From an uncultured Planctomycetota bacterium (lineage in GTDB: Bacteria; Planctomycetota; Planctomycetia; Isosphaerales; Isosphaeraceae), in assembly GCA_963845755.1 (NCBI GenBank), contig CAWJTV010000011.1, forward strand, positions 608,001 to 672,000: a DNA stretch of 64,000 bases. Reading direction: 5' to 3'. Below are positions 1 through 64,000 of this stretch, piece by piece. How positions within the stretch are numbered: position 1 is the stretch's first letter; each line of letters begins with the position of its first letter. Made by a program: the position numbers and the translations under genes. Under the pieces are notes generated by a model that saw only the letters and a list, made by a program, of their open reading frames with translations, did no database searches and was not told the origin of the DNA.

Positions 1-369
1 AGCTTTCGCAACGGGCCGATCGACGTGAGCGGCGGCAAGGTCGCCGGCTCGCCGGTACTGGCGGAGCCGTGGGCACCGGTCGGTACGCTCGACGTGAAGA
101 CTGACGCCGTCACGGGCAAGGTTACCGGCACGTTAACGTTCCGGCCCGGGGTTGTCCTCCAGATCTCGGGCCAGTTCATCCTCGCCGACGACCCGCTCCC
201 GGCCTCCGTCGAGATCCGTGGAGAGGGGCTCGGCGCCGTCTACCAGATCAAGGGGTGGTTCGTTCCCGACGGTGACCACCTCGTCGGCTCCGTGCTCTGC
301 CTCGCGGGTGATCTCGCCCAGCAGCCGGTCGGGACGGTCGGGCCATTCGCTCTATTCCGGACGAATTGA
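1..369 (+). CDS. Hypothetical protein, 5'-truncated by the window edge
   Basis: Frame 1 is open from base 1 (SFRNGPIDV...) to TGA at 369; GC3-rich codons; no family recognised. Confidence 0.55.
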   Translation, partial: SFRNGPIDVSGGKVAGSPVLAEPWAPVGTLDVKTDAVTGKVTGTLTFRPGVVLQISGQFILADDPLPASVEIRGEGLGAVYQIKGWFVPDGDHLVGSVLCLAGDLAQQPVGTVGPFALFRTN

Positions 370-818
370 TCGCCCGGGGCAGGCGGGTCGAACCGGACGA
401 GACTCTCACCCTCAAGGGACATACGAACGGAGCAACGAGCGTGGCGTTCAGCCCTGATGGCCAACGGATAGCCTCCGCCAGCACTCTCCCAGACCCGACG
501 GTGAAGGTTTGGGACGCCGTGACCGGACAGGAAATCCACACTCTCAAGGGACACACTCACTCCGTTGTCCGCGTGGCATTCAGCCCCGACGGCCAGCGGA
601 TAGCCTCCGCCAGTGGGGATAAGACGGTGAAGGTTTGGGACGCCGTGACCGGCCAGGAAACCCTTACCCTTAATGGGCATACGGGGGGTGTCATCAGTGT
701 GGCGTTCAGCCTCGACGGCCAGCGGCTCGTCTCGGTCGGTGAGGACGGGACGGTAAAGGTGTGGGACGCGCGGCCGCTCGACGCCGAACCTGCGAAATCC
801 GGCCCAACCCCACGTTGA
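366..818 (+). pseudogene. WD40-repeat fragment (about 3 repeats), probably the C-terminal remnant of a larger protein
   Basis: Three repeats of LKGHT..V.SVAFSPDGQRIASAS.D.TVKVWDA; too few for a full propeller; no convincing start. Confidence 0.7.
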
Positions 819-999
819 GGGAGCCTCGCAACCACTCCTCGGATTGCGGCCTGGACTCGCGGCAGATCCTGATGCTGCCCCGCGAGTCGTCAGGCCAGTG
901 CGGGTGTCAGGAACCCTTCGACGTCTTGGTCGATTTCAAGAATCGGGACTGGCTCCAGCTTTCTCCCACGACTGGGACATCTTCAGGGTGGCGCGAACG

Positions 1000-1175
1000 A
1001 TGGACCCGAACCTGCGGAAGGAACACTTGAGAAACGCCTATTTCCGTGCTGGCACCGCCGCAGCCGGGTTTCAGGTCTACAAGCCGGAGCCCGACGTCGA
1101 TAAGATGGACGGGGGCATCGCCGCGCCGGGTCCGAAGAAGACGGTCCGATTACCCAAGGTCGAGATTCCACTCAA
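1000..1175 (+). pseudogene. DUF4365-like N-terminal remnant
   Basis: MDPNLRKEHLRNAYFRAGTAAAGFQVYKPEPDVDKMD...RLPKVEIPL resembles the DUF4365 N-terminus; similarity then stops. Confidence 0.5.
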
Positions 1176-1269
1176 CGAGTACAAAAGACGAGGCACCAAT
1201 CCGAGAGGCTCGCCCTACCTTGCAGAGGGGGCGCGAGTGGACATCCGGGACCGGAGTCGGGAGAAGGAA

Positions 1270-1557
1270 ATGGCCACAGTGATCGTCGAAGTACCGGACA
1301 GCGCGTTTTCGGCGTTGCGGCGTTCTCCCGAGGAATTCGCTCGGGAGATGCGCATTGCCGCGGCGATTCAGTGGTATCATCAGGAGTTGATCTCGCAAGG
1401 AATGGCTGCCGAGATCGCGGGATTGAGCCGGGCGGATTTCCTTGACGCCTTGTTCCGCGCGAAGGTGCCGGCCAGCCAGGTCACCATCGAAGAGTTGCAG
1501 GAGGAGCTCGAATCGTGGCAACGCCGCTCCGGCGAATTGTCAACACCTCGCCCTTGA
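1270..1557 (+). CDS. UPF0175-family putative antitoxin
   Basis: AAGGA RBS before ATG 1270; EEFAREMRIAAAIQWY..ELISQGMAAEIAGLSRADFL helix-turn-helix signature; overlaps the PIN gene. Confidence 0.8.
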   Translation: MATVIVEVPDSAFSALRRSPEEFAREMRIAAAIQWYHQELISQGMAAEIAGLSRADFLDALFRAKVPASQVTIEELQEELESWQRRSGELSTPRP

Positions 1558-2006
1558 TCCTGCTGTCCAAGGTGGGGCGGCTCGACCTGCTCCGCGCCGG
1601 GGTACCCGATATCCTCGTTCCGGACGCCGTGTTCCAGGAAGTGGCCGCGCGAGGACCCACCGACCCGGTCTTGCTTGCGATTCAGCGGGCGATGTGGTTG
1701 AAGATCGTTCCCTCGCCTGCGACTCCACCCCAAGTACTGGCCTGGAACCTCGGTGCGGGAGAGAGTTCCGTGCTCACGGTGGCTCTGACCGATCCGGACT
1801 GCGAGGCGATCCTCGACGACCGCGATGCGCGTCGATGTGCCCAGGCCCTGGGAGTCGGATTCCGAGGCACAGTCGGCCTGGTCATTCTGGCGAAGCAAAT
1901 CGGGACACTCCCGTTGGCTCGTCCCGTGGTCGAACAATTGAGGCGATCCGGCCTTTTCTTGACTGATGACCTCGCCAACCGGGCCCTGGCCTTGGTCGGG
2001 GAGTAA
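1515..2006 (+). CDS. DUF3368-family PIN-domain protein (putative toxin)
   Basis: IVNTSPLI, IPxAVxxE-like VPDAVFQE, LGAGES, ILDDRDARRCA and GTVGLV motifs. Confidence 0.85.
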   Translation: MATPLRRIVNTSPLILLSKVGRLDLLRAGVPDILVPDAVFQEVAARGPTDPVLLAIQRAMWLKIVPSPATPPQVLAWNLGAGESSVLTVALTDPDCEAILDDRDARRCAQALGVGFRGTVGLVILAKQIGTLPLARPVVEQLRRSGLFLTDDLANRALALVGE

Positions 2007-2260
2007 TGCCTTATGCCCAAGCTCACATGTGGAGTGGCTCCGCAACGCGGCCCACGATGTGGTCCACCTACGCGAGGAGGGGTTGCAGCGCCTCCCGAAC
2101 GGCGAGATCTTTCAGAAGGCGCACGCCGAGCAGCGCCATCCCGACCTTCGATCTGGACCTCAACGAAATCCTTGCCAGGACTGCGCGTCAGATCGTCAGC
2201 GTGATTCTCTTCCGCTTGCGCGTCACCCGTACCGAGCACGTCGCTGCCACCCCCCCTCTT
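2004..2260 (+). pseudogene. DUF5615-family PIN-like remnant
   Basis: VEWLRNAAHDVVHLREEGLQRLPNGEIFQKA in one frame, TFDLDLNEIL...SVILFRL in the next; N- and C-termini missing. Confidence 0.6.
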
Positions 2261-2296
2261 GGCCTCGGGTCCGGCTCGCGGTATGATCCGGGTACT

Positions 2297-3797
2297 ATGG
2301 AACCCACCTCCTATGATTTGATCGTGATCGGATCCGGCCCGGCGGGCGAGAGCGCGGCGGCGGCGGCGGCGCTGTTCGGCAAGCGGGTGGCGATGATCGA
2401 GAAGAGCCCGCTCGTCGGCGGCGCGTCGGCCAATACCGGGACGCTGCCGAGCAAGACCCTCCGCGAGACGGCCCTGGCCATCTCCGGGCTCAAAGCGCGC
2501 GACCTCTACGGCGTGGACCTCTCCCTACGCCGCGAGGCCACCGTGGCCGAGTTCATGTTCCACGAGCGGCGGGTCTCGGCCAGCGAGCGGAAGCGCGTCG
2601 AGCGCAGCCTCTCGCGGCACGGCGTCGTGTTGTACCACGGGATGGCCTCGTTCCTCGATCCCCACACCATTCGCGTCGTCACCGAGGTCCACAACCGGGA
2701 CGGCGGCGGGGGGCACGGCGGCGAGCCGATAGGCCATCATCACAACCACGGCCACGGGCCCGCTCGGACCTGCGAGATCCGCCTGCACGGAGAGACCATC
2801 CTGATCGCGACCGGGTCTTCGCCCGTGCGGCCCCCGGGGTTTCCCTTCGATCATCCCCGGGTTCTCGACTCCGACACGATCCTCCAGCTCGATCGCCTGC
2901 CCCGGTCGCTGGCGGTCATCGGCGCGGGTGTGATCGGCAGCGAGTATGCCTGCACATTCGCCGCGCTGGGGACCGAGGTCTGGATCGTCGACGGCCGCCA
3001 GGAGCTGATGCCGTTCCTCGATCACGAGGTGGCGCGGCGCACTCGAAGAGGCCATGCACCGGCAGCTCGGCATCGAGTTCCTCTGGAAGAATCACGTCAC
3101 CCGGTGCGAGGCGCACGATTACGGGGACATTACCCTGGAGTTCGACACGGGGGGCCGGCTCTGCGTCGACGCCGTGCTCGTGGCGGCGGGGCGGTCCAGC
3201 AATACCGAGGCGCTCAACCTCGCCGTCGCGGGCATCGAGCACGGCCCGCGCGGGCTCCTGAAAGTCGATGAGCATTATTGCACCAGCGTCGGGCATATCT
3301 ACGCCGCCGGCGACGTCATCGGCTTCCCTGCGCTGGCCTCCACCAGCATGGAGCAGGCCCGCGTCGCCATGTGCCACGCTTTCCATCTCAACTACAAGAC
3401 CGACCTGGCCCCCATCCTCCCCACCGGGATCTACACGATTCCCGAGGTCAGCATGGTCGGCGCGACCGAGGCGCAGCTCAAGGCCCAGGCGGTCGATTAC
3501 GTCGTCGGCCTCGCCTCGTATGCCCACTGCGCCCGCGGCGAGATCATCGGCGATCAGACCGGGTTCCTCAAGCTCTTGTTCCGCCGCGAGGACATGAAGC
3601 TCGTGGGCGTGCACGTCATCGGCGAGCAGGCCTCGGAGGTCGTGCACGTCGGCGTCGTGGCCATGCTCGCCGAAGGCACCGCCCAGCTCTTCAACCGCTC
3701 CTGCTTCAATTTCCCCACCCTGGGCGACCTCTACAAGATCGCTACCTACGACGCCCTCCAGAAGCGCGAGCACGGGGCAGTGGTCCGTAGTCCGTAA
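2297..3797 (+). CDS. sthA: Soluble (Si-specific) pyridine nucleotide transhydrogenase; frameshift near 3040
   Basis: YDLIVIGSGPAG, GTLPSKTLRE, IGAGVIGSEYA, YAAGDVIGFPALASTSMEQAR, GIYTIPEVS and FNFPTL; lacks the CxxxxC disulfide. Confidence 0.85.
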
Positions 3798-3829
3798 GGA
3801 TTCCCCCCACCGGCAGGAGCCTTTCACCC

Positions 3830-4486
3830 ATGGCCACCGCGACCGAGACCGAGACGATCGCCGATCTACTCGAGCGACTCGGAAACATTCCCGCGAGGAG
3901 AGTGCGCTCCCGGCCTGCGCCCGGCACGGCCACCGAACGCGATGTCATCGCCATCCACGACCGCGAGAACCGGCTCTTCGAGCTGGTCGACGGCACGCTG
4001 GTGGAGAAAGTCATGGTCTTCGATGAATCGATTTACGCCGTCTACCTGGCCGGCTCAATGCTCAAATACCTCGAGACCCACGACGTGGGCAAGATCGTCG
4101 GCGCCGACGGCATGATGCGGCTCTTTCCCGGCCTGGTGCGGATTCCCGACGCGGCATTCATCTCGTGGGGCGCTATCCCAAGAAGAAGCGGAAACGGGGC
4201 GAGATCCCGACGGTCGCGCCCGACCTGGTCGTCGAGGTACTCAGCAAGGGGAATACCCCCAGGGAAATGGCGCAAGCTCGACGAATACTTCCGGGTCGGC
4301 GTCCGGCTCGTCTGGTACGTCGATCCCAAGAAGCGGACCGTCCGGGTCTATACCGCGCGCGATCGTTGGGTCGTTCTCCGAGAGGACCAGACTCTGGACG
4401 GCGGCGATGTCCTGCCGGGCTTCTCGCTCTCACTTCGCGACTGGTTCGCCGAGGCCGAGCGGACCGGGCCGCGGCGCGGAAAGTAG
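3830..4486 (+). CDS. Uma2/DUF820-family endonuclease-like protein; two compensating frameshifts at about 4170 and 4270
   Basis: ELVDGTLVEK, VRIPDAAFISW, APDLVVEVLSKGNT (alternate frame), EYFRVGVRLVWYVDP, LDGGDVLPGF. Confidence 0.85.
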   Translation: MATATETETIADLLERLGNIPARRVRSRPAPGTATERDVIAIHDRENRLFELVDGTLVEKVMVFDESIYAVYLAGSMLKYLETHDVGKIVGADGMMRLFPGLVRIPDAAFISWGAIPRRSGNGARSRRSRPTWSSRYSARGIPPGKWRKLDEYFRVGVRLVWYVDPKKRTVRVYTARDRWVVLREDQTLDGGDVLPGFSLSLRDWFAEAERTGPRRGK

Positions 4487-4718
4487 GCGGATGCCGACGC
4501 ACCGAAGTGCGGCCGGAGACGAAACCGTTGCGGATCCGGGGCCGCCGATTTACTGTGAGAGAGTGGTCTGCAAGACGAAGCGAGAGAATCCCGCCGAGTC
4601 GCCGGGACGACCGCAGCACCCCCAGGCCGGCCTCCCACCGGGCCAGCAACCCCAGAGCCCAAGGCCCCCGAGTTAGACTCGTGCGGATGATCGATCCATC
4701 GACCAGAGAGAATTCATC

Positions 4719-5699
4719 ATGACTCAGAACTCGAATCGCTCCTGGATGCCCCGCGCAACCCTCGCCCTCCTGGTGACGGGAGGCCTGCTGGCGCTGTCCG
4801 CCACGCCCAACCTCGCCCGGGCTCAGCAGAAAAAGGACGAGAAGAAGGTCGAGGCGAAGAAGCCCGAGGCCAAGCCTCAAGCCAAGCCCGAGGCCAAGAA
4901 ACCCGAGGCCAAGAAACCCGAGGCCAAGAAACCCGAGGCCAAGAAACCCGAGGCCAAGAAACCCGAGGCCAAGCCTCAAGCCAAGCCCGAGGCCAAGAAG
5001 CCCGACCCCAAACCTCAGCCCAAACCCGAGGCCAAGAAGGCCGACGCCAAGCCGGCTCCGGTTGTCACGCCGGTTGCCGCCCCGGCCACCGCGAAACCGG
5101 CCGCCGATGATCCGGCCAAGCTGAAGTCGCAGGTGGCGGCCCTGGAGAAGGAGGTCGCCACGCTGAAGCTCAAGATCGTGACGCTCGAGCTCGAGAAGCT
5201 CGGCGCCATGGTCAGCATCGACAAGGCGAAGGACGGCAAGGAAACGGCGACGGTCAACATCCTCAAGAAGTGGTCGGGCGACAAAGACTCGCTGCAACTC
5301 TTGAAGACCGTGCCCCATCTTCAGGTCGTCTACATCGACAATGAACAGATCAACGACGCGGCGATCACCCCGCTCAAAGATCTGCCCGGCCTGAGTGCGC
5401 TCACCTTGATGAGCCCGCAGGTGACCGATGCCGCGCTCGACAACCTCAAGGGGTTGAATGGCCTGACGATGCTGTTCTTGACCCGATCGAAGGTCGGCGA
5501 CAAGGGCCTGCCGAGTCTCAAGGGGCTCAAGAACCTCCAGGTGCTGGCCTTGAGCCGCACCCAGGTCACCGACGCCGGACTCGACGCTCTGAAAGATCTC
5601 AAGAGCCTCAAGTCGGTCTACCTGATCGGCACCAAGGTGACCCCGCAGGCCGTCGACAAGCTCAAGCAGGCGATCCCTGGAGTCGCGGTTTACAAGTAG
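4719..5699 (+). CDS. Exported protein with a Lys/Pro/Glu/Ala repeat linker, a coiled coil and C-terminal leucine-rich repeats
   Basis: Signal peptide ending LARA-Q; (EAKKP)n; about five 24-aa LRRs such as LKGLKNLQVLALSRTQVTDAGL. Confidence 0.8.
   Translation: MTQNSNRSWMPRATLALLVTGGLLALSATPNLARAQQKKDEKKVEAKKPEAKPQAKPEAKKPEAKKPEAKKPEAKKPEAKKPEAKPQAKPEAKKPDPKPQPKPEAKKADAKPAPVVTPVAAPATAKPAADDPAKLKSQVAALEKEVATLKLKIVTLELEKLGAMVSIDKAKDGKETATVNILKKWSGDKDSLQLLKTVPHLQVVYIDNEQINDAAITPLKDLPGLSALTLMSPQVTDAALDNLKGLNGLTMLFLTRSKVGDKGLPSLKGLKNLQVLALSRTQVTDAGLDALKDLKSLKSVYLIGTKVTPQAVDKLKQAIPGVAVYK
4851..5040 (+). repeat. In-frame 15-bp tandem repeat GAGGCCAAGAAACCC (5 perfect units at 4890-4964, plus variants)
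   Basis: Read directly from the sequence. Confidence 0.95.
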
Positions 5700-5767
5700 C
5701 GTGCTCGGCGAGCACCATTCCTCTCCTCGCGGTTTGTCCCGAAGCCGGTTCTCGTAGAGCACTCTAC
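5696..5767. repeat. Degenerate GTAG-type REP doublet between convergent genes
   Basis: GTAGCGTGCTCGGCGAGCACC ... GGTTCTCGTAGAGCACTCTAC; same family as 12627, 31350 and 49474. Confidence 0.6.
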
Positions 5768-7622
5768 GGGACCGGCATTGGCCGTTTAGTCGGCGATCGC
5801 GAGTGAAGCCCACGCAGTCCGTCTGCGCGGCGAGGCGGACGCCGGGGACGCTCCGGCATCCGCCCCATGCAGCGGTCGAACGTCACGAGCGTGAGCCCGA
5901 GCACCAGCACGGCGAAGAGCAACGTCACCAGGAGCAGGAGGACTTCCCCGATGTAATACGTCAGACGGCTTTGCGAAGGCGGCCAGGTCGCCGTCTCGAA
6001 TGGCAAGAGCTGGCCGCCGAGTGGGCAGGCACTGGCGAGGATCTGGGAGAAGTATTCTTCCGCCTTGTGGTCATCCGGCCCGAACAGGCCGAGCCAGATC
6101 AGGAACGGTGTGAGGAACTGCAGCTCGAGGATGATGATCCAGGCGAAGGCGACGAAGGCGTAGCTCGCGACGCTCACGGCCACGGCGCGGCCCAGTCGCC
6201 GCATCCAGGTCGCCAGCGCCAGGCCGACGCTCGTGACCGCCGCGCCCTGGACCAGCAGGAATGCCACGGGGAAGATCGCAAACGCGATGCGGTCGATCGC
6301 GGTCAAGGGCGCGGACGGCGGCTGTCGAAGGCCGTGAACCGATTCCGGCGCTCTCACCGCGATCACGATCGCCCCGATCATTGGAAGAAAGGCCAGCGCC
6401 GGCACCACCCGATAAGCTCCCCACCACTTGGCCAGGACGATCCGGTGGGTCGGCAAGGGGGTCGTCATCAGCACGTCGAGGCTGCCGCGCATTCGCTCCT
6501 CGGCCAGCACTGTGGGTGCCATGAGGCTGACCAGCAGCAGGCCGAACGTCGCCTGAAGACCAGCGTCCATCGCGAGAAACCGCTGCCCGTTCGGGTAATC
6601 GTCGGAGATCGTGGCGAGTCCCAAGCCGGTCCCGGCCAGCGAGCCGGCGATGAAGAGGCCCCAGACGACCCGAGCCATCCGCGACGGTCGGCTCCGCCGC
6701 CACTCGCGCCAGAGGACGGGGTTCTTATCCAGTGATGGACTCGGGAACCAGGCGCTCAGCCGCCTGCCGACCTGGCCCAGCCGCGCCGACCATCGCGCAA
6801 TCCTTGTGGCCGATCGGTTCGTCAGATCGGACCGGAGCCGGAGCACGGCGTAGCCGACCAGCCCGGCTGAGAGCACGAGTAGCCCGCCCAGGATCGCCGG
6901 GAGGAACGCACCGCTCACATAAGTCGGCCAGGCGTAAGGGGCCCACGCCAGCACGAACGGGTTGATTTTGATGAACCAGTCGGGCACCACGGGGAGCACC
7001 CCGGGCGACCTCAGCAAGTCCCAGACCACCGGACCCAGCACCCAGGCGGACTCGATCGCATAGACGACCATCAAGACCTCGTGCGTCCTGGTCGCCCGGA
7101 CCGAGACGGCCATGGCCAGCGCGCAGCCGAAGACGGCCAGGACCACCGTGATCAAGGTCAGGGCCAGGATCGCGTCGATGATGACCCCGCCGAGCAGTCC
7201 GGCCAGCGCCAGCACGGGCACCGTGGCGGCCATCAGGGCGAAGACCGGCATCAGCCGCGCGGCCAGCTTGCCCAGCACGATCTCGGTGCTGGATAGGTCG
7301 GTGACCAGCATGTGGGTGAGGCTGCCCGCGCGCGGTCCTGGCAAATCGCGCCGGCGGTCGCGGCCGGTGCGACCAGCAGCACCAGCGCGATCTGGGTCGT
7401 CGCGATGGCGTAGTAGAAGAGCTGACCCAATTCGGCCAGTCGCTGGATCGTGGACGCGCCGCGGTGGTTGGCAGGCATCGTGCCCAGCATGTACCAGGCC
7501 ATCGCCATCGCGACCAGGAGGCCCAGGACGAAGAACGATCGCAACGCGTAGACCTGCCAGCGCCGGGTGGCGGCGATCGATTCGTGGATGAAGACGGGCC
7601 CGGGTCCCCAGCGCATCGACAT
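5764..7622 (-). CDS. ABC-2-type transporter permease with two permease modules; frameshift near 7335
   Basis: APAATAGAIC..R..GSLTHMLVTDLSSTEIVLGKLAARL and LAEERMRGSLDVLMTTPLPTHRIVLAKW; many TM segments. Confidence 0.8.
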
Positions 7623-7760
7623 CGGCGTCCCTCCGTGTAGCCATCGATCCGCGGGATTCCCCCGAAAGCGAGGCACCCATCGGATGACGGAAGATATCAG
7701 AGAGACGCGCCCGTTGACAACCTCACGACGGCGGCAGCTCTTCGAAATTCGTTAACCGCT

Positions 7761-9959
7761 CTAACTTGTGGTGTAACTCCCGTAGATGTTGTCATTGGAG
7801 GTCGTGGCGAAGTTGCCGACGACCTTGGTCTTGTTCGAGAGCGTCACGGTGCCCGCGGAGATATACAGGCCGCCGCCGATCCCCTGACCGCCACCGCTGC
7901 CGCCGTTGGCCGCGTTGAGGGTGATCAGGACGTTGGAGAAGGAGGCCGTGCCGGAGTTGTAGACGCCGCCGCCCTCGCCATTGCCGCCCCCGGCGCCGCC
8001 GATAGCCTGGTTGCCCAAGATCGCGCTATCCGTGACGGTGAGTGTCGAGCCCGAACTGCTCTGGATGCCACCCCCCTCGCCGGAGCCGCTGGTGGCGCCA
8101 TTGGACGCGGCGCCGCCCGTGGCGACATTGCCCGCGATGCTACTGTTGGTCATCGTGAGACTCGCCGATTCGTTCTGGATCGCGCCACCTTCGCCGGGGC
8201 CGGCCTGGCCACCGGCGATGGTGTCGGAGCCGCCGGTCGCGCTGTTGCCGAGGAAGCTGGAGTCGGTCACGGTCGCGGTCGCGCCGAGGAAATTGACCAG
8301 GCCGCCGCCGGCACCGAAACCGCCGAAGGAGCTTCCCGAAGTGGCGCCGGCGCCGCCAATGGCCCTATTGCCGGCCAGGAGGCTGGACGAGAGGTTTAGC
8401 GTGGCATCGGAGTACTGGTTGATGATGGCCCCGCCCAGGCCAAATCCTCCACCGCCTCCGCCCTGGACCAGGTTGTTCGTGAACGTGCTGCCGCTGATGG
8501 TCAGCACGGCTGGCTGATAGCCGCCTGAGGTTGGCGATCGCCCCGCCGACCGCCGGTTGCACCCAGAGTGGAGGCGTTCGAGGCGACAGCCTGATTGCCG
8601 GCGAACAGACTGCCGGTGATGCTGCCCTGCAACAGCCCCTCGAGGTCCAGCGCACCGCCCTGCGCCGGTCCGGTCGAGGTCGCGCTATTGTTGACGAACG
8701 AGCTGTCCGACACCGAGATAGTCGCGAAGAGGTCGGTATGGATGGCGCCGCCGTCGCCGATGCCGTAGGAGCCCGTCCCGATGGCCTGGTTGCCCTCGAA
8801 AGTGGTGTCGGTGATGGTCAGGACGTTCGCCGCCGACTTGACGAAGCCGGTCTCCATCGAGATGCCTGCGCCCAGGGCCAGCGAGCCCGAGGCGGTGTTA
8901 TTCGCGATGCGGCTCCCGGTGACGGTTACGTCCGCGCTCTCGGAGACGATCCCGGCGCCGAAGGCCTGGCCGCCACTCGCACTCTGATCGATCGTGTTGT
9001 TCTCGATCGAGCTGTCGGTGACCGTCAATGTCGGGACGGGCGATTCGTACGGACGCCCGAAGATCTCGACGCCGCCGCCCGTGTTGCCGCTGACCTGGCA
9101 GTTGGTCAGATACAAGTTGGCGTAGGCGTTGTCGACGGCCGCGCTTCCGCCGCCGGAGGTGTTGCCGCTGACCGTGCAGTTGGTGAGACTGACCGCCTGG
9201 CCCGAGCCCACCACGGCGGCGCCGAAGTTGGCCGAGTTGTCGTTGACGGTGCGAGTTGGTGAGACTGACCGCCCCATTGAAACTGGAGATCCACCGCCGA
9301 ATTCGGCCGAGTTGCCGGAGAGGGTGCTGTCGGTGATCGTCAGCGTGCCGCCCGTGTAGACGCCCCCGCCAAGGTCGTTGCTCGTGTTGTGGGAGATCGT
9401 CGAACCGGAGATCGTCAGTGTGCCGTTATTGAAAATCCCGCCGGCGCCGTAAATCCCCGGGGCTGGACACGACGGAGTTGCCCGTGACGACGCAGTCGGA
9501 GACGGTCAGCGTGCCGTAGTTCGTGATGCCTCCGGCACCGTAGCCGCCCGAGATCGCGAACGAGCCGTCGGTGACGGTCAGGCCCGAGATCGTGGCCGTC
9601 ACGCCGCCCGCGACGTCGAACACACTCGACTGGTTATCGCCGCTGACGGAGACGTGCTTGGCCCCGGGCCCGTCGATGTTCACGCTCGTGGCGACCTCCA
9701 ACGGGCCGCTGCTCAGGGTGATCGTCCCGTAGCGCGCTGCGCGGCGAACTTGATCGTGTCGCCCGAGCTGGCCTCGGTGATCGCGGCGCGGAGCGAACCA
9801 GCGCCGTTGTCATTGTCATTGGTGACCGTGATCGTGCTCAGCAGCTCACGGACCTCCAGTGGGATGAGCCGCGGGGCAAACCGCCACACCGGTCGGCGAC
9901 GGGCCCTCCAAGCGGTCGCGGAGAGCTGATTGCTTGTTGCGCGGTCTGTTCATGAACAT
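7761..9959 (-). CDS. Gly-rich beta-helix (Pmp-like GGAI/FxxN) extracellular protein, paralog 1; several frameshifts
   Basis: [23 protein letters not shown] leader; repeated GGAI...LTVTDSxFxGN; C-terminus [23 protein letters not shown]. Confidence 0.75.
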
Positions 9960-10146
9960 CGTGGAACTCCCTGCTGTTGAAAACATAAGGCACGAGTGCA
10001 AACGACATGGCCCTGCCCGGAGGGGAGAACCAGGCTGCGTCCGAACCGTCACGATCGCGAGCAACCTGAGGTCGCCCGTCGAATGGCACCGGCCCGGACC
10101 GAGCCCCTCCGCCGCTGCGGCACTGACGATGCAGGTTGAGAGAGCG

Positions 10147-12187
10147 TCACTCGTCCGTCGTATAGCCCCCGTAGATGTCGTCATTGGAGGTCGTGGCGAA
10201 GTTGCCGACGACCTTGGTCTTGTTCGAGAGGGTGACGGTGCCGGAGGAGATATACAGGCCGCCGCCGATCCCCTTTCCGCCGCCGCTGCCGCCGAGGGCC
10301 GATTGAGCTGATCAGGACATTCGGAGAAGGACGCCGTGCCGGAGTTGTAGACGCCGCCGCCCTCACCGCTGCCGCCTCCCGCCCCTCCGATGGCCTGGTT
10401 GCCCAGGATCACGCTGTCGGCGACGTCGAGGTGGAGAAGCTGCTCTGGATCCCGCCACCCCTGCCGACGCCCCCCATGGCGCCGTTGGGACCCGGCGCCG
10501 CCGACGGCGACGTTGCCCACGATGCTGCTGCCGGTCACGGTGATCATCGCCGAATCGCCGTTCTCGATCGCGCCGCCTACACCGGCACCGGCCTGACCAC
10601 CGGCGACGCTATCGGCGCCGCCGATCGCGCGATTACCGAGGAAGCTGGAGTCGGTCACGGTCGCGATCGCGCCGGAGGACATTGTCCAGTCCGCCGCCGA
10701 ACGCCGCCGCCGAAGGACGTGCTTCCCGAGGTGGGGCCGGCGCCGCCGATGGCACTATTGCCGACCAGGAGGCTGGACGAAAGGTCCAGCGTGGTAGAGT
10801 TGCCCACGTTGATGATGGCCCCGCCCAAGCCGAACCCTTCGTTGGCTCCACCCTGGGCCAGATTATTCGTGAACGTGCTGCCGCTGATGGTCAGGACTCC
10901 GGGCAGATCGAATCCCACGTTGGCGATCGCCCCGCCCTCCGCGTTTCCCTGGAGGTAGGACGTGGACGAGATGATGGCCTGGTTGCCTTCGAAGAGGCTG
11001 CCGGTGATGGTGCCCTGCACCAACCCGCCGAGGTCCAGGGCGCCGCCCTGCTGAGACCCACTACCGAGCGCGGCATTGTTGAGGAACGAGCTGTCGGTCA
11101 CCGAGATGGTCGTGACGGAAAAGGTTTGGATCGCCCCGCCATCGCTACCGGCGCCGCTCGTGCTGATGACCTGGTTGCCCTCGAAGATGCTGCCATTGAC
11201 GGTCAAGATGTCCGGCAACTGAGGGAAGCTATACATGGCGATGCCTCCGCCCAGAGCCAGGGTGCCGATGGCCGTGTTGTTCGCGATCAGGCTCCCGGTG
11301 ACGGTCACGTCCGAGAGGATGGAGTCGATGCCGGCACCGACGGCCTCGCCGCCGCTCGCACTCTCATTGATCGTGTTGTCCGCGATGGTGCTGTTGTTGA
11401 CCGTCAACGTCTCGGTGGGGTAGGGAGGGCCGGAAGAGTTGATCTCAATGCCGCCTCCCGCGTTGCCGCTGACGACGCAGTTGGTGAGACTCGCGTTGGC
11501 GAAGCTGAGGATGCCGCCGCCCTCGCTGGAAGAGTTACCGGAAATGGTGCTGCCGGTGATCGTGAGCGGGCCATCGTTATTGATGCCCCCGCCGAAATTG
11601 CCCGTATTGTTCGAGATCGTGGAGCCGACGATCGTCAGCGTGCCGGCATTGAAGATCCCGCCGGCGCCGTAAGACTCGGAGCCGGACGCGACGGAGTTGC
11701 CCGTAATGACGCAGTCGGAGACGCTCAGCGCGCCGTAGTTCAGGATGCCTCCGCCGCCGAAGCCGTAGGGCACCGCGTACGAGGCGTCGGTGATCGTCAG
11801 GCCCGAGATGGTGGCGGTCACGCCGCTCGCGACGTCGAAGACGCTCGACTCGTCGTTGCCGCTGACGGTCACGTGCTTGGCCCCGGGGCCGTCGATGTCC
11901 ACGCTCGTGGTGACCTCCAGCGGGCCGCTGCTCAGGGTGATGGTCCCGTAAGCGCTGCGGCGAACTTGATCGTGTCGCCCGAGCTGGCCTCGGTGATCGC
12001 GGCGCGGAGCGAGCCCGACGCCGTTGTCATTGTCATTGGTGACCGTGATCGTGCTCAGCAGCGCACGGACCTCCAGTGGGATGAGCCGTGGTGAGAATCG
12101 CCACAACGGCCGGCGACGGGCCTGATCTCGTCGGATCATCGTGGATTTGAGAATCTGAATGCAAGAATGTGACAATAATTGCATCAT
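10147..12187 (-). CDS. Gly-rich beta-helix extracellular protein, paralog 2; several frameshifts
   Basis: [35 protein letters not shown] repeats; C-terminus [21 protein letters not shown]. Confidence 0.75.
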
Positions 12188-12281
12188 ATCATTCCTTGTT
12201 GTAAGCAATCTGGATGGAGGATGAGAGAGCGAGAGCGTTTCACGATCGGGAAGAGCACGCCCCAAGGTCGATGCGCAGCCA

Positions 12282-12366
12282 CCCCCCTGGCCCCCCCTCT
12301 GTAAGGGGGAAAATAGGAGAGGGCACGCCCGATTGCTTTCCCTCCTTACGAAGGGGGGCAGGGGGG
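12282..12366. repeat. Palindromic CCCCCCTT..AAGGGGGG extragenic element, copy 1
   Basis: CCCCCTGGCCCCCCTCTGTAAGGGGG ... CCTTACGAAGGGGGGCAGGGGGG; related to 46771 and 51894. Confidence 0.7.
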
Positions 12367-12626
12367 CTTCGCTAGGGACTTGGAGCGAATTCAAGACGAT
12401 CGTGAAGCGCTCGAACCCATTCGATGCCGAGTGGCTGGCCTCGGTGCGCGCACGGCGGGCGGGACTCCTTGAACGGGAAACCGGAGACACCCGCATGCTG
12501 GCACAGGGAGTTCCATCGAGAGGAGCAATCGCTACAGGACAAGGCGCCGTTCGCCTCGGTTCGGGGCGCGGATTAGTCGGATTTTTCGGATCGGGAGCGT
12601 GGTGTGGTCCTTGTTCAGCCGTCTCA

Positions 12627-12647
12627 GGTGCTCACCGAGCACCCTAC
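12627..12647 (-). repeat. Single GTAG-type REP
   Basis: GGTGCTCACCGAGCACCCTAC is the exact reverse complement of 31350-31370. Confidence 0.8.
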
Positions 12648-12688
12648 TACGGATTCCGGATCCGTGCGCAACCCCAGCGTCCGGCGCG

Positions 12689-15024
12689 CTAGTCGGTCGT
12701 ATAGGTCCCGTAGATGTTGTCGTTGGAGGTGGTGGCGAAGTTGCCGACGACCTTGGTCTTGGTGAGCGTGGTGATGGTGCCGGCGGCGATGTAGAGTCCG
12801 CCGCCGTAGCCTTTGCCCCCGCCCGAGCCGCCGATGGCCGAGTTGAGGGTGACCAACACGTCGGTGAGCGAGGCGTTGGCGCCGGTCCCGGAGATGAAGA
12901 CCCCGCCGCCCTCGCCGGCGCCGCCGCCCTGACCGCCGATCGCCGAGTTGCCGGCGATCAGCCCGCCTTTGACCTTGAGAGTGGCCGCGTACTCGAACAC
13001 GCCGCCGCCCTGGGCATCGCCCGCGAATCCGGGGGTGCTGGTGCCCTGGCCGCCGGCGCCGCCGACGGCGGTGTTGCCGAGGATCATGACGTTGGCGAGC
13101 TTCGCCGAGCCCCCGTAGAACACGTAGATGCCGCCGCCCTGGCCGTAGCCCCCGCCGCCGCCGGTATTGCCCTGACCGCCGTCGCTGCCGATGGCGCCGT
13201 TCCCGGTGATCGCGGTGCCGCCGAGCGTCAAGGCGCCTTGCCCGCCGACGAAGATGCCGCCGCCCCAGCCGTAGCCGCCGGTCTCGCCGGCTCCGTAGGA
13301 CGCGTCAGCACCCTTGCCGCCTCTCGCGACGTTGCCAGCGATCACGCCGCCCTGGATGGACAGGGACGCGCCGGTCGTACCGACCGCGCCGCCGATGCCT
13401 TCGTTCCCGTAATAAGCGGGAATTGGCGAGGCGCTGGTGCCCGGGCTCCCGAGGGCCTGGTTGCCGATGAAGGAGGTCTTGGTCACGGAAGCGGGGGTGT
13501 CTACCAAATCCAGCGCGCCGCCCTCGACATAGGTGCTGTATGAGGGTACTCCGGTGCCGCCGACGGCCTGGTTCCCGGTGAACAGGCTGTCGGCGATCGT
13601 TGTCATGAGCGTCGGGCTCGGTTTGGAGTTGAAGAAGAGCTGGCTGTAGATCGCCCCGCCGAGCGCAGCTTGCAGGCCCTGTCCGGAGCCGCTCACCGCC
13701 TGGTTGCCGGAGAACTTATCGGATGTGAGGGCGAGGGCCTCCAGATACGTGTCGATGGCGCCGCCATAGGCGGGACCCGAGGCTTCATCCGAGGGATTGA
13801 TGGTGCTGCTGTCGCCCAGGGCCTGGTTCCCGGTGAACGTGCTCCCGCTGATGGTGGTGGTTCCCCCCCCGGAGGCGCCGAAGCCGCCAATGTTGATCGC
13901 GCCGCCCTGAGCCTGGCTGCCGGCGGTGCCCGTGCCGATGGCCATGTTCCCGGAAAACAGGGAATTCGTGATCGTCACGGGGCTCGGAGGGGGCGGAGGG
14001 AAGCCGTAGGGCGTGCCGGGAGCGACCGCGAGCGCACCGCCAGCAGCGAGGCCGGGGCCGCCTTGAGTCAAGGACTCTTCCGCCTCGTTGTTGAGGAACT
14101 GGCTCGTGCTGATCGTCACCACAACCTGCGGGTCCGTCCAGATCGCGCCGCCGGCCGCGGTCCCGCCCTCGAAGCCAAACTCCGAGGGGTTGTTGATCGC
14201 CACGTTCCCGCGGAACGTGCTGCCGGTGACCGACAAGCTCCCATATACTGTGGAATACAGGTAAGCCGCATTGATGACGTTGATTGCGCCGCCCTGGGCA
14301 TCGACGCTGAAGGACTGGTTGTCGATGAAGGTGCTCGAGCTCACGGAGACGCTCGAGCCATTCTCGGCGTCGATCGCGCCGCCGTCGCCCGTGAAGAACA
14401 GGGCCTTCGCCGAGCCCGCCGTGTTGTCCTCGAACAGGTCGTTGTCGATGGTGAGACTCAGTCCGGTGCGATCGCCGCCGTTGGAGATGCCGCCACCCGA
14501 GCCGCCGGGCGCCTGGTTGTCCTTCAGGACGCTGTCCTCGAGTGTCAGGTTAACCTGGCGCGAGGATCCCGCCCCCGTTGCTGAATACCGCCGTTCCCGT
14601 CGGCAATCGTCAGGCCCGAGACGGTCATGTCGGCGGCCGGTTCGGAGGGATCGTAAGGAAAGACCCCCAGCTCGAAGACGGTGTACGTATCGTTGCCGCT
14701 GATCGTGAGCTTGTTTGCCCCCGGGCCCTGGATCGTCAGGTCGATGTTCGGGGCGCTGAGTGGTCCGCTGGTCAGGGTGATGGTCCCATACGCGCTGGGG
14801 GCGAAATCGATCGTGTCGCCCGAGACGGCCGAGCCGATCGCGGCGCGGAGCGAGCCGGAGCCGCTGTCGTCGTCATTGGTGACCGTGATCGTGCTCAGCA
14901 GCGCGCGCACCTCCAGCGGGATGAGGCGCGGGCTGAACCGCCACGCCGTACGAAGACGGGCCCGGCCCCGCCGGACGAAGACGGATCGCAGCCTGGGCAT
15001 ACCACCACGTGCCAATAATGACAT
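12689..15024 (-). CDS. Gly-rich beta-helix extracellular protein, paralog 3; frameshifts near 14460-14590
   Basis: [36 protein letters not shown] repeats; C-terminus [23 protein letters not shown]. Confidence 0.8.
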
Positions 15025-15581
15025 GATGCTACTCCTTGTTGCATGAATTCGGGACACAGAACGACCGCAGGACCACGGACGATGCCGAGCGGTCTGGCAC
15101 GGCGCGCACCGAGGGCGATACTCCGGGACCTTGGGGGAACGAGAGCCGGAGCCGCCCGCCTGCTGGTGCAGGGAGTTTCTTCGATCAGAACGACCCTCAA
15201 GGGACTAGGCGCTGTTTGCGTCGGTTCAGGGCGCGCGGATGGATCGGAATCCGTGGGCGTTTTCCCGGTCGGCGCATGGGACGGAATGCTCGTTGGACGG
15301 TTTGGCGGGGGGCGTGGCTGTTGACGCCTTCACCCCACGTCGGCTCTTCGCAAGACGTTGCGCGGCCGAGCTTGAGCCTGCGACGTCGGCCAGCCCCGGC
15401 GGATGCGACGGCGCGGGAGACCCCCGACGCCAGTGCCCCAGCCCCTCGATATTGGCAAGACGTGAAGCATGCCGTCGAGTTTTCTTGCATGAGTACCGAG
15501 GGGAAACCTTAGAATGGGTCCTCATCAAGGAGCCGGCCCGACGAAAGGAATGGCGCGAATGAGTCTCTCACGGTAGGGCAC

Positions 15582-17393
15582 ATGCACGACTTCGACCTGA
15601 TCCTCACGCTGACAGGCGGACTGGCCGCGGCACTGATCTGCGGCACCATCACATTCCGGCTCGGGCTCTCGCCGATCGTCGGCTACTTGCTGGCCGGGTT
15701 TATCGTCGGGCCGAATACGCCGGGATTCGTGGCCGACCGGGCGCTGGCGGACCAGCTTGCCGAGATCGGGATCATCCTGCTGATGTTCGGCGTGGGTTTG
15801 CAGTTCCACGTCGAGGAATTGCTGGCCGTGAGACGCGTTGCCGTGCCGGCGGCGATCGGCCAGAGTCTGGTCGCGATGCTGCTGGGGACTCTGGTTGGTG
15901 TGTCATTCGGCTGGAGCTGGCCGGCCAGCTTCATCTTCGGGCTGGCGATCTCGGTGGAGAGCACCGTGGTGCTCACGCGCGTGCTCTCGGACGCAGGTAC
16001 GCTGCACACTCCGGCCGGTCACATCGCCCTCGGCTGGCTCGTCGTCGAGGACCTGTTCACGGTCCTGGTGCTGGTGCTGCTGCCCGCGATCTTCGGCCGC
16101 GGTGGCATGGGCGCGGCCGGCCTGGCGGTCGCGGTGGTCGTGGCCCTGGTGAAGGTCGCGGCGATGGTCGGACTGACGTTCCTGGCTGGCCGACGGCTGA
16201 TCCCCTGGCTGCTCTCAGTGGTCGCGGCGACGCGCTCGCGCGAGCTGTTCACGCTCACGATCCTGGTCGTGGCGCTGGGGATCGCCGTGGGATCGGCGAA
16301 GGTCTTCGGCGTCTCGATGGCCCTGGGCGCGTTCCTGGCCGGCATGGTCGTGGGCCGATCGGAGTTCAGCCTGCGCGCGGCGACCGAGGCGCTGCCCATG
16401 CGCGATGCGTTCGCCGTGCTGTTCTTCGTCTCGGTCGGGATGCGGTTCGACCCGCATTCCCTGGCCGATGCGCCGGGCCTGGTGGCCGGCATGCTGGCGG
16501 TGATATTCCTGGGCAAGCCGCTGGCGGCGCTGGGCATCGTGCGGTGGCTCGGCTATCCCTGGCGCGTCTCGGCCTCGGTCGCCACGGCATTCATCCAGAT
16601 CGGCGAGTTCTCGTTCATCCTTGCCGCCGCGGGGAAGGGCCTGGGCATCCTCGACGATCGGGCCGAGAACGCGCTGATCGCCGGAGCCATCATCACCATC
16701 ACCTTGAACCCGATGCTCTACCGGCTCGCCCGGCCACTGGGGACCCTCCTGGGCCGATTCTTCGAGGAGCCCGCCGGATCGGAGACGGCCGTGCCCGAGC
16801 AGCAGGCCGGAGCCGAAACGGGGCGAGATCGGGCCGTGGTCGTCGGATATGGCCCGGTGGGCCGGACGCTCGCCCAGCTCCTCGGCGAGAACCAGATCGA
16901 GCCGGTCGTCATCGAGCTGAACCTCGAGACCGTGCGCCGGCTCAATACCGAGGGGATCGCGGCCGTCTATGGCGACGCGGCCCATGCGGAGACCCTGAAC
17001 CAGGCCGGATTCGGCGAGGCCCGCGCCTTGATCCTCAGCAGCTCCCAGTCCACGGGGAATCAGGAAGCCATTCGCCTGGCGCGCGAGCTGAATCCTAAGG
17101 CCTTGATCCTGGTCCGTTCGAATTACCTGCTCGAGCGGCCGGCGCTGTGCGGGGCGGGCGCCGATCTGGTGTTCTCCGGCGAGGGTGAGGTGGCCCTGTC
17201 GATGACCGAGGCGCTGCTCGAACACCTGGGGGCGACGCCCGAGCAGATCGACCGCGAACGGGCGCGGATCCGGTCCGATCTGTTCCAGGGCCGGGGAGCC
17301 CAAGGACCCTCGCCGGATGGCCCGCCCTCCTCGGAGGGAACGTGTGAGCCGACGGTCTCTCCTCCTATCAATTCGGATCTCCCATCAGGATGA
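15582..17393 (+). CDS. CPA2 cation:proton antiporter (YbaL/RosB/Kef-like) with a TrkA-N domain
   Basis: VGYLLAG, LAEIGIILLMFGVGL, WLVVEDL, ALGAFLAG, QIGEFSFIL; GYGPVG Rossmann motif and VYGDAA. Confidence 0.9.
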   Translation: MHDFDLILTLTGGLAAALICGTITFRLGLSPIVGYLLAGFIVGPNTPGFVADRALADQLAEIGIILLMFGVGLQFHVEELLAVRRVAVPAAIGQSLVAMLLGTLVGVSFGWSWPASFIFGLAISVESTVVLTRVLSDAGTLHTPAGHIALGWLVVEDLFTVLVLVLLPAIFGRGGMGAAGLAVAVVVALVKVAAMVGLTFLAGRRLIPWLLSVVAATRSRELFTLTILVVALGIAVGSAKVFGVSMALGAFLAGMVVGRSEFSLRAATEALPMRDAFAVLFFVSVGMRFDPHSLADAPGLVAGMLAVIFLGKPLAALGIVRWLGYPWRVSASVATAFIQIGEFSFILAAAGKGLGILDDRAENALIAGAIITITLNPMLYRLARPLGTLLGRFFEEPAGSETAVPEQQAGAETGRDRAVVVGYGPVGRTLAQLLGENQIEPVVIELNLETVRRLNTEGIAAVYGDAAHAETLNQAGFGEARALILSSSQSTGNQEAIRLARELNPKALILVRSNYLLERPALCGAGADLVFSGEGEVALSMTEALLEHLGATPEQIDRERARIRSDLFQGRGAQGPSPDGPPSSEGTCEPTVSPPINSDLPSG

Positions 17394-20300
17394 AGCCGGC
17401 CCAGTCGTGGGGATGAGCGAACGGGTGGCCTTCGGACCGGGCATTGGACCTGGCCCGGATCTCGCCCCGCGCGATCTGGCTCAATTCGCGCTCGACCTCG
17501 GTGCCGGTCAACCCGCGGAGCCACGCCTTGGCCTCGTGCAGCGCCTCGGCCTTCGAGAGCGGCTTGTCCAACCCGGGTCGCTTGCCCAGCCAGTTCTGAT
17601 AGAACCGGGCCATCAAGAGCGCGGACGACCTGTCATCCACTTCCCAAAGGCTGACGATCACGCTGCGGCTACCGGCCAGGAAGAACGCCTGGGCGAAGCC
17701 GACGAATCCTTCGCCGCCGCTTTGGCGTCCCAGGCCGCTCCGGCAGGCGCTCAGCGTAACCAACTCGGCATTGAGCTTCCAAGTGTTCATGACCTCGCCG
17801 GCGGTGAGTGTGCCATCGAAGACCGGCGCATTGAGCGAGACCGTGGCGGTCGGGTCGGGCAGCTTGTCCTGCGAGAGCAGCAGCCGGGAGTTCATCGGCG
17901 CGAGGTCGTCGATCTTACCATGGGTGGCCAGGTGAATCACGGTGAACCCGCCGAGCTGTCCGCGAGAGCGCACCGAGTCGAGGGTCTGTTCGCTCGCATC
18001 TGAACCGAGGTAGACCTCACGCTGGTCGAAGAATCCGGCGATGGTCTGGACCTCGCGGCGGGTGCCAGGCAGCGGATCGAAGGTCGCGCCGCGAGAGCGG
18101 CGGAGCGAGATGTCGCCCTCGCGCTGGGCGAGCAGGGCCTGCGGTGCCGGTTGGGTGTTCGGGACGACTCCGAGCGGCCCGGGACGGAGGGTCAATTCGA
18201 ACGTCTTATTGTCGCGCCAGACGGCAACCGCGATGCTCTTGACCTTGAGATCGCCGCCCTGGACCTGCTTCTCGAGGTCGTCGAGGGCCGCGAGCCTGGC
18301 GCCGCCATACTGGAGCAGGATATCGCCCGGCCGGATGCCAGCCTGTTCCGCGTTCGAACCGGGCTCCACCTGCTGGACGAGCAGGCCGTGATTGGGAGGT
18401 TTGGGCGCAGGCGGGTTGGACGTGTCGGCAGCCGGGGGCACGGGGTCGCCCAGGGCCAGCAGGCGGCGAGGCCGTGCCGGCTTGCCCTCCTCCTCGTGGC
18501 GCCGTTCCTGGAGCCAGGCGAAGATTGTGCCCGAGGGAGCATAGCTGACGAGGCGACGCGGCGCAGCCGGCGGACGGGCCTCGACCATCGCCTCGACGGG
18601 AATGCCTGCCAGTGCGGGCGACGGCAGGACGATCAGGTGCCGGACGGACGGCAGGCCGTCGCGAGCTTCCAAGGCAGTCTCCAGCGGCCCCAAGCGTTGC
18701 TGGGCCAACATGGCTAGGGGCGTCTGCCAGTCCTTCTCGATCTCAGTGCCGAGGAGTTGGCGGACCTGACCAGGCCGTTGTTCATCGGCCGGCCTCCACG
18801 CCGGGTCTGGTCCGATCCCGACGATGCGGATCCACTGTGGCACGCCAATGCGCCGGACCACGCAGGCCCAGTGGTCGCCGCGAGGATCGGCGGTGTTGGG
18901 CATGGTCTTGAGGTCGAGCCAGCCGACGAGCGCCGCGTCGGCGGGGATCCGGGCCTGAATCTGGTCGAGGTCGTACACCGCACCGGCGGTCGCCTTGTAT
19001 TTCCGGATGACCTCGGCCTCGAGTTGGACCAGCCGGCCCTGTAGATCGAGGCGCTGGCTCTTGAGCTCCTCGAGCTGCTTGCGCTGATCATTGGTGGGGT
19101 CCTCGACGCTCATCCGGGCATTGATCTGGTTGTCGAGCCGGTCGAGCCGGTAAGCCAGCTCATCATGGCCGCGTCGCTCGTCGAGCGTGAGGGGTCGGCG
19201 TCGGGCGGCCAGGTCATCGAACAAGCCGCGCGCCAGGCCGGATTCCCAGCGCTGCCAGGCGTCCGCGTCGCATGCCTGCCGGGCCAGGAGTGCGGCGAGG
19301 ACGGTCAGGGGCGATTGCTGCGACCCGAGCGCGATCCGGCCCATCCCCGTGAAGCTGACGCGAAGCCTCGCCGCCTCGTAACTCCGGGTCGCGGCGAGCG
19401 CCTGGGTTTCGGCGTCGGAGTAATTCCCCTGGGCGGCCAGGTTGAGAGCCAGGCCCGTGTAGCTCCGCGCCGTTTGGTCGTGTTCCTCACCCAGCCTGCG
19501 GCGGCGGATCTCCAACGACTTATCATAGAGCGCTTCCGCCTCAGCGTACTTCCCTTGCCGCTCCAGATTGACGGCCACTCTGCTGTATCCGACTGCCAGG
19601 TAGGGGTGGCTCTCGCCCAAGCGGCCCCGCCAGATGTCCACGGCTTTACGGTGCAGAGATTGAGCCTCGGCATACCTCTCTTGCCTCTCCAGATTGGCGG
19701 CCAGGTTGCTGTATCCGGCGGCCGTGTGGAGGTGGTCCTCGCCGAGCTGCTGGCGCCAGATGTCCACCGCCTTCTGAAGCAGTGGCTGGGCCTCGGCATA
19801 CTTCCCTTGATCGCGCAGGTTGGCGCCCAGATTGTTGTACGCCAGGGCCGTATCGGGGTGGTCCTCGCCTGAGGCGAGGCGGTAGATCTCCAGTGCCCTG
19901 CGGAGTAGCGGTTCGGACTCGGTGTCTTTGCCCTGGCCGGTGAGATCATAAGCCAGGTTATTGTAGCTCCTGGCGGTGTCGGAGCTGATCTCGCCCTGGG
20001 CCCGGCGGTGGATCTCCAGCGCCTTGTGGAGAAACGGCTGGGCCTCGGCGTACTTCCCTTGATCGCGGAGGTTGAGGCCCAGGTTATCGCAAGCATCGGC
20101 AATCCGAGGGGCATACTCGCCCTGAGTATGGAGGTTGATCTCCAGCGCCCGACGATAATGCGGCTCGGCCTCGGCGTATAGGCCCTGGCCGTCGAGGTTG
20201 GCGGCCAGGTCATTGTAGCTGGCGGCGGTATACGGGTGATTCTCACCCAGGGCGTGGCGATCGATCTCAAGCGCCTTCAGACAGAACGGCCTGGCTTCTT

Positions 20301-20859
20301 CATACCGCCCCTGGGCATCGAGGTTTTCGGTCAACCCGTTATAGATCCGGGCCGTGTTCGGGTGGTCCTCGCCCAGGATCTTGCGGCGAGTGTCAATCAC
20401 CGACCGGATCAGCGGTTCCGCCTCGGCGAAGCGCCCCTTCTGATGGAACTGCTCAATCTCCTCATCGTGCCGTATGGCCGCCGCCAGCTCGGATTGGGCT
20501 TCGCGCGGCAGGCCGGCCACGCGAGTGCACGACTGCTCCTCGATCCGCGCGTTGACCGTCTCCCAGTGGTCCTGGCCCTGCACGCGGTTGCGGATCGCCA
20601 GGACCTCTCTCGCGGGCGCAATCGCCTCGGCGAATCGACCTTTCTTCTCGAGATCAGCGATCTGTTTTTCCAGCGAATCGGCCCACTTGGCGTCGTCGCC
20701 TTGGAGGACGCGCTGCCAGGGGGGCTTCGACTTCAACACGACTTCCTTCCCTGGCGTCGCCTGAGCCAGCACCGGGGCAGCCGAGTTGATCAGGATGGAG
20801 CTTGCCAAGGAGGCGACGAGACACGAGGAAAAACACTTGTTGAAGATTCCGGTTCTCAT
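17368..20859 (-). CDS. Exported TPR-CHAT (caspase-like) protease with an inserted PDZ domain
   Basis: Signal peptide ...APVLA-Q; about nine 42-aa GEDHP-type TPRs; VEPGSNAEQAGIRPGDIL (PDZ); catalytic IHLATHG and VTLSACRSG; PFAHPHDWAGFILMG. Confidence 0.9.
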   Translation of the reverse strand: MRTGIFNKCFSSCLVASLASSILINSAAPVLAQATPGKEVVLKSKPPWQRVLQGDDAKWADSLEKQIADLEKKGRFAEAIAPAREVLAIRNRVQGQDHWETVNARIEEQSCTRVAGLPREAQSELAAAIRHDEEIEQFHQKGRFAEAEPLIRSVIDTRRKILGEDHPNTARIYNGLTENLDAQGRYEEARPFCLKALEIDRHALGENHPYTAASYNDLAANLDGQGLYAEAEPHYRRALEINLHTQGEYAPRIADACDNLGLNLRDQGKYAEAQPFLHKALEIHRRAQGEISSDTARSYNNLAYDLTGQGKDTESEPLLRRALEIYRLASGEDHPDTALAYNNLGANLRDQGKYAEAQPLLQKAVDIWRQQLGEDHLHTAAGYSNLAANLERQERYAEAQSLHRKAVDIWRGRLGESHPYLAVGYSRVAVNLERQGKYAEAEALYDKSLEIRRRRLGEEHDQTARSYTGLALNLAAQGNYSDAETQALAATRSYEAARLRVSFTGMGRIALGSQQSPLTVLAALLARQACDADAWQRWESGLARGLFDDLAARRRPLTLDERRGHDELAYRLDRLDNQINARMSVEDPTNDQRKQLEELKSQRLDLQGRLVQLEAEVIRKYKATAGAVYDLDQIQARIPADAALVGWLDLKTMPNTADPRGDHWACVVRRIGVPQWIRIVGIGPDPAWRPADEQRPGQVRQLLGTEIEKDWQTPLAMLAQQRLGPLETALEARDGLPSVRHLIVLPSPALAGIPVEAMVEARPPAAPRRLVSYAPSGTIFAWLQERRHEEEGKPARPRRLLALGDPVPPAADTSNPPAPKPPNHGLLVQQVEPGSNAEQAGIRPGDILLQYGGARLAALDDLEKQVQGGDLKVKSIAVAVWRDNKTFELTLRPGPLGVVPNTQPAPQALLAQREGDISLRRSRGATFDPLPGTRREVQTIAGFFDQREVYLGSDASEQTLDSVRSRGQLGGFTVIHLATHGKIDDLAPMNSRLLLSQDKLPDPTATVSLNAPVFDGTLTAGEVMNTWKLNAELVTLSACRSGLGRQSGGEGFVGFAQAFFLAGSRSVIVSLWEVDDRSSALLMARFYQNWLGKRPGLDKPLSKAEALHEAKAWLRGLTGTEVERELSQIARGEIRARSNARSEGHPFAHPHDWAGFILMGDPN

Positions 20860-20979
20860 GACAGGATTGCCTTTTTGAAGACATTCGGTCGGTCGATTGT
20901 TGACGTCGAGAGGCCCGCGCCGAACGCAGCGACGTGATCTCGTTTCCGGTTTTCCTCGGTACCATGGCCCTGTTGCCGT

Positions 20980-22961
20980 TCAATCCTTCGGCCTGACCGA
21001 GAAGGCAATGGCCTGGACTAGCTCGACGTCGGAGATCTCTTCGAGATACTCGCAGACCGCCAGGAGGGGCGCGGGGGCTTCGCGTTCGGAGCGTCGCCGG
21101 AGCTCACCGCGGGGGACGCTGGAGACCCGCTGGATCTCGCCGTCTTCGAAGCCCCAGACGCGGGAGACCCGATCGGGCGCGACGTGGCTCCAGGCGCTGA
21201 CGGAGGCCGTCCCTCCCGTTCCATCGGGCAAACGGCGGCAAGGATTTACGCGACGCGACGACCACGAACACTTGCAATCCGGGTCCGTCCGTCAAGCCGA
21301 AGGTCCCCGATGGGCCGAACGAGATGCTCGCCGATCGAGAGGGTGGATCGCTTTCCTTCGGGGGGCTGCACAACTGGACCATTCCGTCGGCGTTTAGGGC
21401 GATCAGATAACAGTAGGCCGGTGCGTCGAGCCGGGCGGTCAATCCCACTTCGTCACCGACCAGGATCGCCCGAGCGGATAAACCGAGCGGGCCGAACGAT
21501 TGCGGAGCGTCGCCGCGCAGGTGTTCGGTCTCGAAACTGACGGTCCTCAAGGGTGCGGCGGTGGCCGGCGAGATCACCATTCGTTCCGGCACCGACGATC
21601 GAGGCTGCGATCTCAGAGCCAGCAGCCAGGCGGCCAGTACTGCGAGTCCCATCAGGCCGGCCGCTGCGATCCGGCGCCGGGCGAGGAACCCGCGCAAGGC
21701 GCGTTCCAGCTCAAGGGCCGTTCGGTAGCGCCGCTCGGGATCGAGGGCCAGGGCTTTGTGGCAGATCCGCTCCATGGCGCGTGGCACGCGCCGGTTCAAC
21801 CTGGCGGACCGGGAGATACTCGGCGTTCAGCGCTTGCCGGAGCTTCGAGAAGCGCGAGAGCCCCCGGTAGAGCGGCTGGCTGGTCAGCAGGTGGTAGAGC
21901 AACCCACCCAGGCCGAAGACGTCGGTCAGGGGACCGATCCGATCGGCGCGGCCCTGCGCCTGCTCGGGACTCATGTAGGAGGCCGTACCGCCGGACCAGT
22001 CGACTGCGTCGTCGGACCAGGCGTGCCTCCAGCGAGCCAGGCCAAAGTCGATCAACCGAGGCCGGCCCTCAGAATCCATCAAGACGTTGCGCGGCTTGAT
22101 GTCCTGGTGGACGATCCCCCGATCGTGGAGGTAAGCGACGACCTGCGCCAGCTCGGCCACCAGCCGGGCCGCCTGTCGCGGAGCCGGCCGGTGAAGGCCG
22201 ACGAATTGCTCCAGGTTCAGACCGGGAACGTACAACATGACCATGTACGGCCGGCCTTCGTGGACGCCGAGATCATAGACTCGTACCAGGCCGGGATGGT
22301 CGCACTCGCATAAGAGCCGCGCTTCGTCAACCAACCGGTCATGTACGGGCGACATGGACTGGCACTCGACCCCTTGTTCGAGCGGCCGCTTGGCCAGCTT
22401 GAGGGCAAAGTTCTTGCACATCCACGGGTGGTGTACCAAGAAGACCTCGGCCTGACCCCCCGTATCCAGGCACGAGAGGACCAGGTACGTACCTATCCGT
22501 CGAGGCGGCTCGACGCCAGTGGCCGGGTTTGGCTCGCCCGGCGCCGACCCCGGTTCCTCGGAGCGCTCCTCCGAAGAACGGATTTCTCGTTCGCTGGATA
22601 CCAGCCCACCCAGCAAATCGCCCTCAACCGCTCTGGCCTGTTCGGGTTCGCCACGCTCGCCTGAGTTCGACGCGCGCGACTCAAGTCCCTGCTCGAAGGT
22701 TTCTAGCGCCCAGACCGTTTGGTCCTGCGAACCATCGCCGCTGATCCAGGACGACTGCCGCAGTTGGTGCAGTTGGTGCAGCACATCGAGGTCTCCGACA
22801 ATCGCCTCGTCGGAAAGGTCTCGATCGATCAGCCATTGGCGAGAGTCGGTCTCCAAATCGCGTTGCAGGTCCTCCCAGTATTCGTCCAGTAGCGCGGAGT
22901 AGTCCGGGTCCGAAATCGGGCCGTCACGCTCATCATGGTCAGATGATTGGCGATCCATCAT
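20980..22961 (-). CDS. Membrane Ser/Thr kinase with a C-terminal DUF4384-like domain; frameshifts near 21800 and 21195
   Basis: [76 protein letters not shown] overlap with the ECF stop. Confidence 0.8.
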
Positions 22962-23731
22962 GACCCGTCCTTCGCGATCGCGCGAAACAAGGGCTGTGCC
23001 TCGGCGATCCAGCGCGCGACGCACTCCTCCGACACCTGGAGCCGCTGCGCGATCTGCCTCGGATCAGCCCCCTGGAATCGATGGACGCCGATCGCGTCTT
23101 GCTGGTCAATGCGGAACCCGCGCCGGCTCATCAGCTCCTGTAACTGCATGGCCTCGCGGACACGACGGACCGCGCGGCAGTATCGTTGCCGCACCGCCGC
23201 TGGTGCGATCTCCAGATCGGCGGCGATTCTCTCGTGGCTCTGGCCTTCGAAGAGATGCAGGAAGATGATCGCCCGGTCCTCCTCGCGGCACCAGCTCGCG
23301 GCCAGAATCAGCCGATCGCATTCCTCGGCCCGCGCGAGCCGATCGGCCACGGACGTCGAAGAGCCGGCAAGCTCCTTCTGGTCGCTCCAGGCCGGATTGA
23401 CCGGCTTCTCCTGACCCACGTTCCGCCGTTGATTGTGCCAGTGCCGCAAGAGCTTGAGCAGCAGCTTGTCCTGGATGCGAGCGAGCCAGGTGTAGAATTC
23501 GCCAATGCTCTGGCCCTTGAATCGGTCGAACTGGATCGTGGCCCGAAGCAGAACCTTCTGGACCAAATCCGAGGCGTCTTCCTTGCAGTCCAGCTTCCGG
23601 GAGATTTGCTTCCCCGCGCTGCGGCGAAGTCCCGAGCGGCATGCCGCCATCCACTGGTTTAGGGTGGACGGACTCCTCTGACCTGCCTGCCTGATCGGCC
23701 CATTCAAGGGTCGCGCCGTCGATGATTCCAT
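22958..23731 (-). CDS. ECF (sigma-70 family) sigma factor, planctomycete type, with a C-terminal extension
   Basis: DASDLVQ...[13 protein letters not shown] (region 2); [27 protein letters not shown] (region 4); start codon uncertain. Confidence 0.8.
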
Positions 23732-24217
23732 GGGAGCATTCCCGTCCGGCCTGTCGCGGCGACTTCGCAATCTATTCCGAGTACCGAGCACGATCACGGT
23801 TGTGACGGAGCCGCTGAATCGCCGGCGCGATCTGGTCCCGGCGCCGTCCTCAGAGATTGGCATGCATTCGGGGATAATTCGTACACGTGAGTCGTTGAAT
23901 CCTGATCGACAATCCATGATCTCAGCTCGGGGATCTCAGTTCGGCGGAGATCGCAAGAATCGCTTTCTGGCCCTGTCACACTCTTCGCGAAAAGGGAGCT
24001 TACCCCCATGGAGGACGTGCGGTGTGTGTGACCAGAGGCCCGGCATGGACCCGACCCATTGGGCCGGCGAGGACCATCCCGCAGCCCACATTCCTGTGGC
24101 CCGAGGCGTTGATCACCACATGGTTTCTCGGAGGCAAAACCCGAGGAATCGCGACGGGAGTCATGAGATTCGAAACGAAGTCCGAACCCATTGGGTTCTG
24201 CCGACAAGGAGAAAAGC

Positions 24218-25039
24218 ATGAACATCCGACAGCTTTACCTCGTTCTTTGTCTAGTCTGCTGGATCGGGCTGGGTGATCTTGCCCTCGGCCATGCGCAAGG
24301 GGGTACGATTTCGCCGCTCACGCTCTATGATAGCGCGAATGCCCCATGGACCGTCACCTGGAACGACCCCAATGTCACCATCACAACGACTCCCGCTAAC
24401 GGGAGTACGCCTACTGCGCAAACCACGGCAATGCAACTGAACTATGCGTTCGCTCAACCCAACACCACTCCTCTCGTTCTCACATTCACTGAGGTGAATG
24501 TGGCAACCTCGAGCTACGGCGGCAAGAATGGAGACGGCACGGCTGGGCTCAACTTCAGGCTAACCGAAGCCTTGACCAATAATCTTCTCGACCCCATTGT
24601 CAGGATCAGCGAGGTGCTGAGAGATTCGGACATAATGCCCGATGCGAATAAGAATCTTGTCTACCTCACACGGGCCCAGGAAAACACCCTCTACACGAAC
24701 GGCAGTGCTCACCACCCGGGCTTTTCACACTTCCACACCTTGGGGGGGGCCAACTACGCTGGGTTCACGCCGAACCAATTCAACGGGACGAATGACCTCG
24801 AACTCACCAACGGAACGATCGCGGTCGGCGCCACGGCCACGATTGGTGCCTTCAAGATCCACGACATTGTTGTTGATCAATACAAAAGACAGTTCACGCT
24901 GACGGTCACGGCGGCGACTGCGAACCCGGAGCCGGCGTCGGTGATCATGCTGTCGATCGGAATGGCGTCGATCGTGGGATACACCTTTCAGCGGAGAAAG
25001 CGGGCACGTCTTGGAAACCGACCCAGTGAAACCGTGTGA
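24218..25039 (+). CDS. PEP-CTERM sorting-domain surface protein
   Basis: AAGGAG RBS; signal peptide; Thr/Asn-rich body; NPEPASVIMLSIGMASIVGYTFQRRKR tail. Confidence 0.88.
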   Translation: MNIRQLYLVLCLVCWIGLGDLALGHAQGGTISPLTLYDSANAPWTVTWNDPNVTITTTPANGSTPTAQTTAMQLNYAFAQPNTTPLVLTFTEVNVATSSYGGKNGDGTAGLNFRLTEALTNNLLDPIVRISEVLRDSDIMPDANKNLVYLTRAQENTLYTNGSAHHPGFSHFHTLGGANYAGFTPNQFNGTNDLELTNGTIAVGATATIGAFKIHDIVVDQYKRQFTLTVTAATANPEPASVIMLSIGMASIVGYTFQRRKRARLGNRPSETV

Positions 25040-25083
25040 TTCGCCCGAGTCATCGCGGCGCTGGGATTCTCTGGGGGCGTCGC

Positions 25084-25197
25084 CCTGCGGGCACCGCCCT
25101 CAGCCATCCCGACGACGACGTGAGCCGGAAGTGGGATGGCTTCCACCCTGGCGACGACATCAGCCGGAGTGGGGTGGCTGAGGGCGGTGCCCGCAGG
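25084..25197. repeat. Long inverted repeat between convergent genes (REP-like; possible terminator)
   Basis: CCTGCGGGCACCGCCCTCAGCCA ... TGGCTGAGGGCGGTGCCCGCAGG. Confidence 0.8.
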
Positions 25198-25359
25198 AGA
25201 GCCCGGCTCCGACAAGGACCGGGGCCTGCGGTCTCACGTTCCTCGACGGCGAGGAGCCTACGATACGGGTTCGCGTTCATTGCCCGAACGATGTCCGCGC
25301 GAACGTCGTCCACGTGCAGAAGTTTGCCCGCGCCGTACCCGTTCCCTGAGGCTCGTCGG

Positions 25360-26524
25360 TCATCGATTCGAGCCTGATGACGCCTCGATCTCCGCCCGCA
25401 AGGCGGTGATATCCTGAAGGATGGCCGGCAGCTCGTCCAGGGGGAACTGGGACTTGACGGCGCCGTTCCAGAAATGCCGCTTTGTTCATACCGTAGACGA
25501 CGGAGGTGAATTCGTCCTGGCCGAGCGTGAATCCTCCCGCGGCCAGGATGGCCTTGCAGCCGTCAACACCGTCGCGGCCCATGCCGGTCATGATGATGCC
25601 GACGGTCGCCGACTGGTAGACCCTGGCCGCCGCCTGGAACAACACGTCAATCGAGGGCCGATGCCCGCTGACTTCCGGGTCGTCGGTGATCACGGCCCGC
25701 ACCCGCGGCGGATGTCCCGTCAGGGCCAGGTGCCGGTCGCCCGGGGCGATCAAGATCTGATCGGGGAGCACCAGGTCGCCTTCCTGGGCCATCTTGACCT
25801 TGATCGAGTCGGGCGTGTGGCGATTGAGCCGCTCGGCGAAGGTCCTGTTGAACTCCGCCAGCATGTGCTGGACCAGGAGGATCGGCGGGAGCGGCGCGGT
25901 CAGCATCGGGAAGACCTGGCTGAGTGCCTGCGGGCCGCCGGTCGAGATCCCGATGACGATGCACGGGGCCGCCGCCGCAGCCGAGACCCGCCCCGGCTTC
26001 GTGCCCGGTGGACGCGACGCCGTCGTGGGCGATGTCGCGGTGGTTGCCCGGAGGGCGGCGCGGCGCGGGCGCCGGACCCGGCTCTGGGCGGCGCCCAGCA
26101 CCTTGGCGATGAGCAGGTCGCGGCTGGCGCGCATCTCCGCGAGCTGGTTCCGCTCGGGTTTGGGCAGGAAGTCGACCGCGCCCAGCTCCAGGGCCTGCAA
26201 GGTCACCTCGGCCCCTTCCTGCGTCAAGGCGCTGACCATCACCACCGGCACTTCGTGGACGGCTAGAATCGACGGCAGCGCGTCCAGGCCCGAGACCTCC
26301 GGCATCTCCACGTCCAGCGTGATCACGTCCGGCTTGAGCTTCAGCGCCTGGGCGACTGCCTCGCGGCCATCGCGCCCGTAGCCGGCGATCTCGATCTCCG
26401 GTGACCCGCTGAGTAGGTCTGACAAGAGCCGGCGCATCAACGCCGAATCGTCCACGATCAGCACGCGGACCTTGCCGCGGACCTCGTCGCTTTCCGGCAT
26501 CTGCTCGCGATCGGAAGTCGCCAT
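25360..26524 (-). CDS. cheB: Chemotaxis response regulator methylesterase; frameshift near 25467
   Basis: REC domain VLIVDDS/ITLDVEMP; IGISTGGP, VQHM, HRPSID, MTGMGRDG. Confidence 0.93.
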
Positions 26525-26572
26525 GGTGGGTCTCGTCTCGTCGGCGGCGATCCGCGATTGAAGAAGGACTCT

Positions 26573-26641
26573 CGATTCGAGATTCGAGATTCAGAGATTC
26601 GAGATTCAGAGATTCGAGATTCAAGATTCGAGATTCAAGAT
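26573..26641. repeat. Tandem heptamer/octamer array (GAGATTC/AAGATTC)n
   Basis: About nine GATTC-core units; degenerate inverse units TTGAATTTTGAATC at about 26673-26688. Confidence 0.85.
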
Positions 26642-26748
26642 CGATCGTTCTTATTTCAGCAGCCATCCGTATCTTGAATTTTGAATCTGTAGTCGAGGAT
26701 TCCCCCGATGCGCACGCAATGAGGCGTTCCTCCGGAAAAGGCTTCGAC

Positions 26749-27135
26749 TCACGTCGGCGCCGCCGGAGGCGGCCCGTCACCGCCCAGTTTGGCCAGCAGG
26801 TTGAGGACCCGCTGACGCTCGAACGGCTTGACGATGAAGTCGAATGCACCGTCACGAATCGATTCTATCAACGTCTGTTTCTGATCGAGCGCGGTAACCA
26901 CGACGACCTTCGCCTCCGGGTCGCTGGCGCGGATCAGGCGCAGGGCCTCCAAACCCCCCATCTCCGGCATGACGAGATCCATCGTCACCAGGTCGGGGCG
27001 GAGCTGCTTGTAAAGTGCCACGGCATCCACCCCATTGCCGGCCTCACCCACGACCTCCCAGCCGGCTTCGGCCGCTACGCCGGAGATCATCTTTCGCATG
27101 AACAGGGCGTCGTCGACAACCAGGAGACGTTTCAT
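26749..27135 (-). CDS. cheY: Chemotaxis response regulator
   Basis: Single REC domain: VVDDALFMR, VTMDLVMP, FIVKPF; inside the che cluster. Confidence 0.9.
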   Translation of the reverse strand: MKRLLVVDDALFMRKMISGVAAEAGWEVVGEAGNGVDAVALYKQLRPDLVTMDLVMPEMGGLEALRLIRASDPEAKVVVVTALDQKQTLIESIRDGAFDFIVKPFERQRVLNLLAKLGGDGPPPAAPT

Positions 27136-27193
27136 GGGCTCACCCCGTTGTATGGAAACCTGATGCGACTCGCTCGAGGATCTCGGCCTGGGG

Positions 27194-27586
27194 TTACTTC
27201 AAACTTCTTGTTAAGATCCAAAGTACCATCGCGCAGAGGGCGACCGCCACCATCAGGCACCTCAGGCGTACCCGGAGGAGCCATGGAAAAAACAGGGCGA
27301 CGATCGCGAGTACCGATCCGAATCCGGCGCCGCAGGCCGATCCCAGTCCCGCGCCGGTCTTGAGACCAGCCTGAGCGGGGCTCCATGAGGGAGGCGGAGG
27401 GTCGCCGTCCAGTGCATACAGGCCCCTCGCGATGCCCGGCGCGAAGACGCCGACGAGGAGACCGAGCGTCCCTCCGCACAGGCCGAATGCCAGGGCGGCG
27501 ACGGCGATGATTTCGAATGCGCGCCTCAAGATGGCGGCTCGACTCTCATTCAGAAGGATCTCCGGCACACCGTGGCTAGATCTCAT
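27194..27586 (-). CDS. Hypothetical small membrane protein inside the che cluster
   Basis: Three hydrophobic segments; overlaps the cheD stop; start uncertain. Confidence 0.5.
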   Translation of the reverse strand: MRSSHGVPEILLNESRAAILRRAFEIIAVAALAFGLCGGTLGLLVGVFAPGIARGLYALDGDPPPPSWSPAQAGLKTGAGLGSACGAGFGSVLAIVALFFPWLLRVRLRCLMVAVALCAMVLWILTRSLK

Positions 27587-28103
27587 ATTCAGATCCTCCC
27601 GGGACCTTGATCGCGATCATGCCCGAACTGGTGTCCAGGGTCAACCGGCGGCCGGCCGTGCCGCCGAGGTCGCGGGCCAGGATCGGGATCTTCCAGTCGC
27701 TCAGGATCTGCTCGATGGCCTCCTGGTTCCGCTGGCCGATATTGAGCGTGGAATTGACGTCGGGATTGAGCTGGAACATGCTAGCTCCGCCCGCGAGCTT
27801 GGCGGTCAGGCGCGTGCGGACCTTGGCACCGAGCCGACGCTCGAAGTCGGCAATCAGGGTGGGTATTGCCGTGTCGGCGTACTTGCCGGGATGATCGACC
27901 GCCCCTCGCGCCGAGGGGAGCACGACGTGGGCTAGACCCCCCAGCCTGGCAATCCGATCGTAGAGGACGACACCCACGCACGAGCCGAGGAGCGTCCGGA
28001 TCCGGGTCGGCGCGGCGGCGACGACCCATTGGCCGATCGCCACGGAGACGACCTCGAGGGATGCCGGCGGTTCGGTCGAGCGGGGGATCGGCACGGTCGC
28101 CAC
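27576..28103 (-). CDS. cheD: Chemoreceptor glutamine deamidase
   Basis: TLLGSCVGV, GGLAHVVLP, KYADTAI, AKLAGGASMF, IGQRN, DLGG..GR. Confidence 0.92.
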   Translation of the reverse strand: MATVPIPRSTEPPASLEVVSVAIGQWVVAAAPTRIRTLLGSCVGVVLYDRIARLGGLAHVVLPSARGAVDHPGKYADTAIPTLIADFERRLGAKVRTRLTAKLAGGASMFQLNPDVNSTLNIGQRNQEAIEQILSDWKIPILARDLGGTAGRRLTLDTSSGMIAIKVPGGSEYEI

Positions 28104-28104
28104 C

Positions 28105-28758
28105 TCACGGGGAATCGGGGGATTCGAGCCGGCCCAGCGACGTGGCCAGCGTCTCGAGCGCCGCACGGCTCGGGATGAACAACAGCGTCCAGTTGAGGTT
28201 CAGCCCTGGCCGATCCCCGGCGAAATCGCTACGGATCAGCAGGACCTGGTCCAGCTCCAGGGCCTGCTCCATCAGGGCAAACTCGAGCAGGCTGCCGGCA
28301 AATTCGTGCAAGAACGTCGGAGGCGTGGGGACCAGCTCGTCGGCGACGGACTCGCGGGCGCCGGGCAGGTGCGCCGCCAGCGCGTTGACGTACGCGCAGC
28401 CCACGATGTTGGTCGTCTCCTTGGCGGCCGACTGCTCGAGGTCGCCCCAGGACGTGGTCGTGCCGATCGGTTGGTGCATGAGCAGGTTGACCAGGGCCAG
28501 TCCCGAGCGGTCCTCGAACACCAGGAGGATCGAGCCGGTGAGCCGGCCGGTCAGCCCCATCGCGCAGGCCGCGACCAGGGCATCCGGAGGGCCCAGCAGG
28601 TCGGCCGCCCGATCCAGCTCGAGCAGGTCGACCTCGCTGATCGTCAGCCGGACCTCGGCGCCCAACCATTTCGAAAGCGCCAGCGACGCGGCCTCGGCGC
28701 CCCGGTCGAAGATCATCCGCAACAATCGACACTGGGCGTCCGTCAGGATGGGTTGCAT
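28105..28758 (-). CDS. cheC: CheC-family phosphatase
   Basis: GAEAASLALSKWLG; SAAKETTNIVGCAYVNAL (ExxN motif); lies between cheA and cheD. Confidence 0.85.
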   Translation of the reverse strand: MQPILTDAQCRLLRMIFDRGAEAASLALSKWLGAEVRLTISEVDLLELDRAADLLGPPDALVAACAMGLTGRLTGSILLVFEDRSGLALVNLLMHQPIGTTTSWGDLEQSAAKETTNIVGCAYVNALAAHLPGARESVADELVPTPPTFLHEFAGSLLEFALMEQALELDQVLLIRSDFAGDRPGLNLNWTLLFIPSRAALETLATSLGRLESPDSP

Positions 28759-28855
28759 GGGTTCTAACTTCGGATTATAGATTGTACATTCAAGATTCAA
28801 GATTCACCAAAATCCTGATGGAATGGGAGCCCGGAATTCGGTGTTGGGCCCTCCA

Positions 28856-31297
28856 TCATTCCCGCCGCCGGGCCGGCTGCCGGGCGACCATGTCGATCAC
28901 GGCGTCGAGGTCGAGGATCAGCGAGACGCGACCGTCGCCCAGGATGCTGGCTCCCGACAGTCCGGGGATGGACCGGTAGTTCTTCTCCAGCGATTTGAGC
29001 ACCACTTCTTGCATGCCGATCAACTGGTTGACCACGAGGCCGATGGTGGTCTCTCCGTTCTGCACGACGACGACGGTGCGCTTGTCGGTGCCGTCCTCGG
29101 ACGGATGGGAGCCGTTGCGCGCCGCGGGGTGGTCAATCCCGCCCCATCGGAAGACGTCGCCGAGCGCGACCAGGGCGACGATCTTCTTGCGGATCTCGAT
29201 GGCCGGCCGGCCCTGGACGCGGTAGATCTGGCCGGGGCGGATCTCGACGATCTCATCGATGTGATCCAGGGGGATGGCGTAGATCTCGTCGTAGATGCGC
29301 ACCAGCAGGCTGGACATGATGGCCAGGGTCAGGGGGAGCCGGATAGTGAACGTGGTCCCCTGTCCCTGGGCGCTGCGGACGTCGACGGCGCCGTTGAGGT
29401 TCTCGATCCGGCTCTTGACGATGTCCATGCCGACGCCGCGGCCAGAAATCTCGGTGATGGTCTCGGCGGTGCTGAGGCCCGGGTGCCAGATGTAGGTGAC
29501 CAGGTCGCGGTCGGACAGCTCGCCGGCCTCGGTCTTGCCGAGGATTCCCTTGGCGATGATCTTCTCGCGGATGCGCTCGCAGCTAATGCCGTGGCCGTCG
29601 TCGCTCACGGTGATCACGACGCTGTTGCCGCGGTGCGAGGCCAGGAGCGAGACGGTGCCGGCGCGGGGCTTGCCGGCCGCCTCGCGCCGATCGGGCGGCT
29701 CGAGCCCGTGGTCGACGGCGTTGCGGACCATGTGGATCAAGGGGTCGGAGAGCTCGTCGATCATCCGCTTGTCCAGCTCGGTCTTCTCGCCGCCGATCTG
29801 GAGGAGTACCTCCTTGCCCGAGGAGTGGCTGAGGTCGCGGATCACGCGACGGAAACGCTCGAAGAGCGGGCCGATCGGGACCATGCGCGTGTCGAGCACG
29901 CCTTTCTGCAATCCGTCGGAGACCCGGCCGAGGCTGTGGATCGCGTCGGCCAGCGCCTTGATCTGCTCGCGCGCCTCGCGGATCAGCATCAACTCGTCCT
30001 GGATGGCGCGGAAGTTCTCGCGGAGTCGGCGGACGTGGGCCGACCATCGGTCGGGCGAGCCGCCGGCGGACGTGGGCCCGGCGCCGGCCTTGAGGTCGGC
30101 CAGTCCGTCGAGACAGCGGGTGACGCTGTCGAGCCGCTCGCGGGTATCGGAGGCCAACGACTGGGCGTTGGAGCCGCGGAACAGCTCCTCCAGCCCCCGG
30201 GTGATCGCCACGAAACGGGCCTTGGTGATGACCAGCTCGCCGGCCAGGTTCATCAGGTGGTCGAGCCGGTCGCTCTCGACCCGGATCGTCTCGGCGACCC
30301 GCACTTTCTTCGGCCCGCCGGCCTTCGGTGCGCCGGGGGTCGGCTCACCGGCCGACGCGGCGCCAGCCGACGTGGGTATGCCCGGCTCGGGGAGCAGTGC
30401 CTCCGTGGGACTGGTCGCCGGGCTGGCCGCATCGTGGGGTGCTGGCTCGGGCTCGAGTTCGGCCGTCCTTTCGGTAACGACCCTCGCGGGCACCGATGGC
30501 GACTCGAGCGTTCTCGCGGGCCCGGACGCGGGCGGCAAATGGGAGGCTGTCACGTCACGCCCGGGCGGATCGGCCGATTGGATTCGTACCTGAGCCACTC
30601 CCTCGACATCGGCCAGGGCGCGCAGCTCCTCCATGCCACAATCGGCGACCAGGACGACCGTGAACCGCGAGAGCGGGTCGACCTCGTCAAGCCGCTCCGT
30701 GGGCGGGTCGGTGGAGACGACCCGGCCCCGGGAGGATAGCCGGTTCAAGACCAGCCGCGCCTTCATGTCGGCCAGCGGCAGGTTGGCTTCGAAGACGACC
30801 GTCACCGCGAGGCTGTTCTCCTCTTCGAACCTCCGCGTCGTCGGCGCCGGTGCCGGTATGGCGGCGGCTGTTGTGGTCGCCGACGGTGTCGGAGGGGTCG
30901 TTGTTGCCGTCGGCTTCAAGGCGGCCTCGACCTGCGCGGTCAGCCCCGAGAGGTCGACCTCGCTCTGACCCTGCGCTCGCAGGTCGCGATGATAATCCCT
31001 CAATTCATCGAGACAGCGGAATGTCAGGTCCAGGGCTGGACGGTCGAGTACCCGCTTCTTGCTCCGGAACTGTTCGAAGAGGCTCTCCATGTGATGAGTC
31101 AACCGATTGACCGGCTGGAACCCCATCACCACCGAGGCCCCCTTGATGCTGTGGAACATCCGGAAGGCTTCCTGCAAAGCCTTGGCGTCGGCCGGGTCTT
31201 GCTCCAGGCGCAAGAGCGCATCGTTGAGCCCGGCGATGTGCTCGTCGGTCTCGTCCAGGTAGAACGGCATCAGCTCGGCGATGTTGAATCCGGACAC
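28856..31297 (-). CDS. cheA: Chemotaxis histidine kinase
   Basis: Hpt FRMFHSIKGAS; LDHLMNLAGEL; HMVRNAVDHG, DDGHG, SGRGVGMDIV; C-terminal CheW-like domain; GTG start after GGGAGG. Confidence 0.95.
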   Translation of the reverse strand: MSGFNIAELMPFYLDETDEHIAGLNDALLRLEQDPADAKALQEAFRMFHSIKGASVVMGFQPVNRLTHHMESLFEQFRSKKRVLDRPALDLTFRCLDELRDYHRDLRAQGQSEVDLSGLTAQVEAALKPTATTTPPTPSATTTAAAIPAPAPTTRRFEEENSLAVTVVFEANLPLADMKARLVLNRLSSRGRVVSTDPPTERLDEVDPLSRFTVVLVADCGMEELRALADVEGVAQVRIQSADPPGRDVTASHLPPASGPARTLESPSVPARVVTERTAELEPEPAPHDAASPATSPTEALLPEPGIPTSAGAASAGEPTPGAPKAGGPKKVRVAETIRVESDRLDHLMNLAGELVITKARFVAITRGLEELFRGSNAQSLASDTRERLDSVTRCLDGLADLKAGAGPTSAGGSPDRWSAHVRRLRENFRAIQDELMLIREAREQIKALADAIHSLGRVSDGLQKGVLDTRMVPIGPLFERFRRVIRDLSHSSGKEVLLQIGGEKTELDKRMIDELSDPLIHMVRNAVDHGLEPPDRREAAGKPRAGTVSLLASHRGNSVVITVSDDGHGISCERIREKIIAKGILGKTEAGELSDRDLVTYIWHPGLSTAETITEISGRGVGMDIVKSRIENLNGAVDVRSAQGQGTTFTIRLPLTLAIMSSLLVRIYDEIYAIPLDHIDEIVEIRPGQIYRVQGRPAIEIRKKIVALVALGDVFRWGGIDHPAARNGSHPSEDGTDKRTVVVVQNGETTIGLVVNQLIGMQEVVLKSLEKNYRSIPGLSGASILGDGRVSLILDLDAVIDMVARQPARRRE

Positions 31298-31349
31298 GTC
31301 GTTCCCTCCCGGGTGTCGGGAGCCCTTCGGTCGTTCGTGTGTGGTCTCC

Positions 31350-31414
31350 GTAGGGTGCTCGGTGAGCACCGGCGAGGGCCGGACACGGGAATTGGTGCTT
31401 ACCGAGCACCCTGC
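31350..31414. repeat. GTAG-type REP doublet between cheR and cheA
   Basis: GTAGGGTGCTCGGTGAGCACC ... GGTGCTTACCGAGCACCCTGC. Confidence 0.85.
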
Positions 31415-31445
31415 AAGCCTGCGTGCAACCCAAGAGTACGCCGCG

Positions 31446-32279
31446 CTAGCCACTGGGTTTCTGGTAAAGCCACGGCGAGAGTTTCGTCAGGGGGTCGAGC
31501 ATGGTGTAGATCCCCTCGGTGGGGCCCACGACCAGGTAACCGCCCGTGTTCAGGGCGTCGATCAGGTTGCGGACGACGACCTCCTTGGAGTCCTTATCGA
31601 AATAGATCAGCACGTTTTTGATGAAGATGCAATCGAACGGCTCCTCCTTGAGGGGGGAGAGCAGGTTGTGTTGCTTCCAGGTGACGAGCGCCTTGACGAC
31701 CGCCTTGACCTTCCAGCGCCGGGCGGGCTCGTCCTCGTCGAAATAGGCCAGTCGCTGGTCGGGCTCGACGAGTCGGATGGCGCGGGCGTCGTAGCCGCCG
31801 GTCCGGGCGGCGGCCAGGACCGAGCCGCTCAGGTCGGTTCCCAGGATCGTGGTGCGCCATCCGGCGAACGTCGCCTTCTTCTGCAGGATTTTCAGGGCGA
31901 TCGAGTAGGGCTCTTCGCCGGTGCTGCACGCCGCCGACCAGATGCGCAGCGACCTGGGCCGTCTCCGCAGCGCCGCCTGGTTGGCGATCTCGGGGAGGAA
32001 CGCGTCGCCGAGCCATTTGTAATGCTGGGGGTCGCGGAAAAAGTAGGTCTCGTTGGTGGTGATCGCGTCGAGGAACATCGGCATCTCGCCATTGCCGGCG
32101 GGCGAGGTCAGGTGGACATAGTATTCGGCAAAGGTGCCGATCCCGGTGGCGCGCAACCGTCGCCGTACGCGGTTGCCGATCATCACCCTCTTGTTCTCGG
32201 CGATCCGGATGCCGGCAACCCGGTAGATCAGCTTGCAGAACCTGTCGTACTCGTCATCGGTTAACTCGGTGTTGATCAT
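31446..32279 (-). CDS. cheR: Chemotaxis methyltransferase
   Basis: TTNETYFFRD, IWSAACSTGEEPYS, GTDLS, FDCIFIKNVLIYFD. Confidence 0.95.
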   Translation of the reverse strand: MINTELTDDEYDRFCKLIYRVAGIRIAENKRVMIGNRVRRRLRATGIGTFAEYYVHLTSPAGNGEMPMFLDAITTNETYFFRDPQHYKWLGDAFLPEIANQAALRRRPRSLRIWSAACSTGEEPYSIALKILQKKATFAGWRTTILGTDLSGSVLAAARTGGYDARAIRLVEPDQRLAYFDEDEPARRWKVKAVVKALVTWKQHNLLSPLKEEPFDCIFIKNVLIYFDKDSKEVVVRNLIDALNTGGYLVVGPTEGIYTMLDPLTKLSPWLYQKPSG

Positions 32280-32294
32280 GGTTTCGTCTTCGCC

Positions 32295-32354
32295 GGAGTC
32301 CCGCCTTCAGGCGGAACCGGAGCAAGATCTTAGGACCGGCTGAAGCCGGGACTC
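32295..32354. repeat. REP-like doublet
   Basis: GGAGTCCCGCCTTCAGGCGG ... CCGGCTGAAGCCGGGACTCC. Confidence 0.7.
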
Positions 32355-32365
32355 CAACTCGGGAC

Positions 32366-34757
32366 TCACACCTTGAACCCCGAGATCACATTCTTGAGCG
32401 CCGCGGCCTGCCGCACCAGTTCCTCGGCGCTGGCGGAGAGCTCCTCGGAGCTGGAGGCATTGGTCTCGGTGATGCTGGAGACGTTCTGGATCGCCTTGTT
32501 GACCTCGGTGGAGGCCTCGGTCTGCTCCTTGGTGGCCTGGGCGATCTTGGTGATGCTAGCAGCGGTCTCCTCGACGCCCTGAACGATCTTTGCGAGCGAC
32601 TCGCCGGCCTTCTGGGAGAGCTGTGCGCCGTCGGCGACGCGCCGAGTCGAACTCCTTGATGAGTGCGGTGATCTCCTTGGCCGCGGCGCTCGAGGCGCTC
32701 GGCCAGCTTGCGGACCTCGTCGGCGACGACGGCGAAGCCCAGGCCGTGCTCGCCGGCCCGAGCGGCCTCGATCGCCGCGTTCAAGGCCAGGAGGTTGGTC
32801 TGGCTGGCGATCTCGCTGATGACCTGGATGATGTCGCTGACCTGCTCGCTCGATTTCTTGATCAGGACCATGGCCTCGATCGCCTGATCGACCGACTCGC
32901 CCCCCTGCTTGGCGAGTTTCGAGGTGGTCGTGGCCTGCGTGCTGGCGACCGAGACGTTCTGGTTGATCTCGACGATCGAGTTGGAGAGTTGCTGGATCGA
33001 CGCGGACATCTCCTCGACGGTGGCCGCCTGGTTCTGCGCCGAGTCGCTCAGATAGTTGGCGCTCTCGGCGACGACGCGCGAGCCCTCGGCGAACTGGCTG
33101 GCCGATTCGATGACCTGGCTGATGATATGCTTGAGGTCGGCGATCATCTGGGAGAGCGCGGCGCCAGACGGCCCATATCGTCGTCCCCCTTGACCTCGAC
33201 GGCGATGGTCAGGTTCCCCTCGGAGGCGGCCTTGGCGACCTTCATGAGCTGGTTGACCTTGATCTCCAGGTCCTTCTTGGCCTGGTCGAGCCGCGTCTGC
33301 TGGTCAACCCGCTCCAGGGCCGTGGAGACCAGCCGGCCGACGTTCCGCAGGGCGTCGATCCGTCCCTCCGACGGCGTGATCGACTCGTCGGTGAGGAAGT
33401 CCATGGTGCCGATGACCTGACCGCCGACGAGGATGGGGAAACCGATGCCCGACTTCAGTCCGGTGCGGCGGGCCGCCGTGGCGCGCAAGAAGTTCTTCGC
33501 ATCGCTCAGGTCGGGGACGAATACCAGGTCGCGCGACTGCCAGGCCTTGCCGTTGATCCCCTCCCCCTCGCGGAACTGCGTCTCGGCCGTCACCCGGCGG
33601 AACTCCTCGCTCACCGAGCCCGCGTCCTGGGCGAACCGCAGCACCTGCTCCTCGGGGTGGAGTTTCCAGAACGTCCCGTAGGTCCAGCCGAACGCCTCGC
33701 GCACGCTGGAGAGCGCCGCGGTGATCACGTCGGATAGGGATCGCGCGCGACCGACCGCCACCAAGAGCTGATTGACCGCCCGGATGTCGGCCGCGGTCTC
33801 CGCCTCGCGCTTCGCCAGCTCGACCTTCTCGGTCACCACCTCCCAGGTGATCATCGGCCCGATGAACTTGCCGTTCTGGTCGGACATCGCGCTGACGCTC
33901 AGCTCGAACAGCTCGGGGCCGACGTTGATCGTCGCGGTGCGGGGCAGGTTGCGGGGGTCAGCCAGCAGCCGGCGCTGATACTCGGGCGCCTTGTGGAACA
34001 CGTCGATCGAGTGGCCGATCATCTCGTTCACCCGGATCGGCAGATGCGCCTCCAGCTTCTTGAGCGTCTGCTCGGCGCGCGGATTCATGTATTGGATCTT
34101 CAGGTCGAGGTCGGCGTACATCAGGTTGATCGGCGCGTTGTCGACCATCTGCTTGATCCGCGCGAGGTCGCCCATCCGCGCCAGGGCGGAGAACTTGTTC
34201 GAGGCCGTGCGGCCGATGATGCGCAGGGCTTCGAGCCGCATGGGGGAGACCTCCACCTCGTGCGTCGAGAAGAAGTCGAGCGTGCCGGCGACCTGGCCGT
34301 CGCGCATCACGGGCAGGGCGACGGCCGCCCGGACCCCGGCGCGGCGCGCCAGGGGGGCGCGGCAGCAGTCGTGCAGGTCGCCGACATCGGCGACGTGGAA
34401 CAGGTCGCGCGACCGCCAGGCTCGTCCGTTGAGGCCCTCACCCTCCTTGAACCGCGCCGTGCGGGTCAGCCGCTGGAACTCGTCGTCCACCCGGCCGGAT
34501 TCCAGCGAGAACACCAGCGCATTCTCCACCGGGTCGACCGTCCAGTAAGACGCATAGGTCCAGCCGAATTCCTTGCGGATCGTGTCGAGCGTGGCGCGGA
34601 CGACGTCTTCGACCGTCTCGGCGCGGATGATCGCGCCCAGCGAGTCGATCATCGCCTGGGTGTTGGCATTGGCCTCCGCCAGCAGGGACTGGGCCTCCTC
34701 GGCGATATCGAGCGACGCGGGCGTGGCCCGCGCGACCTGGTCGTTCACGATGCTCAT
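32366..34757 (-). CDS. Soluble methyl-accepting chemotaxis protein (GAF-PAS-GAF-HAMP-MA); frameshifts near 33160, 32690, 32645 and 32415
   Basis: Two GAF-like repeats ([12 protein letters not shown] / [12 protein letters not shown]); [63 protein letters not shown]; no TM segment. Confidence 0.88.
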
Positions 34758-34900
34758 GACCGGTTTCCTTCTGGCTCTCGCCTTGCTCTGGGCGGGTGAC
34801 GGACGTGGTTCTTGGTCATTCGTCATGGGTCATTCATCATGGGTCAGTGAACGGACGAGGCGGGACGACCTTCCCGTTCTTGCCACTCGCGACTTGCCAC

Positions 34901-35416
34901 TCACGACTCCTGCCACTGGCCGCTGACCACGGGGCTGTGCTCGTCGAAGAGCTTCTCGATGTCGAGGATGATCAGCAGGCGATCGTCCAGACGGGCGAGG
35001 CCGGAGATGTACTGATGGGCGACCGCCAGAACGGACAGCGGCGGCGGCTGGATCTGGTCGCGGTTGATCCGCATGACCTGGGTGACCGCGTCAACGATGC
35101 AGCCGACCGTCTTATCATGGATATTCACCACGACGGTACGCGTCTCGTCGTCGACCTCGCGGGGCGTCAGGCCGAATCGCTTTCGCAAGTTGATGATCGG
35201 GATGACCGAGCCGCGCAGGTTGATCAGCCCCTCGATGAAGTCGGGCACCTGGGGAATCCGCGTGATCGGCTTCATCAAGATGATTTCCTGGATCTTGGTG
35301 ATGGCGATCGCGTAATCCTCGTTTTCAAGCCGGAAGCCCACGAGCTGGATGATCGGGTTGTCGCCCCGGCGGACGACACCCTCCGCAGACGGGACGTTTC
35401 GAGTTCCAGCGAACAT
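34901..35416 (-). CDS. cheW: Chemotaxis coupling protein
   Basis: QLVGFRL...YAI, PDFIEGLINLRGSVIPIINLR, GCIVDAV. Confidence 0.95.
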   Translation of the reverse strand: MFAGTRNVPSAEGVVRRGDNPIIQLVGFRLENEDYAIAITKIQEIILMKPITRIPQVPDFIEGLINLRGSVIPIINLRKRFGLTPREVDDETRTVVVNIHDKTVGCIVDAVTQVMRINRDQIQPPPLSVLAVAHQYISGLARLDDRLLIILDIEKLFDEHSPVVSGQWQES

Positions 35417-36332
35417 GGTTGCAATTCCTGGTGTGCAATCGTCAGTCGTCAGTAAGAGTCGATCTTCGGCCGGGCTTTCCTGCTACCTGGATGATCGTTC
35501 CGACTTCGTCACGGCGACAGATGAACAACAGCATCTGTCGGCGCGGAGACCGCGCCGGACCTCGGCGTTCATCGCCGCGACGGCCGGCTCATCGGGATGT
35601 CGCAAGAGGACTTTTGTATCTTACATTGGTTTTTCTCTTCTTGCATGACGTCCCCGTCAGAATGATCCGGGATCATGGTGCGGCGTGAGCCCTCGTCGGC
35701 GCGGTCTTCCCACCAGGCTTCGTGGTCGTTGAAGTCGTCATCTTGTGCGCAATCGGCGTGTTCGCGACCCCCTGCCAAGAATCGCGGTCGATCATCCGAC
35801 CGTTTCCTGGGTTCGTTCGGTGGATTCTGGATGAGCTGCTCGTCGCTCACCCCGTGACGATCGCGGGAAGGGTTGGCAACTTTTGGCATTTTTTGAGAGG
35901 GTCCTCATCTCCGATCTCTCTGGTTGGAATCGAGTTGCGGCGACCCCGCGATTCGATAGGGGCGGCCTGACGGCCTGACTTGGAAGTGATCGCGCGTGGC
36001 TCATACTATTAGGATGCCGCAACTTTTGAAAAACATTAATGCACCTAGCGCGGTTTTCGGGCCGCGCGCCTCCGGAACTCTCGATGTCAACGGCAGATGC
36101 GAAAATCTCAAAAAAATTTTAGTCGGTTGTTTAGATCAGGTACTTATGGCCGGCGCAGGCGCGCGGATTGGCGATTTCTTCCCAAGGCTTCGCATTGCCA
36201 TGATTCGTCTTCGACTCACGGCCAGACTCCCCGGGCGGTCGAATGGGGGTTGACGGGGAGGAGGACCGGTCGTTGGATCCGAACTGAGCACCACCGGAAC
36301 CTTCAACGTACGGGAGACGCGGAGTCATCGAC

Positions 36333-36782
36333 ATGGGATTCATCCCGAAGGGCGCTCGCTGGTACCTGGCCGGTCTCATCCTCGAACACACGATTGAGGG
36401 CGACCCCCGGAACGTCGTCCACGTCAACACGCATCTGATCGAGGCGGATTCTCCCGAGGAGGCGTACCAGAAGGCCAACGCCCAGGGCCGGGCCGGGGAA
36501 ATCGAGTACGCCAACACCGACGGCAGGATGGTCCGCGTCGCCTTCCGCGGCCTGCGGGATCTGGATGTGATCCACGACGACCTGGAGGACGGGGCGGAGC
36601 TGTTCTACGAGGAACGGGTCGGCATCCCCGAGGACGCCTTGGCGGGGTGGGTCACGCCCAAGGAGGAGCTGGCGGTCTTCGCGCCGAGACAGGCCAGGTC
36701 GGGCGGTCCGAATTACCTGCCCCAGGAGATCGCCGAGATGCTGGAGGCGCAGGGGATCTCGCGTCCGGTTGACGAGGGCTGA
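36333..36782 (+). CDS. DUF4288-like protein
   Basis: WYLAGLILE...HLIEADSPEEAYQKA...YANTDG.MV...F.GL.DL..I.DDLEDGAEL. Confidence 0.75.
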   Translation: MGFIPKGARWYLAGLILEHTIEGDPRNVVHVNTHLIEADSPEEAYQKANAQGRAGEIEYANTDGRMVRVAFRGLRDLDVIHDDLEDGAELFYEERVGIPEDALAGWVTPKEELAVFAPRQARSGGPNYLPQEIAEMLEAQGISRPVDEG

Positions 36783-36855
36783 TCCCGGGACTTGCGATCA
36801 TGCAATTGTCTGAGGCCGCCCTGATGGGACGTAGGTCATCGAGGCGTAAAGCCGA

Positions 36856-39800
36856 TCAGCGATAAGTCCTGGCCGGGCGGAAACCGTAGTTGATCATGCG
36901 CATCGACGGCGAGTCCCCGCCAAGGACCGCCGAGCGGTCGTTCGACGGAGGATAGCTGAACGCCCCGCCCCGAAGCATACGAGGGGTGTCGTTATCATAT
37001 ATATCTGATGATATACCAATATCAATTCGCCTGCTTTCTCCGGAAATCCTGGAACGATCCTGACACCACTCCCAGACGTTGCCATGAAGATCGAACAGGC
37101 CGAGATCGTTGGGTTTGAGCCTGCCCACAGGCTGAGTTCTGTCATTGGGCGAGTTCGAGACATACCACCCGTATTTTCCCAGTAACCCCCAGGGCTCGCC
37201 GAAGGAATACCCCGTAGCCGCTCCGGCACGGCATGAGAATTCCCATTCCGCCTCGGTCGGCAGGCGATAGCCCGTTCGGTTCTGAATATCCGAGATCAGC
37301 TTCATGCCCTCGCCGTAGTCTCCCTTCTCATTCGGACCATAGCACCATTGGTCCTCGGGGAATCCCTCCTGCTGGCTCAACCAATTGCAGTAGGCGGCCG
37401 CCGCAAACCAATTGACCGAGTTCATCGGACAGGTTGGCTCAGGACTATATCGCTCTTCGTTCTTGACCTGGAGCCGGGGGTTCTCCTTCAGGCACCGTTG
37501 ATACTGCTCCACGGTGACTTCCTTGTTGGCGATGGCGAAGCTATGACCGATTCGTTCTCGATGTTGGTCCCCTCTCTCCCCCATCTCGGACTCAACCGGA
37601 CCTCGAACGATGACCATCGTCTGACCCTGGCTGTTGACGTACCATTCACGGTGGTTCTCCTGCGAACGTGCTGCACCGTGGTCCCCATCGAGCGTGGGGA
37701 GAGGCCGTTTTGCCAGGTCGTTATCGATCGCCTGGAGTTGAGGCTCACTCCGCCATTGACGGAGCAGCCAGTCCGCCGCCCCGTGAATGCCAGGATCCGG
37801 ATCATTGCGGTAGAGGTCCAGGAGTGTCTTCGCCCAGCCATCCCGCTCGTCGGTCGAAAACCGACCTTCCCCATACTCGCCAAGGCTCAGAATCAACGCC
37901 CTGCGAATGGAAACATCGCCCTCCTGGACCAGTTTGGAAATCAGGAAAACGGGTTCAACTCCCACGGGTCCAAGCCGATGGACCACGTAACTTCGCAGGC
38001 TGGGATCGGGACTGTGTCTCAGCAAGGTCCATGACTTCTCCATTCGTCCCATCCGGATCAAGGCAACTGTTGCGTTCGCTTGCCGCTGGTAGAACTTCTC
38101 CCACGCCTGGTTCTCCAGGTCGGTGGGTATTCCACCTTTTCGGGGAGTCCGCTTCTTCGCGAGTTCGACCTCGAGACGTGGAGCGGTCTGATCCGAACGC
38201 CTTTCGACACTGGGATAGAGTGCGGCGAACGGCTTCTCCGAAGCGTCCATGAGCAGTTGCGCCAACTCATCGGGCCGATCGCGCACGTATTCGGCAAGCG
38301 CACTGGCCGCCAGGGTTCGCTCGGATTCCCCGCGCTTCTCGTCGTGGAAGATGGCGCTCAGAGGCTCGCTGAGCTGGTTGGCAACAGGGCGAAGCGCGTC
38401 GATCCAGCGGGCGACCCCGTAGGCATTCTCGGCGACGAGCCGATTCGCCACGTCGATACGGACCTGCTCCCATCGAGGATTCCTGGGATCGTAGAGTGCC
38501 AGCGCGCCGGCCGCCGGGAGGGCTTTCCCTCGATCTTCCGGTCCCGGCTCCTCCAGCACCCGCCAGCATTCGGCGACGAGGGTGTCCTTGTGCCCGGCCA
38601 GCGCCTGGCGAAGGACCAAGATACTCTGGGCGTCGGCATGGAACAGCCGGTCCATCAGGTAGGGCAATTCCGCGATGCCGTCCCGATCGAGCAGGGCCAG
38701 GGCGGCATGCAAGTGCTTCTCGGATGTCCTGGCCTCCCTGGCTTCGGCATCAGCCTGTCTCAAGAGCGGATCGACCCATTGCCGGTAGGGTTCGAGCTCG
38801 ACGATGATGCCCGGTACGTCCAACAGCGGGGAACCCAGGAGTTTGTCCCGCAACCTCTGGGCTTTCAGCCGGCCATTCGCTTCGTAGCCTCCCCAGGCCA
38901 GGAGGATCAGCATCGTCGCCAGGGTCAACCCTCGAACCCCATACACTCGCCCCGCCCGTCTCATCATCTCGCGTTGCGGATCGGTCCAGTCCTTCTTCCG
39001 GGTCATCAGCCGGATGTTTGCCCACTCCAGGGAGGATGGCAGGTGGCGGTTTTCGGGCCTGGCGTTCCAGAGGGAGGAGCGTTCCGCCAGCCGCAGCTCC
39101 GCACGTCCGCGCCGGGTCTCCCGCTGCTTGCGGGTCAGCCAATCCCGCAGCGAGTGGACCAGGTAGTCGTGGGTGAGCTGGTAGAAGGATTCCGGAAAGG
39201 ATGAAGGATGAAGGCGGAAGGATGAATCAGACCGGTCGGCCTCCGTCGGTGGATTCTTCCCATTCATCCTTCCGCCTTCATCCTTCATCCTTCCGAAGCC
39301 TTCATCCTTTTCCGAGGGGTCTGTCGGCGTGATCAGCCGTAACTCCGGGTCGAGGATGCGGATCAGGTCATCGAAGTCGCCGGGGCGGTTGGCATAGCCG
39401 GAGGCTTCGCACAATTCCTGACGGGACCTCATCTGCCCCTTGATGTCGGTGCCGCTCTCGGGGAGCAGGGCTTTCAAGACGGCCTGGGCGGCCGTCTGGT
39501 GGAAGCGGTGCTCGGCAGGGGCGGTCGCGGCGCTGAAGGTCTCTTCGAGGAACGTCAGGCCGACGCCTTCCATGCCGCCCACCTCCCGGAGCGTGGCCGG
39601 GGTCCAGGGTTTCCCCTTCATCATCTCGGCGAAGAGCGCCAGCCGCACCGAGATGACCTTGCCGTCCTGGGCGAGTCCCGAGATCGCTTGATCCAGAAAC
39701 GTCTCGTGATCCTTGCTGAGATCGCGTACGCTCTCGGGCAATGCCCCGTAGGCCCGCCCGAACGCCATCAGGACCTTCCGGGCATGGCGGGGGTCGAAGA

Positions 39801-41416
39801 GGTCCACCAGGGCGCTGTTGTCGCCTTCGAGCAGGCGGATGTCCAGGTCGCGCAGGAACCGGCTGGCGGCGAGCCAGAAATCATCTCGGACCAGCACCAC
39901 GGCCTGGACGTGCTCGCCATCGCAGTGCCGCAGCGCGGCGACGAGCTCGGCATTCTCCTCACCGCGCCGGGCATGGAGCCACTGCTCGAACTGGTCCAGG
40001 ACCAGCAGCACTTTCCCCTCGGGCGGCAAGAGGCGGCCCCGTCGCAGGTTGGCCAATGAATCGACCAGCCCCGACGATCGGGGCAGCTCCGGACAGACCT
40101 TGCGCACGCCTTTGAGAAGCCGGGCCTCAGTCTCCTCCGGCGTCGCCTCGAGGTAAACCGGCAGGATATGCTTTCCCAGCCGGGGCAAGAGGCCCGCCTT
40201 GACCAGCGACGACTTGCCGCAACCGCTGGGTCCGTAGATCAGCCCCACGCGAAACGTCTGGTCGGGATCGATCGCCTCGATCTTGCGCTTCCAGAACCGG
40301 AGGCTCTCGGGCAGTCCGTCGCGGTCGCGCGGGCCGGGGAGCAGTTCCAGGAAGAAGTCGGCATCGTGCTCGTCGAAGGATCGCAACCCCTTCGGCACGA
40401 TCTTGATCGCTCGTTGATCGGAGTCGGATTGTCGAGAGACGGGCGGCAGTGGAGCGGCTTCCAGGGCTGAGCCGGGCGGCGTGCTGATGGGGACCGCGGG
40501 AGGGGCTGGAGGGGCCGTGGCTGCCTCGGCCTGGAGGAACGCGCGCAGGTCTTCCGCCATGTCCCTGGCGGTGGTGTACCGATCCGAAACCCGCTTCATC
40601 ATGGCCTTGAGGCAGATCCGTTCCAGCTCCCTGGGGATCGTGTCATCGACCTGGCGCGGTGGGCGAGCCTCAGCCCGGGTCACTTGCTCGACGATCTCTC
40701 GAAGCGCGTCCGCCCGGAATGGCTGGCGGCCGGTCAGTAACTCGTAGAAGACCACGCCCAGGCTGAAGACGTCCGAGCGCCCATCGACGAGGTGCCCCTC
40801 GCCGCGGGCCTGTTCGGGGCTCATGTACGCGGGCGTTCCCGCCAGCCCGCTCCCCTTGCCGAAGTCCTCGTCCTTGAGCGCCAGTCCGAAGTCGGCGACC
40901 GAGGGCTGGCCCGAGGCGTCGACGAGGATGTTGGCCGGCTTGATGTCGCGGTGGACCACCCCTCGGGTGTGGGCATAATGCAAGGCGTCGGCGAGGGTGG
41001 CGACCAGCTCCGCCGACTCCCGGAAGGACGGTCGAGCCTGCCGCGATCCGGACCGCCAGGTTGCCGCCTTCCACAAACTTCGATACGACGAAGCAGAATC
41101 CGTCTTCCGTGCGGCCGACATCGAAGACCGGCACGATATGAGGATGGTCGAGCTTGGCCAGCATCCGGGCTTCCGCGAGAAACGCCTCGACATCCTGGGG
41201 ACCTTGGATGTGTTGCCGATTCGGCACCTTGATCGCCACCAACCGGTCGAGGTCGTCGTCGCGGGCCAGATAGACCCGTCCGAACCCGCCCTGACCGAGG
41301 TACCGGTGGATCCGGTAGCGTCCGGTCCTTGTGGGATCGCCATCCGGGGCGCCGCTCGAGCCCGCGGCGTGCGGTTCGACGTCCACGGTTTCCGACAGGT
41401 CCTTCGTCTCATCCAT
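36856..41416 (-). CDS. Ser/Thr kinase - STAND (nSTAND1-like) NTPase - TM - helical region - FGE-sulfatase/CLec protein, copy A; frameshift near 41045
   Basis: GQGGFG, VAIK, HRDIKPAN, DFG, GTPAYMSPEQ; GPSGCGKSS and LVLDQFE; TM GLTLATMLILLAWGG; YRLPTEAEWE, PNDLGLFDLHGNVWEWC, RGG..., GFRPART. Confidence 0.9.
39197..39292. repeat. In-frame (GGATGAA)n inverted repeat with perfect 31-bp arms
   Basis: 39197-39227 is the exact reverse complement of 39262-39292. Confidence 0.92.
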
Positions 41417-41564
41417 CGTTCGGTCCCTGACAGCGATCGATCGCTTTCATGGATGTCAAGCAGAGCCATTGTCGCATCCCCGGCCGGGATGGAACAATGG
41501 GCCACGCGCTTGCCGGCAAGAACGTAGGTCAGGCTTTCCAGCCTGACGTCCGGTCGTGTCAGGC

Positions 41565-41818
41565 TGGTCCGCATCGCTTTCCGCGGCCTGCGGGACCTGG
41601 ATGTGATCCACGATGACCTGGAGGACGGGGCGGAGTTGTTCTACGAGGAAAGGGTGGGTATCCCCGATGACGACCTGGAACGCCGGGTCAAGCCGAAGGA
41701 GGAGCTGGCTGTCGTCGCCCCGAGACGGGTCAGGGCGGACGGGCCGGATTACATGCCCCAGGAAATCGCCGAGATGCCGGAGGCGGAGGGGATCTCGCGT
41801 CCGGTTGACGAGGGCTAA
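41565..41818 (+). pseudogene. 5'-truncated duplicate of the DUF4288-like gene
   Basis: Matches about 36530-36782 (VRIAFRGLRDLDVIHDDLEDGAELFYEERVGIP...GISRPVDEG); the 5' part is absent. Confidence 0.85.
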
Positions 41819-41891
41819 CGCCGGGGTCCCCGATCATCCCATTGTCTGAGGCCGGCCTGAGGGGACGAAGGTCACAAGAGGGTAAAGCCGA

Positions 41892-44800
41892 TCAGTGGTA
41901 AGTCCTGGCGAGGCGAAAACCGCCGTAAGAGCCGCGGACCGACGGCTCGGTCCTGCCACGGTATGCCGACCGGAGGCCCGCCGGCTGAACGACGAACGTC
42001 CCGCCCCGAAGGAGACGAGGGTCCTTGTCAATAATAATTAATGACGGTTTTACATTTATTTCTCTATCTTCTTCTCCAGGCTCCCTGTACCGGTCCTGAC
42101 ACCACTCCCAAAGGTTACCATGAAGATCAAACAGGCCGAGATCGTTGGGTTTGAGCCTGCCCACAGGCTGTGTTCTGTCGTGCGAGTTCGCGTTATACCA
42201 CCCGTATTTTTCCAGTAGCCCCCAGGGCTCGCCGAAGGAATACCCCGTGGCCGCTCCTGCACGGCACGAGTACTCCCATTCCGCCTCGGTCGGCAGGCGA
42301 TAGCCTGTTCGGTCCTGGGTATCCGAGATCAGCTTCATGCCCTCGGCGTAATCTCCCTTCTCATTCGGGCCATAGCACCATTGGTCCTCGGGGAATCCCT
42401 CCTGTTTGCTCAACCAATTGCAGTAGGCGGCGGCAGCATACCAAGTTGCCGCGTTCATCGGGCAGGTTGGCTCAGGACTCAGAAGCTGATTGTTCTTGAC
42501 CTGGATACGGGGGTTCTCTTTCAGAAACCGCTGAAACTGCTCCACGGTGACTTCCTTGCTGGCGATGGCGAAGCGATGACCGATTCGTTCTCGATGCTGA
42601 GTCGCTCCGTCCCCCATATCGAACTGAACCGGACCTCGAACGATGACCATCGTCTGACCTTGGCTGTTGATGTACCATCCACGAGTGTTATCCTGCGAAG
42701 ACGCTGCACCCTGGTCCTCCCCGAGCGTGGGGAGAGGCAGTCTTGCCAGGTCTTTGTCGATCCCTTCGACTTGATCATCGTTCCGCCATTGACGGAGCAG
42801 CCAGTCTGTAGCTCCGTGGATGCCAGGATCCGGATCATTGCGGTAGAGGTCCAGGAATTTCTTCGCCCAGACATCCCGCTCGGTGGTCGAGAGCCGACCT
42901 TCCCCATACGCGCCAAGGCCAAGGATCAACGCCCTGCGAATGGAAACCTCGCCCTCTTGGTGCAGCTTGGCAATCAATAGAGCGGGTTCAACTCCCAGAG
43001 GTCCGAGACGATTGACCAGATAACTTCGCAGGCTGGGATCGGGACTGTGCTTCAGCAGTGTCCACGACTCCTCCATTCGTCCCATACGGATCAAGGCAAC
43101 CGCTGCGGTTGCCTGTCGCTGGTAGAACGTCTCCCATGCCTTGTTATCCACGTCAGTGGGTTCTGCGCCTTTTTGGGAAAGCGGCTTCTTCGCGAGTTCG
43201 ACCTCGAGAAGTGGAGCGGTCTGATCCGACCGTCTTTCGACACTGGGATAGAGTGCGGCGAACGGCTTCTCCGAAGCGTCTATGAGCAGCTCCGCCAATT
43301 CATCGGGCTGATCGCTCGCATATTCGGCAAGCGCACTCGCCGCCAGAGTTCGCTCGGTTTCGGATCGCTCCGTGTCACGGAAGATCGCAGCCAGCGGATC
43401 TCTCAGTTGGTGGGCCATGGGGCGAAGGGCATCGACCCAGCGAGCCAGCACGTAGGCATTCTCGGCAACGAGCCGATTCGCTACGTCGAGACGGACCTTT
43501 TCCCAGAGAGGATTCCTGGGTTCGTAGAGCGCCAATGCGCTGGCCGCCGGGAGTGCTTTCCCCTGATCTTTCGGTTCCGGCTTCTCCAGCACTCGCCAGC
43601 ATTCGGCGACGAGTGTGTCCTGATGACCGGCCAGGGACTGGCGAAGGACCGAGATATCCTGGGCGTCGGCACGGAGCAACCGGGCTTTCAAGTAGGGCAA
43701 TGGCCTCTCGTCCACGGGGAGCAGAGCCAGGGCGGCATGCAACTGCTTCTGGGAGTTCCCGGCCTCTCTGGCTTCGGCATAAGCCTGTTTCAGCAGCGGA
43801 TCGACCCATCCCCGGTAAGGTTCGAGCTCGACAATGATGCTCGGTACGTCCGACAGAGGGGAAGCCAGGAGTTTGTCCCGTAACATCTGGGCTTTCAGGC
43901 GTCCCCTAACCTCGTATCCTCCCCAGACCAGGAGGATCAGCACCGTAGCCAGGGTAAGACCTCGAATCCCATACACTCGCCCCGCCCGTCTCATCATCTT
44001 GCGTTGCGGATCGGTCCAGTCCTTCTTCCGGGTCATCAGCCGGATGGTCGCCCACTCCAGGGAGGATGGCAGGTGGCGGTTTTCGGGCTTGGCGTTCCAG
44101 GAGGAAGAGCGTTCCGCCAGCCGCAGCTCCGCACGTCCGCGCCGGGTCTCCCGCTGCTTGCGGGTTAGCCAATCTCGCAGGGAGTGGACCAGGTAGTCGT
44201 GGGTGAGCTGATAGAAGGATGAAGGACGAAGGATAAAGGATGAATCGGAACCAGGAACGGCCGATTGCTGTTCCGCTGGTTCATCCTTCATCCTTCCGCC
44301 TTCATCCTTTCCTGATGGGTCTGTCGGCGTGATCAGCCGTAACTCCGGGTCGAGGATGTGGATCAGGTCATCGAAGTCGCCGGGGCGGTTGGCATAGCCG
44401 GATGCTTCGAACAGTTCCCGACGGGACCTCATCTGTCCCTTGATGTCGGTGCCGCTCTCGGGCAGCAGGGCTTTCAAGACGGCCTGGGCCGCCTTCTGGT
44501 GGATGCGATGCTCGGGAGGAGCGGTCGAGGCGCTGAAGGTCTCTTCGAGGAACGTCAGGCCGACGCCTTCCGTGCCGCCCACCTCCCTGAGCGTGGCGGG
44601 GGTCCACGGCTTCCCTTTCATCATCTCGGCGAAGAGTGCCAGGCGGACGGAGATGACCTTGCCATCCTGGGCCAATCCCGCAATCGCTTGATCCAGAAAC
44701 GTCTCGTGATCCTTGTGGAGATCGCCCGCGCGTTCGGGCGATGCACCATAGGCCCGCCCGAATGCCAGCAGCACTTTCCGGGCATGACGGAGATCAAAGA

Positions 44801-46418
44801 GGTCCACGAGAGCGCTGTTCTCGCCTTCGACCAGCCTGACTTCCAGGTCGCGCATGAACCGGCTGGCGGCCAACCAGAAATCATCCCGCACCATCGCAAT
44901 CGCTTGAACGTGCTCGCCATCGCAATGACGGAGAGCGGCGACCAGCTCGGTGTTCTCCTCACCGCGCCTGGCATGGAGCCACTGCTCGAACTGGTCCAGG
45001 ACCAGGAGCAACTTCCGCCCGGACTGCAAGAGGCGACCCCTTCGCAAGTTGGCCAGCGAATCGACCAGCCCCGCGGATCGGGACAGTTCCGGACAGACCT
45101 TGCGCACGCCCTTGAGCAGCCGGGCTTCGGTCTCCTCCGGGGTCGCCTCGAGGTAAACCGGCAGGACGTGCCCGGCCAGCCGGGGCAAGAGCCCCGCCTT
45201 GACCAGCGACGACTTGCCGCAGCCACTGGGCCCGTAGATCAGCCCCACGCGAAACGTCTGGTCGGGATCGATCTGCTTCGATCTTTCGCTTCCAGAACCG
45301 GAGGCTCTCGGGCAGTCCGTCCCGGTCGCGCGGGCCGGGGAGCAGCTCCAGGAAGAAGTCGGCATCGTGCTCGTCGAAGGATCGCAGGCCCTTCGGCACG
45401 ATCTTGATCGGCTCGCTGATCGGAGTCGGATTGTCGGGAGGTGGGCGGGAGTGGAGCGGCTTCCAGGGTTGATCCGGGCGGCGTGTTGATGGGAGCCGCG
45501 GGGGCGTCAGGCGGGACCGTGGCTGCCGCGGCCTGGAGGAACACGCGAAGGTCTTCCGCCATGTCCCTGGCGGTGGTGTACCGATCCGACACCCGCTTCA
45601 TCATGGCCTTGAGACAGATCCGTTCCAGCTCCCTGGGGATCGTGTCATCGACCTGGCGCGGTGGGCGAGCCTCAGCCCGGGTTACTTGGTCGATGATCTC
45701 TCGGTAGCGAATCACCCCGGAATGGCCGGCGACCGGTCAGTAGCTCGTAGAGGACCACGCCCAGGCTGAAGATGTCCGAACGCCCATCGACGAGGTGCCC
45801 CTCGCCGCGGGCCTGCTCGGGGCTCATGTAGGCGGGCGTTCCCGCCAGGCCGCCCCCCTTGCCGAAGTCCTCGTCCTTGAGTGCCAGTCCGAAGTCGGCG
45901 ATCGAGGGTTGACTCGAGGCGTCGATGAGGATGTTAGCGGGCTTGATGTCGCGGTGGACCAGCCCCCGGGTGTGGGCATAATGCAAGGCGTCGGCGATGG
46001 TGGCGACCAGCTCCGCCGACTCCCGGAAGGACGGTCGAGCCTGTCGGATCCGGACCGCCAGGTCGCTGCCTTCGACGAACTTGGACACGACGAAGCAGAG
46101 TCCGTCGTCTGTGCGGCCGACGTCGAAGACCGGCACGATCTGGGGATGGTCGAGCTTGGCCAGGGTCCGGGCTTCAACCAGGAATGCCTCGACATCCTCG
46201 GGGCGACTGATGCGTTCCGGCCTCGGCACCTTGATCGCCACCGGCCGGTCGAGGTCGTCGTCGCGGGCCAGATAGACCCGTCCGAACCCGCCCTGACCCA
46301 GGCGCCCGAGGATGCGGTAACGCCCGATCTTCGTGGGATCGCCATCCGGGGAGCCACTCGAACCCGCGGCGGATGGTTCCAGGTCTGCCGTTTCCGATAG
46401 GTCCTTCGTCTCATTCAT
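41892..46418 (-). CDS. Ser/Thr kinase - STAND NTPase - TM - FGE-sulfatase/CLec protein, copy B; frameshifts near 45710, 45410 and 45280
   Basis: Same motifs as copy A and colinear with it along its whole length. Confidence 0.9.
44215..44309. repeat. In-frame (GGATGAA)n inverted repeat with 30-bp arms and 3 mismatches
   Basis: AAGGATGAAGGACGAAGGATAAAGGATGAA ... TTCATCCTTCATCCTTCCGCCTTCATCCTT. Confidence 0.88.
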
Positions 46419-46770
46419 CGTTCGGTCCCTGACAGCGATCGATCGCGTTCAAGGCTGCCAAGCAGGGCCATTGTCTCATCCGGAGCGAGGATGGAACAAC
46501 GGTCCAGATCCTTGTGACATCGGGGTTCTGGTGACACTCATCGGCTCCTGAGTGAGCGTCTCGGCCAGATCGGCGCGCACGGGCTGGGCGATGACCCCGC
46601 GGCCTTTTCGACACTTCTCGGTGATCGCCACGATGTGACCACGGTTGTGAGACCGTAGTTCGGACGGGGACCTTTCACCTCGCACGTGAGTGCGACCGCC
46701 TGGCACTCCGGATCGGGCTAGAGTGCTTAACTTTTGCATTGCGCACGCCCTGAGGCGCTGCGAATTCACT

Positions 46771-46859
46771 CCCCCGAACCCCCCTTCGCAAGGGGGGGAC
46801 GGGAAACGGGCTTTTCCCGATCAAGATCCCCCCCTTGCGAAGAGGGGGTTCGGGGGGGT
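46771..46859. repeat. Palindromic CCCCCCTT..AAGGGGGG element, copy 2
   Basis: CCCCCGAACCCCCCTTCGCAAGGGGGGG ... CCCCCCCTTGCGAAGAGGGGGTTCGGGGG. Confidence 0.85.
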
Positions 46860-47034
46860 TCTTCGGGAGCAGGCTGCGAGTGTGTGCCACCCAACTGTGA
46901 GGCTCTCTAACCGCATGATGTCACCGACACGTCGAAGTTGATAAATCTCGACTCGAGAAGCTCAGTTCGTTTCCGAGCCTCCCGGCCACTTTCTTTGCCT
47001 TGACGACGACCGACCCGACCGGACGTTCAACTCC

Positions 47035-48744
47035 CTATCCAGGCGTCGGCCCCAGGCACACCAGGGTGATGTCGTCGGCCTGCGAGTGTTCGGCGGAGAA
47101 CTCACGGATATCCTGGAGGATCGCCCGGCCGACGGCGACCGGCCCGCCAGACGACTGGGCCACTCGTTTGATAAGGCGGTGGTTGCTTTGGGAGTCGTAG
47201 AGCTCATCCGCGCGGCTACGCGCGTCGGTCACACCGTCGGAGTAGATGACGACAACGTCGCCCTGGTTCAACTGGACCTCGGTCTGCTGGTAAACCGAAT
47301 CCTCCATGATACCCAGCGGTAACCCGGAGACCTCCTGGCCGACTTCCTCCGCTCGGCCGTCGGCGCGACGGATAATCACGGGCGTGTGGCCTGCTGATGT
47401 CAAGGTCAGCTTGTGTGTGGAAGTATCGAGCACGCACAGGCCGAGAGTAATGAACTTATCCTCGATCCCGGCGGCGCAGAGCAGGCTGTTCAGACGAGTG
47501 GCGGTCGGCGCGGGGGCATCCTCGGTCAGGATGCAGTACCGCGTGTCACCGGAGAACTTGGCCATCATCAATGCCGCCGCCACACCCTTGCCTGAGACGT
47601 CGCCCAGTGCGACGGCCATGCGGTCGGCAGGGAGAGGCACAAAGTCATAATAGTCACCCCCGACCTCGTAGGTCGGCTGGTAATGAGCGAAGAACTCGTA
47701 GCCTTGGACGGTCGGCACGTCTTGCGGTAAGAACCGCTTCTGCACCTGCTCAGCGAGTTTCAAATCGCGGTTGAGTCGTTCGCGCACCAGGAGCGACTCG
47801 AGCATCGAGGCGTTCTGGATGGAAATCGCCGCCTGGCTCGCGACGGCCGCCAGGACGTCGAGGTCGTCCTCGTTGAACTGGCGGCGGTCGCTCGTGTCGA
47901 GTTGGAGAATCCCCAGCGCCTTGTTGTCCGGCGTCAACAGCGGGACGCACATGACCGAGCGGATTTTCAAGTCGGAGATCGAGGCGCTGCTGGGCAGGTT
48001 CTTGTCGTCGCCAGCGTCCTCGCTCAGCACCGCCTTCTTCTGGCCGAGCACGAAGTCAACGATTGACCGGCTGATGCTCGTCGGGACCTCGTCCTCGGGT
48101 ACGGTTCGGCTGAAAGACGTACGCTTCTGGGGGCGGTACTTGAAAGCCTTACGCACCAGTCGCTTGCTCGAGGGATCCTGCAGCATCAGGAAGAGCCGCT
48201 CGGCACCGGGAAAGATTTCCATCAGCGAGTCGAGGATCTTGGGGGCGACTGTGTCGATCCGCAACTCGTTGGAGAGACTTCGGGTGATCTCGAGGATCGC
48301 TTTGAGCTTCACTTCGGGACGAACCGCACTGGCCGTCGCGCTCGAGCGCGAGGCTTCGAGTGTGCGGAAGTCCCGACTTTCCCTGCCGTCGCTCTCGGTG
48401 ACCACCATGAGGTCGGCGGCGGGTTCGGGCTCCTTTGGCTTGGGCGGCCCAACGGGGTAGTAGACGAACTCGACGCCGCAGATGCTGATCCGGTCGTTCT
48501 CCTTCAGAAGATGCTCGACCCCCCCCTTGAGCGCGGTGTCGTTGACAATCGTCTTGTTCAGCGAGTCGAGATCGACCAAGAAGAAGGCCGGCCCGACCTG
48601 GCGGATCTCGGCATGCCGCCGGCTCACTCCGTTGGTCGCCAGAACAAGGTCACACTCCGGCAAGCGACCGATCACCGTCACGCCGCTTTTGAGATCAACC
48701 AGCGCACCGGCAAGGTCTCCGGTCACCCGTTTCAAAACCGCCAT
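47035..48744 (-). CDS. FHA-GAF-SpoIIE (PP2C) protein phosphatase
   Basis: FHA IGR..VSRRHA..SLNKT; GAF IRSVMCVPL; VGGDYYD, GDVSGKG, YSDGVTD, ADDIT. Confidence 0.92.
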   Translation of the reverse strand: MAVLKRVTGDLAGALVDLKSGVTVIGRLPECDLVLATNGVSRRHAEIRQVGPAFFLVDLDSLNKTIVNDTALKGGVEHLLKENDRISICGVEFVYYPVGPPKPKEPEPAADLMVVTESDGRESRDFRTLEASRSSATASAVRPEVKLKAILEITRSLSNELRIDTVAPKILDSLMEIFPGAERLFLMLQDPSSKRLVRKAFKYRPQKRTSFSRTVPEDEVPTSISRSIVDFVLGQKKAVLSEDAGDDKNLPSSASISDLKIRSVMCVPLLTPDNKALGILQLDTSDRRQFNEDDLDVLAAVASQAAISIQNASMLESLLVRERLNRDLKLAEQVQKRFLPQDVPTVQGYEFFAHYQPTYEVGGDYYDFVPLPADRMAVALGDVSGKGVAAALMMAKFSGDTRYCILTEDAPAPTATRLNSLLCAAGIEDKFITLGLCVLDTSTHKLTLTSAGHTPVIIRRADGRAEEVGQEVSGLPLGIMEDSVYQQTEVQLNQGDVVVIYSDGVTDARSRADELYDSQSNHRLIKRVAQSSGGPVAVGRAILQDIREFSAEHSQADDITLVCLGPTPG

Positions 48745-49109
48745 TGGACAGTACTCCGACCCGACATGGTCCTCGGAACAGAGGGCGCACGATATAGAGA
48801 TTATGGCCTGGCCGGACCGATTTGTCTGCTAGTCGGTTCGGTCTCCGGAACGAGATTGGCCGACGAGTGGCCGGTTGGAGAAATCGTTTAAACGGTCATG
48901 GGCGGGCTCGGAGGGACTCGAGGATCGCCTCGGCTCCGAAGAAACCCAGGACACGGTCGGCCCGCAAACGGCTCCGTACCTCAAGGACCAGGTCCTCGAG
49001 AGCCGCCTTGGTCCGCCGGGTCGTGTGAGGGATTGGCGGGCGATCGCACCCATCGACCCGGTCGAGGGTACGCGTTCACACCTCGGTCAACAATTGTCCG
49101 AGATGATCA

Positions 49110-49619
49110 CTCGTTCCCACGCTCGGCGTGGGAATGCCGTCTGCGACGCTCCGCGTCGTCTTCGTCTTGGATTTCCAGCGACCCGTCGGTTGTCACCGAA
49201 ACCCAGGACTCCGTCTCGGCAGGGTTGCGGGCGTCGGAGGATCTCCCAGGCGTCGGATCGAAGGGGAGCCCCGCTCCACCGGGTTCTCGGAGATGGCGCT
49301 CAACTTCTGGCTCATCATCGCGTCGGTCCCAAGGATTCTCGGAGGCCTGACTTCGAAGAGGACGACGCCGAGCGTCGCAGACGGCATTCCCACGCGGGGA
49401 CCGCTGACGAAACAACTTCCCGAAAACTCGCTGGTAAGTACGAGTCTGTCCTGGAAGCCTCAATGGCCGTCTCGTAGGGTGCTCTGTGAGCACCGAATTC
49501 GGCAAAGTACACCGGATCGGTGCTCACAGAGCACCCTACAAAGACCTTCCGAGATAGTCACTAAGTACCTCCGGAATCCGGGAAGTTATTTCGTCGGCAT
49601 TCCGAGCGTGGGAACGAGT
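49110..49619. repeat. Cluster of GTTCCCACG..CGTGGGAA palindromes and a GTAG REP doublet (49474-49539)
   Basis: CTCGTTCCCACGCTCGGCGTGGGAATGCCGTCTGCGACGCTC; inverse GAGCGTCGCAGACGGCATTCCCACGC; half copy GAGCGTGGGAACGAG. Confidence 0.85.
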
Positions 49620-49886
49620 CATCGCGTTCCGACGGGGTAATCGGCGGTTTCGATGCCGAATGTCACATAAGCTGACATTGATATTTTCTGATGCCTGAAA
49701 ACCAGGCATCTTACAACTGTTGACCAGGGTGTGAACGGGTACACTCTCTTTTCTGGCAATCTTGAAGACAGACCATAAGAAATACGATCGTGGTTCGTTT
49801 AAGATTGGCGAGGACAGTCGGGCATCGGAGAATGCAAGAACGGATGAACTCGAGACGAGAGTCGGCACTCGGGAGTCCGAGGGACC

Positions 49887-50336
49887 ATGCGCTTATCCAT
49901 TCCCTTCATCCCACTCAGCTTTCGCGTCACCGTCGAAAGACGGCCGTGGCGGAGACTGACAATCTTCGGCCTGATGGTCCTGATCGCCATCCTTGGCATT
50001 GGGCTGGGACTGGTCCGTTTCTCGGAGCGGCGGGCCAACGATTGGGCAATCGACCGGCGGGCTGCCGCGCGGCACGCCCATGAAGCTTCGTTCTACGCGC
50101 AAATGCTGAAGAACACCCGGGTCTATCAGTTGGATCACCCACGAGAACATACCAAGACCTGGGTCATCCATGGGTTGCAGTATCGGGTTGACCAGGACCT
50201 CGACCGATACCTCGAAGCGATGGTCGATTACCACAAGCGTCAGGCCGGGAGGCACGAAGCCGCGATCGGTCGTTGGTGGTCTTCCGTAGCTCCCGAGGCA
50301 CCCCCTGCTGCGCCACCCCGCGTTCCCTTCGATTGA
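49887..50336 (+). CDS. Hypothetical membrane-anchored protein
   Basis: RRLTIFGLMVLIAILGIGLGL anchor; C-terminus RWWSSVAPEAPP. Confidence 0.6.
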   Translation: MRLSIPFIPLSFRVTVERRPWRRLTIFGLMVLIAILGIGLGLVRFSERRANDWAIDRRAAARHAHEASFYAQMLKNTRVYQLDHPREHTKTWVIHGLQYRVDQDLDRYLEAMVDYHKRQAGRHEAAIGRWWSSVAPEAPPAAPPRVPFD

Positions 50337-50378
50337 GGCGATTGACGGTCAGAACATTCGTCGCAGGAGAACTGACTC

Positions 50379-51815
50379 ATGTCGCGATGGAGACAGCGTC
50401 GCCAAAGGCTTGCGATGGCAACGATGTGGCTCGCCGTGGCGATCGCGGCGGTTCCCTTCCGGCAGGCGGCCGCCTTGATCACGGGCGGGGAAGGAAACGC
50501 CCCGATCGCGGACCCGGGCTGGCCGAAGGGCGCGGCCGCGATCTTCAACAACAAGGCGCGCATCGCCTGGTGGGAAGGGCCGCCCTTCGGCGGCGGGCAG
50601 TGGCATGCCGAGTATCGCGGTGACGCCAAGGTCTTCAAGTCCGTACTCGATGACTTCGCCAAGCTCGAGGTGAAAACGAAGCGGGTCATCGTCCATGACG
50701 GCGAAGGGGCGAGCTTCTGGCTCAATCCCGATGGTGAGCCGGCGAAGCGAGCCGCCGCGCGGATGGACTGGAGGTTCATGGTCTGGCAACGCGCCAACTG
50801 GGAGCAACTCCGCAAGATGCCGGCCCGTTTCATCCCCGCCGATGCCGGCGATGCCGAGACGGGCCCTCCCTCGCAGATCGATGTTTACACCGGCGGCACC
50901 CTGCGATGGTCCGAGGTCACCGTACCGAAGGGGCTCGAGGTCATCGATCAGCGCCTGGAAGCCCACGGATTCACGATCGCGGACGGGGTCGTGCTCGAAG
51001 GTAAGGTCGTCGATCTGGCGACGAGGCGGCCCATCGCGGCGCGGATGCGATTGCAACGCATCGAACCGCAGTCGAAGGGCGGATATCACGACACGGTCGT
51101 GGCCGAGGCCGTCGCCGATGTACAGGGCCGATGGGTCCTGAAGCGGGCACCCGCGGGTTGGTATCAACTGGTGATCGAGGCGGACGGCTACGTCCCGCGG
51201 ATCGCGGGTTACGCGCGGTTCGACAATCAGCCCCTCTGGCAATCTTACGATAGCGGCCTGTCGCGTCCCGGGCCGGTCTCGGGGCGGGTCGCCGATCACG
51301 ACGGCCGGCCGCTGGTGGGCGTCGAGGTGCATATCGAAGACATCGAGCCGGATGGGGGTGGACGCTATGAATCGCCGCGGGAGGATCCCGTCCGAACCGA
51401 CGCCGACGGCCGCTTCCGCTCGGATCGGCTTCCCATCGGGCGAGCCAGGATCTGGCTCCAGAAATCCGGCTATTGCCGCCTGGGATTGGGCAAGCCGATC
51501 GTGTTGCCGACGAAGGACCTCGAGCTCACGATGATCAAGGCGGCTCAGGTGCGCGTCACGGTCAACTTCTCCGGGACCGATCGTCCCACGGAGTACCTCG
51601 TGCATCTGGAGCCGGAAGGCGGCGAGGCCGTCGGCAAATGGTCGGGGTCGGGGGCCATCGACGCGAAGAATCAGATCGCGTTCGACGACGTGCCGCCGGG
51701 ACGGTATGTCCTCCAGGGACGGCCGAACCCCGGCCGGGTCGATCAGCAGACGCCGCCGATGCCGATCATCCTGAACGTCGGCCGGACGACCGAGGTCACG
51801 CTACGGGCCAAGTGA
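50379..51815 (+). CDS. Exported protein with carboxypeptidase-regulatory-like (transthyretin-like) repeats
   Basis: Signal peptide; VSGRVADHDGRPLVGVEV, RTDADGRFR, FDDVPPGRYVL. Confidence 0.75.
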   Translation: MSRWRQRRQRLAMATMWLAVAIAAVPFRQAAALITGGEGNAPIADPGWPKGAAAIFNNKARIAWWEGPPFGGGQWHAEYRGDAKVFKSVLDDFAKLEVKTKRVIVHDGEGASFWLNPDGEPAKRAAARMDWRFMVWQRANWEQLRKMPARFIPADAGDAETGPPSQIDVYTGGTLRWSEVTVPKGLEVIDQRLEAHGFTIADGVVLEGKVVDLATRRPIAARMRLQRIEPQSKGGYHDTVVAEAVADVQGRWVLKRAPAGWYQLVIEADGYVPRIAGYARFDNQPLWQSYDSGLSRPGPVSGRVADHDGRPLVGVEVHIEDIEPDGGGRYESPREDPVRTDADGRFRSDRLPIGRARIWLQKSGYCRLGLGKPIVLPTKDLELTMIKAAQVRVTVNFSGTDRPTEYLVHLEPEGGEAVGKWSGSGAIDAKNQIAFDDVPPGRYVLQGRPNPGRVDQQTPPMPIILNVGRTTEVTLRAK

Positions 51816-51893
51816 AGTCCGGCGGCGAATCGTCGTCGGATTCAGAGCGCGTAACACTTGCGTGGCGCAGACCCGAGGGTCGATGCGAATTCA

Positions 51894-51982
51894 CCCCCCT
51901 GTATCCCCCCTTCGTAAGGGCGGAGGATTGAGACGGAGCGACCCACTCCCCTTCCCCCCTACGAAGGGGGGATACAGGGGGG
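51894..51982. repeat. Palindromic CCCCCCTT..AAGGGG element, copy 3
   Basis: CCCCCCTGTATCCCCCCTTCGTAAGGGG ... CCCCCTACGAAGGGGGGATACAGGGGGG. Confidence 0.85.
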
Positions 51983-52056
51983 TTCTTCGGAAGAGGGCTT
52001 CGACCGTGCGCAACGCAACTGATAAGCGCTCTACCATCAACAACGGAGCCTCGATC

Positions 52057-52756
52057 ATGAACGCACGTCGCTCGATCGCCATTCTCGCGATCCTCGCGAA
52101 CTCCTGCCTCGCGGCGAGGGCCCAGGATCACCTGGAACCCGAGGAAGGCGCCATCAACACGGCCGATTACCACTTCAGTTACGCGACGAAGATTCGGGAG
52201 ACATTGCTGAAGGGCGGCTCCGACCTATTATCGGGCACGGATGATCTGCCTTCATGCGTTCCAGCCGGAATGGGTCGTCACGGTGATCAGGGAGGACAAA
52301 GGGGGGCTGACCCCCGACGACCAGCCTGCCTACGTCGTGGAATTCGCCCTCGCCGAGGAGAAACTCTGGTCCGCGAAGGATTATCGGAGCATCGCGGTCA
52401 AGCGAGCGCGGGTGCCGATCGATCGGGAGAGCGCCGAGGCCGTTCATGAGGTCTGGCGGCGGATGTTGCGCGGGGTCCGATACCCGAAGGAGCGCCGGTA
52501 CGGAAAAGACGGCGTGGACTACCTCTTCTCCCGGCGCGTGTCCGTCAGCGAGGCAGGAGACCTGGCCGGCTTCGAAGACGGGACGATCTGGACGCCCGAC
52601 GCCGGATCGTTGACAGGCGACCTGGCCGCGATCGGAGAACGATTGAAGACGTATACACTCGCCAAACCCGACGACCGCGATAAGGTCCGGCTGGAGATCC
52701 GGGACAAGGCCAGGCTCCTGAAGGCCAGGCTCGATCGGCCCCGGCCGACGGAATGA
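52057..52756 (+). CDS. Hypothetical exported protein; frameshift near 52225
   Basis: Signal peptide ending AARA-Q; continues in ORF 52241-52756. Confidence 0.55.
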
Positions 52757-52852
52757 AGGCGGTTGCCGGGATCAAATCGGTGTGAATCGGAAGGCTCACA
52801 AAGGAGTTAACGGAGCGTCTTGTGTTATGGGCACTTCCATGGATGCCTTTCC

Positions 52853-52991
52853 CTCGTTCCCACGGTCTCCGTGGGAATGCCGTCCTCGACGCCCCGCGTC
52901 GTCCGACCGGACCGGCGGAGGCGGGAAGGACTCGGGCAGCAGGGACGCAGAGCGTCCCAGACGGCATTCCCACGGGGACCGTGGGAACGAG
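52853..52991. repeat. GTTCCCAC-family inverted doublet
   Basis: CTCGTTCCCACGGTCTCCGTGGGAATGCCGTC ... GACGGCATTCCCACGGGGACCGTGGGAACGAG. Confidence 0.85.
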
Positions 52992-53207
52992 ATCCCTCCC
53001 ACCGATCGGGGTATCACACTTCCCGGACGAGATCGCCTGCGGATTGCCGGCATTCCCCCAGGAAAACGACGGCCGGCCTTCACAGATCAGGCCCTTATGT
53101 TAACGCCTATGGGGGCTCGAGGGCACATCACTTCCACAGTAGCATTGCCCAACGGTATCGTCAACCAGGTTCAGGTCAGGAGTCTGCGCCGCGGGGATCG
53201 CCCATCC

Positions 53208-54705
53208 ATGGACACGAAACCACCGAAACGCGGCTGTCTTTGGAAAGTCGGCCTGCCCGTGCTCCTGCTGCTCGCGGCCGTGCTCGGGGCCGTGCTGTAC
53301 GTGAAACGCGGCATCGACCGCCGGCTCGCCGACGCGATCGCCGCGGCCGAACGCGTCGATCCCTACTGGCGGCTCGATGACCTGATGGCCCACCGGGAAC
53401 CGGTGCCCCAGGCGGAGAACTCGGCGGGGGTGTTGTCCGATGCCCTCGTCCTGATCCCCGCAAATTGGGCCGATGTTCCCGGGCCGCAACCCGGTGCGCC
53501 GAATCCTTCTCCTTCGAAGGCGTCGAAAGCCTACGAATTCCTGGACACGACGGCCGCCAACATCCGCCTGGATGACGCGGCGGTCGAACGCACTCCGCGG
53601 AGCGCTGAAGACGACCGGCGACGCGGTCAAGATCGCCCGGAACATCGCGGATTATCGTCGAGGCCGGCATGAGGTGATCATCGGTCCGACGGTCATCGAT
53701 ACGCGCCTCGGGCTGACGCAGGAGGCCCGCGGCGTGGCCCGCCTGATGGCGGTCGACGCGGCGGTCCGCGTCCACGACGGTGATCCCGACGGCGCGCTCG
53801 ACTCGTGCCGCGCGATCCTCGGCGCCGGTCGCTCGATCGGCGACGAGCCGTTCCTGATCTCCCAGCTCGTCCGCTTCGCGATCGGGTCGCTCGCGATGAA
53901 GTCCACGCGGCGCGTCCTGGGCCAGGGCGAGCCGTCCGACGCGGCACTCGCCCGGCTCCAGGCCCTCATCCTCGATGAGCTGGATCAGCCCCTGTTGCTC
54001 CATGGAGTGAAGGGAGAACGGGCCGCGCTCACCGAGCTGCTCCGTCGCCTCCGAGACGGCGAAGTGCCGATGTCCGTACTGAGCCAGGGCGGCGTGAGCA
54101 TAGGTCCCGGCGCCTCGATCTCCGCAGCCAGTCCCTGGGCCACACTCTGGTTTGACCAGCAACGGGCGGTCGCGCTGGAATGGATGAACGACGCCGTGGC
54201 CATCGCGCGGCGGCCCGCGACGGCGCGTCTCGCGCTCTGGCGTGCGTGGGAAACGAAGATCGCCCGGGCCAAGGAGGGCGGGGCCGGCACGTCCTCCGCA
54301 ACGCTCGCGTTCCTGCTCGCGCCGGCCCTTTCCAGCGCGAACGCGGCCTTTTCCCGGTACCAGTGCGAGCTGGGCGCGACGGCCATCCTGCTGGCCGCCG
54401 AGCGCCATCGCCGCAAGACGGGTCAGTGGCCCGCATCGGTCGAGGCCATCGATCGGAGCATCCTGCCGCGTGCGCCGGCCGACCCGTTCTCAGGCCAGGC
54501 GTTCCACATGGAGCACCGGGACGGGCAGCTTTTCATCTATTCGATCGGCCCGAATCGGCAGGACGAGCACGGCGACTACGATCCGAAGAAGTGGACGACG
54601 GGCAGGCCCGATGACGTCGGCGCCATCGCGTGGGACGTGCCCTTGCGCGGGCGAATGACCCCGCCCGAAGACAAGGCATCTCACCCCTCGAAGCCCTCGC
54701 CATGA
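53208..54705 (+). CDS. Hypothetical membrane-anchored planctomycete-type protein; frameshift near 53590
   Basis: N-terminal TM; EPFLISQLVR; C-terminal GQWPAS..LPRAPADPFSG...IYSIGPNRQDEHG motif reminiscent of T2SS-G tails. Confidence 0.65.
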
Positions 54706-54842
54706 TGTTCCCTCATCCCTGAGAGATAGACTATGATTCACGCCGGGCACAAGGGATCGAGTCGAGAGCCGAGTCGCCATCGCGAATCGGAGCACGATTC
54801 GCTCTATAATTTTATCATATTTATATTCGCTGGGAAGGACGC

Positions 54843-55274
54843 ATGGATATCGAAGCCGCACTCCAGGGCGGATTAGAGGGATGGCAGTACCGAGAGCCAC
54901 CCGCCGATCCCACGGTGATCGCGGAGCTTTCCGCCGGGTCTTCGATCGCGCTGCCCGAGGAGTATCTGGCCCTGCTGGGTTTCAGCAATGGCGGCGGCGG
55001 CGAGTTGGGCGTCGAGCCGGGGTGGTTCCAGCTCTGGCCAGCCCAAGAGGTACTGACGTTGAACCGCGATTATGGAATCCCCGGGTTCTTGCCCGGCTTC
55101 TTCGGCTTCGGCTCGAATGGCGGTGGAGAACTGCTGGCCCTCGACCTGCGGAGCGGCCCGCCGTATCCGGTCGTCATGGTCCCCTTCATCCCGATGGACG
55201 CCGATGAGGCCGTGATCATTGCCCACGACTTCGCGGAATTCTTGCACGCCCTCGGTCGGATCTGCCCGGATTGA
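54843..55274 (+). CDS. SMI1/KNR4 (SUKH) family protein
   Basis: ALPEEYLALLGFSNGG; FGSNGGGELLALD; IAHDFAEFL. Confidence 0.85.
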   Translation: MDIEAALQGGLEGWQYREPPADPTVIAELSAGSSIALPEEYLALLGFSNGGGGELGVEPGWFQLWPAQEVLTLNRDYGIPGFLPGFFGFGSNGGGELLALDLRSGPPYPVVMVPFIPMDADEAVIIAHDFAEFLHALGRICPD

Positions 55275-55369
55275 GTCAAATGGCGACCCAGGCTCGAACC
55301 GACGGCGACGGCGACTGACTCCCCTGGACTGTTGAGCTAACGACGTTTGGTCCCACCGAGGCCTGGGTC

Positions 55370-56098
55370 ATGCGACAATCCCGCGTGCGGTTCACGATCC
55401 GGGGACTCAAGATCGTCATCGCGGCGATGGCGGGGCTGATGGCGCTCGCGGTCACCTCGCCCGGGCTCGCGATCCTGATTCCGATCCCGTGCCTCGCTCT
55501 GATCGGCTCGTGGTGGCTCGTGCGCCGGGGCCTGCGGCGTGTCGCGGGCATCGGCTTCTGGATGCTTGCGATCGCGATCAACGCCTTGTACACCGTGTGG
55601 TGCATCGCGCCGGGCTACCTCTTAGTCCCTGGCCTGTTCCTGGGATCCTGGGTTCTCGCCATGCCGGCGATCGGCGGCCTGGGAGTAGCCTGGGGCATCC
55701 TCTCGACCCGATCGAGTGCGATCCCCCGGCGCCTCCGAGGGTTGGCCGCGACCTCGGTGGTGCTGCTGACCGCGCTGCCGCTCGTGACGGTCAGCACCCT
55801 CTGGCCGCTCCGGATTGCGTTCCTCACGGCCCGGCCGGGCCTGGAGAGGCTGGCCAACCAGGTCGCCGCCGGGACGACCGTGAGCTTTCCTCAACGGGTC
55901 GGCGTGTTCCAGTTCGCGGGCGCGGGCTTCGATCGACCGTCGGGCAACGTTGGCCTGATGATCGACCCGGATCCGAGTGGGCCCATCGGCTTCGTCCGCA
56001 CCCGTCCCGTTCCATTACCGGCGGAGCGCGACCCGATCCACGGGTCGGACCTCTACGTGGAGCTGGGATGGGGATGGTCGTACCGCGTAGAGGATTGA
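55370..56098 (+). CDS. Hypothetical multi-pass membrane protein
   Basis: RFTIRGLKIVIAAMA start; about five TM segments; C-terminus LGWGWSYRVED. Confidence 0.65.
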   Translation: MRQSRVRFTIRGLKIVIAAMAGLMALAVTSPGLAILIPIPCLALIGSWWLVRRGLRRVAGIGFWMLAIAINALYTVWCIAPGYLLVPGLFLGSWVLAMPAIGGLGVAWGILSTRSSAIPRRLRGLAATSVVLLTALPLVTVSTLWPLRIAFLTARPGLERLANQVAAGTTVSFPQRVGVFQFAGAGFDRPSGNVGLMIDPDPSGPIGFVRTRPVPLPAERDPIHGSDLYVELGWGWSYRVED

Positions 56099-56307
56099 CG
56101 TCGGGTCATCAAAAGAAAAGAGGAAGCCGGCCTTGCGGAGTCCGCGAGGATAGGGTACAAAAATCCATGTAACGCCCTCTCGCGAACACTCGGGACGAGA
56201 CGATGGACGGAGGGCGTCTCGCGTCTCTTTCGGGCCAGATCGAGGAAGCGATTCTCACCCTGGCGGGGATGTCAACAACTGGGTCGGCTTGGCAAGGAGG
56301 GTTTTCG

Positions 56308-56517
56308 ATGCTGGTGCTCAGCCGCAAGCTTGGTGAACGGATTCTGGTTCCGCACTGCGACCTGACGGTTACCGTCGTCGCGATCGAAGGCAACACGGTC
56401 CGGCTGGGCATCTCGGCGCCGGGAGAGATCCGCGTGTACCGGGAAGAACTCTGGCGACAGATCTGCGCGCAGGCGGCGCCACCCGATACCGTGCCAGCGG
56501 GGGCCGCGAAGGAATGA
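56308..56517 (+). CDS. csrA: Carbon storage regulator (CsrA/RsmA family)
   Basis: AAGGAGG RBS; MLVLSRKLGERI...VRLGISAP.EIRVYREE. Confidence 0.9.
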   Translation: MLVLSRKLGERILVPHCDLTVTVVAIEGNTVRLGISAPGEIRVYREELWRQICAQAAPPDTVPAGAAKE

Positions 56518-56774
56518 ATCGAGCATCATGGGCCCGGCTCCTTTCCACCTCACCATGCATCCGCGAGTCGAGCGGTTCCACGAGTGCGCTCCGACGGATC
56601 TCACCGCGTCTCCCCTACGCAGGAAGGCGACCACCGTCGGGACCGCGATGACCTGCGCAGCATCAACTCGCTCCGACGATGGCCGTCGGCCGCGGTGATC
56701 GTCTCACAGGCTCTTTCCGAAGGGGGACAGGCACCTCGAAGACTCGGAGCCAGTCCCCGTTTTGAAACAGCCTC

Positions 56775-57380
56775 TCACGCGAGGAGAAGGGTTTCGAGCA
56801 AGACCAGAAAGATGATCGCGATCCAGAAGATGCCTAGAATCCGCCCAGCGCGGTCGAGCCAGTCTGGCCGTGGCCGCCAGCGGCCCGTCAGGGCCAGCGT
56901 CAGCCAGACGGCCGCCACCGCCGCCCCGCACTGTCCATGGCCGAAAGCCAGGGCTGAGGCCAGGGTGTCGTGTACCCGCACCCCGAACGGGGCGGCGGGA
57001 GAATACGAGTTGTATGACAGGGCGAGGTTCATCGAGCCGACCAGGGCGATCACCATGGCGACCGCGCAACAGGCCGCGAATCCCGGCTGACGCGCGAGTC
57101 GGCGAAGCGGCGGGCGGAAATGAAGGAGTTCCAGGAGAAGAGCAGTCAGCGTCCAGATCGCAACCATGGGTTGGATGGTGAGGTTGCGTACATCCATCGG
57201 TTGGCCGTTGAGGATCCACCGGGCGAAACGGGCCGCTGCGAGAACGGGACTCCTTTGGATCAGATCCTTGTAGTGGCTCTGAACGAACGGTGGCCAGATC
57301 GGCCAGAGCCAGAAGCTGAGTGCCAGGGCCGCCACCACGATCATCAGGTCGCGCAGCGTGAACTTTCGGCGTTCGGACAT
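56775..57380 (-). CDS. Hypothetical membrane protein
   Basis: RKFTLRDLMIVVAALA; RPPLRRLARQPGFAAC; GRWRPRPDWLDRAGRILG. Confidence 0.7.
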   Translation of the reverse strand: MSERRKFTLRDLMIVVAALALSFWLWPIWPPFVQSHYKDLIQRSPVLAAARFARWILNGQPMDVRNLTIQPMVAIWTLTALLLELLHFRPPLRRLARQPGFAACCAVAMVIALVGSMNLALSYNSYSPAAPFGVRVHDTLASALAFGHGQCGAAVAAVWLTLALTGRWRPRPDWLDRAGRILGIFWIAIIFLVLLETLLLA

Positions 57381-57436
57381 GCGAGGAGCCTCGCTCGGGA
57401 CGCAAACAGGTAGCCGTCGTTGCTGGCCACGCACGC

Positions 57437-58107
57437 TTATGATAGGTTCGCCAGAGCCCCGGGGCAATCGATCCTGAGAGGACACTCCTTGCATCGGGGT
57501 TTCGACCTCTTGCACAGCGCCTGACCATGCTGACGCAGCAACTGATGGGCCTTGATGAGCCAGGGATACGCCCGGACCAACTCGTCCTCGATCGCCTCTT
57601 TCACCAGGCGGTAGGTCATCGCATCGTTCGGCTTCTCCTCGCCGAACCCGAGCCGGACCAACACGCGCAGGCCGTTGGACTCGAGCGCCAGGACGGGCAA
57701 GATCTGATTGAAGAGGAGGATCTTCTCGGCGCCGGGGTCGCCGATCGCGGGGAACCGTTTGAGGGCCTTCCTGGCCTGGGCTGTCGGGCGTTTGAGGACC
57801 GTCCGCAGGTCGCCGTCGAACTCGCGGACGGCGATCTCCGCGGCGCGACAGAGCTTCTCCACGGTGTTCGCGGCCAGGATGCCATGTCCGCCCACCGCGA
57901 TCAATCGGTCTCGCGGTGCGGCCAGGATCCGCTCCGGGGCGATCCCGATTTGCTCACGAAGCATCGTCATCGCCTCCCGTCGTCGGCGAGGTAGGCGACG
58001 TTCTCCCAGATGATCATTTCCCAGGGGTCGGTGACCTCCGGCGGGGCGGGCTCACCGAAGTATGCTTCAAGTCGCTCGATGACTCGCGGTAAGCGAATCG
58101 ACGACAT
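57437..58107 (-). CDS. HhH-GPD / endonuclease III-like protein with a [4Fe-4S] motif; frameshift near 57980
   Basis: LKRFPAIGDPGAEKILLF helix-hairpin-helix; C-x6-C-x2-C-x5-C (CKRSKPRCKECPLRIDC). Confidence 0.8.
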
Positions 58108-58324
58108 GGCGGCAAGACCTCATCCCCGAGAACCGGTCGAATCGGACAGCATTGCGTCGCGATTGCAACCCAAACCCAATATCCGGCGGATTCTCCGAAG
58201 CAATAACGCTTGACGCATCATCTTTAAATTTAAAGAGTTACAACGGTATTTCGCGGCCGAATTGCTACTGAATTGGGTCCACATTGCGACTATTGGGTCC
58301 TGCCAAGCAATTGCACCCAATCTT

Positions 58325-59954
58325 TCAGCCTGTCTCCAGTCCACCCGATTTTGGGTACCAGCGAGCTGCCCGGGTGGTTCCCACAAATTGAACCTTTCCG
58401 TCGTCTCTGAGCTCCCTTAGCAGAATCTGCACCTGGCCGCGGCTCAAGGCAGGCAGCACGTCCCTGAGATCCTGCAACGGGCTTCCATCCGTCGCGTTCT
58501 CCTGGATGTGTTTCATCAGCAAGCTCTTGTTGGTCTCACGATCGAGGCCCTTCTTGCGGGTATAGGCGCCCTTCTTCCCGACGAAAGAATAGTAGCGTCG
58601 CGAGAGCATGAGTTTGCCCCGCCCCGCCCGCTCGATCGTGCCGATCTCGAGGAGCCTGTCGATGCGAGGCCGGTAGACATCCGGTACTTTCTCGCCGCGG
58701 GCGACGTAGCCGAGGATCATCCAGTCGGCCGTGGAGAAGCTGGCAAGCTGCTCGTTGCCGACCTTCTCCAGGAACCGGACGAACAAAGGATCCTGGATGG
58801 TCCCGTGCAGTGTGAGGGAGACCTGATATCGGTCGGTATCGGTGAAATCCGGGAGTGGTTTGCTCGCGCGGATCGACTCCTCGAAGATCATATTCATCCC
58901 CTGGCCGGAGCGCTCGACAAGACCACATTTCAGGAAGACGTCGGCGAGTCGCCGGTTTCGCGGAGACTGCCGGTCGAGGATGTTCTCCAGGGTGATCGGG
59001 TAGGGGAGGCCACCGGGGCTGGTGATCTCGATGCGGCGCGGATACTGCCGGACGAAGATGTTCGATCCGAGCTGGTAGTCGCGGTGGCTGACGGCGTTGA
59101 GGATCGCCTCGCGGACCGGCCGTTCGGAGAACGTCGCGATATCCAGGATGAAGAGTCCGTCCTGGTAGTGCTGGAGATCGTTCCGCTGATTGATCGTGTT
59201 CCAGAGATCGTCGTAGAAGCGAAAGAAACCGACGCGGTAATCCTTGCGCCTGGGCGGGGCCGGAAGCGTCGGAGGATCGGTATTCAAAGGTGACCTCGGA
59301 TTGCGCCAGGAACCGGCCCAGCGCCCGGTGGGTCCCGAAGAGGATCAGCGCCGCGTAAGTGAGACGTCCATCGATCACCAACTCGGCATCCGTGAGGAGT
59401 TGCTCGGGCGAGAGCGTCGCGAGGGCGTGGTTGCCGGACTTGTGGATCCAGGGCCGCCGGAACTCCTCGATCGCTTCGAGATCGAGGTCGCTGAGCGTCG
59501 CCTCCTTGCAGATCTCGGCGGAGAAGTCCCGCCCGCCCTCGCCGAAGATCAGGCGGAGTTGCTCTTCTCTCATGGGCACGAGGCGATCCCCATCCCGGCT
59601 CCAGTAGATTCCCTTGTCCGCAATGGGGACGCCGACGGGACGGGACGGGATGTGGAACACCAGCACTGGGCCGTCGGGATGCGGGATCTCATCGAAATCG
59701 ATACGCAAGGGAATCCGGTCGCGAAGGCCCATCAACGTTCGCTCGGGCTGGGCGAATGCGCTCGAGCCAACGACTTGACGGGGTCGCTTGTCCGTGACGC
59801 CGAGAATCACCTTGCCTCCGCCGCTGTTCGCCAGGCTGACGCAGTACTTGACCAGTTCCTCAAAGTCGAAGTGTCTCTTGGCTTCCTTGAATTCGCACTG
59901 CTCCCCTTCCTTGCCTTGCATCCAAGCGTCGAGCTGTTCCACGAGCGTGCTCAT
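58325..59954 (-). CDS. AlbA_2 (Schlafen-like) + HATPase_c_4/RecG-C-like + wHTH protein; frameshift near 59245
   Basis: EGEQCEFKEA, SLANSGGGKVILGVTD; REAILNAVSHRDY, ITSPGGLP, RNRRLA, VERSGQG. Confidence 0.85.
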
Positions 59955-60157
59955 GCGTCTCCCGTGTCCCCTGGTTTCTCGATGATCGGCGACTGCGAAC
60001 TTCCGACGATCGGATCGGACACAATCACCGTACCAGCCCCTTGTTGCCGGCTCAACGGGCTATTACAGTCCATGTTAGTGGTCGAAGGCTCCCCGGCCGT
60101 GCACGACACGGGGTGAGGAACCGACCGGAGTGTCTTTTTCTCGAGGGAGGTGACGCG

Positions 60158-61481
60158 ATGTCTCGAACCGGACCGCTCACGAAGACGATGATGAGCCGGC
60201 GCGAGTCGCTCAAGACGATGGCCGCGGCCGGCGTGGCCTGCCTGATGCCGACGATCATCCCGGCCTCCGCGCTGGGCCGGGGCGGTGCCGTCGCGCCGAG
60301 CGAGCGCATCGTGCTCGGGGGTATCGGCCTCGGGCCGCGCGGCGAGTACGACCTCAAGTGGATGCTCCGCGAGAAGGACGTGCAATTCGTCGCGATCTGC
60401 GACGCGCGGAAGGTGCGGCGCGAGGCGATCAAGCAGATCGCCGACAAGCATTACGGCAGCTCCGACTGTCAGATGTATCCCGAGATGAAGGAGTTCCTCG
60501 CGACCCGCGACGACATCGACGCCGTGCTGATCGCGACCGGCGACCGCTGGCATTCGCTGGCGACCATCACGGCGATGCGGGCGGGCAAGGATGTGTACTC
60601 CGAGAAGCCGTCGTGCATGACGATCGCCGAGGGCCGCGAGGTCGTGGAGACCGCCCGGCGGTATGGCCGCATCTACCAGACCGGCACCCAGCGGCTCAGC
60701 GAAGGACCGTTCGTCACCGCCATCGAGCTGGCGCGCTCCGGACGGCTCGGACAGGTGCAAACCGTCCGCGCCCACATCGCGCCCTGGGACGCCGCCGAGA
60801 TGAGCCACGCCTGGCTCCCCGAGGAACCCCAGCCCTCCAAGGACGAAGTCGACTGGGACGCCTGGCTCGGCCCCTGCCCCTGGCGGCCGTACAACTCCAC
60901 TTATGTCAAGGGCGGCTGGCGCGGTCATTACGACTTCCACACCAGTTGCATCGGCGAGTGGGCGCGCACACCTTCCCCCAATCCCAGGCCGGCATCGATG
61001 CGCTGACCACCTCGGCCGTCGAATATCAATACGTGAAGAATGCCACCGGCGACGGCATGGTCGTCAAGTTCGGCAACGGCGTGCAGATGGTCCTGTCGCG
61101 GGGCGACAAGTACTGGCACGGGTCCTGCGGGATGCGGTTCGAGGGGACTGAAGGCTGGGTTGCCTGCGCCGACAGTTACAAGAAGCCCGAGGTGTCCAAG
61201 GACAACCTGCTCGAGGACGGCACCAAGCTGCTGGCCGACTACATGGACCGCACCCAGCGCCCATGAACCACGCGCGCAACTTCTTCGATTGCGTCAAGTC
61301 GCGGCAGCAGACCGTGGCCAACCCGGACGTCATGCACCATTCCATGAGCACCGTTCACGGGGCCAATATCTGCATGTGGCTCAAGCGCGACCTGAAATAC
61401 GACCCGGTGAAGGAAGAGTTCAACGACCCCGAGGCCAACCGGCTGCGCACCCGCCGCCAGCGCGAGCCGTACATTTATTGA
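60158..61481 (+). CDS. Tat-exported Gfo/Idh/MocA oxidoreductase; frameshifts near 60965 and 61260
   Basis: SRRESLK Tat motif; GIGLGPRG; IATGDRWH; DVYSEKP; QTGTQR; DWDAWLGP. Confidence 0.88.
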
Positions 61482-61558
61482 ACAGTCGTCAGTAGTCAGT
61501 GAAGACAGCGACCAATTCTGCTACTGCCGACTGCCTACGATTCAAGAGGAACACACCC

Positions 61559-62260
61559 ATGACCCGAACGACACTGAGACTCGCATGCCTCGGCCTGGTC
61601 GCGCCGCTGTTCGTGGCTGGCGCGACGGCCTTTGGACAGGAGACTCGCCCCGCCGCGAATGGGCGGGAGGCCGAGCTGATCGCCGTCTTGAAATCGAGCG
61701 CACCGCTGAAACAGAAGGCGGACGCCTGCCGCGAGCTGTCGCTCGTCGGCACCAAGGAATCCGTTGCGCCGCTGGCCGAGTTGCTCGGCGACGAGAAGAT
61801 CGCACACATGGCCCGGTACGCGCTGGAACCGATCCCGGATCCGGCCGTCGACAAGGCACTGCTCAACGCCCTGGGCAAACTCAAGGGACGCCCCCTGATC
61901 GGAGCGATTGGCAGCCTTGGTGTGCGACGGGACACCGATGCCGTCGGACCGCTGGCCACGCTGTTGAACGACCCCGATGCCGGCGTGGTACAGGCCGCCG
62001 CTCGGGCCCTGGGCAGCATCGGCAGTCTGCCTGCCGTGCAGCTCCTGGAGGACGCCCTGGATAAAGCCCCGGCCGCCAATCATGCGGCAATCGCCGAGGG
62101 TCTGTTCCGCTGTGCTGAGACCCTGACGGCCCACAATGAGCGTGGTGCGGCGATCGCCATCTACGCACGCCTGGATCAGCCGAAACTGCCCAAACCCGTC
62201 CGCGACGGCGCCGCGAGCAAGGCCCGCTTCCTGAGCCGGGAAACCGGGCCGACGTTGTAG
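61559..62260 (+). CDS. Exported HEAT-repeat protein
   Basis: Signal peptide; ARYALEPIP, AVGPLATLLNDPDAGVVQAAARALG. Confidence 0.8.
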   Translation: MTRTTLRLACLGLVAPLFVAGATAFGQETRPAANGREAELIAVLKSSAPLKQKADACRELSLVGTKESVAPLAELLGDEKIAHMARYALEPIPDPAVDKALLNALGKLKGRPLIGAIGSLGVRRDTDAVGPLATLLNDPDAGVVQAAARALGSIGSLPAVQLLEDALDKAPAANHAAIAEGLFRCAETLTAHNERGAAIAIYARLDQPKLPKPVRDGAASKARFLSRETGPTL

Positions 62261-62395
62261 ATTCGAGGAAGTCTCTCACGGGGCCCTCTGGCCGCGCCCG
62301 AACGAGGGATTCCGGAGTCGAGATTCCGGAGTCTCGAATCTCGTTGCGGCTCCGCCGCGTCGGGTTCCTGGAAAAAGATTAGAGGATTCATTCGT

Positions 62396-63495
62396 ATGTT
62401 GATGAATAGACGCGATGTGCTCCGCCGGACGCTCGCGACGGCAGGCCTGGGCGTCGCCGGCCTCGGATCTCGCCGAGCGAGGGCCGAGGCCCCGCCCCGG
62501 GCGCTGCCCGATGCGACACCCCAGCATCTACCGCGCTGGCGCGGGTTCAACCTGCTCGACAAGTTCATGGTCAACTCGCAGAAGCCGTTCGTGGAGCGAG
62601 ACTTCGCGGATATCGCCGAGCTGGGCTTCGACTTCGTCCGGCTGCCGCTGGATTACCGATGCTGGACCGACCCGGCGAAACCACGCGATCTGAAAGAGCC
62701 GATCCTCAAGGAGATCGACCAGGCGGTCGAGTTCGGGCAGAAGCATGGGATTCACGTCCAGCTCAACTTCCACCGAGCGCCGGGGTTCACGGTCGCCAGG
62801 CCGGCGGAGCCGAAGTCGCTCTGGACCGACCCGGAGATCCTCGAGGTCTGCGCCACCATTGGGCGAGCTTCGCGGCGCGATATCAAGGCATCCCGAACAA
62901 CCGGGTCAGCTTCAACCTGTTCAATGAGCCCGACGACAAGGTCAAACCGGACGAGCACCGCCGGGCGGTCGAACGCGTGGCCGGTGCGATCCGCGAGCGC
63001 GATCCGGACCGATTGATCGTCTGCGACGGCCGCGCCTGGGGCACCAAGCCGCCCGAGGAGCTGCTCGGCCTGAAGGTCGCGGCGGCGATGCACGACTACA
63101 CCCCGATGCCGCTGACCCATTACAAGGCGTCGTGGGCCAACTGGGACGAGAGCTGGCCCGAGCCGATCTGGCCGCTCAAGACGAACGATAATAAGTACAT
63201 CACCCGCAAGACCATCGCCCTGGACGTGATCAAGCCCTGGAAGGACTTCGAGGCCAAGGGCGTGGGCGTGATGGTGGGCGAGTTCGGCTGCCATAACATG
63301 GCGCCGCACCGGTTCGTCCTCTCCTGGATGCACGACACGCTCGAGGAGATCAAGAAGGCCGGCTTCGGCTGGGCCCTGTGGAACTTCACCGGGAGCTTCG
63401 GCATCTGCGACAGCGGCCGGTACGACATCGCCTACGAGACCTGGCACGGCCGCCAGCTCGACCGGGCCATGCTCGAGGTGCTCCAGGCGGGGTGA
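62396..63495 (+). CDS. Tat-exported glycoside hydrolase family 5; frameshift near 62855
   Basis: NRRDVL; WRGFNL, GFDFVRLPLDY, FNEP (acid/base), HDY, VGEFG (nucleophile), GWALW. Confidence 0.88.
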
Positions 63496-63622
63496 CCCGG
63501 TGCCCGGCCGCTTCGTGTCCGAATCGAGACGGTGCGGGACCACCGAGGAACGGTCTGCGAACGTCCGGTGATGCCTCTCGGACGCCGTTCGGCCCGGTAT
63601 CGTCCTTTTCCCTCGGATGCGA

Positions 63623-64000
63623 TCAAGCCCGGGTCAATCCGACGGTGATCGCCCGGTGGAGGGCGCGGAACTTGGAGGTGAGCCTCTGGATCTTGAAGTC
63701 GAGCCACCGCGCCAACGCCCCCATCCGACCCGTCCTCGCGATCCACTGCTGCTCGCGTTTTTGCCTGGCCGTGCTGCTCCGCTCTTGCCAGGGGAATTGT
63801 CGGGGGATGGTTCGCCGTCGTCCCCGTATGCCGAAAATGAGGACATAGGCGAAGCGAGGTCGATCCGAGCGGTTGGGGCCCGCCGAGTGCAATGTCATCC
63901 CATCGTGGAGTGAGACACCTCCGGCCGGAAAGGGGCAGGCGACGGCCTCGATCGGATCGAATCCTTCGACGCACTCCAGTCCGTGCAGCCGCGGGTCGGC
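63623..64000 (-). CDS. Phytanoyl-CoA dioxygenase (PhyH) family, C-terminal part; frameshift near 63930
   Basis: AVACP.PAGGVSLHDGMTLHSAGPNRSDRPRFAYVL; the gene continues beyond the window. Confidence 0.75.
   Translation of the reverse strand, partial: ADPRLHGLECVEGFDPIEAVACPFPAGGVSLHDGMTLHSAGPNRSDRPRFAYVLIFGIRGRRRTIPRQFPWQERSSTARQKREQQWIARTGRMGALARWLDFKIQRLTSKFRALHRAITVGLTRA

Follow-up and report, generated by a model that had tools for sequence, protein, structure and literature searches.

Judged by analogy, the closest known system to the locus described here, and a closer precedent for it than Csx29, is the DdvA-DdvS pair of M. xanthus, in which DdvA is an anti-sigma factor with a periplasmic TPR-CHAT part that faces a flexible linker, and in which CHAT self-cleavage has been proposed (PMC11506125). 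Another form of control acts on the ECF43 sigma factors, whose phosphorylation site is, according to PMC13147305, the third residue of the DxxD motif, where they have a conserved Thr, the acidic residues being replaced (consensus QTTA). In the type III-E Craspase, Csx29, together with Cas7-11, cleaves Csx30, a binding partner of the sigma factor RpoE (bioRxiv 2022.08.17.504292). There, Kato et al. describe DUF4384 domains at the C-terminus of some Csx30 substrates, in agreement with the tie between DUF4384 and caspase-like proteases that an initial annotation of the present locus had drawn. Finally, a type III-B cluster of Haliangium ochraceum encodes SAVED-CHAT, PCaspase, PCc-sigma and PCk, and the authors who described it put forward the hypothesis of a kinase modified and activated by the protease (bioRxiv 2023.06.23.546230). 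Our literature search found no paper describing a module of sigma factor, kinase and TPR-CHAT protein.

Here we describe such a trio from a window of 64,000 nucleotides (the whole stretch of DNA that was analysed) of a planctomycete. On balance, we favour reading it as an envelope-to-transcription signalling module in which sensing of a cue by TPR-CHAT would switch the kinase and the kinase would phosphorylate the ECF sigma factor, the frameshifts in the kinase gene being artefactual. The trio is viewed as one signalling unit because relatives keep the outer domain of the kinase and the protease together or fused.

Organisation of the locus

The three genes are as follows.

22958..23731, minus strand: ECF sigma factor gene, 257 aa (Pfam Sigma70_r2, r4_2, Sigma70_ECF, HTH_23)
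20980..22961, minus strand: Hanks-type Ser/Thr kinase gene, in three frames (22961-21798, 21796-21194 and 21192-20980)
17368..20859, minus strand: gene of a TPR-PDZ-CHAT caspase-like protease, 1163 aa, predicted to be exported (Pfam)

As the initial annotation had it, the genes are co-oriented, all being on the minus strand at these coordinates, and the stop of the ECF gene overlaps the start of the kinase gene in an ATGA (...GGG TCA TGA / ATG ATG GAT, the kinase starting from the ATG at 22961). The operon ends with the CHAT gene, which starts 120 bp past the kinase. No anti-sigma gene was found among the trio or in its immediate flanks. That planctomycete ECF factors are often paired with Ser/Thr kinases had also been pointed out, and this pairing is indeed typical for Planctomycetota: a Pkinase ORF lies directly 3' of the ECF gene in 56 of 80 related loci, including all five close ones (L001-L005). 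Pfam confirmed Pkinase in 50/50 of the kinase ORFs submitted from distant loci; that of L039 was left out because of an internal stop.

Independence from CRISPR, likewise part of the earlier proposal, agrees with the window, where a domain scan of the 39 large ORFs found no Cas domain and no CRISPR-like tandem array was found. These two results also speak against the trio being a conflict alarm (anti-phage or anti-predator) like DdvA-DdvS and the Haliangium cluster, as does PADLOC, which returned only generic kinase and TPR matches on the window and no defence-system model. The flanks of L001-L005, where PEP-CTERM, sugar transferase, WD40 and metabolic genes were seen and defence genes were not, point the same way. 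Nevertheless, known ECF-linked CHAT/caspase systems are defence-linked (PMC11506125 and bioRxiv 2023.06.23.546230), the ectodomain of the kinase also occurs on the TIR proteins P0090 and P0119, and the window holds kinase-nSTAND1-FGE-sulfatase genes and a Schlafen AlbA_2 gene. A conflict role, to which we assign a low probability, concerns what the trio is for and is compatible with the signalling module that we favour.

The ECF sigma factor

By its domains, the ECF sigma factor belongs to group 4 of the sigma-70 family, with only sigma2 and sigma4 (Sigma70_r2 at residues 44-96, Sigma70_r4_2 at 150-190, and Sigma70_ECF). It scores 66.4 bits with TIGR02937 (cut-off 42.9), and its top NCBIfam match is TIGR02984 (Sig-70_plancto1) at 112 bits, which does not reach the cut-off of 183.75. 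There are 61 full-length homologues at 45-97% identity, after which identity falls to about 31%. The linker between sigma2 and sigma4 is rich in S/T, and a C-terminal HTH-like extension (approximately aa 197-257) is family-specific.

The Ser of FKGQS (S75) had been put forward as the phosphosite of this protein. This position is S/T in only 30 of the 36 aligned ECFs, whereas S54, in the motif DASDLVQ, is Ser in 36/36, and from the alignment the invariant S54 appears to be the better candidate. The sigma2.2 motif of the family is D-[AGV]-S-D, with both Asp invariant and the Ser third, so that the trio's ECF has a hydroxyl residue at the DxxD position that is the phosphosite of EcfP and EcfK, S54 aligning with their phospho-Thr (PMC13147305). 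According to that source, these two sigma factors also resemble the trio in that the ECF gene adjoins that of a transmembrane Hanks kinase, as EcfP-PknT in Vibrio parahaemolyticus and EcfK-PknS in Xanthomonas citri, but they have QTTA or QATE where the trio's ECF keeps both Asp (DASD). The absence of an anti-sigma gene and the S/T-rich linker of the trio's ECF are further points in common with these pairs. Given the two retained Asp, the logic of ECF43, with phosphate providing a negative charge that is otherwise missing, may be inapplicable here. Further differences from the ECF43 pairs are the extra C-terminal HTH-like domain of the sigma factor and, on the side of the kinase, a family-specific N-terminal region, a DUF4384-like ectodomain and a CHAT protease as partner.

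The kinase and its interrupted reading frame

The window kinase matches Pkinase in Pfam (E 8.5e-34, 117.6 bits, cut-off 31.7) and has the Hanks motifs, namely the catalytic Lys, an HRD-like Asp, DFG and an APE-like SPEQ. The following features were located in its gene.

21614..21670, minus strand: single TM helix (Kyte-Doolittle 2.33 over 19 aa), with RRR on the cytoplasmic side
20983..21613, minus strand: extracytoplasmic region, consisting of a flexible linker, a DUF4384-like beta-sandwich (core 21245-21460), an alpha/beta subdomain and a conserved C-terminus
21794..21800, minus strand: frameshift 1, an extra base at about 21797 between GTT (V) and AAC (N), from orthologue comparison
21190..21196, minus strand: frameshift 2, an extra base at about 21193 between CGC (R) and TGG (W), reading GLRQR/WSHVAPD, from orthologue comparison

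The TM helix proposed earlier is thus present as one strongly hydrophobic segment preceded by RRR, the only segment of the kinase with a hydropathy above 1.2. The outward-facing DUF4384-like domain beyond it fared less uniformly: its likeness and its extracytoplasmic side stood, but the Pfam score of the window ectodomain lies below the gathering cut-off for DUF4384 (PF14326; 19.2 bits, E 1.3e-3, against 27), as does that of the L001 ectodomain (23.4 bits). DUF4384 matches at E<=0.01 were obtained in 34 of 58 ectodomain homologues (best 1.6e-6), precomputed PF14326 is found on 7 of 97 ectodomain-kinase matches, and 26 of the 30 nearest clusters of the ectodomain in the Atlas are DUF4384. The AF2 model of the L001 ectodomain has a pLDDT of 92.7, and a fold search with it gave no PDB match at E<=0.001 (best 0.07). 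From these comparisons the ectodomain would be a divergent, sub-threshold relative of DUF4384, for which "DUF4384-like" is a fair name. A zf-HC2 domain is present in 9/58 ectodomain-kinases; Pfam found none in the kinases of the window or of L001-L003.

The initial annotation had taken the kinase as one gene. This does not hold for the window as it reads, since the kinase has no uninterrupted reading frame: two 1-nt insertions, passed over silently at the time, shift it by +1 twice and spread it over three frames. Intact kinase orthologues are 630-658 aa long, and those of L001 and L003 span all three window pieces in a single frame. Were the breaks real, the module would be dead in this organism, and the locus would be a decaying remnant with a true kinase pseudogene and no signalling by the trio, a reading that we consider very improbable. 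Apart from the two frameshifts themselves, which are what would be expected of it, the evidence is against it: the kinase frames past the breaks are open and have kept their conservation relative to orthologues (E 3.8e-62 and 3e-17), a split of the same kind, with a Pfam domain that continues in another frame, is seen in at least five further genes of the 64-kb window, the CHAT gene is interrupted at different sites in two close relatives, and the orthologues in L001 and L003 are intact. Because of the other split genes and the differently placed breaks in close relatives, the most probable origin of both frameshifts is an error of assembly and not the biology of the organism. Programmed +1 frameshifting was rejected for the kinase, as five other, unrelated genes of the window are also split.

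The TPR-PDZ-CHAT protein

Four parts were delimited in the product of the third gene.

20761..20859, minus strand: signal-peptide-like N-terminus, aa 1-33, MRTGIFNKCFSSCLVASLASSILINSAAPVLA/QA (..VLA/QA), with n-, h- and c-region features
19315..20457, minus strand: TPR array, kinesin-light-chain-like TPR_12/TPR_10, approximately aa 135-515, with a 126-bp tandem period
18181..18393, minus strand: PDZ domain inserted in the CHAT region, aa 823-893 (Pfam PDZ_6, PDZ_2)
17377..18717, minus strand: CHAT domain (Pfam), with the His980 codon at 17920-17922 and the Cys1039 codon at 17743-17745

The N-terminus looks like the signal peptide that it had been taken for, and a crude signal-peptide rule was passed by 56 of the 120 CHAT homologues listed, the remainder being mostly truncated gene models or fusions. 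A lipoprotein signal was ruled out, the Cys not being conserved in the N-termini of L001 and L003. Pfam recognises eight TPR_10 stretches. The PDZ resembles those of RseP and HtrA and is optional, as the L003 orthologue does not have it, although most members do. The CHAT match itself is strong (E 2.8e-59, 201.4 bits, cut-off 24), and the His-Cys dyad reported earlier is intact, with His980 and Cys1039 invariant in 54/54 aligned homologues. At E<=1e-10 the CHAT family numbers 1856 homologues among 8000 candidates scored.

A sequence search of the protein against the PDB retrieved only TPR and PDZ relatives, and the kinship of the CHAT part appeared only by fold. A structure model of aa 521-1163 (pLDDT 81) matched Csx29 best in Foldseek (5.9e-8), along with separase and DdvA (1.1e-5), with a probability of 1.00. 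By its domains and dyad, the protein falls into the TPR-CHAT protease class (separase/Csx29/DdvA), with peptidase activity as a prediction. The analogy to Csx29 made in the initial annotation holds structurally, and as in Craspase a TPR-CHAT protease is here tied to an ECF-type sigma factor. Craspase, however, is cytoplasmic and RNA-guided, whereas the window has no Cas gene or CRISPR array and its protease has a predicted signal peptide; moreover, the trio's regulator of sigma would be a kinase and not Csx30/Csx31. The Haliangium cluster is similar to the trio in encoding a CHAT/caspase protease, a sigma factor and a Ser/Thr kinase together. Unlike the trio, it is cytoplasmic, is triggered by cyclic oligoadenylate via SAVED in a CRISPR/CBASS context, and has no TPR, TM kinase or DUF4384-like domain.

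Linkage of the kinase ectodomain and the CHAT protein

We compared the window with the four informative close loci (L001, L002, L003 and L005), L004 stopping at a contig edge. Three loci (the window, L001 and L003) have the full ectodomain as well as CHAT, and two (L002 and L005) have neither. An NJ tree of the ECF family (Biopython, unsupported) hints that the two loci lacking CHAT are placed among those that have it, and the numbers just given are counts of loci, not of independent losses. In keeping with a specific link, CHAT was found in 0 of 75 distant ECF loci, by a local HMM run on all 8111 six-frame ORFs and by Pfam on 48 ORFs, of which 46 lie downstream in the same orientation and have 400 aa or more and two were weak hits. 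Since ectodomain and CHAT are missing in two of the five loci compared, the sigma-kinase core can work without them.

Using the 120 CHAT homologues listed of the 1856, we found 12 further cases of an ectodomain-kinase and a CHAT protein on the same contig, against about 0.3 expected by chance (97 versus 120 listed matches), and 6 of an ECF and a CHAT protein against 0.1; these cases were inferred from exactly equal contig sizes and, for contigs of Mb size, mean the same contig and not adjacency. Additionally, four natural fusions (P0193, P0203, P0202/P0205) read kinase-TM-ectodomain-short linker-PPWQRVL...TPR-CHAT, and a fifth, P0197, reads kinase-TM-TPR-CHAT without the ectodomain, so that coupling does not require the DUF4384-like domain. 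All five have lost the signal peptide, and the TM part of the kinase stands in its place. This replacement of the signal peptide by kinase TM and ectodomain supports a shared extracytoplasmic compartment for CHAT and the outer domain, as had been suggested. Such comparisons show the kinase ectodomain and the TPR-CHAT protein to be specifically linked as one predicted extracytoplasmic unit, because both are retained or both lost, and some bacteria have them as a single polypeptide. We would like to note that the CHAT family (1856) is far larger than that of the ectodomain-kinases (97), and most CHAT paralogues must therefore work without such a kinase.

The fusions bring the resemblance to DdvA into focus: the fused homologues share with it the one-chain order of cytoplasmic transducer, TM and TPR-CHAT, the outer module is set off from the TM helix by a flexible linker, and an ECF would be controlled across the membrane by an extracytoplasmic TPR-CHAT of the separase/craspase type with a His-Cys dyad. 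In contrast to DdvA, the cytoplasmic transducer of the trio is a Hanks kinase in place of the zinc anti-sigma domain (ZASD), the TPR-CHAT of the window is a separate secreted protein, its fused relatives carry a kinase and not a ZASD, and there is an additional DUF4384-like domain as well as, in most members, a PDZ insert. The trio also differs in belonging to Planctomycetota, in having no defence island near, and in that sigma release by intramembrane proteolysis is not implied.

While the fusions show physical coupling, they say nothing on cleavage, and TPR-CHAT could instead be a non-proteolytic co-receptor that binds a ligand via TPR/PDZ and modulates the kinase allosterically. The dyad of DdvA, which is in a resting state and whose mutants were wild-type-like under the conditions tested (PMC11506125), would fit such a co-receptor. 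The invariance of His980 and Cys1039 in the aligned homologues nevertheless argues that catalysis is under selection, and we regard the co-receptor as unlikely.

Upstream element and divergent PEP-CTERM gene

Two features lie upstream of the operon.

23975..23999, minus strand: conserved cis element GCTCCC-N13-TGTGAC, 244-268 bp upstream of the ECF start
24218..25039, plus strand: divergent gene of a PEP-CTERM protein with a signal-like N-terminus and the C-terminal sequence PEPASVIMLSIGMASIVGYTFQRRKRA, predicted to be exported

The element, as GTTCCC-N13-YGTGAC, occurs once in each of L001-L005, 5' of the ECF gene and on the same strand, and in none of the other 75 loci, which makes it a family-specific candidate for the promoter/operator of the operon. 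Compared by eye with the classical ECF promoter GGAAC-N16-CGT, oriented towards the PEP-CTERM gene, it fits in only 3 of 6 loci. PEP-CTERM genes are divergent and upstream in L001 and L005, and lie 2.4 kb off in L004. Among the divergent PEP-CTERM proteins, no homology was found beyond the sorting signal, and because of this the association is positional only; the PEP-CTERM protein is possibly a member of the regulon.

These neighbours bear on whether the CHAT protease is the output of the system, with the kinase sensing through its own ectodomain and activating the ECF, and the co-transcribed protease targeting further proteins of the envelope or the exterior, such as PEP-CTERM surface proteins. 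Besides the divergent PEP-CTERM gene, the terminal position of the CHAT gene in the operon and the predicted export of its product are in keeping with an output, and in other ECF-kinase subfamilies the third gene is a different exported one (DUF11/CARDB in L019, L021, L034, L073 and L080). However, the five natural fusions tether TPR-CHAT to the outer end of the kinase, where a free effector is not expected, and the joint loss of ectodomain and CHAT in L002 and L005 is a further argument against it. We consider an output role distinctly unlikely.

Proposed mechanism

In the signalling module that we favour, the cytoplasmic core would be the ECF sigma factor and the single-pass Hanks kinase, their genes being translationally coupled through the ATGA overlap. 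Outside the membrane, the kinase would present the flexible linker, the DUF4384-like beta-sandwich and the small alpha/beta subdomain, and the TPR-CHAT protease would reach the same side by Sec export. The unit of ectodomain and TPR-CHAT may then act like the periplasmic TPR-CHAT of the anti-sigma factor DdvA. Its TPR and PDZ parts would recognise a periplasmic protein or peptide cue, and the CHAT protease, docked on the outer domain of the kinase, would thereby become active. The protease could then cut the juxtamembrane linker or the ectodomain of the kinase or alter the state of the kinase otherwise. The kinase would switch and phosphorylate the ECF, most likely at Ser54 in the sigma2.2 motif, with or without sites in the S/T-rich sigma2-sigma4 linker, and the phosphorylated sigma factor would then engage RNA polymerase. 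The GTTCCC-N13-YGTGAC element would be a candidate control site of the operon.

A tentative reading, which we think somewhat unlikely, is that an extracytoplasmic caspase-like protease gates a bacterial receptor kinase: in response to a periplasmic protein cue, the TPR-CHAT docked on the DUF4384-like ectodomain would clip the outer part of the kinase and so turn on ECF phosphorylation. The kinase would then be a protease-activated receptor kinase that feeds a sigma-phosphorylation switch, with DUF4384 as a general docking or substrate module for CHAT/caspase proteases that is shared with Csx30 of Craspase. If such cleavage of the ectodomain is true, DUF4384 gains a function as a partner domain of CHAT/caspase proteases, which would bear on the Craspase substrate Csx30.

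The 97 ectodomain-kinases and the many close CHAT relatives suggest, at the level of sequence, that the module is common in Isosphaeraceae-like planctomycetes. Its split and fused forms offer a clean experimental handle, the same parts being available as two proteins or as one. The trio would join two recently described controls of ECF sigma factors, phosphorylation by a Hanks kinase, as in the ECF43 type, and a periplasmic TPR-CHAT, as in DdvA.

Organization of the gene trio and features of its sigma factor

The minus strand of the window carries three genes head to tail, in the shared orientation that the initial annotation had described:

22958-23731, minus strand: ECF sigma factor, 257 aa (Pfam Sigma70_r2, Sigma70_r4_2 and Sigma70_ECF)
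start at 22961, minus strand: Hanks-type Ser/Thr kinase (Pfam Pkinase, E 8.5e-34)
17368-20859, minus strand: TPR-PDZ-CHAT protein, 1163 aa (Pfam CHAT, E 2.8e-59)

The ECF stop overlaps the kinase start (GGG TCA TGA / ATG ATG GAT), which is the ATGA overlap noted there. At its 3' end, the CHAT gene runs convergently into the end of a Na+/H+ exchanger-TrkA_N (KefB-like) gene (15582-17393, plus strand), with an overlap of 26 bp (17368-17393).

The ECF family is sharply bounded: 61 homologues share 45-97% identity and all carry the C-terminal extension, while the next ones are at ~31%. Pfam places an additional HTH-like stretch at residues 220-243. In the alignment, the sigma2.2 motif of the family reads D-[AGV]-S-D-L-V-Q-[EK], with its third position, S54, being Ser in 36/36 sequences; S75 in FKGQS, first put forward as the candidate phosphosite, is S or T in 30/36. 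ECF43 sigma factors are described as having a phosphorylated Thr in this motif, where canonical ECFs have DxxDxxQE; in ECF43 the consensus becomes QTTA, with EcfK reading QATE (T51) (PMC13147305). S54 falls at the position of that Thr. The window ECF resembles EcfK in having an S/T-rich linker (SSTS, residues 124-127). Unlike ECF43, however, its family retains both Asp residues of the sigma2.2 motif, and for this reason the charge-replacement logic of ECF43 may not carry over.

The kinase is interrupted by two frameshifts

Kinase motifs were found in the second gene (a 17-residue stretch and SPEQ), but its coding sequence is spread over three frames (22961-21798, 21796-21194, and 21192-20980), all of which are covered in a single frame by the intact orthologues at L001 (658 aa) and L003 (630 aa), two loci from a genome scan with the window ECF. 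Compared to these orthologues, the window has one extra base at ~21797, within an 18-residue junction, and another at ~21193, between GLRQR and WSHVAPD. At least five further genes in the window are split, with their Pfam domains continuing in another frame:

1970-3268 and 3009-3794, plus strand: Pyr_redox_2
32389-33303 and 32369-33208, minus strand: MCPsignal
40673-41446 and 36859-41640, minus strand: Pkinase-nSTAND1
45675-46448, then 41895-45506, minus strand: Pkinase, then nSTAND1
62261-63013 and 62410-63492, plus strand: Cellulase

With the two in the kinase, this amounts to ~1 frameshift per 9 kb, and the assembly looks indel-prone. The out-of-frame kinase pieces are strongly conserved with the orthologues (E 3.8e-62 and 3e-17), and two CHAT homologues on contigs carrying the closest ECF relatives (P0206 and P0251) track the window CHAT protein to ~927 or 912 and then lose the frame. 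Because five other window genes are split likewise, the shifted pieces keep their conservation, and these CHAT proteins also lose frame, we think that both kinase frameshifts are assembly errors.

The kinase has a single strongly hydrophobic segment, 19 residues long (Kyte-Doolittle 2.33) and preceded by RRR, which argues for the C-terminal ~210 aa lying outside the membrane, in agreement with the TM helix and outward-facing domain initially annotated. The DUF4384 match of this ectodomain is below the Pfam cut-off of 27 bits (19.2 bits in the window, 23.4 bits in L001); DUF4384 is found at E<=0.01 in 34 of 58 aligned ectodomain homologues, precomputed PF14326 is present on 7/97, and 26 of the 30 nearest ESM-Atlas clusters are DUF4384. 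An AlphaFold2 model of the L001 ectodomain was confident (pLDDT 92.7, pTM 0.87); in it, ~20 residues of flexible linker lead into a beta-sandwich (22-121) followed by an alpha/beta subdomain (133-204). No analogue was retrieved from the PDB at E<=0.001. Used as a query, the L001 ectodomain retrieved 97 proteins, nearly all of which are Ser/Thr kinases of 400-750 aa. In P0090 and P0119, the ectodomain is joined via a TM helix to a TIR domain rather than a kinase, and a zf-HC2 anti-sigma-type zinc finger is found on 9 of the 58 aligned ectodomain-kinases. A preprint atlas of bacterial kinases gives DUF4384 as one C-terminal option, in its 'Proteo1' family only.

The TPR-CHAT protein is catalytically equipped and signal-like at its N-terminus

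The CHAT protein contains eight TPR_10/TPR_12 units, per Pfam. Its catalytic residues, His980 (HLATHG) and Cys1039 (LSACRSG), are invariant across 54/54 aligned homologues; the dyad is intact, as first reported. A PDZ domain (residues 823-893; 18181-18393), resembling the PDZ of HtrA and the periplasmic one of RseP, sits inside the CHAT domain; it is present in L001 but missing from the L003 orthologue (L003:12744-15998) and from fusion proteins such as P0193 and P0203, and is thus an optional accessory.

The N-terminus likewise looks like the signal peptide of the initial annotation. The N-termini of the window, L001, and L003 proteins have no common sequence; each combines a hydrophobic stretch with basic residues and an A-x-A/Q-type end, and the conserved mature start, PPWQRVLxGDDA, follows at ~residue 46. 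With residues 521-1163 as the query, 8000 candidates were scored and 1856 of them reached E<=1e-10; identity among the best 120 is 44-82% where the region is spanned. A crude signal-peptide rule accepts 56 of the same 120, and those failing it are mostly truncated gene models or fusions, the latter having the kinase TM helix/ectodomain in place of this region.

By sequence alone, a PDB search with the CHAT protein retrieved TPR and PDZ relatives only. In contrast, a fold search with the model of residues 521-1163 (pLDDT 81.3) returned Csx29, the type III-E Craspase protease, as the best match (E 5.9e-8, probability 1.00), along with human separase and the anti-sigma factor DdvA (8rot_A, 1.1e-5), also at probability 1.00.

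Natural fusions join the kinase to TPR-CHAT

The strongest result of this work is a set of natural fusions. In P0193 (1673 aa), P0203 (1648 aa), and P0202 and P0205 (1886 aa each), a single protein runs from kinase through TM helix, ectodomain (..QAIAFPV..), linker, PPWQRVL.. TPR, and middle region to (PDZ) and CHAT, with only a few to ~15 residues between ectodomain and PPWQRVL and no signal peptide. P0197 (1399 aa) lacks the DUF4384-like domain and passes from kinase and TM helix through ~45 residues to KPPWQRVL.. TPR-CHAT. Read-through of adjacent genes was considered and rejected: it would preserve both the intergenic sequence and the signal peptide, and the fusions contain neither. They therefore show that kinase and TPR-CHAT work jointly, at the outer face of the membrane, and identify the N-terminal ~30 residues of the free CHAT protein as an export signal that can be dispensed with.

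Co-occurrence was assessed by an indirect proxy, exact equality in size of each match's longest contig, using the best 120 of the 1856 CHAT matches. Ectodomain-kinase and CHAT gave 12 exact equal-size contigs (~0.3 expected from near-misses), ECF and CHAT 6 (~0.1 expected), and ECF and kinase 6 (~0.4 expected); two of the contigs are Mb-size, where a shared contig does not imply adjacency.

Distribution of the trio

The genome scan yielded 80 loci: five family members (L001-L005; 46-58% identity, full length) and 75 distant Planctomycetota ECFs (26-43% identity in the best-matching segment, mostly 26-34%), whose matches nearly all end near residue 200, short of the C-terminal extension. A same-strand kinase ORF lies directly downstream of the ECF in 56/80 loci, bearing out the view that planctomycete ECFs are commonly paired with kinases, and Pfam confirmed Pkinase in all 50 distant kinase ORFs scanned (L039, with an internal stop, was left out). 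The C-terminal sensor parts of these distant kinases are WD40, TPR, 3-keto-disaccharide hydrolase-like, dCache, or none.

The CHAT gene, by contrast with the kinase, is particular to the close ECF family. L001 and L003 have the ECF, an intact kinase with full ectodomain, and TPR-CHAT, whereas in L002 and L005 the kinase stops shortly after the TM helix, there is no CHAT gene, and the next genes encode a WD40 protein and an aminotransferase on the opposite strand; L004 is truncated by a contig edge. When all 8111 six-frame ORFs were run against a local HMM, CHAT was confined to L001 and L003. For the distant loci, 48 ORFs were also scanned with Pfam, none of which gave CHAT: 46 that lie downstream in the same orientation and reach >=400 aa, and two weak matches, which proved to be PDZ only; the scan left out 42 opposite-strand ORFs of >=400 aa.

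Upstream element and genomic neighbourhood

A GTTCCC-N13-YGTGAC element is present in single copy at each of L001-L005, on the ECF strand and 242-470 bp upstream of that gene, and is missing from all 75 distant ECF loci:

23975-23999, minus strand: window copy, GCTCCC-N13-TGTGAC, upstream of the ECF
L001:9734-9758, L002:9690-9714, L003:9754-9778, L004:9530-9554, L005:9559-9583: GTTCCC-N13-YGTGAC

It sits in a ~70-bp conserved block and is a candidate promoter or operator specific to this ECF family. Divergently upstream of the window ECF is an exported PEP-CTERM gene, with counterparts in three relatives:

24218-25039, plus strand: PEP-CTERM gene, window
L001:8534-9442, L005:8574-9431, L004:6405-7589, minus strand: PEP-CTERM genes

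Homology among these four proteins is limited to the sorting signal. L003 and L004 have a Bac_transf sugar transferase upstream, and the two kinds of neighbour could point to a regulon for exopolysaccharide or surface proteins.

Several other features of the window were observed:

25277-34826, minus strand: chemotaxis-like cluster just upstream (CheB, CheA-CheW, CheR, GAF-domain protein, then the split MCP signalling domain)
36856-41574 and 41892-46418, minus strand: tandem paralogous giant genes (Pkinase, nSTAND1 NTPase, FGE-sulfatase domain), both frameshifted near the kinase domain, of conflict-system-like architecture
47035-48744, minus strand: FHA-GAF-SpoIIE (PP2C-type) phosphatase, which might act as a Ser/Thr phosphatase opposite the region's many kinases
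844-2283, plus strand: adjacent small ORFs matching UPF0175 and DUF5615, a pair resembling a toxin-antitoxin system

Proposed mechanism

As read from sequence, the locus combines an ECF-kinase operon, a predicted outward-facing ectodomain, and a catalytically equipped TPR-CHAT protein predicted to be exported, with evolutionary coupling between ectodomain and TPR-CHAT. TPR-CHAT would probably dock on the kinase ectodomain, its TPR and PDZ parts would sense a periplasmic protein cue, and it would then cut the flexible linker or the ectodomain, or alter the kinase state otherwise, after which the kinase would phosphorylate the ECF. We infer this scheme from three precedents. In the M. xanthus DdvA-DdvS pair, the flexible linker leading to the TM helix is faced by a periplasmic TPR-CHAT, for which self-cleavage has been proposed (PMC11506125). 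In Craspase, Csx29 cuts the RpoE-binding Csx30, in some of which DUF4384 is the C-terminal domain (bioRxiv 2022.08.17.504292). Lastly, SAVED-CHAT and PCaspase are encoded together with a sigma factor and a kinase in a Haliangium cluster (bioRxiv 2023.06.23.546230).

Our literature search found no description of a module of ECF, Hanks kinase, and exported TPR-CHAT, and 'CHAT' is absent from the text of the ECF reclassification paper; the parts of the concept are each known, but the combination is not. At five distant loci (L019, L021, L034, L073, and L080), which represent another ECF-kinase subfamily, the gene after the kinase recurrently encodes an exported DUF11/CARDB repeat protein. Planctomycetes may thus generally combine an ECF and a kinase with an exported partner.

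What the first reader, a model, noticed from the sequence alone, without database searches (positions are those of the whole stretch)
36856..42095. DGR-like hypervariable CLec tails on twin kinase-STAND receptors
Seen: the paralogs are near-identical up to GNxWEWCQDR, then diverge in the last ~65 codons (36856-37050 vs 41892-42090) around fixed anchors (LRGG.F, RSA, PS.R, GFR.ART). Many aligned codons differ only at positions 1-2 and keep a third C/T: AGC/GTC, TAT/GTT, AAC/GGC, GAC/CTC, GTC/TAC, GAC/ACC, AAC/TAC, TAC/GGC. Both tails have an unusually AT-rich patch, and both share TGATCGGCTTTAC at the stop. Known: DGRs mutate adenines of AAY-rich templates into C-terminal FGE/CLec variable regions, and targets can be remote from the RT. 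Inference: these are diversified sensors coupling extracytoplasmic ligand binding to a STAND NTPase and kinase, an immune-receptor-like design. Caveats: a few synonymous third-position differences show ordinary drift too, and no RT or template was found here.
Basis: partly seen in the sequence, partly recalled or inferred. Interest (0 to 1): 0.85.

Follow-up and report, generated by a model that had tools for sequence, protein, structure and literature searches.

The report
Orphaned DGR variable tails on sensors
Two neighbouring sensor genes end in short stretches that were once rewritten by a mutagenic retroelement still present in a sister species but missing from this genome, a state already described in other bacteria.

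Summary
Two tandem kinase-nSTAND1-HEAT-FGE(CLec) genes are about 87% identical (not near-identical). They diverge sharply in their last ~65 codons.

That tail has two parts. A 33-codon stretch (LRGG..GFR) has dN/dS of 1.6-9.7 with normal or low dS, and its changes sit at codon positions 1-2. Upstream of it lies a 27-codon AT-rich loop that no template covers.

This 14.27 Mb assembly (87.9% complete) holds no template repeat, DGR-type reverse transcriptase or bAvd. The same-genus genome G001 holds a full cassette (target, bAvd, RT, TR), and its adjacent VR differs from the TR only at adenines (7 of 7). TRs 92-94% identical to it occur in three other genera.

Against these TRs, tails A and B differ mostly at TR adenines: 14 of 25 and 19 of 25 adenine sites, against 7 of 68 other sites each. 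Altered AAY codons keep the template's third base.

At the syntenic site this genome has about 144 nt where G001 has about 2.1 kb of avd-RT-TR.

Verdict: these are true DGR variable regions, most likely frozen after loss of the cassette. This is a known kind (nSTAND-CLec DGR targets; targets in isolates lacking a DGR). Interest is modest.

The parts
36856..41416 (-). Gene A: Ser/Thr kinase, nSTAND1 NTPase, one hydrophobic segment, HEAT-like repeats and a C-terminal FGE-sulfatase (CLec-fold) domain. One frameshift lies near 41044 in the kinase N-lobe.
   Evidence: Pfam gives Pkinase 8.5e-29, nSTAND1 2.2e-19 and FGE-sulfatase 5.2e-37. The start MDETKDL is at 41416. The extra base relative to B is at 41044.
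41892..46418 (-). Gene B: tandem paralog of A with the same architecture. It has three single-base frameshifts, near 45705, 45411 and 45274.
   Evidence: Established. The in-frame part gives Pfam nSTAND1 6.6e-20 and FGE-sulfatase 6.1e-39. The kinase is read in other frames.
36886..36985 (-). Variable region of gene A. It corresponds to the mutable part of the template repeat found in relatives (CCTCGT.. LRGG .. to the codon before GFR).
   Evidence: It aligns to the G001 TR (L057 13573-13694) at 81%. Against the majority TR it has 14 of 25 mismatches at adenine sites and 7 of 68 at other sites. Six of 8 altered AAY codons keep the template's third base.
36859..36885 (-). 3' end of VR A (GGTTTCCGC..AGGACTTA..). 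It resembles the 3' end of the working VR in G001 and differs from the TR there, so it is IMH-like.
   Evidence: Seen in the alignments. Function was not tested.
36986..37053 (-). AT-rich, untemplated loop of gene A between WEWCQDR and the VR.
   Evidence: It is 58% A+T. Loop dS is saturated (0.92 to not computable) and dN/dS is about 0.5-0.6. TR homology starts only at CCCTCGT.
41922..42021 (-). Variable region of gene B.
   Evidence: It is 76% identical to the G001 TR. It has 19 of 25 mismatches at adenine sites and 7 of 68 at other sites. Ten of 10 altered AAY codons keep the template's third base, P 1.4e-4.
41895..41921 (-). 3' end of VR B, IMH-like.
   Evidence: Seen in the alignments. 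Function was not tested.
42022..42089 (-). AT-rich, untemplated loop of gene B.
   Evidence: It is 59% A+T.
38887..38931 (-). Hydrophobic segment of A (GLTLATMLILLAWGG), a possible single membrane helix.
   Evidence: No 19-residue Kyte-Doolittle window exceeds 1.6 in A. The homologous segment of B (43917-43961) reaches 1.74.
40207..40245 (-). Walker A / P-loop of the nSTAND1 NTPase of A (GLIYGPSGCGKSS). The B copy is at 45207-45245.
   Evidence: Found.

Best explanation
The last ~33 codons of both genes are variable regions of a diversity-generating retroelement (DGR). A reverse transcriptase with bAvd copied an AAC-rich template repeat into cDNA, misreading adenines. The cDNA replaced the end of the CLec/FGE sensor domain. 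This randomised about 13 binding-site codons and left the scaffold codons intact.

The proteins have a tripartite NLR-like layout: a Ser/Thr kinase (output), an nSTAND1 NTPase (switch) and a HEAT + CLec domain (ligand sensor).

The DGR is ancestral in this planctomycete family and survives in the sister species. In this genome the avd-RT-TR cassette has been deleted from its ancestral locus and is not elsewhere in the assembly. The two tails are therefore most likely frozen, orphaned VRs that now evolve by ordinary mutation.

Shown: homology to a working TR/VR pair, the adenine-specific mismatch pattern, the absence of the machinery, and the syntenic gap. Inferred: the past homing events, the time of loss, and the sensor function.
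For: 1. A working DGR exists in the same-genus genome G001.
- The locus holds a TIR-nSTAND1-FGE target, bAvd (PF22296, 1.2e-21), an RT (PF00078, 5.5e-27; 36% identical to BPP-1 Brt, E 2.3e-41 for one G001 RT; motif GNQTSQFF) and a TR.
- The adjacent VR differs from the TR at 7 adenines and at 0 other bases.

2. The TR is conserved. It is 94%, 93% and 92% identical in three other genera.

3. Tails A, B and the G001 ortholog match this TR at 81%, 76% and 85-87%.
- Over 93 nt against four TRs, mismatches at adenines against other bases are 12-15 vs 7-10 for A, 18-19 vs 7-8 for B, and 11-14 vs 3-4 for G1.
- Fisher p runs from 1.4e-4 to 4e-9 in 12 of 12 comparisons.

4. Control for the objection that these are simply the variable codons.
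- Within the 10 AAY template codons, positions 1-2 changed 36 of 60 times and position 3 changed 3 of 30 times.
- Altered codons keep the template's third base in 6 of 8 (A), 10 of 10 (B) and 6 of 7 (G1). Codon usage predicts 2.9, 4.3 and 2.9, giving P 0.012, 1.4e-4 and 0.011.

5. dN/dS is 1.6-9.7 in the VR, with dS 0.04-0.24. The body has dN/dS 0.33-0.40 and dS 0.26-0.31.

6. The machinery is absent here.
- 42 PF00078 matches were found. The frames of 37 places were read by eye. I judged most to be group II intron-like and the rest retron-like or unclassified; no tool classified them. The other 5 places are second stretches of the same frames.
- The best Brt match is only 2.2e-10.
- The G001 RT finds at most 27% identity, and the G001 bAvd finds no hit.
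- The DGR RT motif occurs 0 times in six frames, against 19 of 20 relatives' RT loci.
- All 6 TR-like copies are coding tails. A custom scan for a TR found only coding tails.

7. The syntenic gap. G000 C11:829892-834414 matches the G001 target gene at 88%. G001 then has about 2.1 kb of avd-RT-TR where G000 has about 144 nt, and homology resumes after that.

8. The best solved-structure match of the domain is the DGR variable protein TvpA (2y3c, E 2.1e-18). It scores ahead of the true FGE enzymes, at about 1e-7.
Against: - No TR from this genome exists to compare with. The template is borrowed from other genomes.
- A and B each differ from the majority TR at 7 of 68 non-adenine sites. Over 103 nt against the G001 TR the counts are 8 and 9. 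A freshly homed VR would show about 0.
- In A these differences are mostly nonsynonymous transversions, including two AAC to ATG changes that need C to G. Adenine mutagenesis does not explain them.
- Three synonymous A-B differences in conserved VR codons match the body's pS (about 0.25), so no recent homogenisation of both copies is visible.
- The assembly is 87.9% complete, so an unassembled DGR cannot be excluded.
- The AT-rich loop, which makes up 27 of the ~65 divergent codons, is not explained by this model.
- Frameshifts in both genes leave it open whether they are functional.
Confidence: 0.75

Rival explanations
1. The tails are still being diversified in trans. A DGR (RT, bAvd, TR) lies in the unassembled ~12% of the genome or on an unbinned element, and A and B are remote targets.
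For: - The assembly is 87.9% complete.
- Remote targets served in trans are documented in Thiohalocapsa (PMC10907252, passages read).
- In G001 the ortholog lies about 135 kb from the cassette on the same contig and shows 11-14 adenine-site mismatches against 3-4 others.
- A and G1 share unusually low synonymous divergence in the VR: sd 1.0 over 25.8 synonymous sites, against body pS 0.217. This fits homing after the species split.
Against: - The cassette's ancestral site is contiguous in this assembly and lacks it.
- No RT, bAvd or TR fragment turned up anywhere, including contig ends.
- A and B each carry 7 of 68 non-adenine mismatches and differ from each other at non-adenine sites about as much as the gene bodies do.
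- One contig from a second soil sample lies on 36913-37120 with only 9 other letters and 6 gap letters in 202. This is weak evidence: depth is 2.9.
Confidence: 0.12
2. No retroelement was involved. The tails are the ordinary hypervariable binding loops of a CLec domain, diverging under positive selection after tandem duplication. They resemble DGR templates only through shared ancestry of the domain.
For: - The anchors (LRGG, RSA, PS.R, GFR) are family-wide motifs.
- Other paralogs at about 52% protein identity show the same layout.
- A- and B-lineage non-adenine changes exist.
- In two of three pairs, ts/tv in the VR does not differ from the body (p 0.16 and 1.0).
Against: - Third-base retention in altered AAY codons exceeds the codon-usage expectation: B 10 of 10, P 1.4e-4.
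- Positions 1-2 changed 36 of 60 times against 3 of 30 for position 3.
- dS in the VR is not raised while dN is 4-6 times the body's.
- A bona fide TR/VR pair with the same sequence frame lies in the sister genome.
Confidence: 0.08
3. Mosaic origin: the tails were swapped in by gene conversion from other FGE paralogs of the genome.
For: - The divergent island is bounded by similar sequence on both sides.
- The genome holds 21 FGE-domain matches at E 1e-20 or better.
Against: - No other paralog tail in the genome is a close donor. The best non-self matches of the tails are 72-82% over 59-147 nt.
- Conversion would not produce an adenine-specific pattern against the TR.
Confidence: 0.05

Closest known systems
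nSTAND1/NACHT-CLec DGR targets of Thiohalocapsa PB-PSB1 and clade 5D DGRs (Dore et al. 2024, PMC10907252; passages read)
   Same: The C-terminal FGE-type CLec domain carries the VR, with a central nSTAND1 NTPase. N-terminal effector domains in that work include TIR and Pkinase. Targets are duplicated, some are remote and served in trans, and some loci are incomplete. The authors propose an antigen-sensor role.
   Different: The lineage here is Planctomycetota, judged from record titles of the nearest RT relatives. This genome lacks RT, Avd and TR altogether. No population data show diversification.
Treponema denticola TvpA and target genes in isolates lacking the core DGR (Nimkulrat et al. 2016, PMC4891356; passages read)
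   Same: TvpA is the best solved-structure match (2y3c, E 2.1e-18). That paper describes isolates with neither RT nor TR whose target genes still carry VRs. Those VRs differ from the TRs of DGR-bearing isolates. This is the state inferred here.
   Different: TvpA-type targets are lipoproteins without kinase or STAND domains. Here the comparison is between species of one genus, not between isolates.
Kinase-FGE DGR targets of cyanobacteria (Vallota-Eastman et al. 2020, PMC7517822; only the search listing and start of the abstract were seen)
   Same: DGRs diversify regulatory proteins such as kinases.
   Different: The body of the paper was not read here, so details are recalled, not checked. The STAND module and the DGR loss are features of the present case.
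Bordetella phage BPP-1 Mtd/Brt/bAvd/TR (record AY029185)
   Same: The mechanism class is the same: adenine mutagenesis of a TR copy into a C-terminal CLec VR. The G001 RT is 36% identical to Brt, and bAvd is present.
   Different: The BPP-1 system is a phage tail-fibre target acting in cis. Here the targets are chromosomal multi-domain sensors with several paralogous targets.

Membership tests
DGR variable region (target of mutagenic retrohoming) | A cognate template repeat in the same genome that differs from the VR only at template adenines | tested here: not met
   No TR was found in G000. blastn of the tails, a custom invariant-position scan and a TR-as-query search (6 hits) all return only coding tails.
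DGR variable region (target of mutagenic retrohoming) | Adenine-specific mismatch pattern against a template, here templates from relatives | tested here: met
   Against the majority TR, A has 14/25 vs 7/68 mismatches, B 19/25 vs 7/68 and G1 13/25 vs 3/68. All 12 comparisons with 4 TRs give p of 1.4e-4 or lower. The match is not perfect: a working VR in G001 shows 7 vs 0.
DGR variable region (target of mutagenic retrohoming) | A DGR-clade reverse transcriptase in the genome | tested here: not met
   42 PF00078 matches were found and none is DGR-like on reading. The best Brt match is E 2.2e-10. The G001 RT finds at most 27% identity. The motif scan gives 0 hits against 19 of 20 in relatives. 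The genome is 87.9% complete.
DGR variable region (target of mutagenic retrohoming) | An accessory protein (bAvd) beside the RT | tested here: not met
   The G001 bAvd has no tblastn hit in G000. There are 5 PF05635 matches, none on the same stretch as an RT match.
DGR variable region (target of mutagenic retrohoming) | VR at the C-terminal end of a CLec/FGE-fold domain | tested here: met
   PF03781 gives 5.2e-37 and 6.1e-39, reaching the last residues. TvpA (2y3c) is the top solved match.
DGR variable region (target of mutagenic retrohoming) | IMH and a downstream hairpin that direct homing | tested here: inconclusive
   The 3' ends of A and B resemble the 3' end of the G001 cis VR and differ from the TR end. 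The GC hairpin seen after the cis VR and its G000 ortholog has no clear counterpart after A or B.
DGR variable region (target of mutagenic retrohoming) | Within-population variation confined to template-adenine sites | tested here: inconclusive
   Only Logan contigs of soil runs at about 2-3x depth were available. They cannot show minor variants.
STAND-NTPase (NLR-like) sensor with N-terminal effector and C-terminal sensor | nSTAND1 NTPase with a P-loop, flanked by an effector domain and a ligand-binding domain | tested here: met
   nSTAND1 gives 2.2e-19 and 6.6e-20. Pkinase gives 8.5e-29 at the N-terminus, and HEAT/FGE lie at the C-terminus. The Walker A motif GPSGCGKS is present. Activity and intactness are not testable, because of the frameshifts.

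The most novel reading that the evidence does not exclude
One highly conserved template (92-94% identical across genera) may serve, in trans, a whole repertoire of nSTAND1 sensors with different output domains. In this genus these are kinases, and TIR in the cassette-adjacent target. In this 14 Mb genome the system might still run from an unassembled element. Tails A and B would then be live members of a somatically diversified, NLR-like receptor repertoire in Planctomycetota, not fossils.

A weaker variant: after DGR loss the frozen tips kept evolving under positive selection (the non-adenine nonsynonymous transversions in A). That would be a natural example of a diversified receptor set becoming germline-fixed.
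Probability: 0.12. Interest if true: 0.55.

Novelty: new member of a known kind. Interest (0 to 1): 0.33.

Why it matters
The case confirms that a DGR signature can be recognised from sequence alone.

It adds a planctomycete genus to the bacteria whose NLR-like STAND sensors carry DGR-written tips.

It gives a clean sister-species pair: one genome with a working cassette, and one with a roughly 2 kb gap at the same site. Such a pair could be used to date DGR loss and to ask how former variable regions evolve once frozen.

It does not reveal a new mechanism. STAND-CLec DGR targets, and targets surviving in genomes without a DGR, are both in print (PMC10907252, PMC4891356). Notes of this scan report similar orphan kinase-FGE targets in three other genomes.

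Tried and rejected
- **Read-level test of ongoing diversification.** One search found 6 soil runs with a share of sampled words of at most 0.20. Laying 4 of the 6 gave only Logan contigs at about 2-3x depth, with few pieces on the tails. This gives no verdict on SNVs.
- **The 'left out 1' rows near 45278 and 45412-45413 in run X3.** These may be gene-A-like contigs cross-laid on B at the 85% threshold. They do not settle whether the frameshifts are errors.
- **Metagenome scan for close orthologs with other tails.** 597 of 608 candidate stretches encode relatives and the best 80 were kept. The best identity is 54%, so no population series is available.
- **Other paralog tails as template.** The candidates were C11:834207, C25 and C33. 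All lie at the ends of FGE reading frames, and they mismatch the tails at non-adenine sites.
- **Second DGR of G001 (L058) as source.** Its repeat pair is 7466-7597 and 9239-9369. It shares only a 19-nt match with the tails, so it was rejected.
- **Hairpin downstream of VR A and B.** Nothing convincing was found.
- **Avd-family hits in G000.** There are 5, and none lies next to an RT.
- **Literature search for 'orphan' VRs.** It gave mostly irrelevant hits. One useful paper was read in passages.
- **Earlier notes on this genome.** None exist.

Full report
**What is there**

The window is G000:C11:608001-672000 of a 14.27 Mb, 49-contig assembly rated 87.9% complete.
- Two tandem minus-strand genes end at 36856 (A) and 41892 (B).
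- Pfam finds Pkinase, nSTAND1, weak HEAT and a C-terminal FGE-sulfatase domain in A. The in-frame part of B gives nSTAND1 plus FGE-sulfatase.
- Reading the other frames shows that both genes start with a complete kinase N-lobe, at 41416 and 46418. A has one single-base frameshift and B has three.
- All four indels lie beside or within a few bases of a GATC, not in homopolymers.
- The G001 ortholog and other genes in both genomes also show single-base shifts. Assembly error is therefore as likely as pseudogenisation, and I could not decide between them.
- One hydrophobic segment follows the STAND module. It passes a Kyte-Doolittle threshold of 1.6 in B only. An extracytoplasmic position for the sensor is possible but not shown.

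**Check of the observation**

- The paralogs are about 87% identical in DNA, not near-identical. Body dS is 0.31 and dN 0.10.
- Identity drops to 0.61-0.72 in the three 90-nt windows covering the tail. It returns to 0.87 after the stop, where both share TGATCGGCTTTAC.
- The tail is two things.
  - The first 27 codons after WEWCQDR form a loop of 58-59% A+T. Synonymous and nonsynonymous change are both saturated there (dN/dS 0.5-0.6).
  - The next 33 codons (LRGG to GFR) behave differently. dS is 0.04-0.24, no higher than the body. dN is 0.37-0.57, so dN/dS is 1.6-9.7.
  - In those 33 codons the differences fall on codon positions 1-2 far more than in the body (p 0.002, 0.007, 0.036). One of the three pairs shows a strong excess of transversions (3:20 against 93:86, p 3e-4). 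The other two pairs do not.

**Search for the machinery in this genome**

- blastn of both tails finds only other FGE-gene tails.
- I ran a scan for windows that keep the 76 positions invariant among three tails and carry A at the 44 variable positions. It also returns only coding tails.
- PF00078 gives 42 matches. I read the frames of 37 places; the other 5 are second stretches of the same frames. By eye most look group II intron-like and five look retron-like or unclassified. None has the DGR motif.
- Five Avd-family matches stand apart from any RT.

**The template turns up in relatives**

I took the Brt reverse transcriptase from the BPP-1 record and searched 121 genomes of the family.
- 18 genomes have a match at E 1e-29 or better, including the same-genus genome G001. 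G000's best match is 2.2e-10.
- Around one G001 RT (L057 = G001:C13:400000-418000) lie four copies of a ~125-nt repeat.
  - One copy ends a TIR-nSTAND1-FGE gene.
  - Next come bAvd (PF22296, 1.2e-21) and the RT.
  - Just after the RT sits an AAC-rich copy that is not a gene tail. This is the TR.
- The adjacent VR differs from this TR at 7 adenines, at no other base, and by one single-base gap. This is a canonical DGR.
- TRs 94%, 93% and 92% identical to it lie beside the RTs of three other genera.
- The RT clade is widespread in MAGs titled Gemmataceae, Isosphaeraceae and other Planctomycetota, and beyond.

**The window's tails against that template**

- Tail A, tail B and the tail of the single G001 ortholog match the TR at 81%, 76% and 85-87%. 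The ortholog (L012) lies about 135 kb from the cassette on the same contig.
- I compared 93 nt (codons 1-31) against each of four TRs. Mismatches at TR adenines against other bases are:
  - A: 12-15 vs 7-10
  - B: 18-19 vs 7-8
  - G1: 11-14 vs 3-4
- All 12 comparisons give Fisher p between 1.4e-4 and 4e-9.
- Template adenines sit in the binding-site codons, so ordinary selection could mimic part of this. I therefore looked inside the ten AAY template codons.
  - Positions 1-2 changed 36 of 60 times. Position 3 changed 3 of 30 times.
  - Among codons altered at positions 1-2, the template's third base is kept in 6 of 8 (A), 10 of 10 (B) and 6 of 7 (G1).
  - The genes' own codon usage predicts 2.9, 4.3 and 2.9. 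This gives P 0.012, 1.4e-4 and 0.011.
- The domain's best solved relative is the DGR variable protein TvpA (2y3c, E 2.1e-18).

**Lost, not merely distant**

- G000 C11:829892-834414 is the 88% ortholog of the cassette-adjacent target of G001, down to a shared GC hairpin after the stop.
- G001 then has about 2.1 kb of bAvd-RT-TR where G000 has about 144 nt. Homology then resumes.
- Three other genera also keep a VR-like and a TR-like repeat copy within the ~3.5 kb locus around their RT. The gap in G000 is therefore best read as a deletion; this polarity is inferred.
- The G001 RT finds nothing above 27% identity in G000. The G001 bAvd finds nothing.
- A motif that hits 19 of 20 relatives' RT loci hits G000 zero times in six frames.
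- A and B each differ from the majority TR at 7 of 68 non-adenine sites. This rate is similar to the general DNA divergence of these genes.
- B carries three synonymous changes in conserved VR codons.
- A and G1 share unusually few synonymous differences in the VR: sd 1.0 over 25.8 sites, against pS 0.217 in the body. This suggests homing went on for a while after the species split.
- The picture that fits best: diversification in the ancestor and early in both lineages, then loss of the cassette in G000, then drift.

**What remains unexplained**

- The AT-rich, untemplated loop in front of each VR also occurs in other paralogs. Its saturated divergence has no explanation.
- In A, six of the seven non-adenine differences are nonsynonymous transversions, and two of them create ATG. 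This could be selection after freezing, or a lost local TR variant.
- The frameshifts remain unresolved.

**Known or new**

- DGR targets combining nSTAND1 or NACHT with CLec/FGE tips have been described for Thiohalocapsa and related DGR clades. That work also covers TIR or kinase domains, duplicated and remote targets, and incomplete loci (PMC10907252, passages read; PMC7159879, passages read).
- Target genes that keep VRs in isolates with neither RT nor TR have been described for Treponema denticola (PMC4891356, passages read).
- Notes of this scan report orphan kinase-FGE DGR targets in three other genomes. I did not test those.
- I saw only listings for PMC7517822 and PMC8144416.
- This is therefore a new member of a known kind. 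Its useful feature is the sister-species pair, one with and one without the cassette.

**Verdict**

- The tails are DGR-written: about 0.85.
- They are now orphaned and frozen in this genome, as a composite statement: 0.75.
- They are still active from an unassembled element: 0.12.
- No DGR was involved: 0.08.
- Interest: 0.33.

Noticed in passing
window 41044 (A); 45705, 45411, 45274 (B): All four single-base frameshift indels that separate A and B reading frames lie beside or within a few bases of a GATC, not in homopolymers. Similar one-base shifts occur in the G001 ortholog and inside VR copies of both genomes. This may be a systematic assembly error at a methylated motif, or real decay.
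   Followed up: partly
window 36986-37053 and 42022-42089: A 58-59% A+T loop, rich in rare ATA/ATT codons, lies directly upstream of each VR and outside the template. It shows saturated synonymous divergence and indels. Similar AT-rich loops precede the VR in other paralogs and in G001 targets. The cause is unknown.
   Followed up: partly
G000 C11:834196-834326 (outside the window) and C11:834415-834558: This is the ortholog of the G001 cassette-adjacent target. It has an N-rich, barely mutated VR: 92% identical to the G001 TR, with 4 adenine and 2 other mismatches. About 144 nt follow it where G001 has bAvd-RT-TR. A conserved GC hairpin lies about 70 nt after the stop in both genomes.
   Followed up: yes
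L057 15085-15396 (G001:C13): This is a second, degenerate copy of the RT 3' end plus TR. It is 85% identical to L057 13385-13694, with 13 adenine and 6 other mismatches and a one-base gap. It suggests a partial duplication of the cassette in G001. A further TR-like copy lies at G001:C13:425129.
   Followed up: no
L057 7554-8927 (G001:C13): The cassette-adjacent target in G001 carries a TIR domain (PF13676, 9.6e-12) in front of nSTAND1 instead of a kinase. Paralogous sensors served by one template type therefore differ in output domain.
   Followed up: partly
G000 genome, many contigs: There are 42 PF00078 matches. By eye most look like near-identical group II intron-type RT copies, several of them cut at contig ends. 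This points to active or recently active mobile introns that fragment the assembly.
   Followed up: no
L058 7466-7597 and 9239-9369 (G001:C12): A second DGR in G001 has a 92%-identical repeat pair of a different sequence type, beside an RT that is 36% identical to Brt.
   Followed up: no
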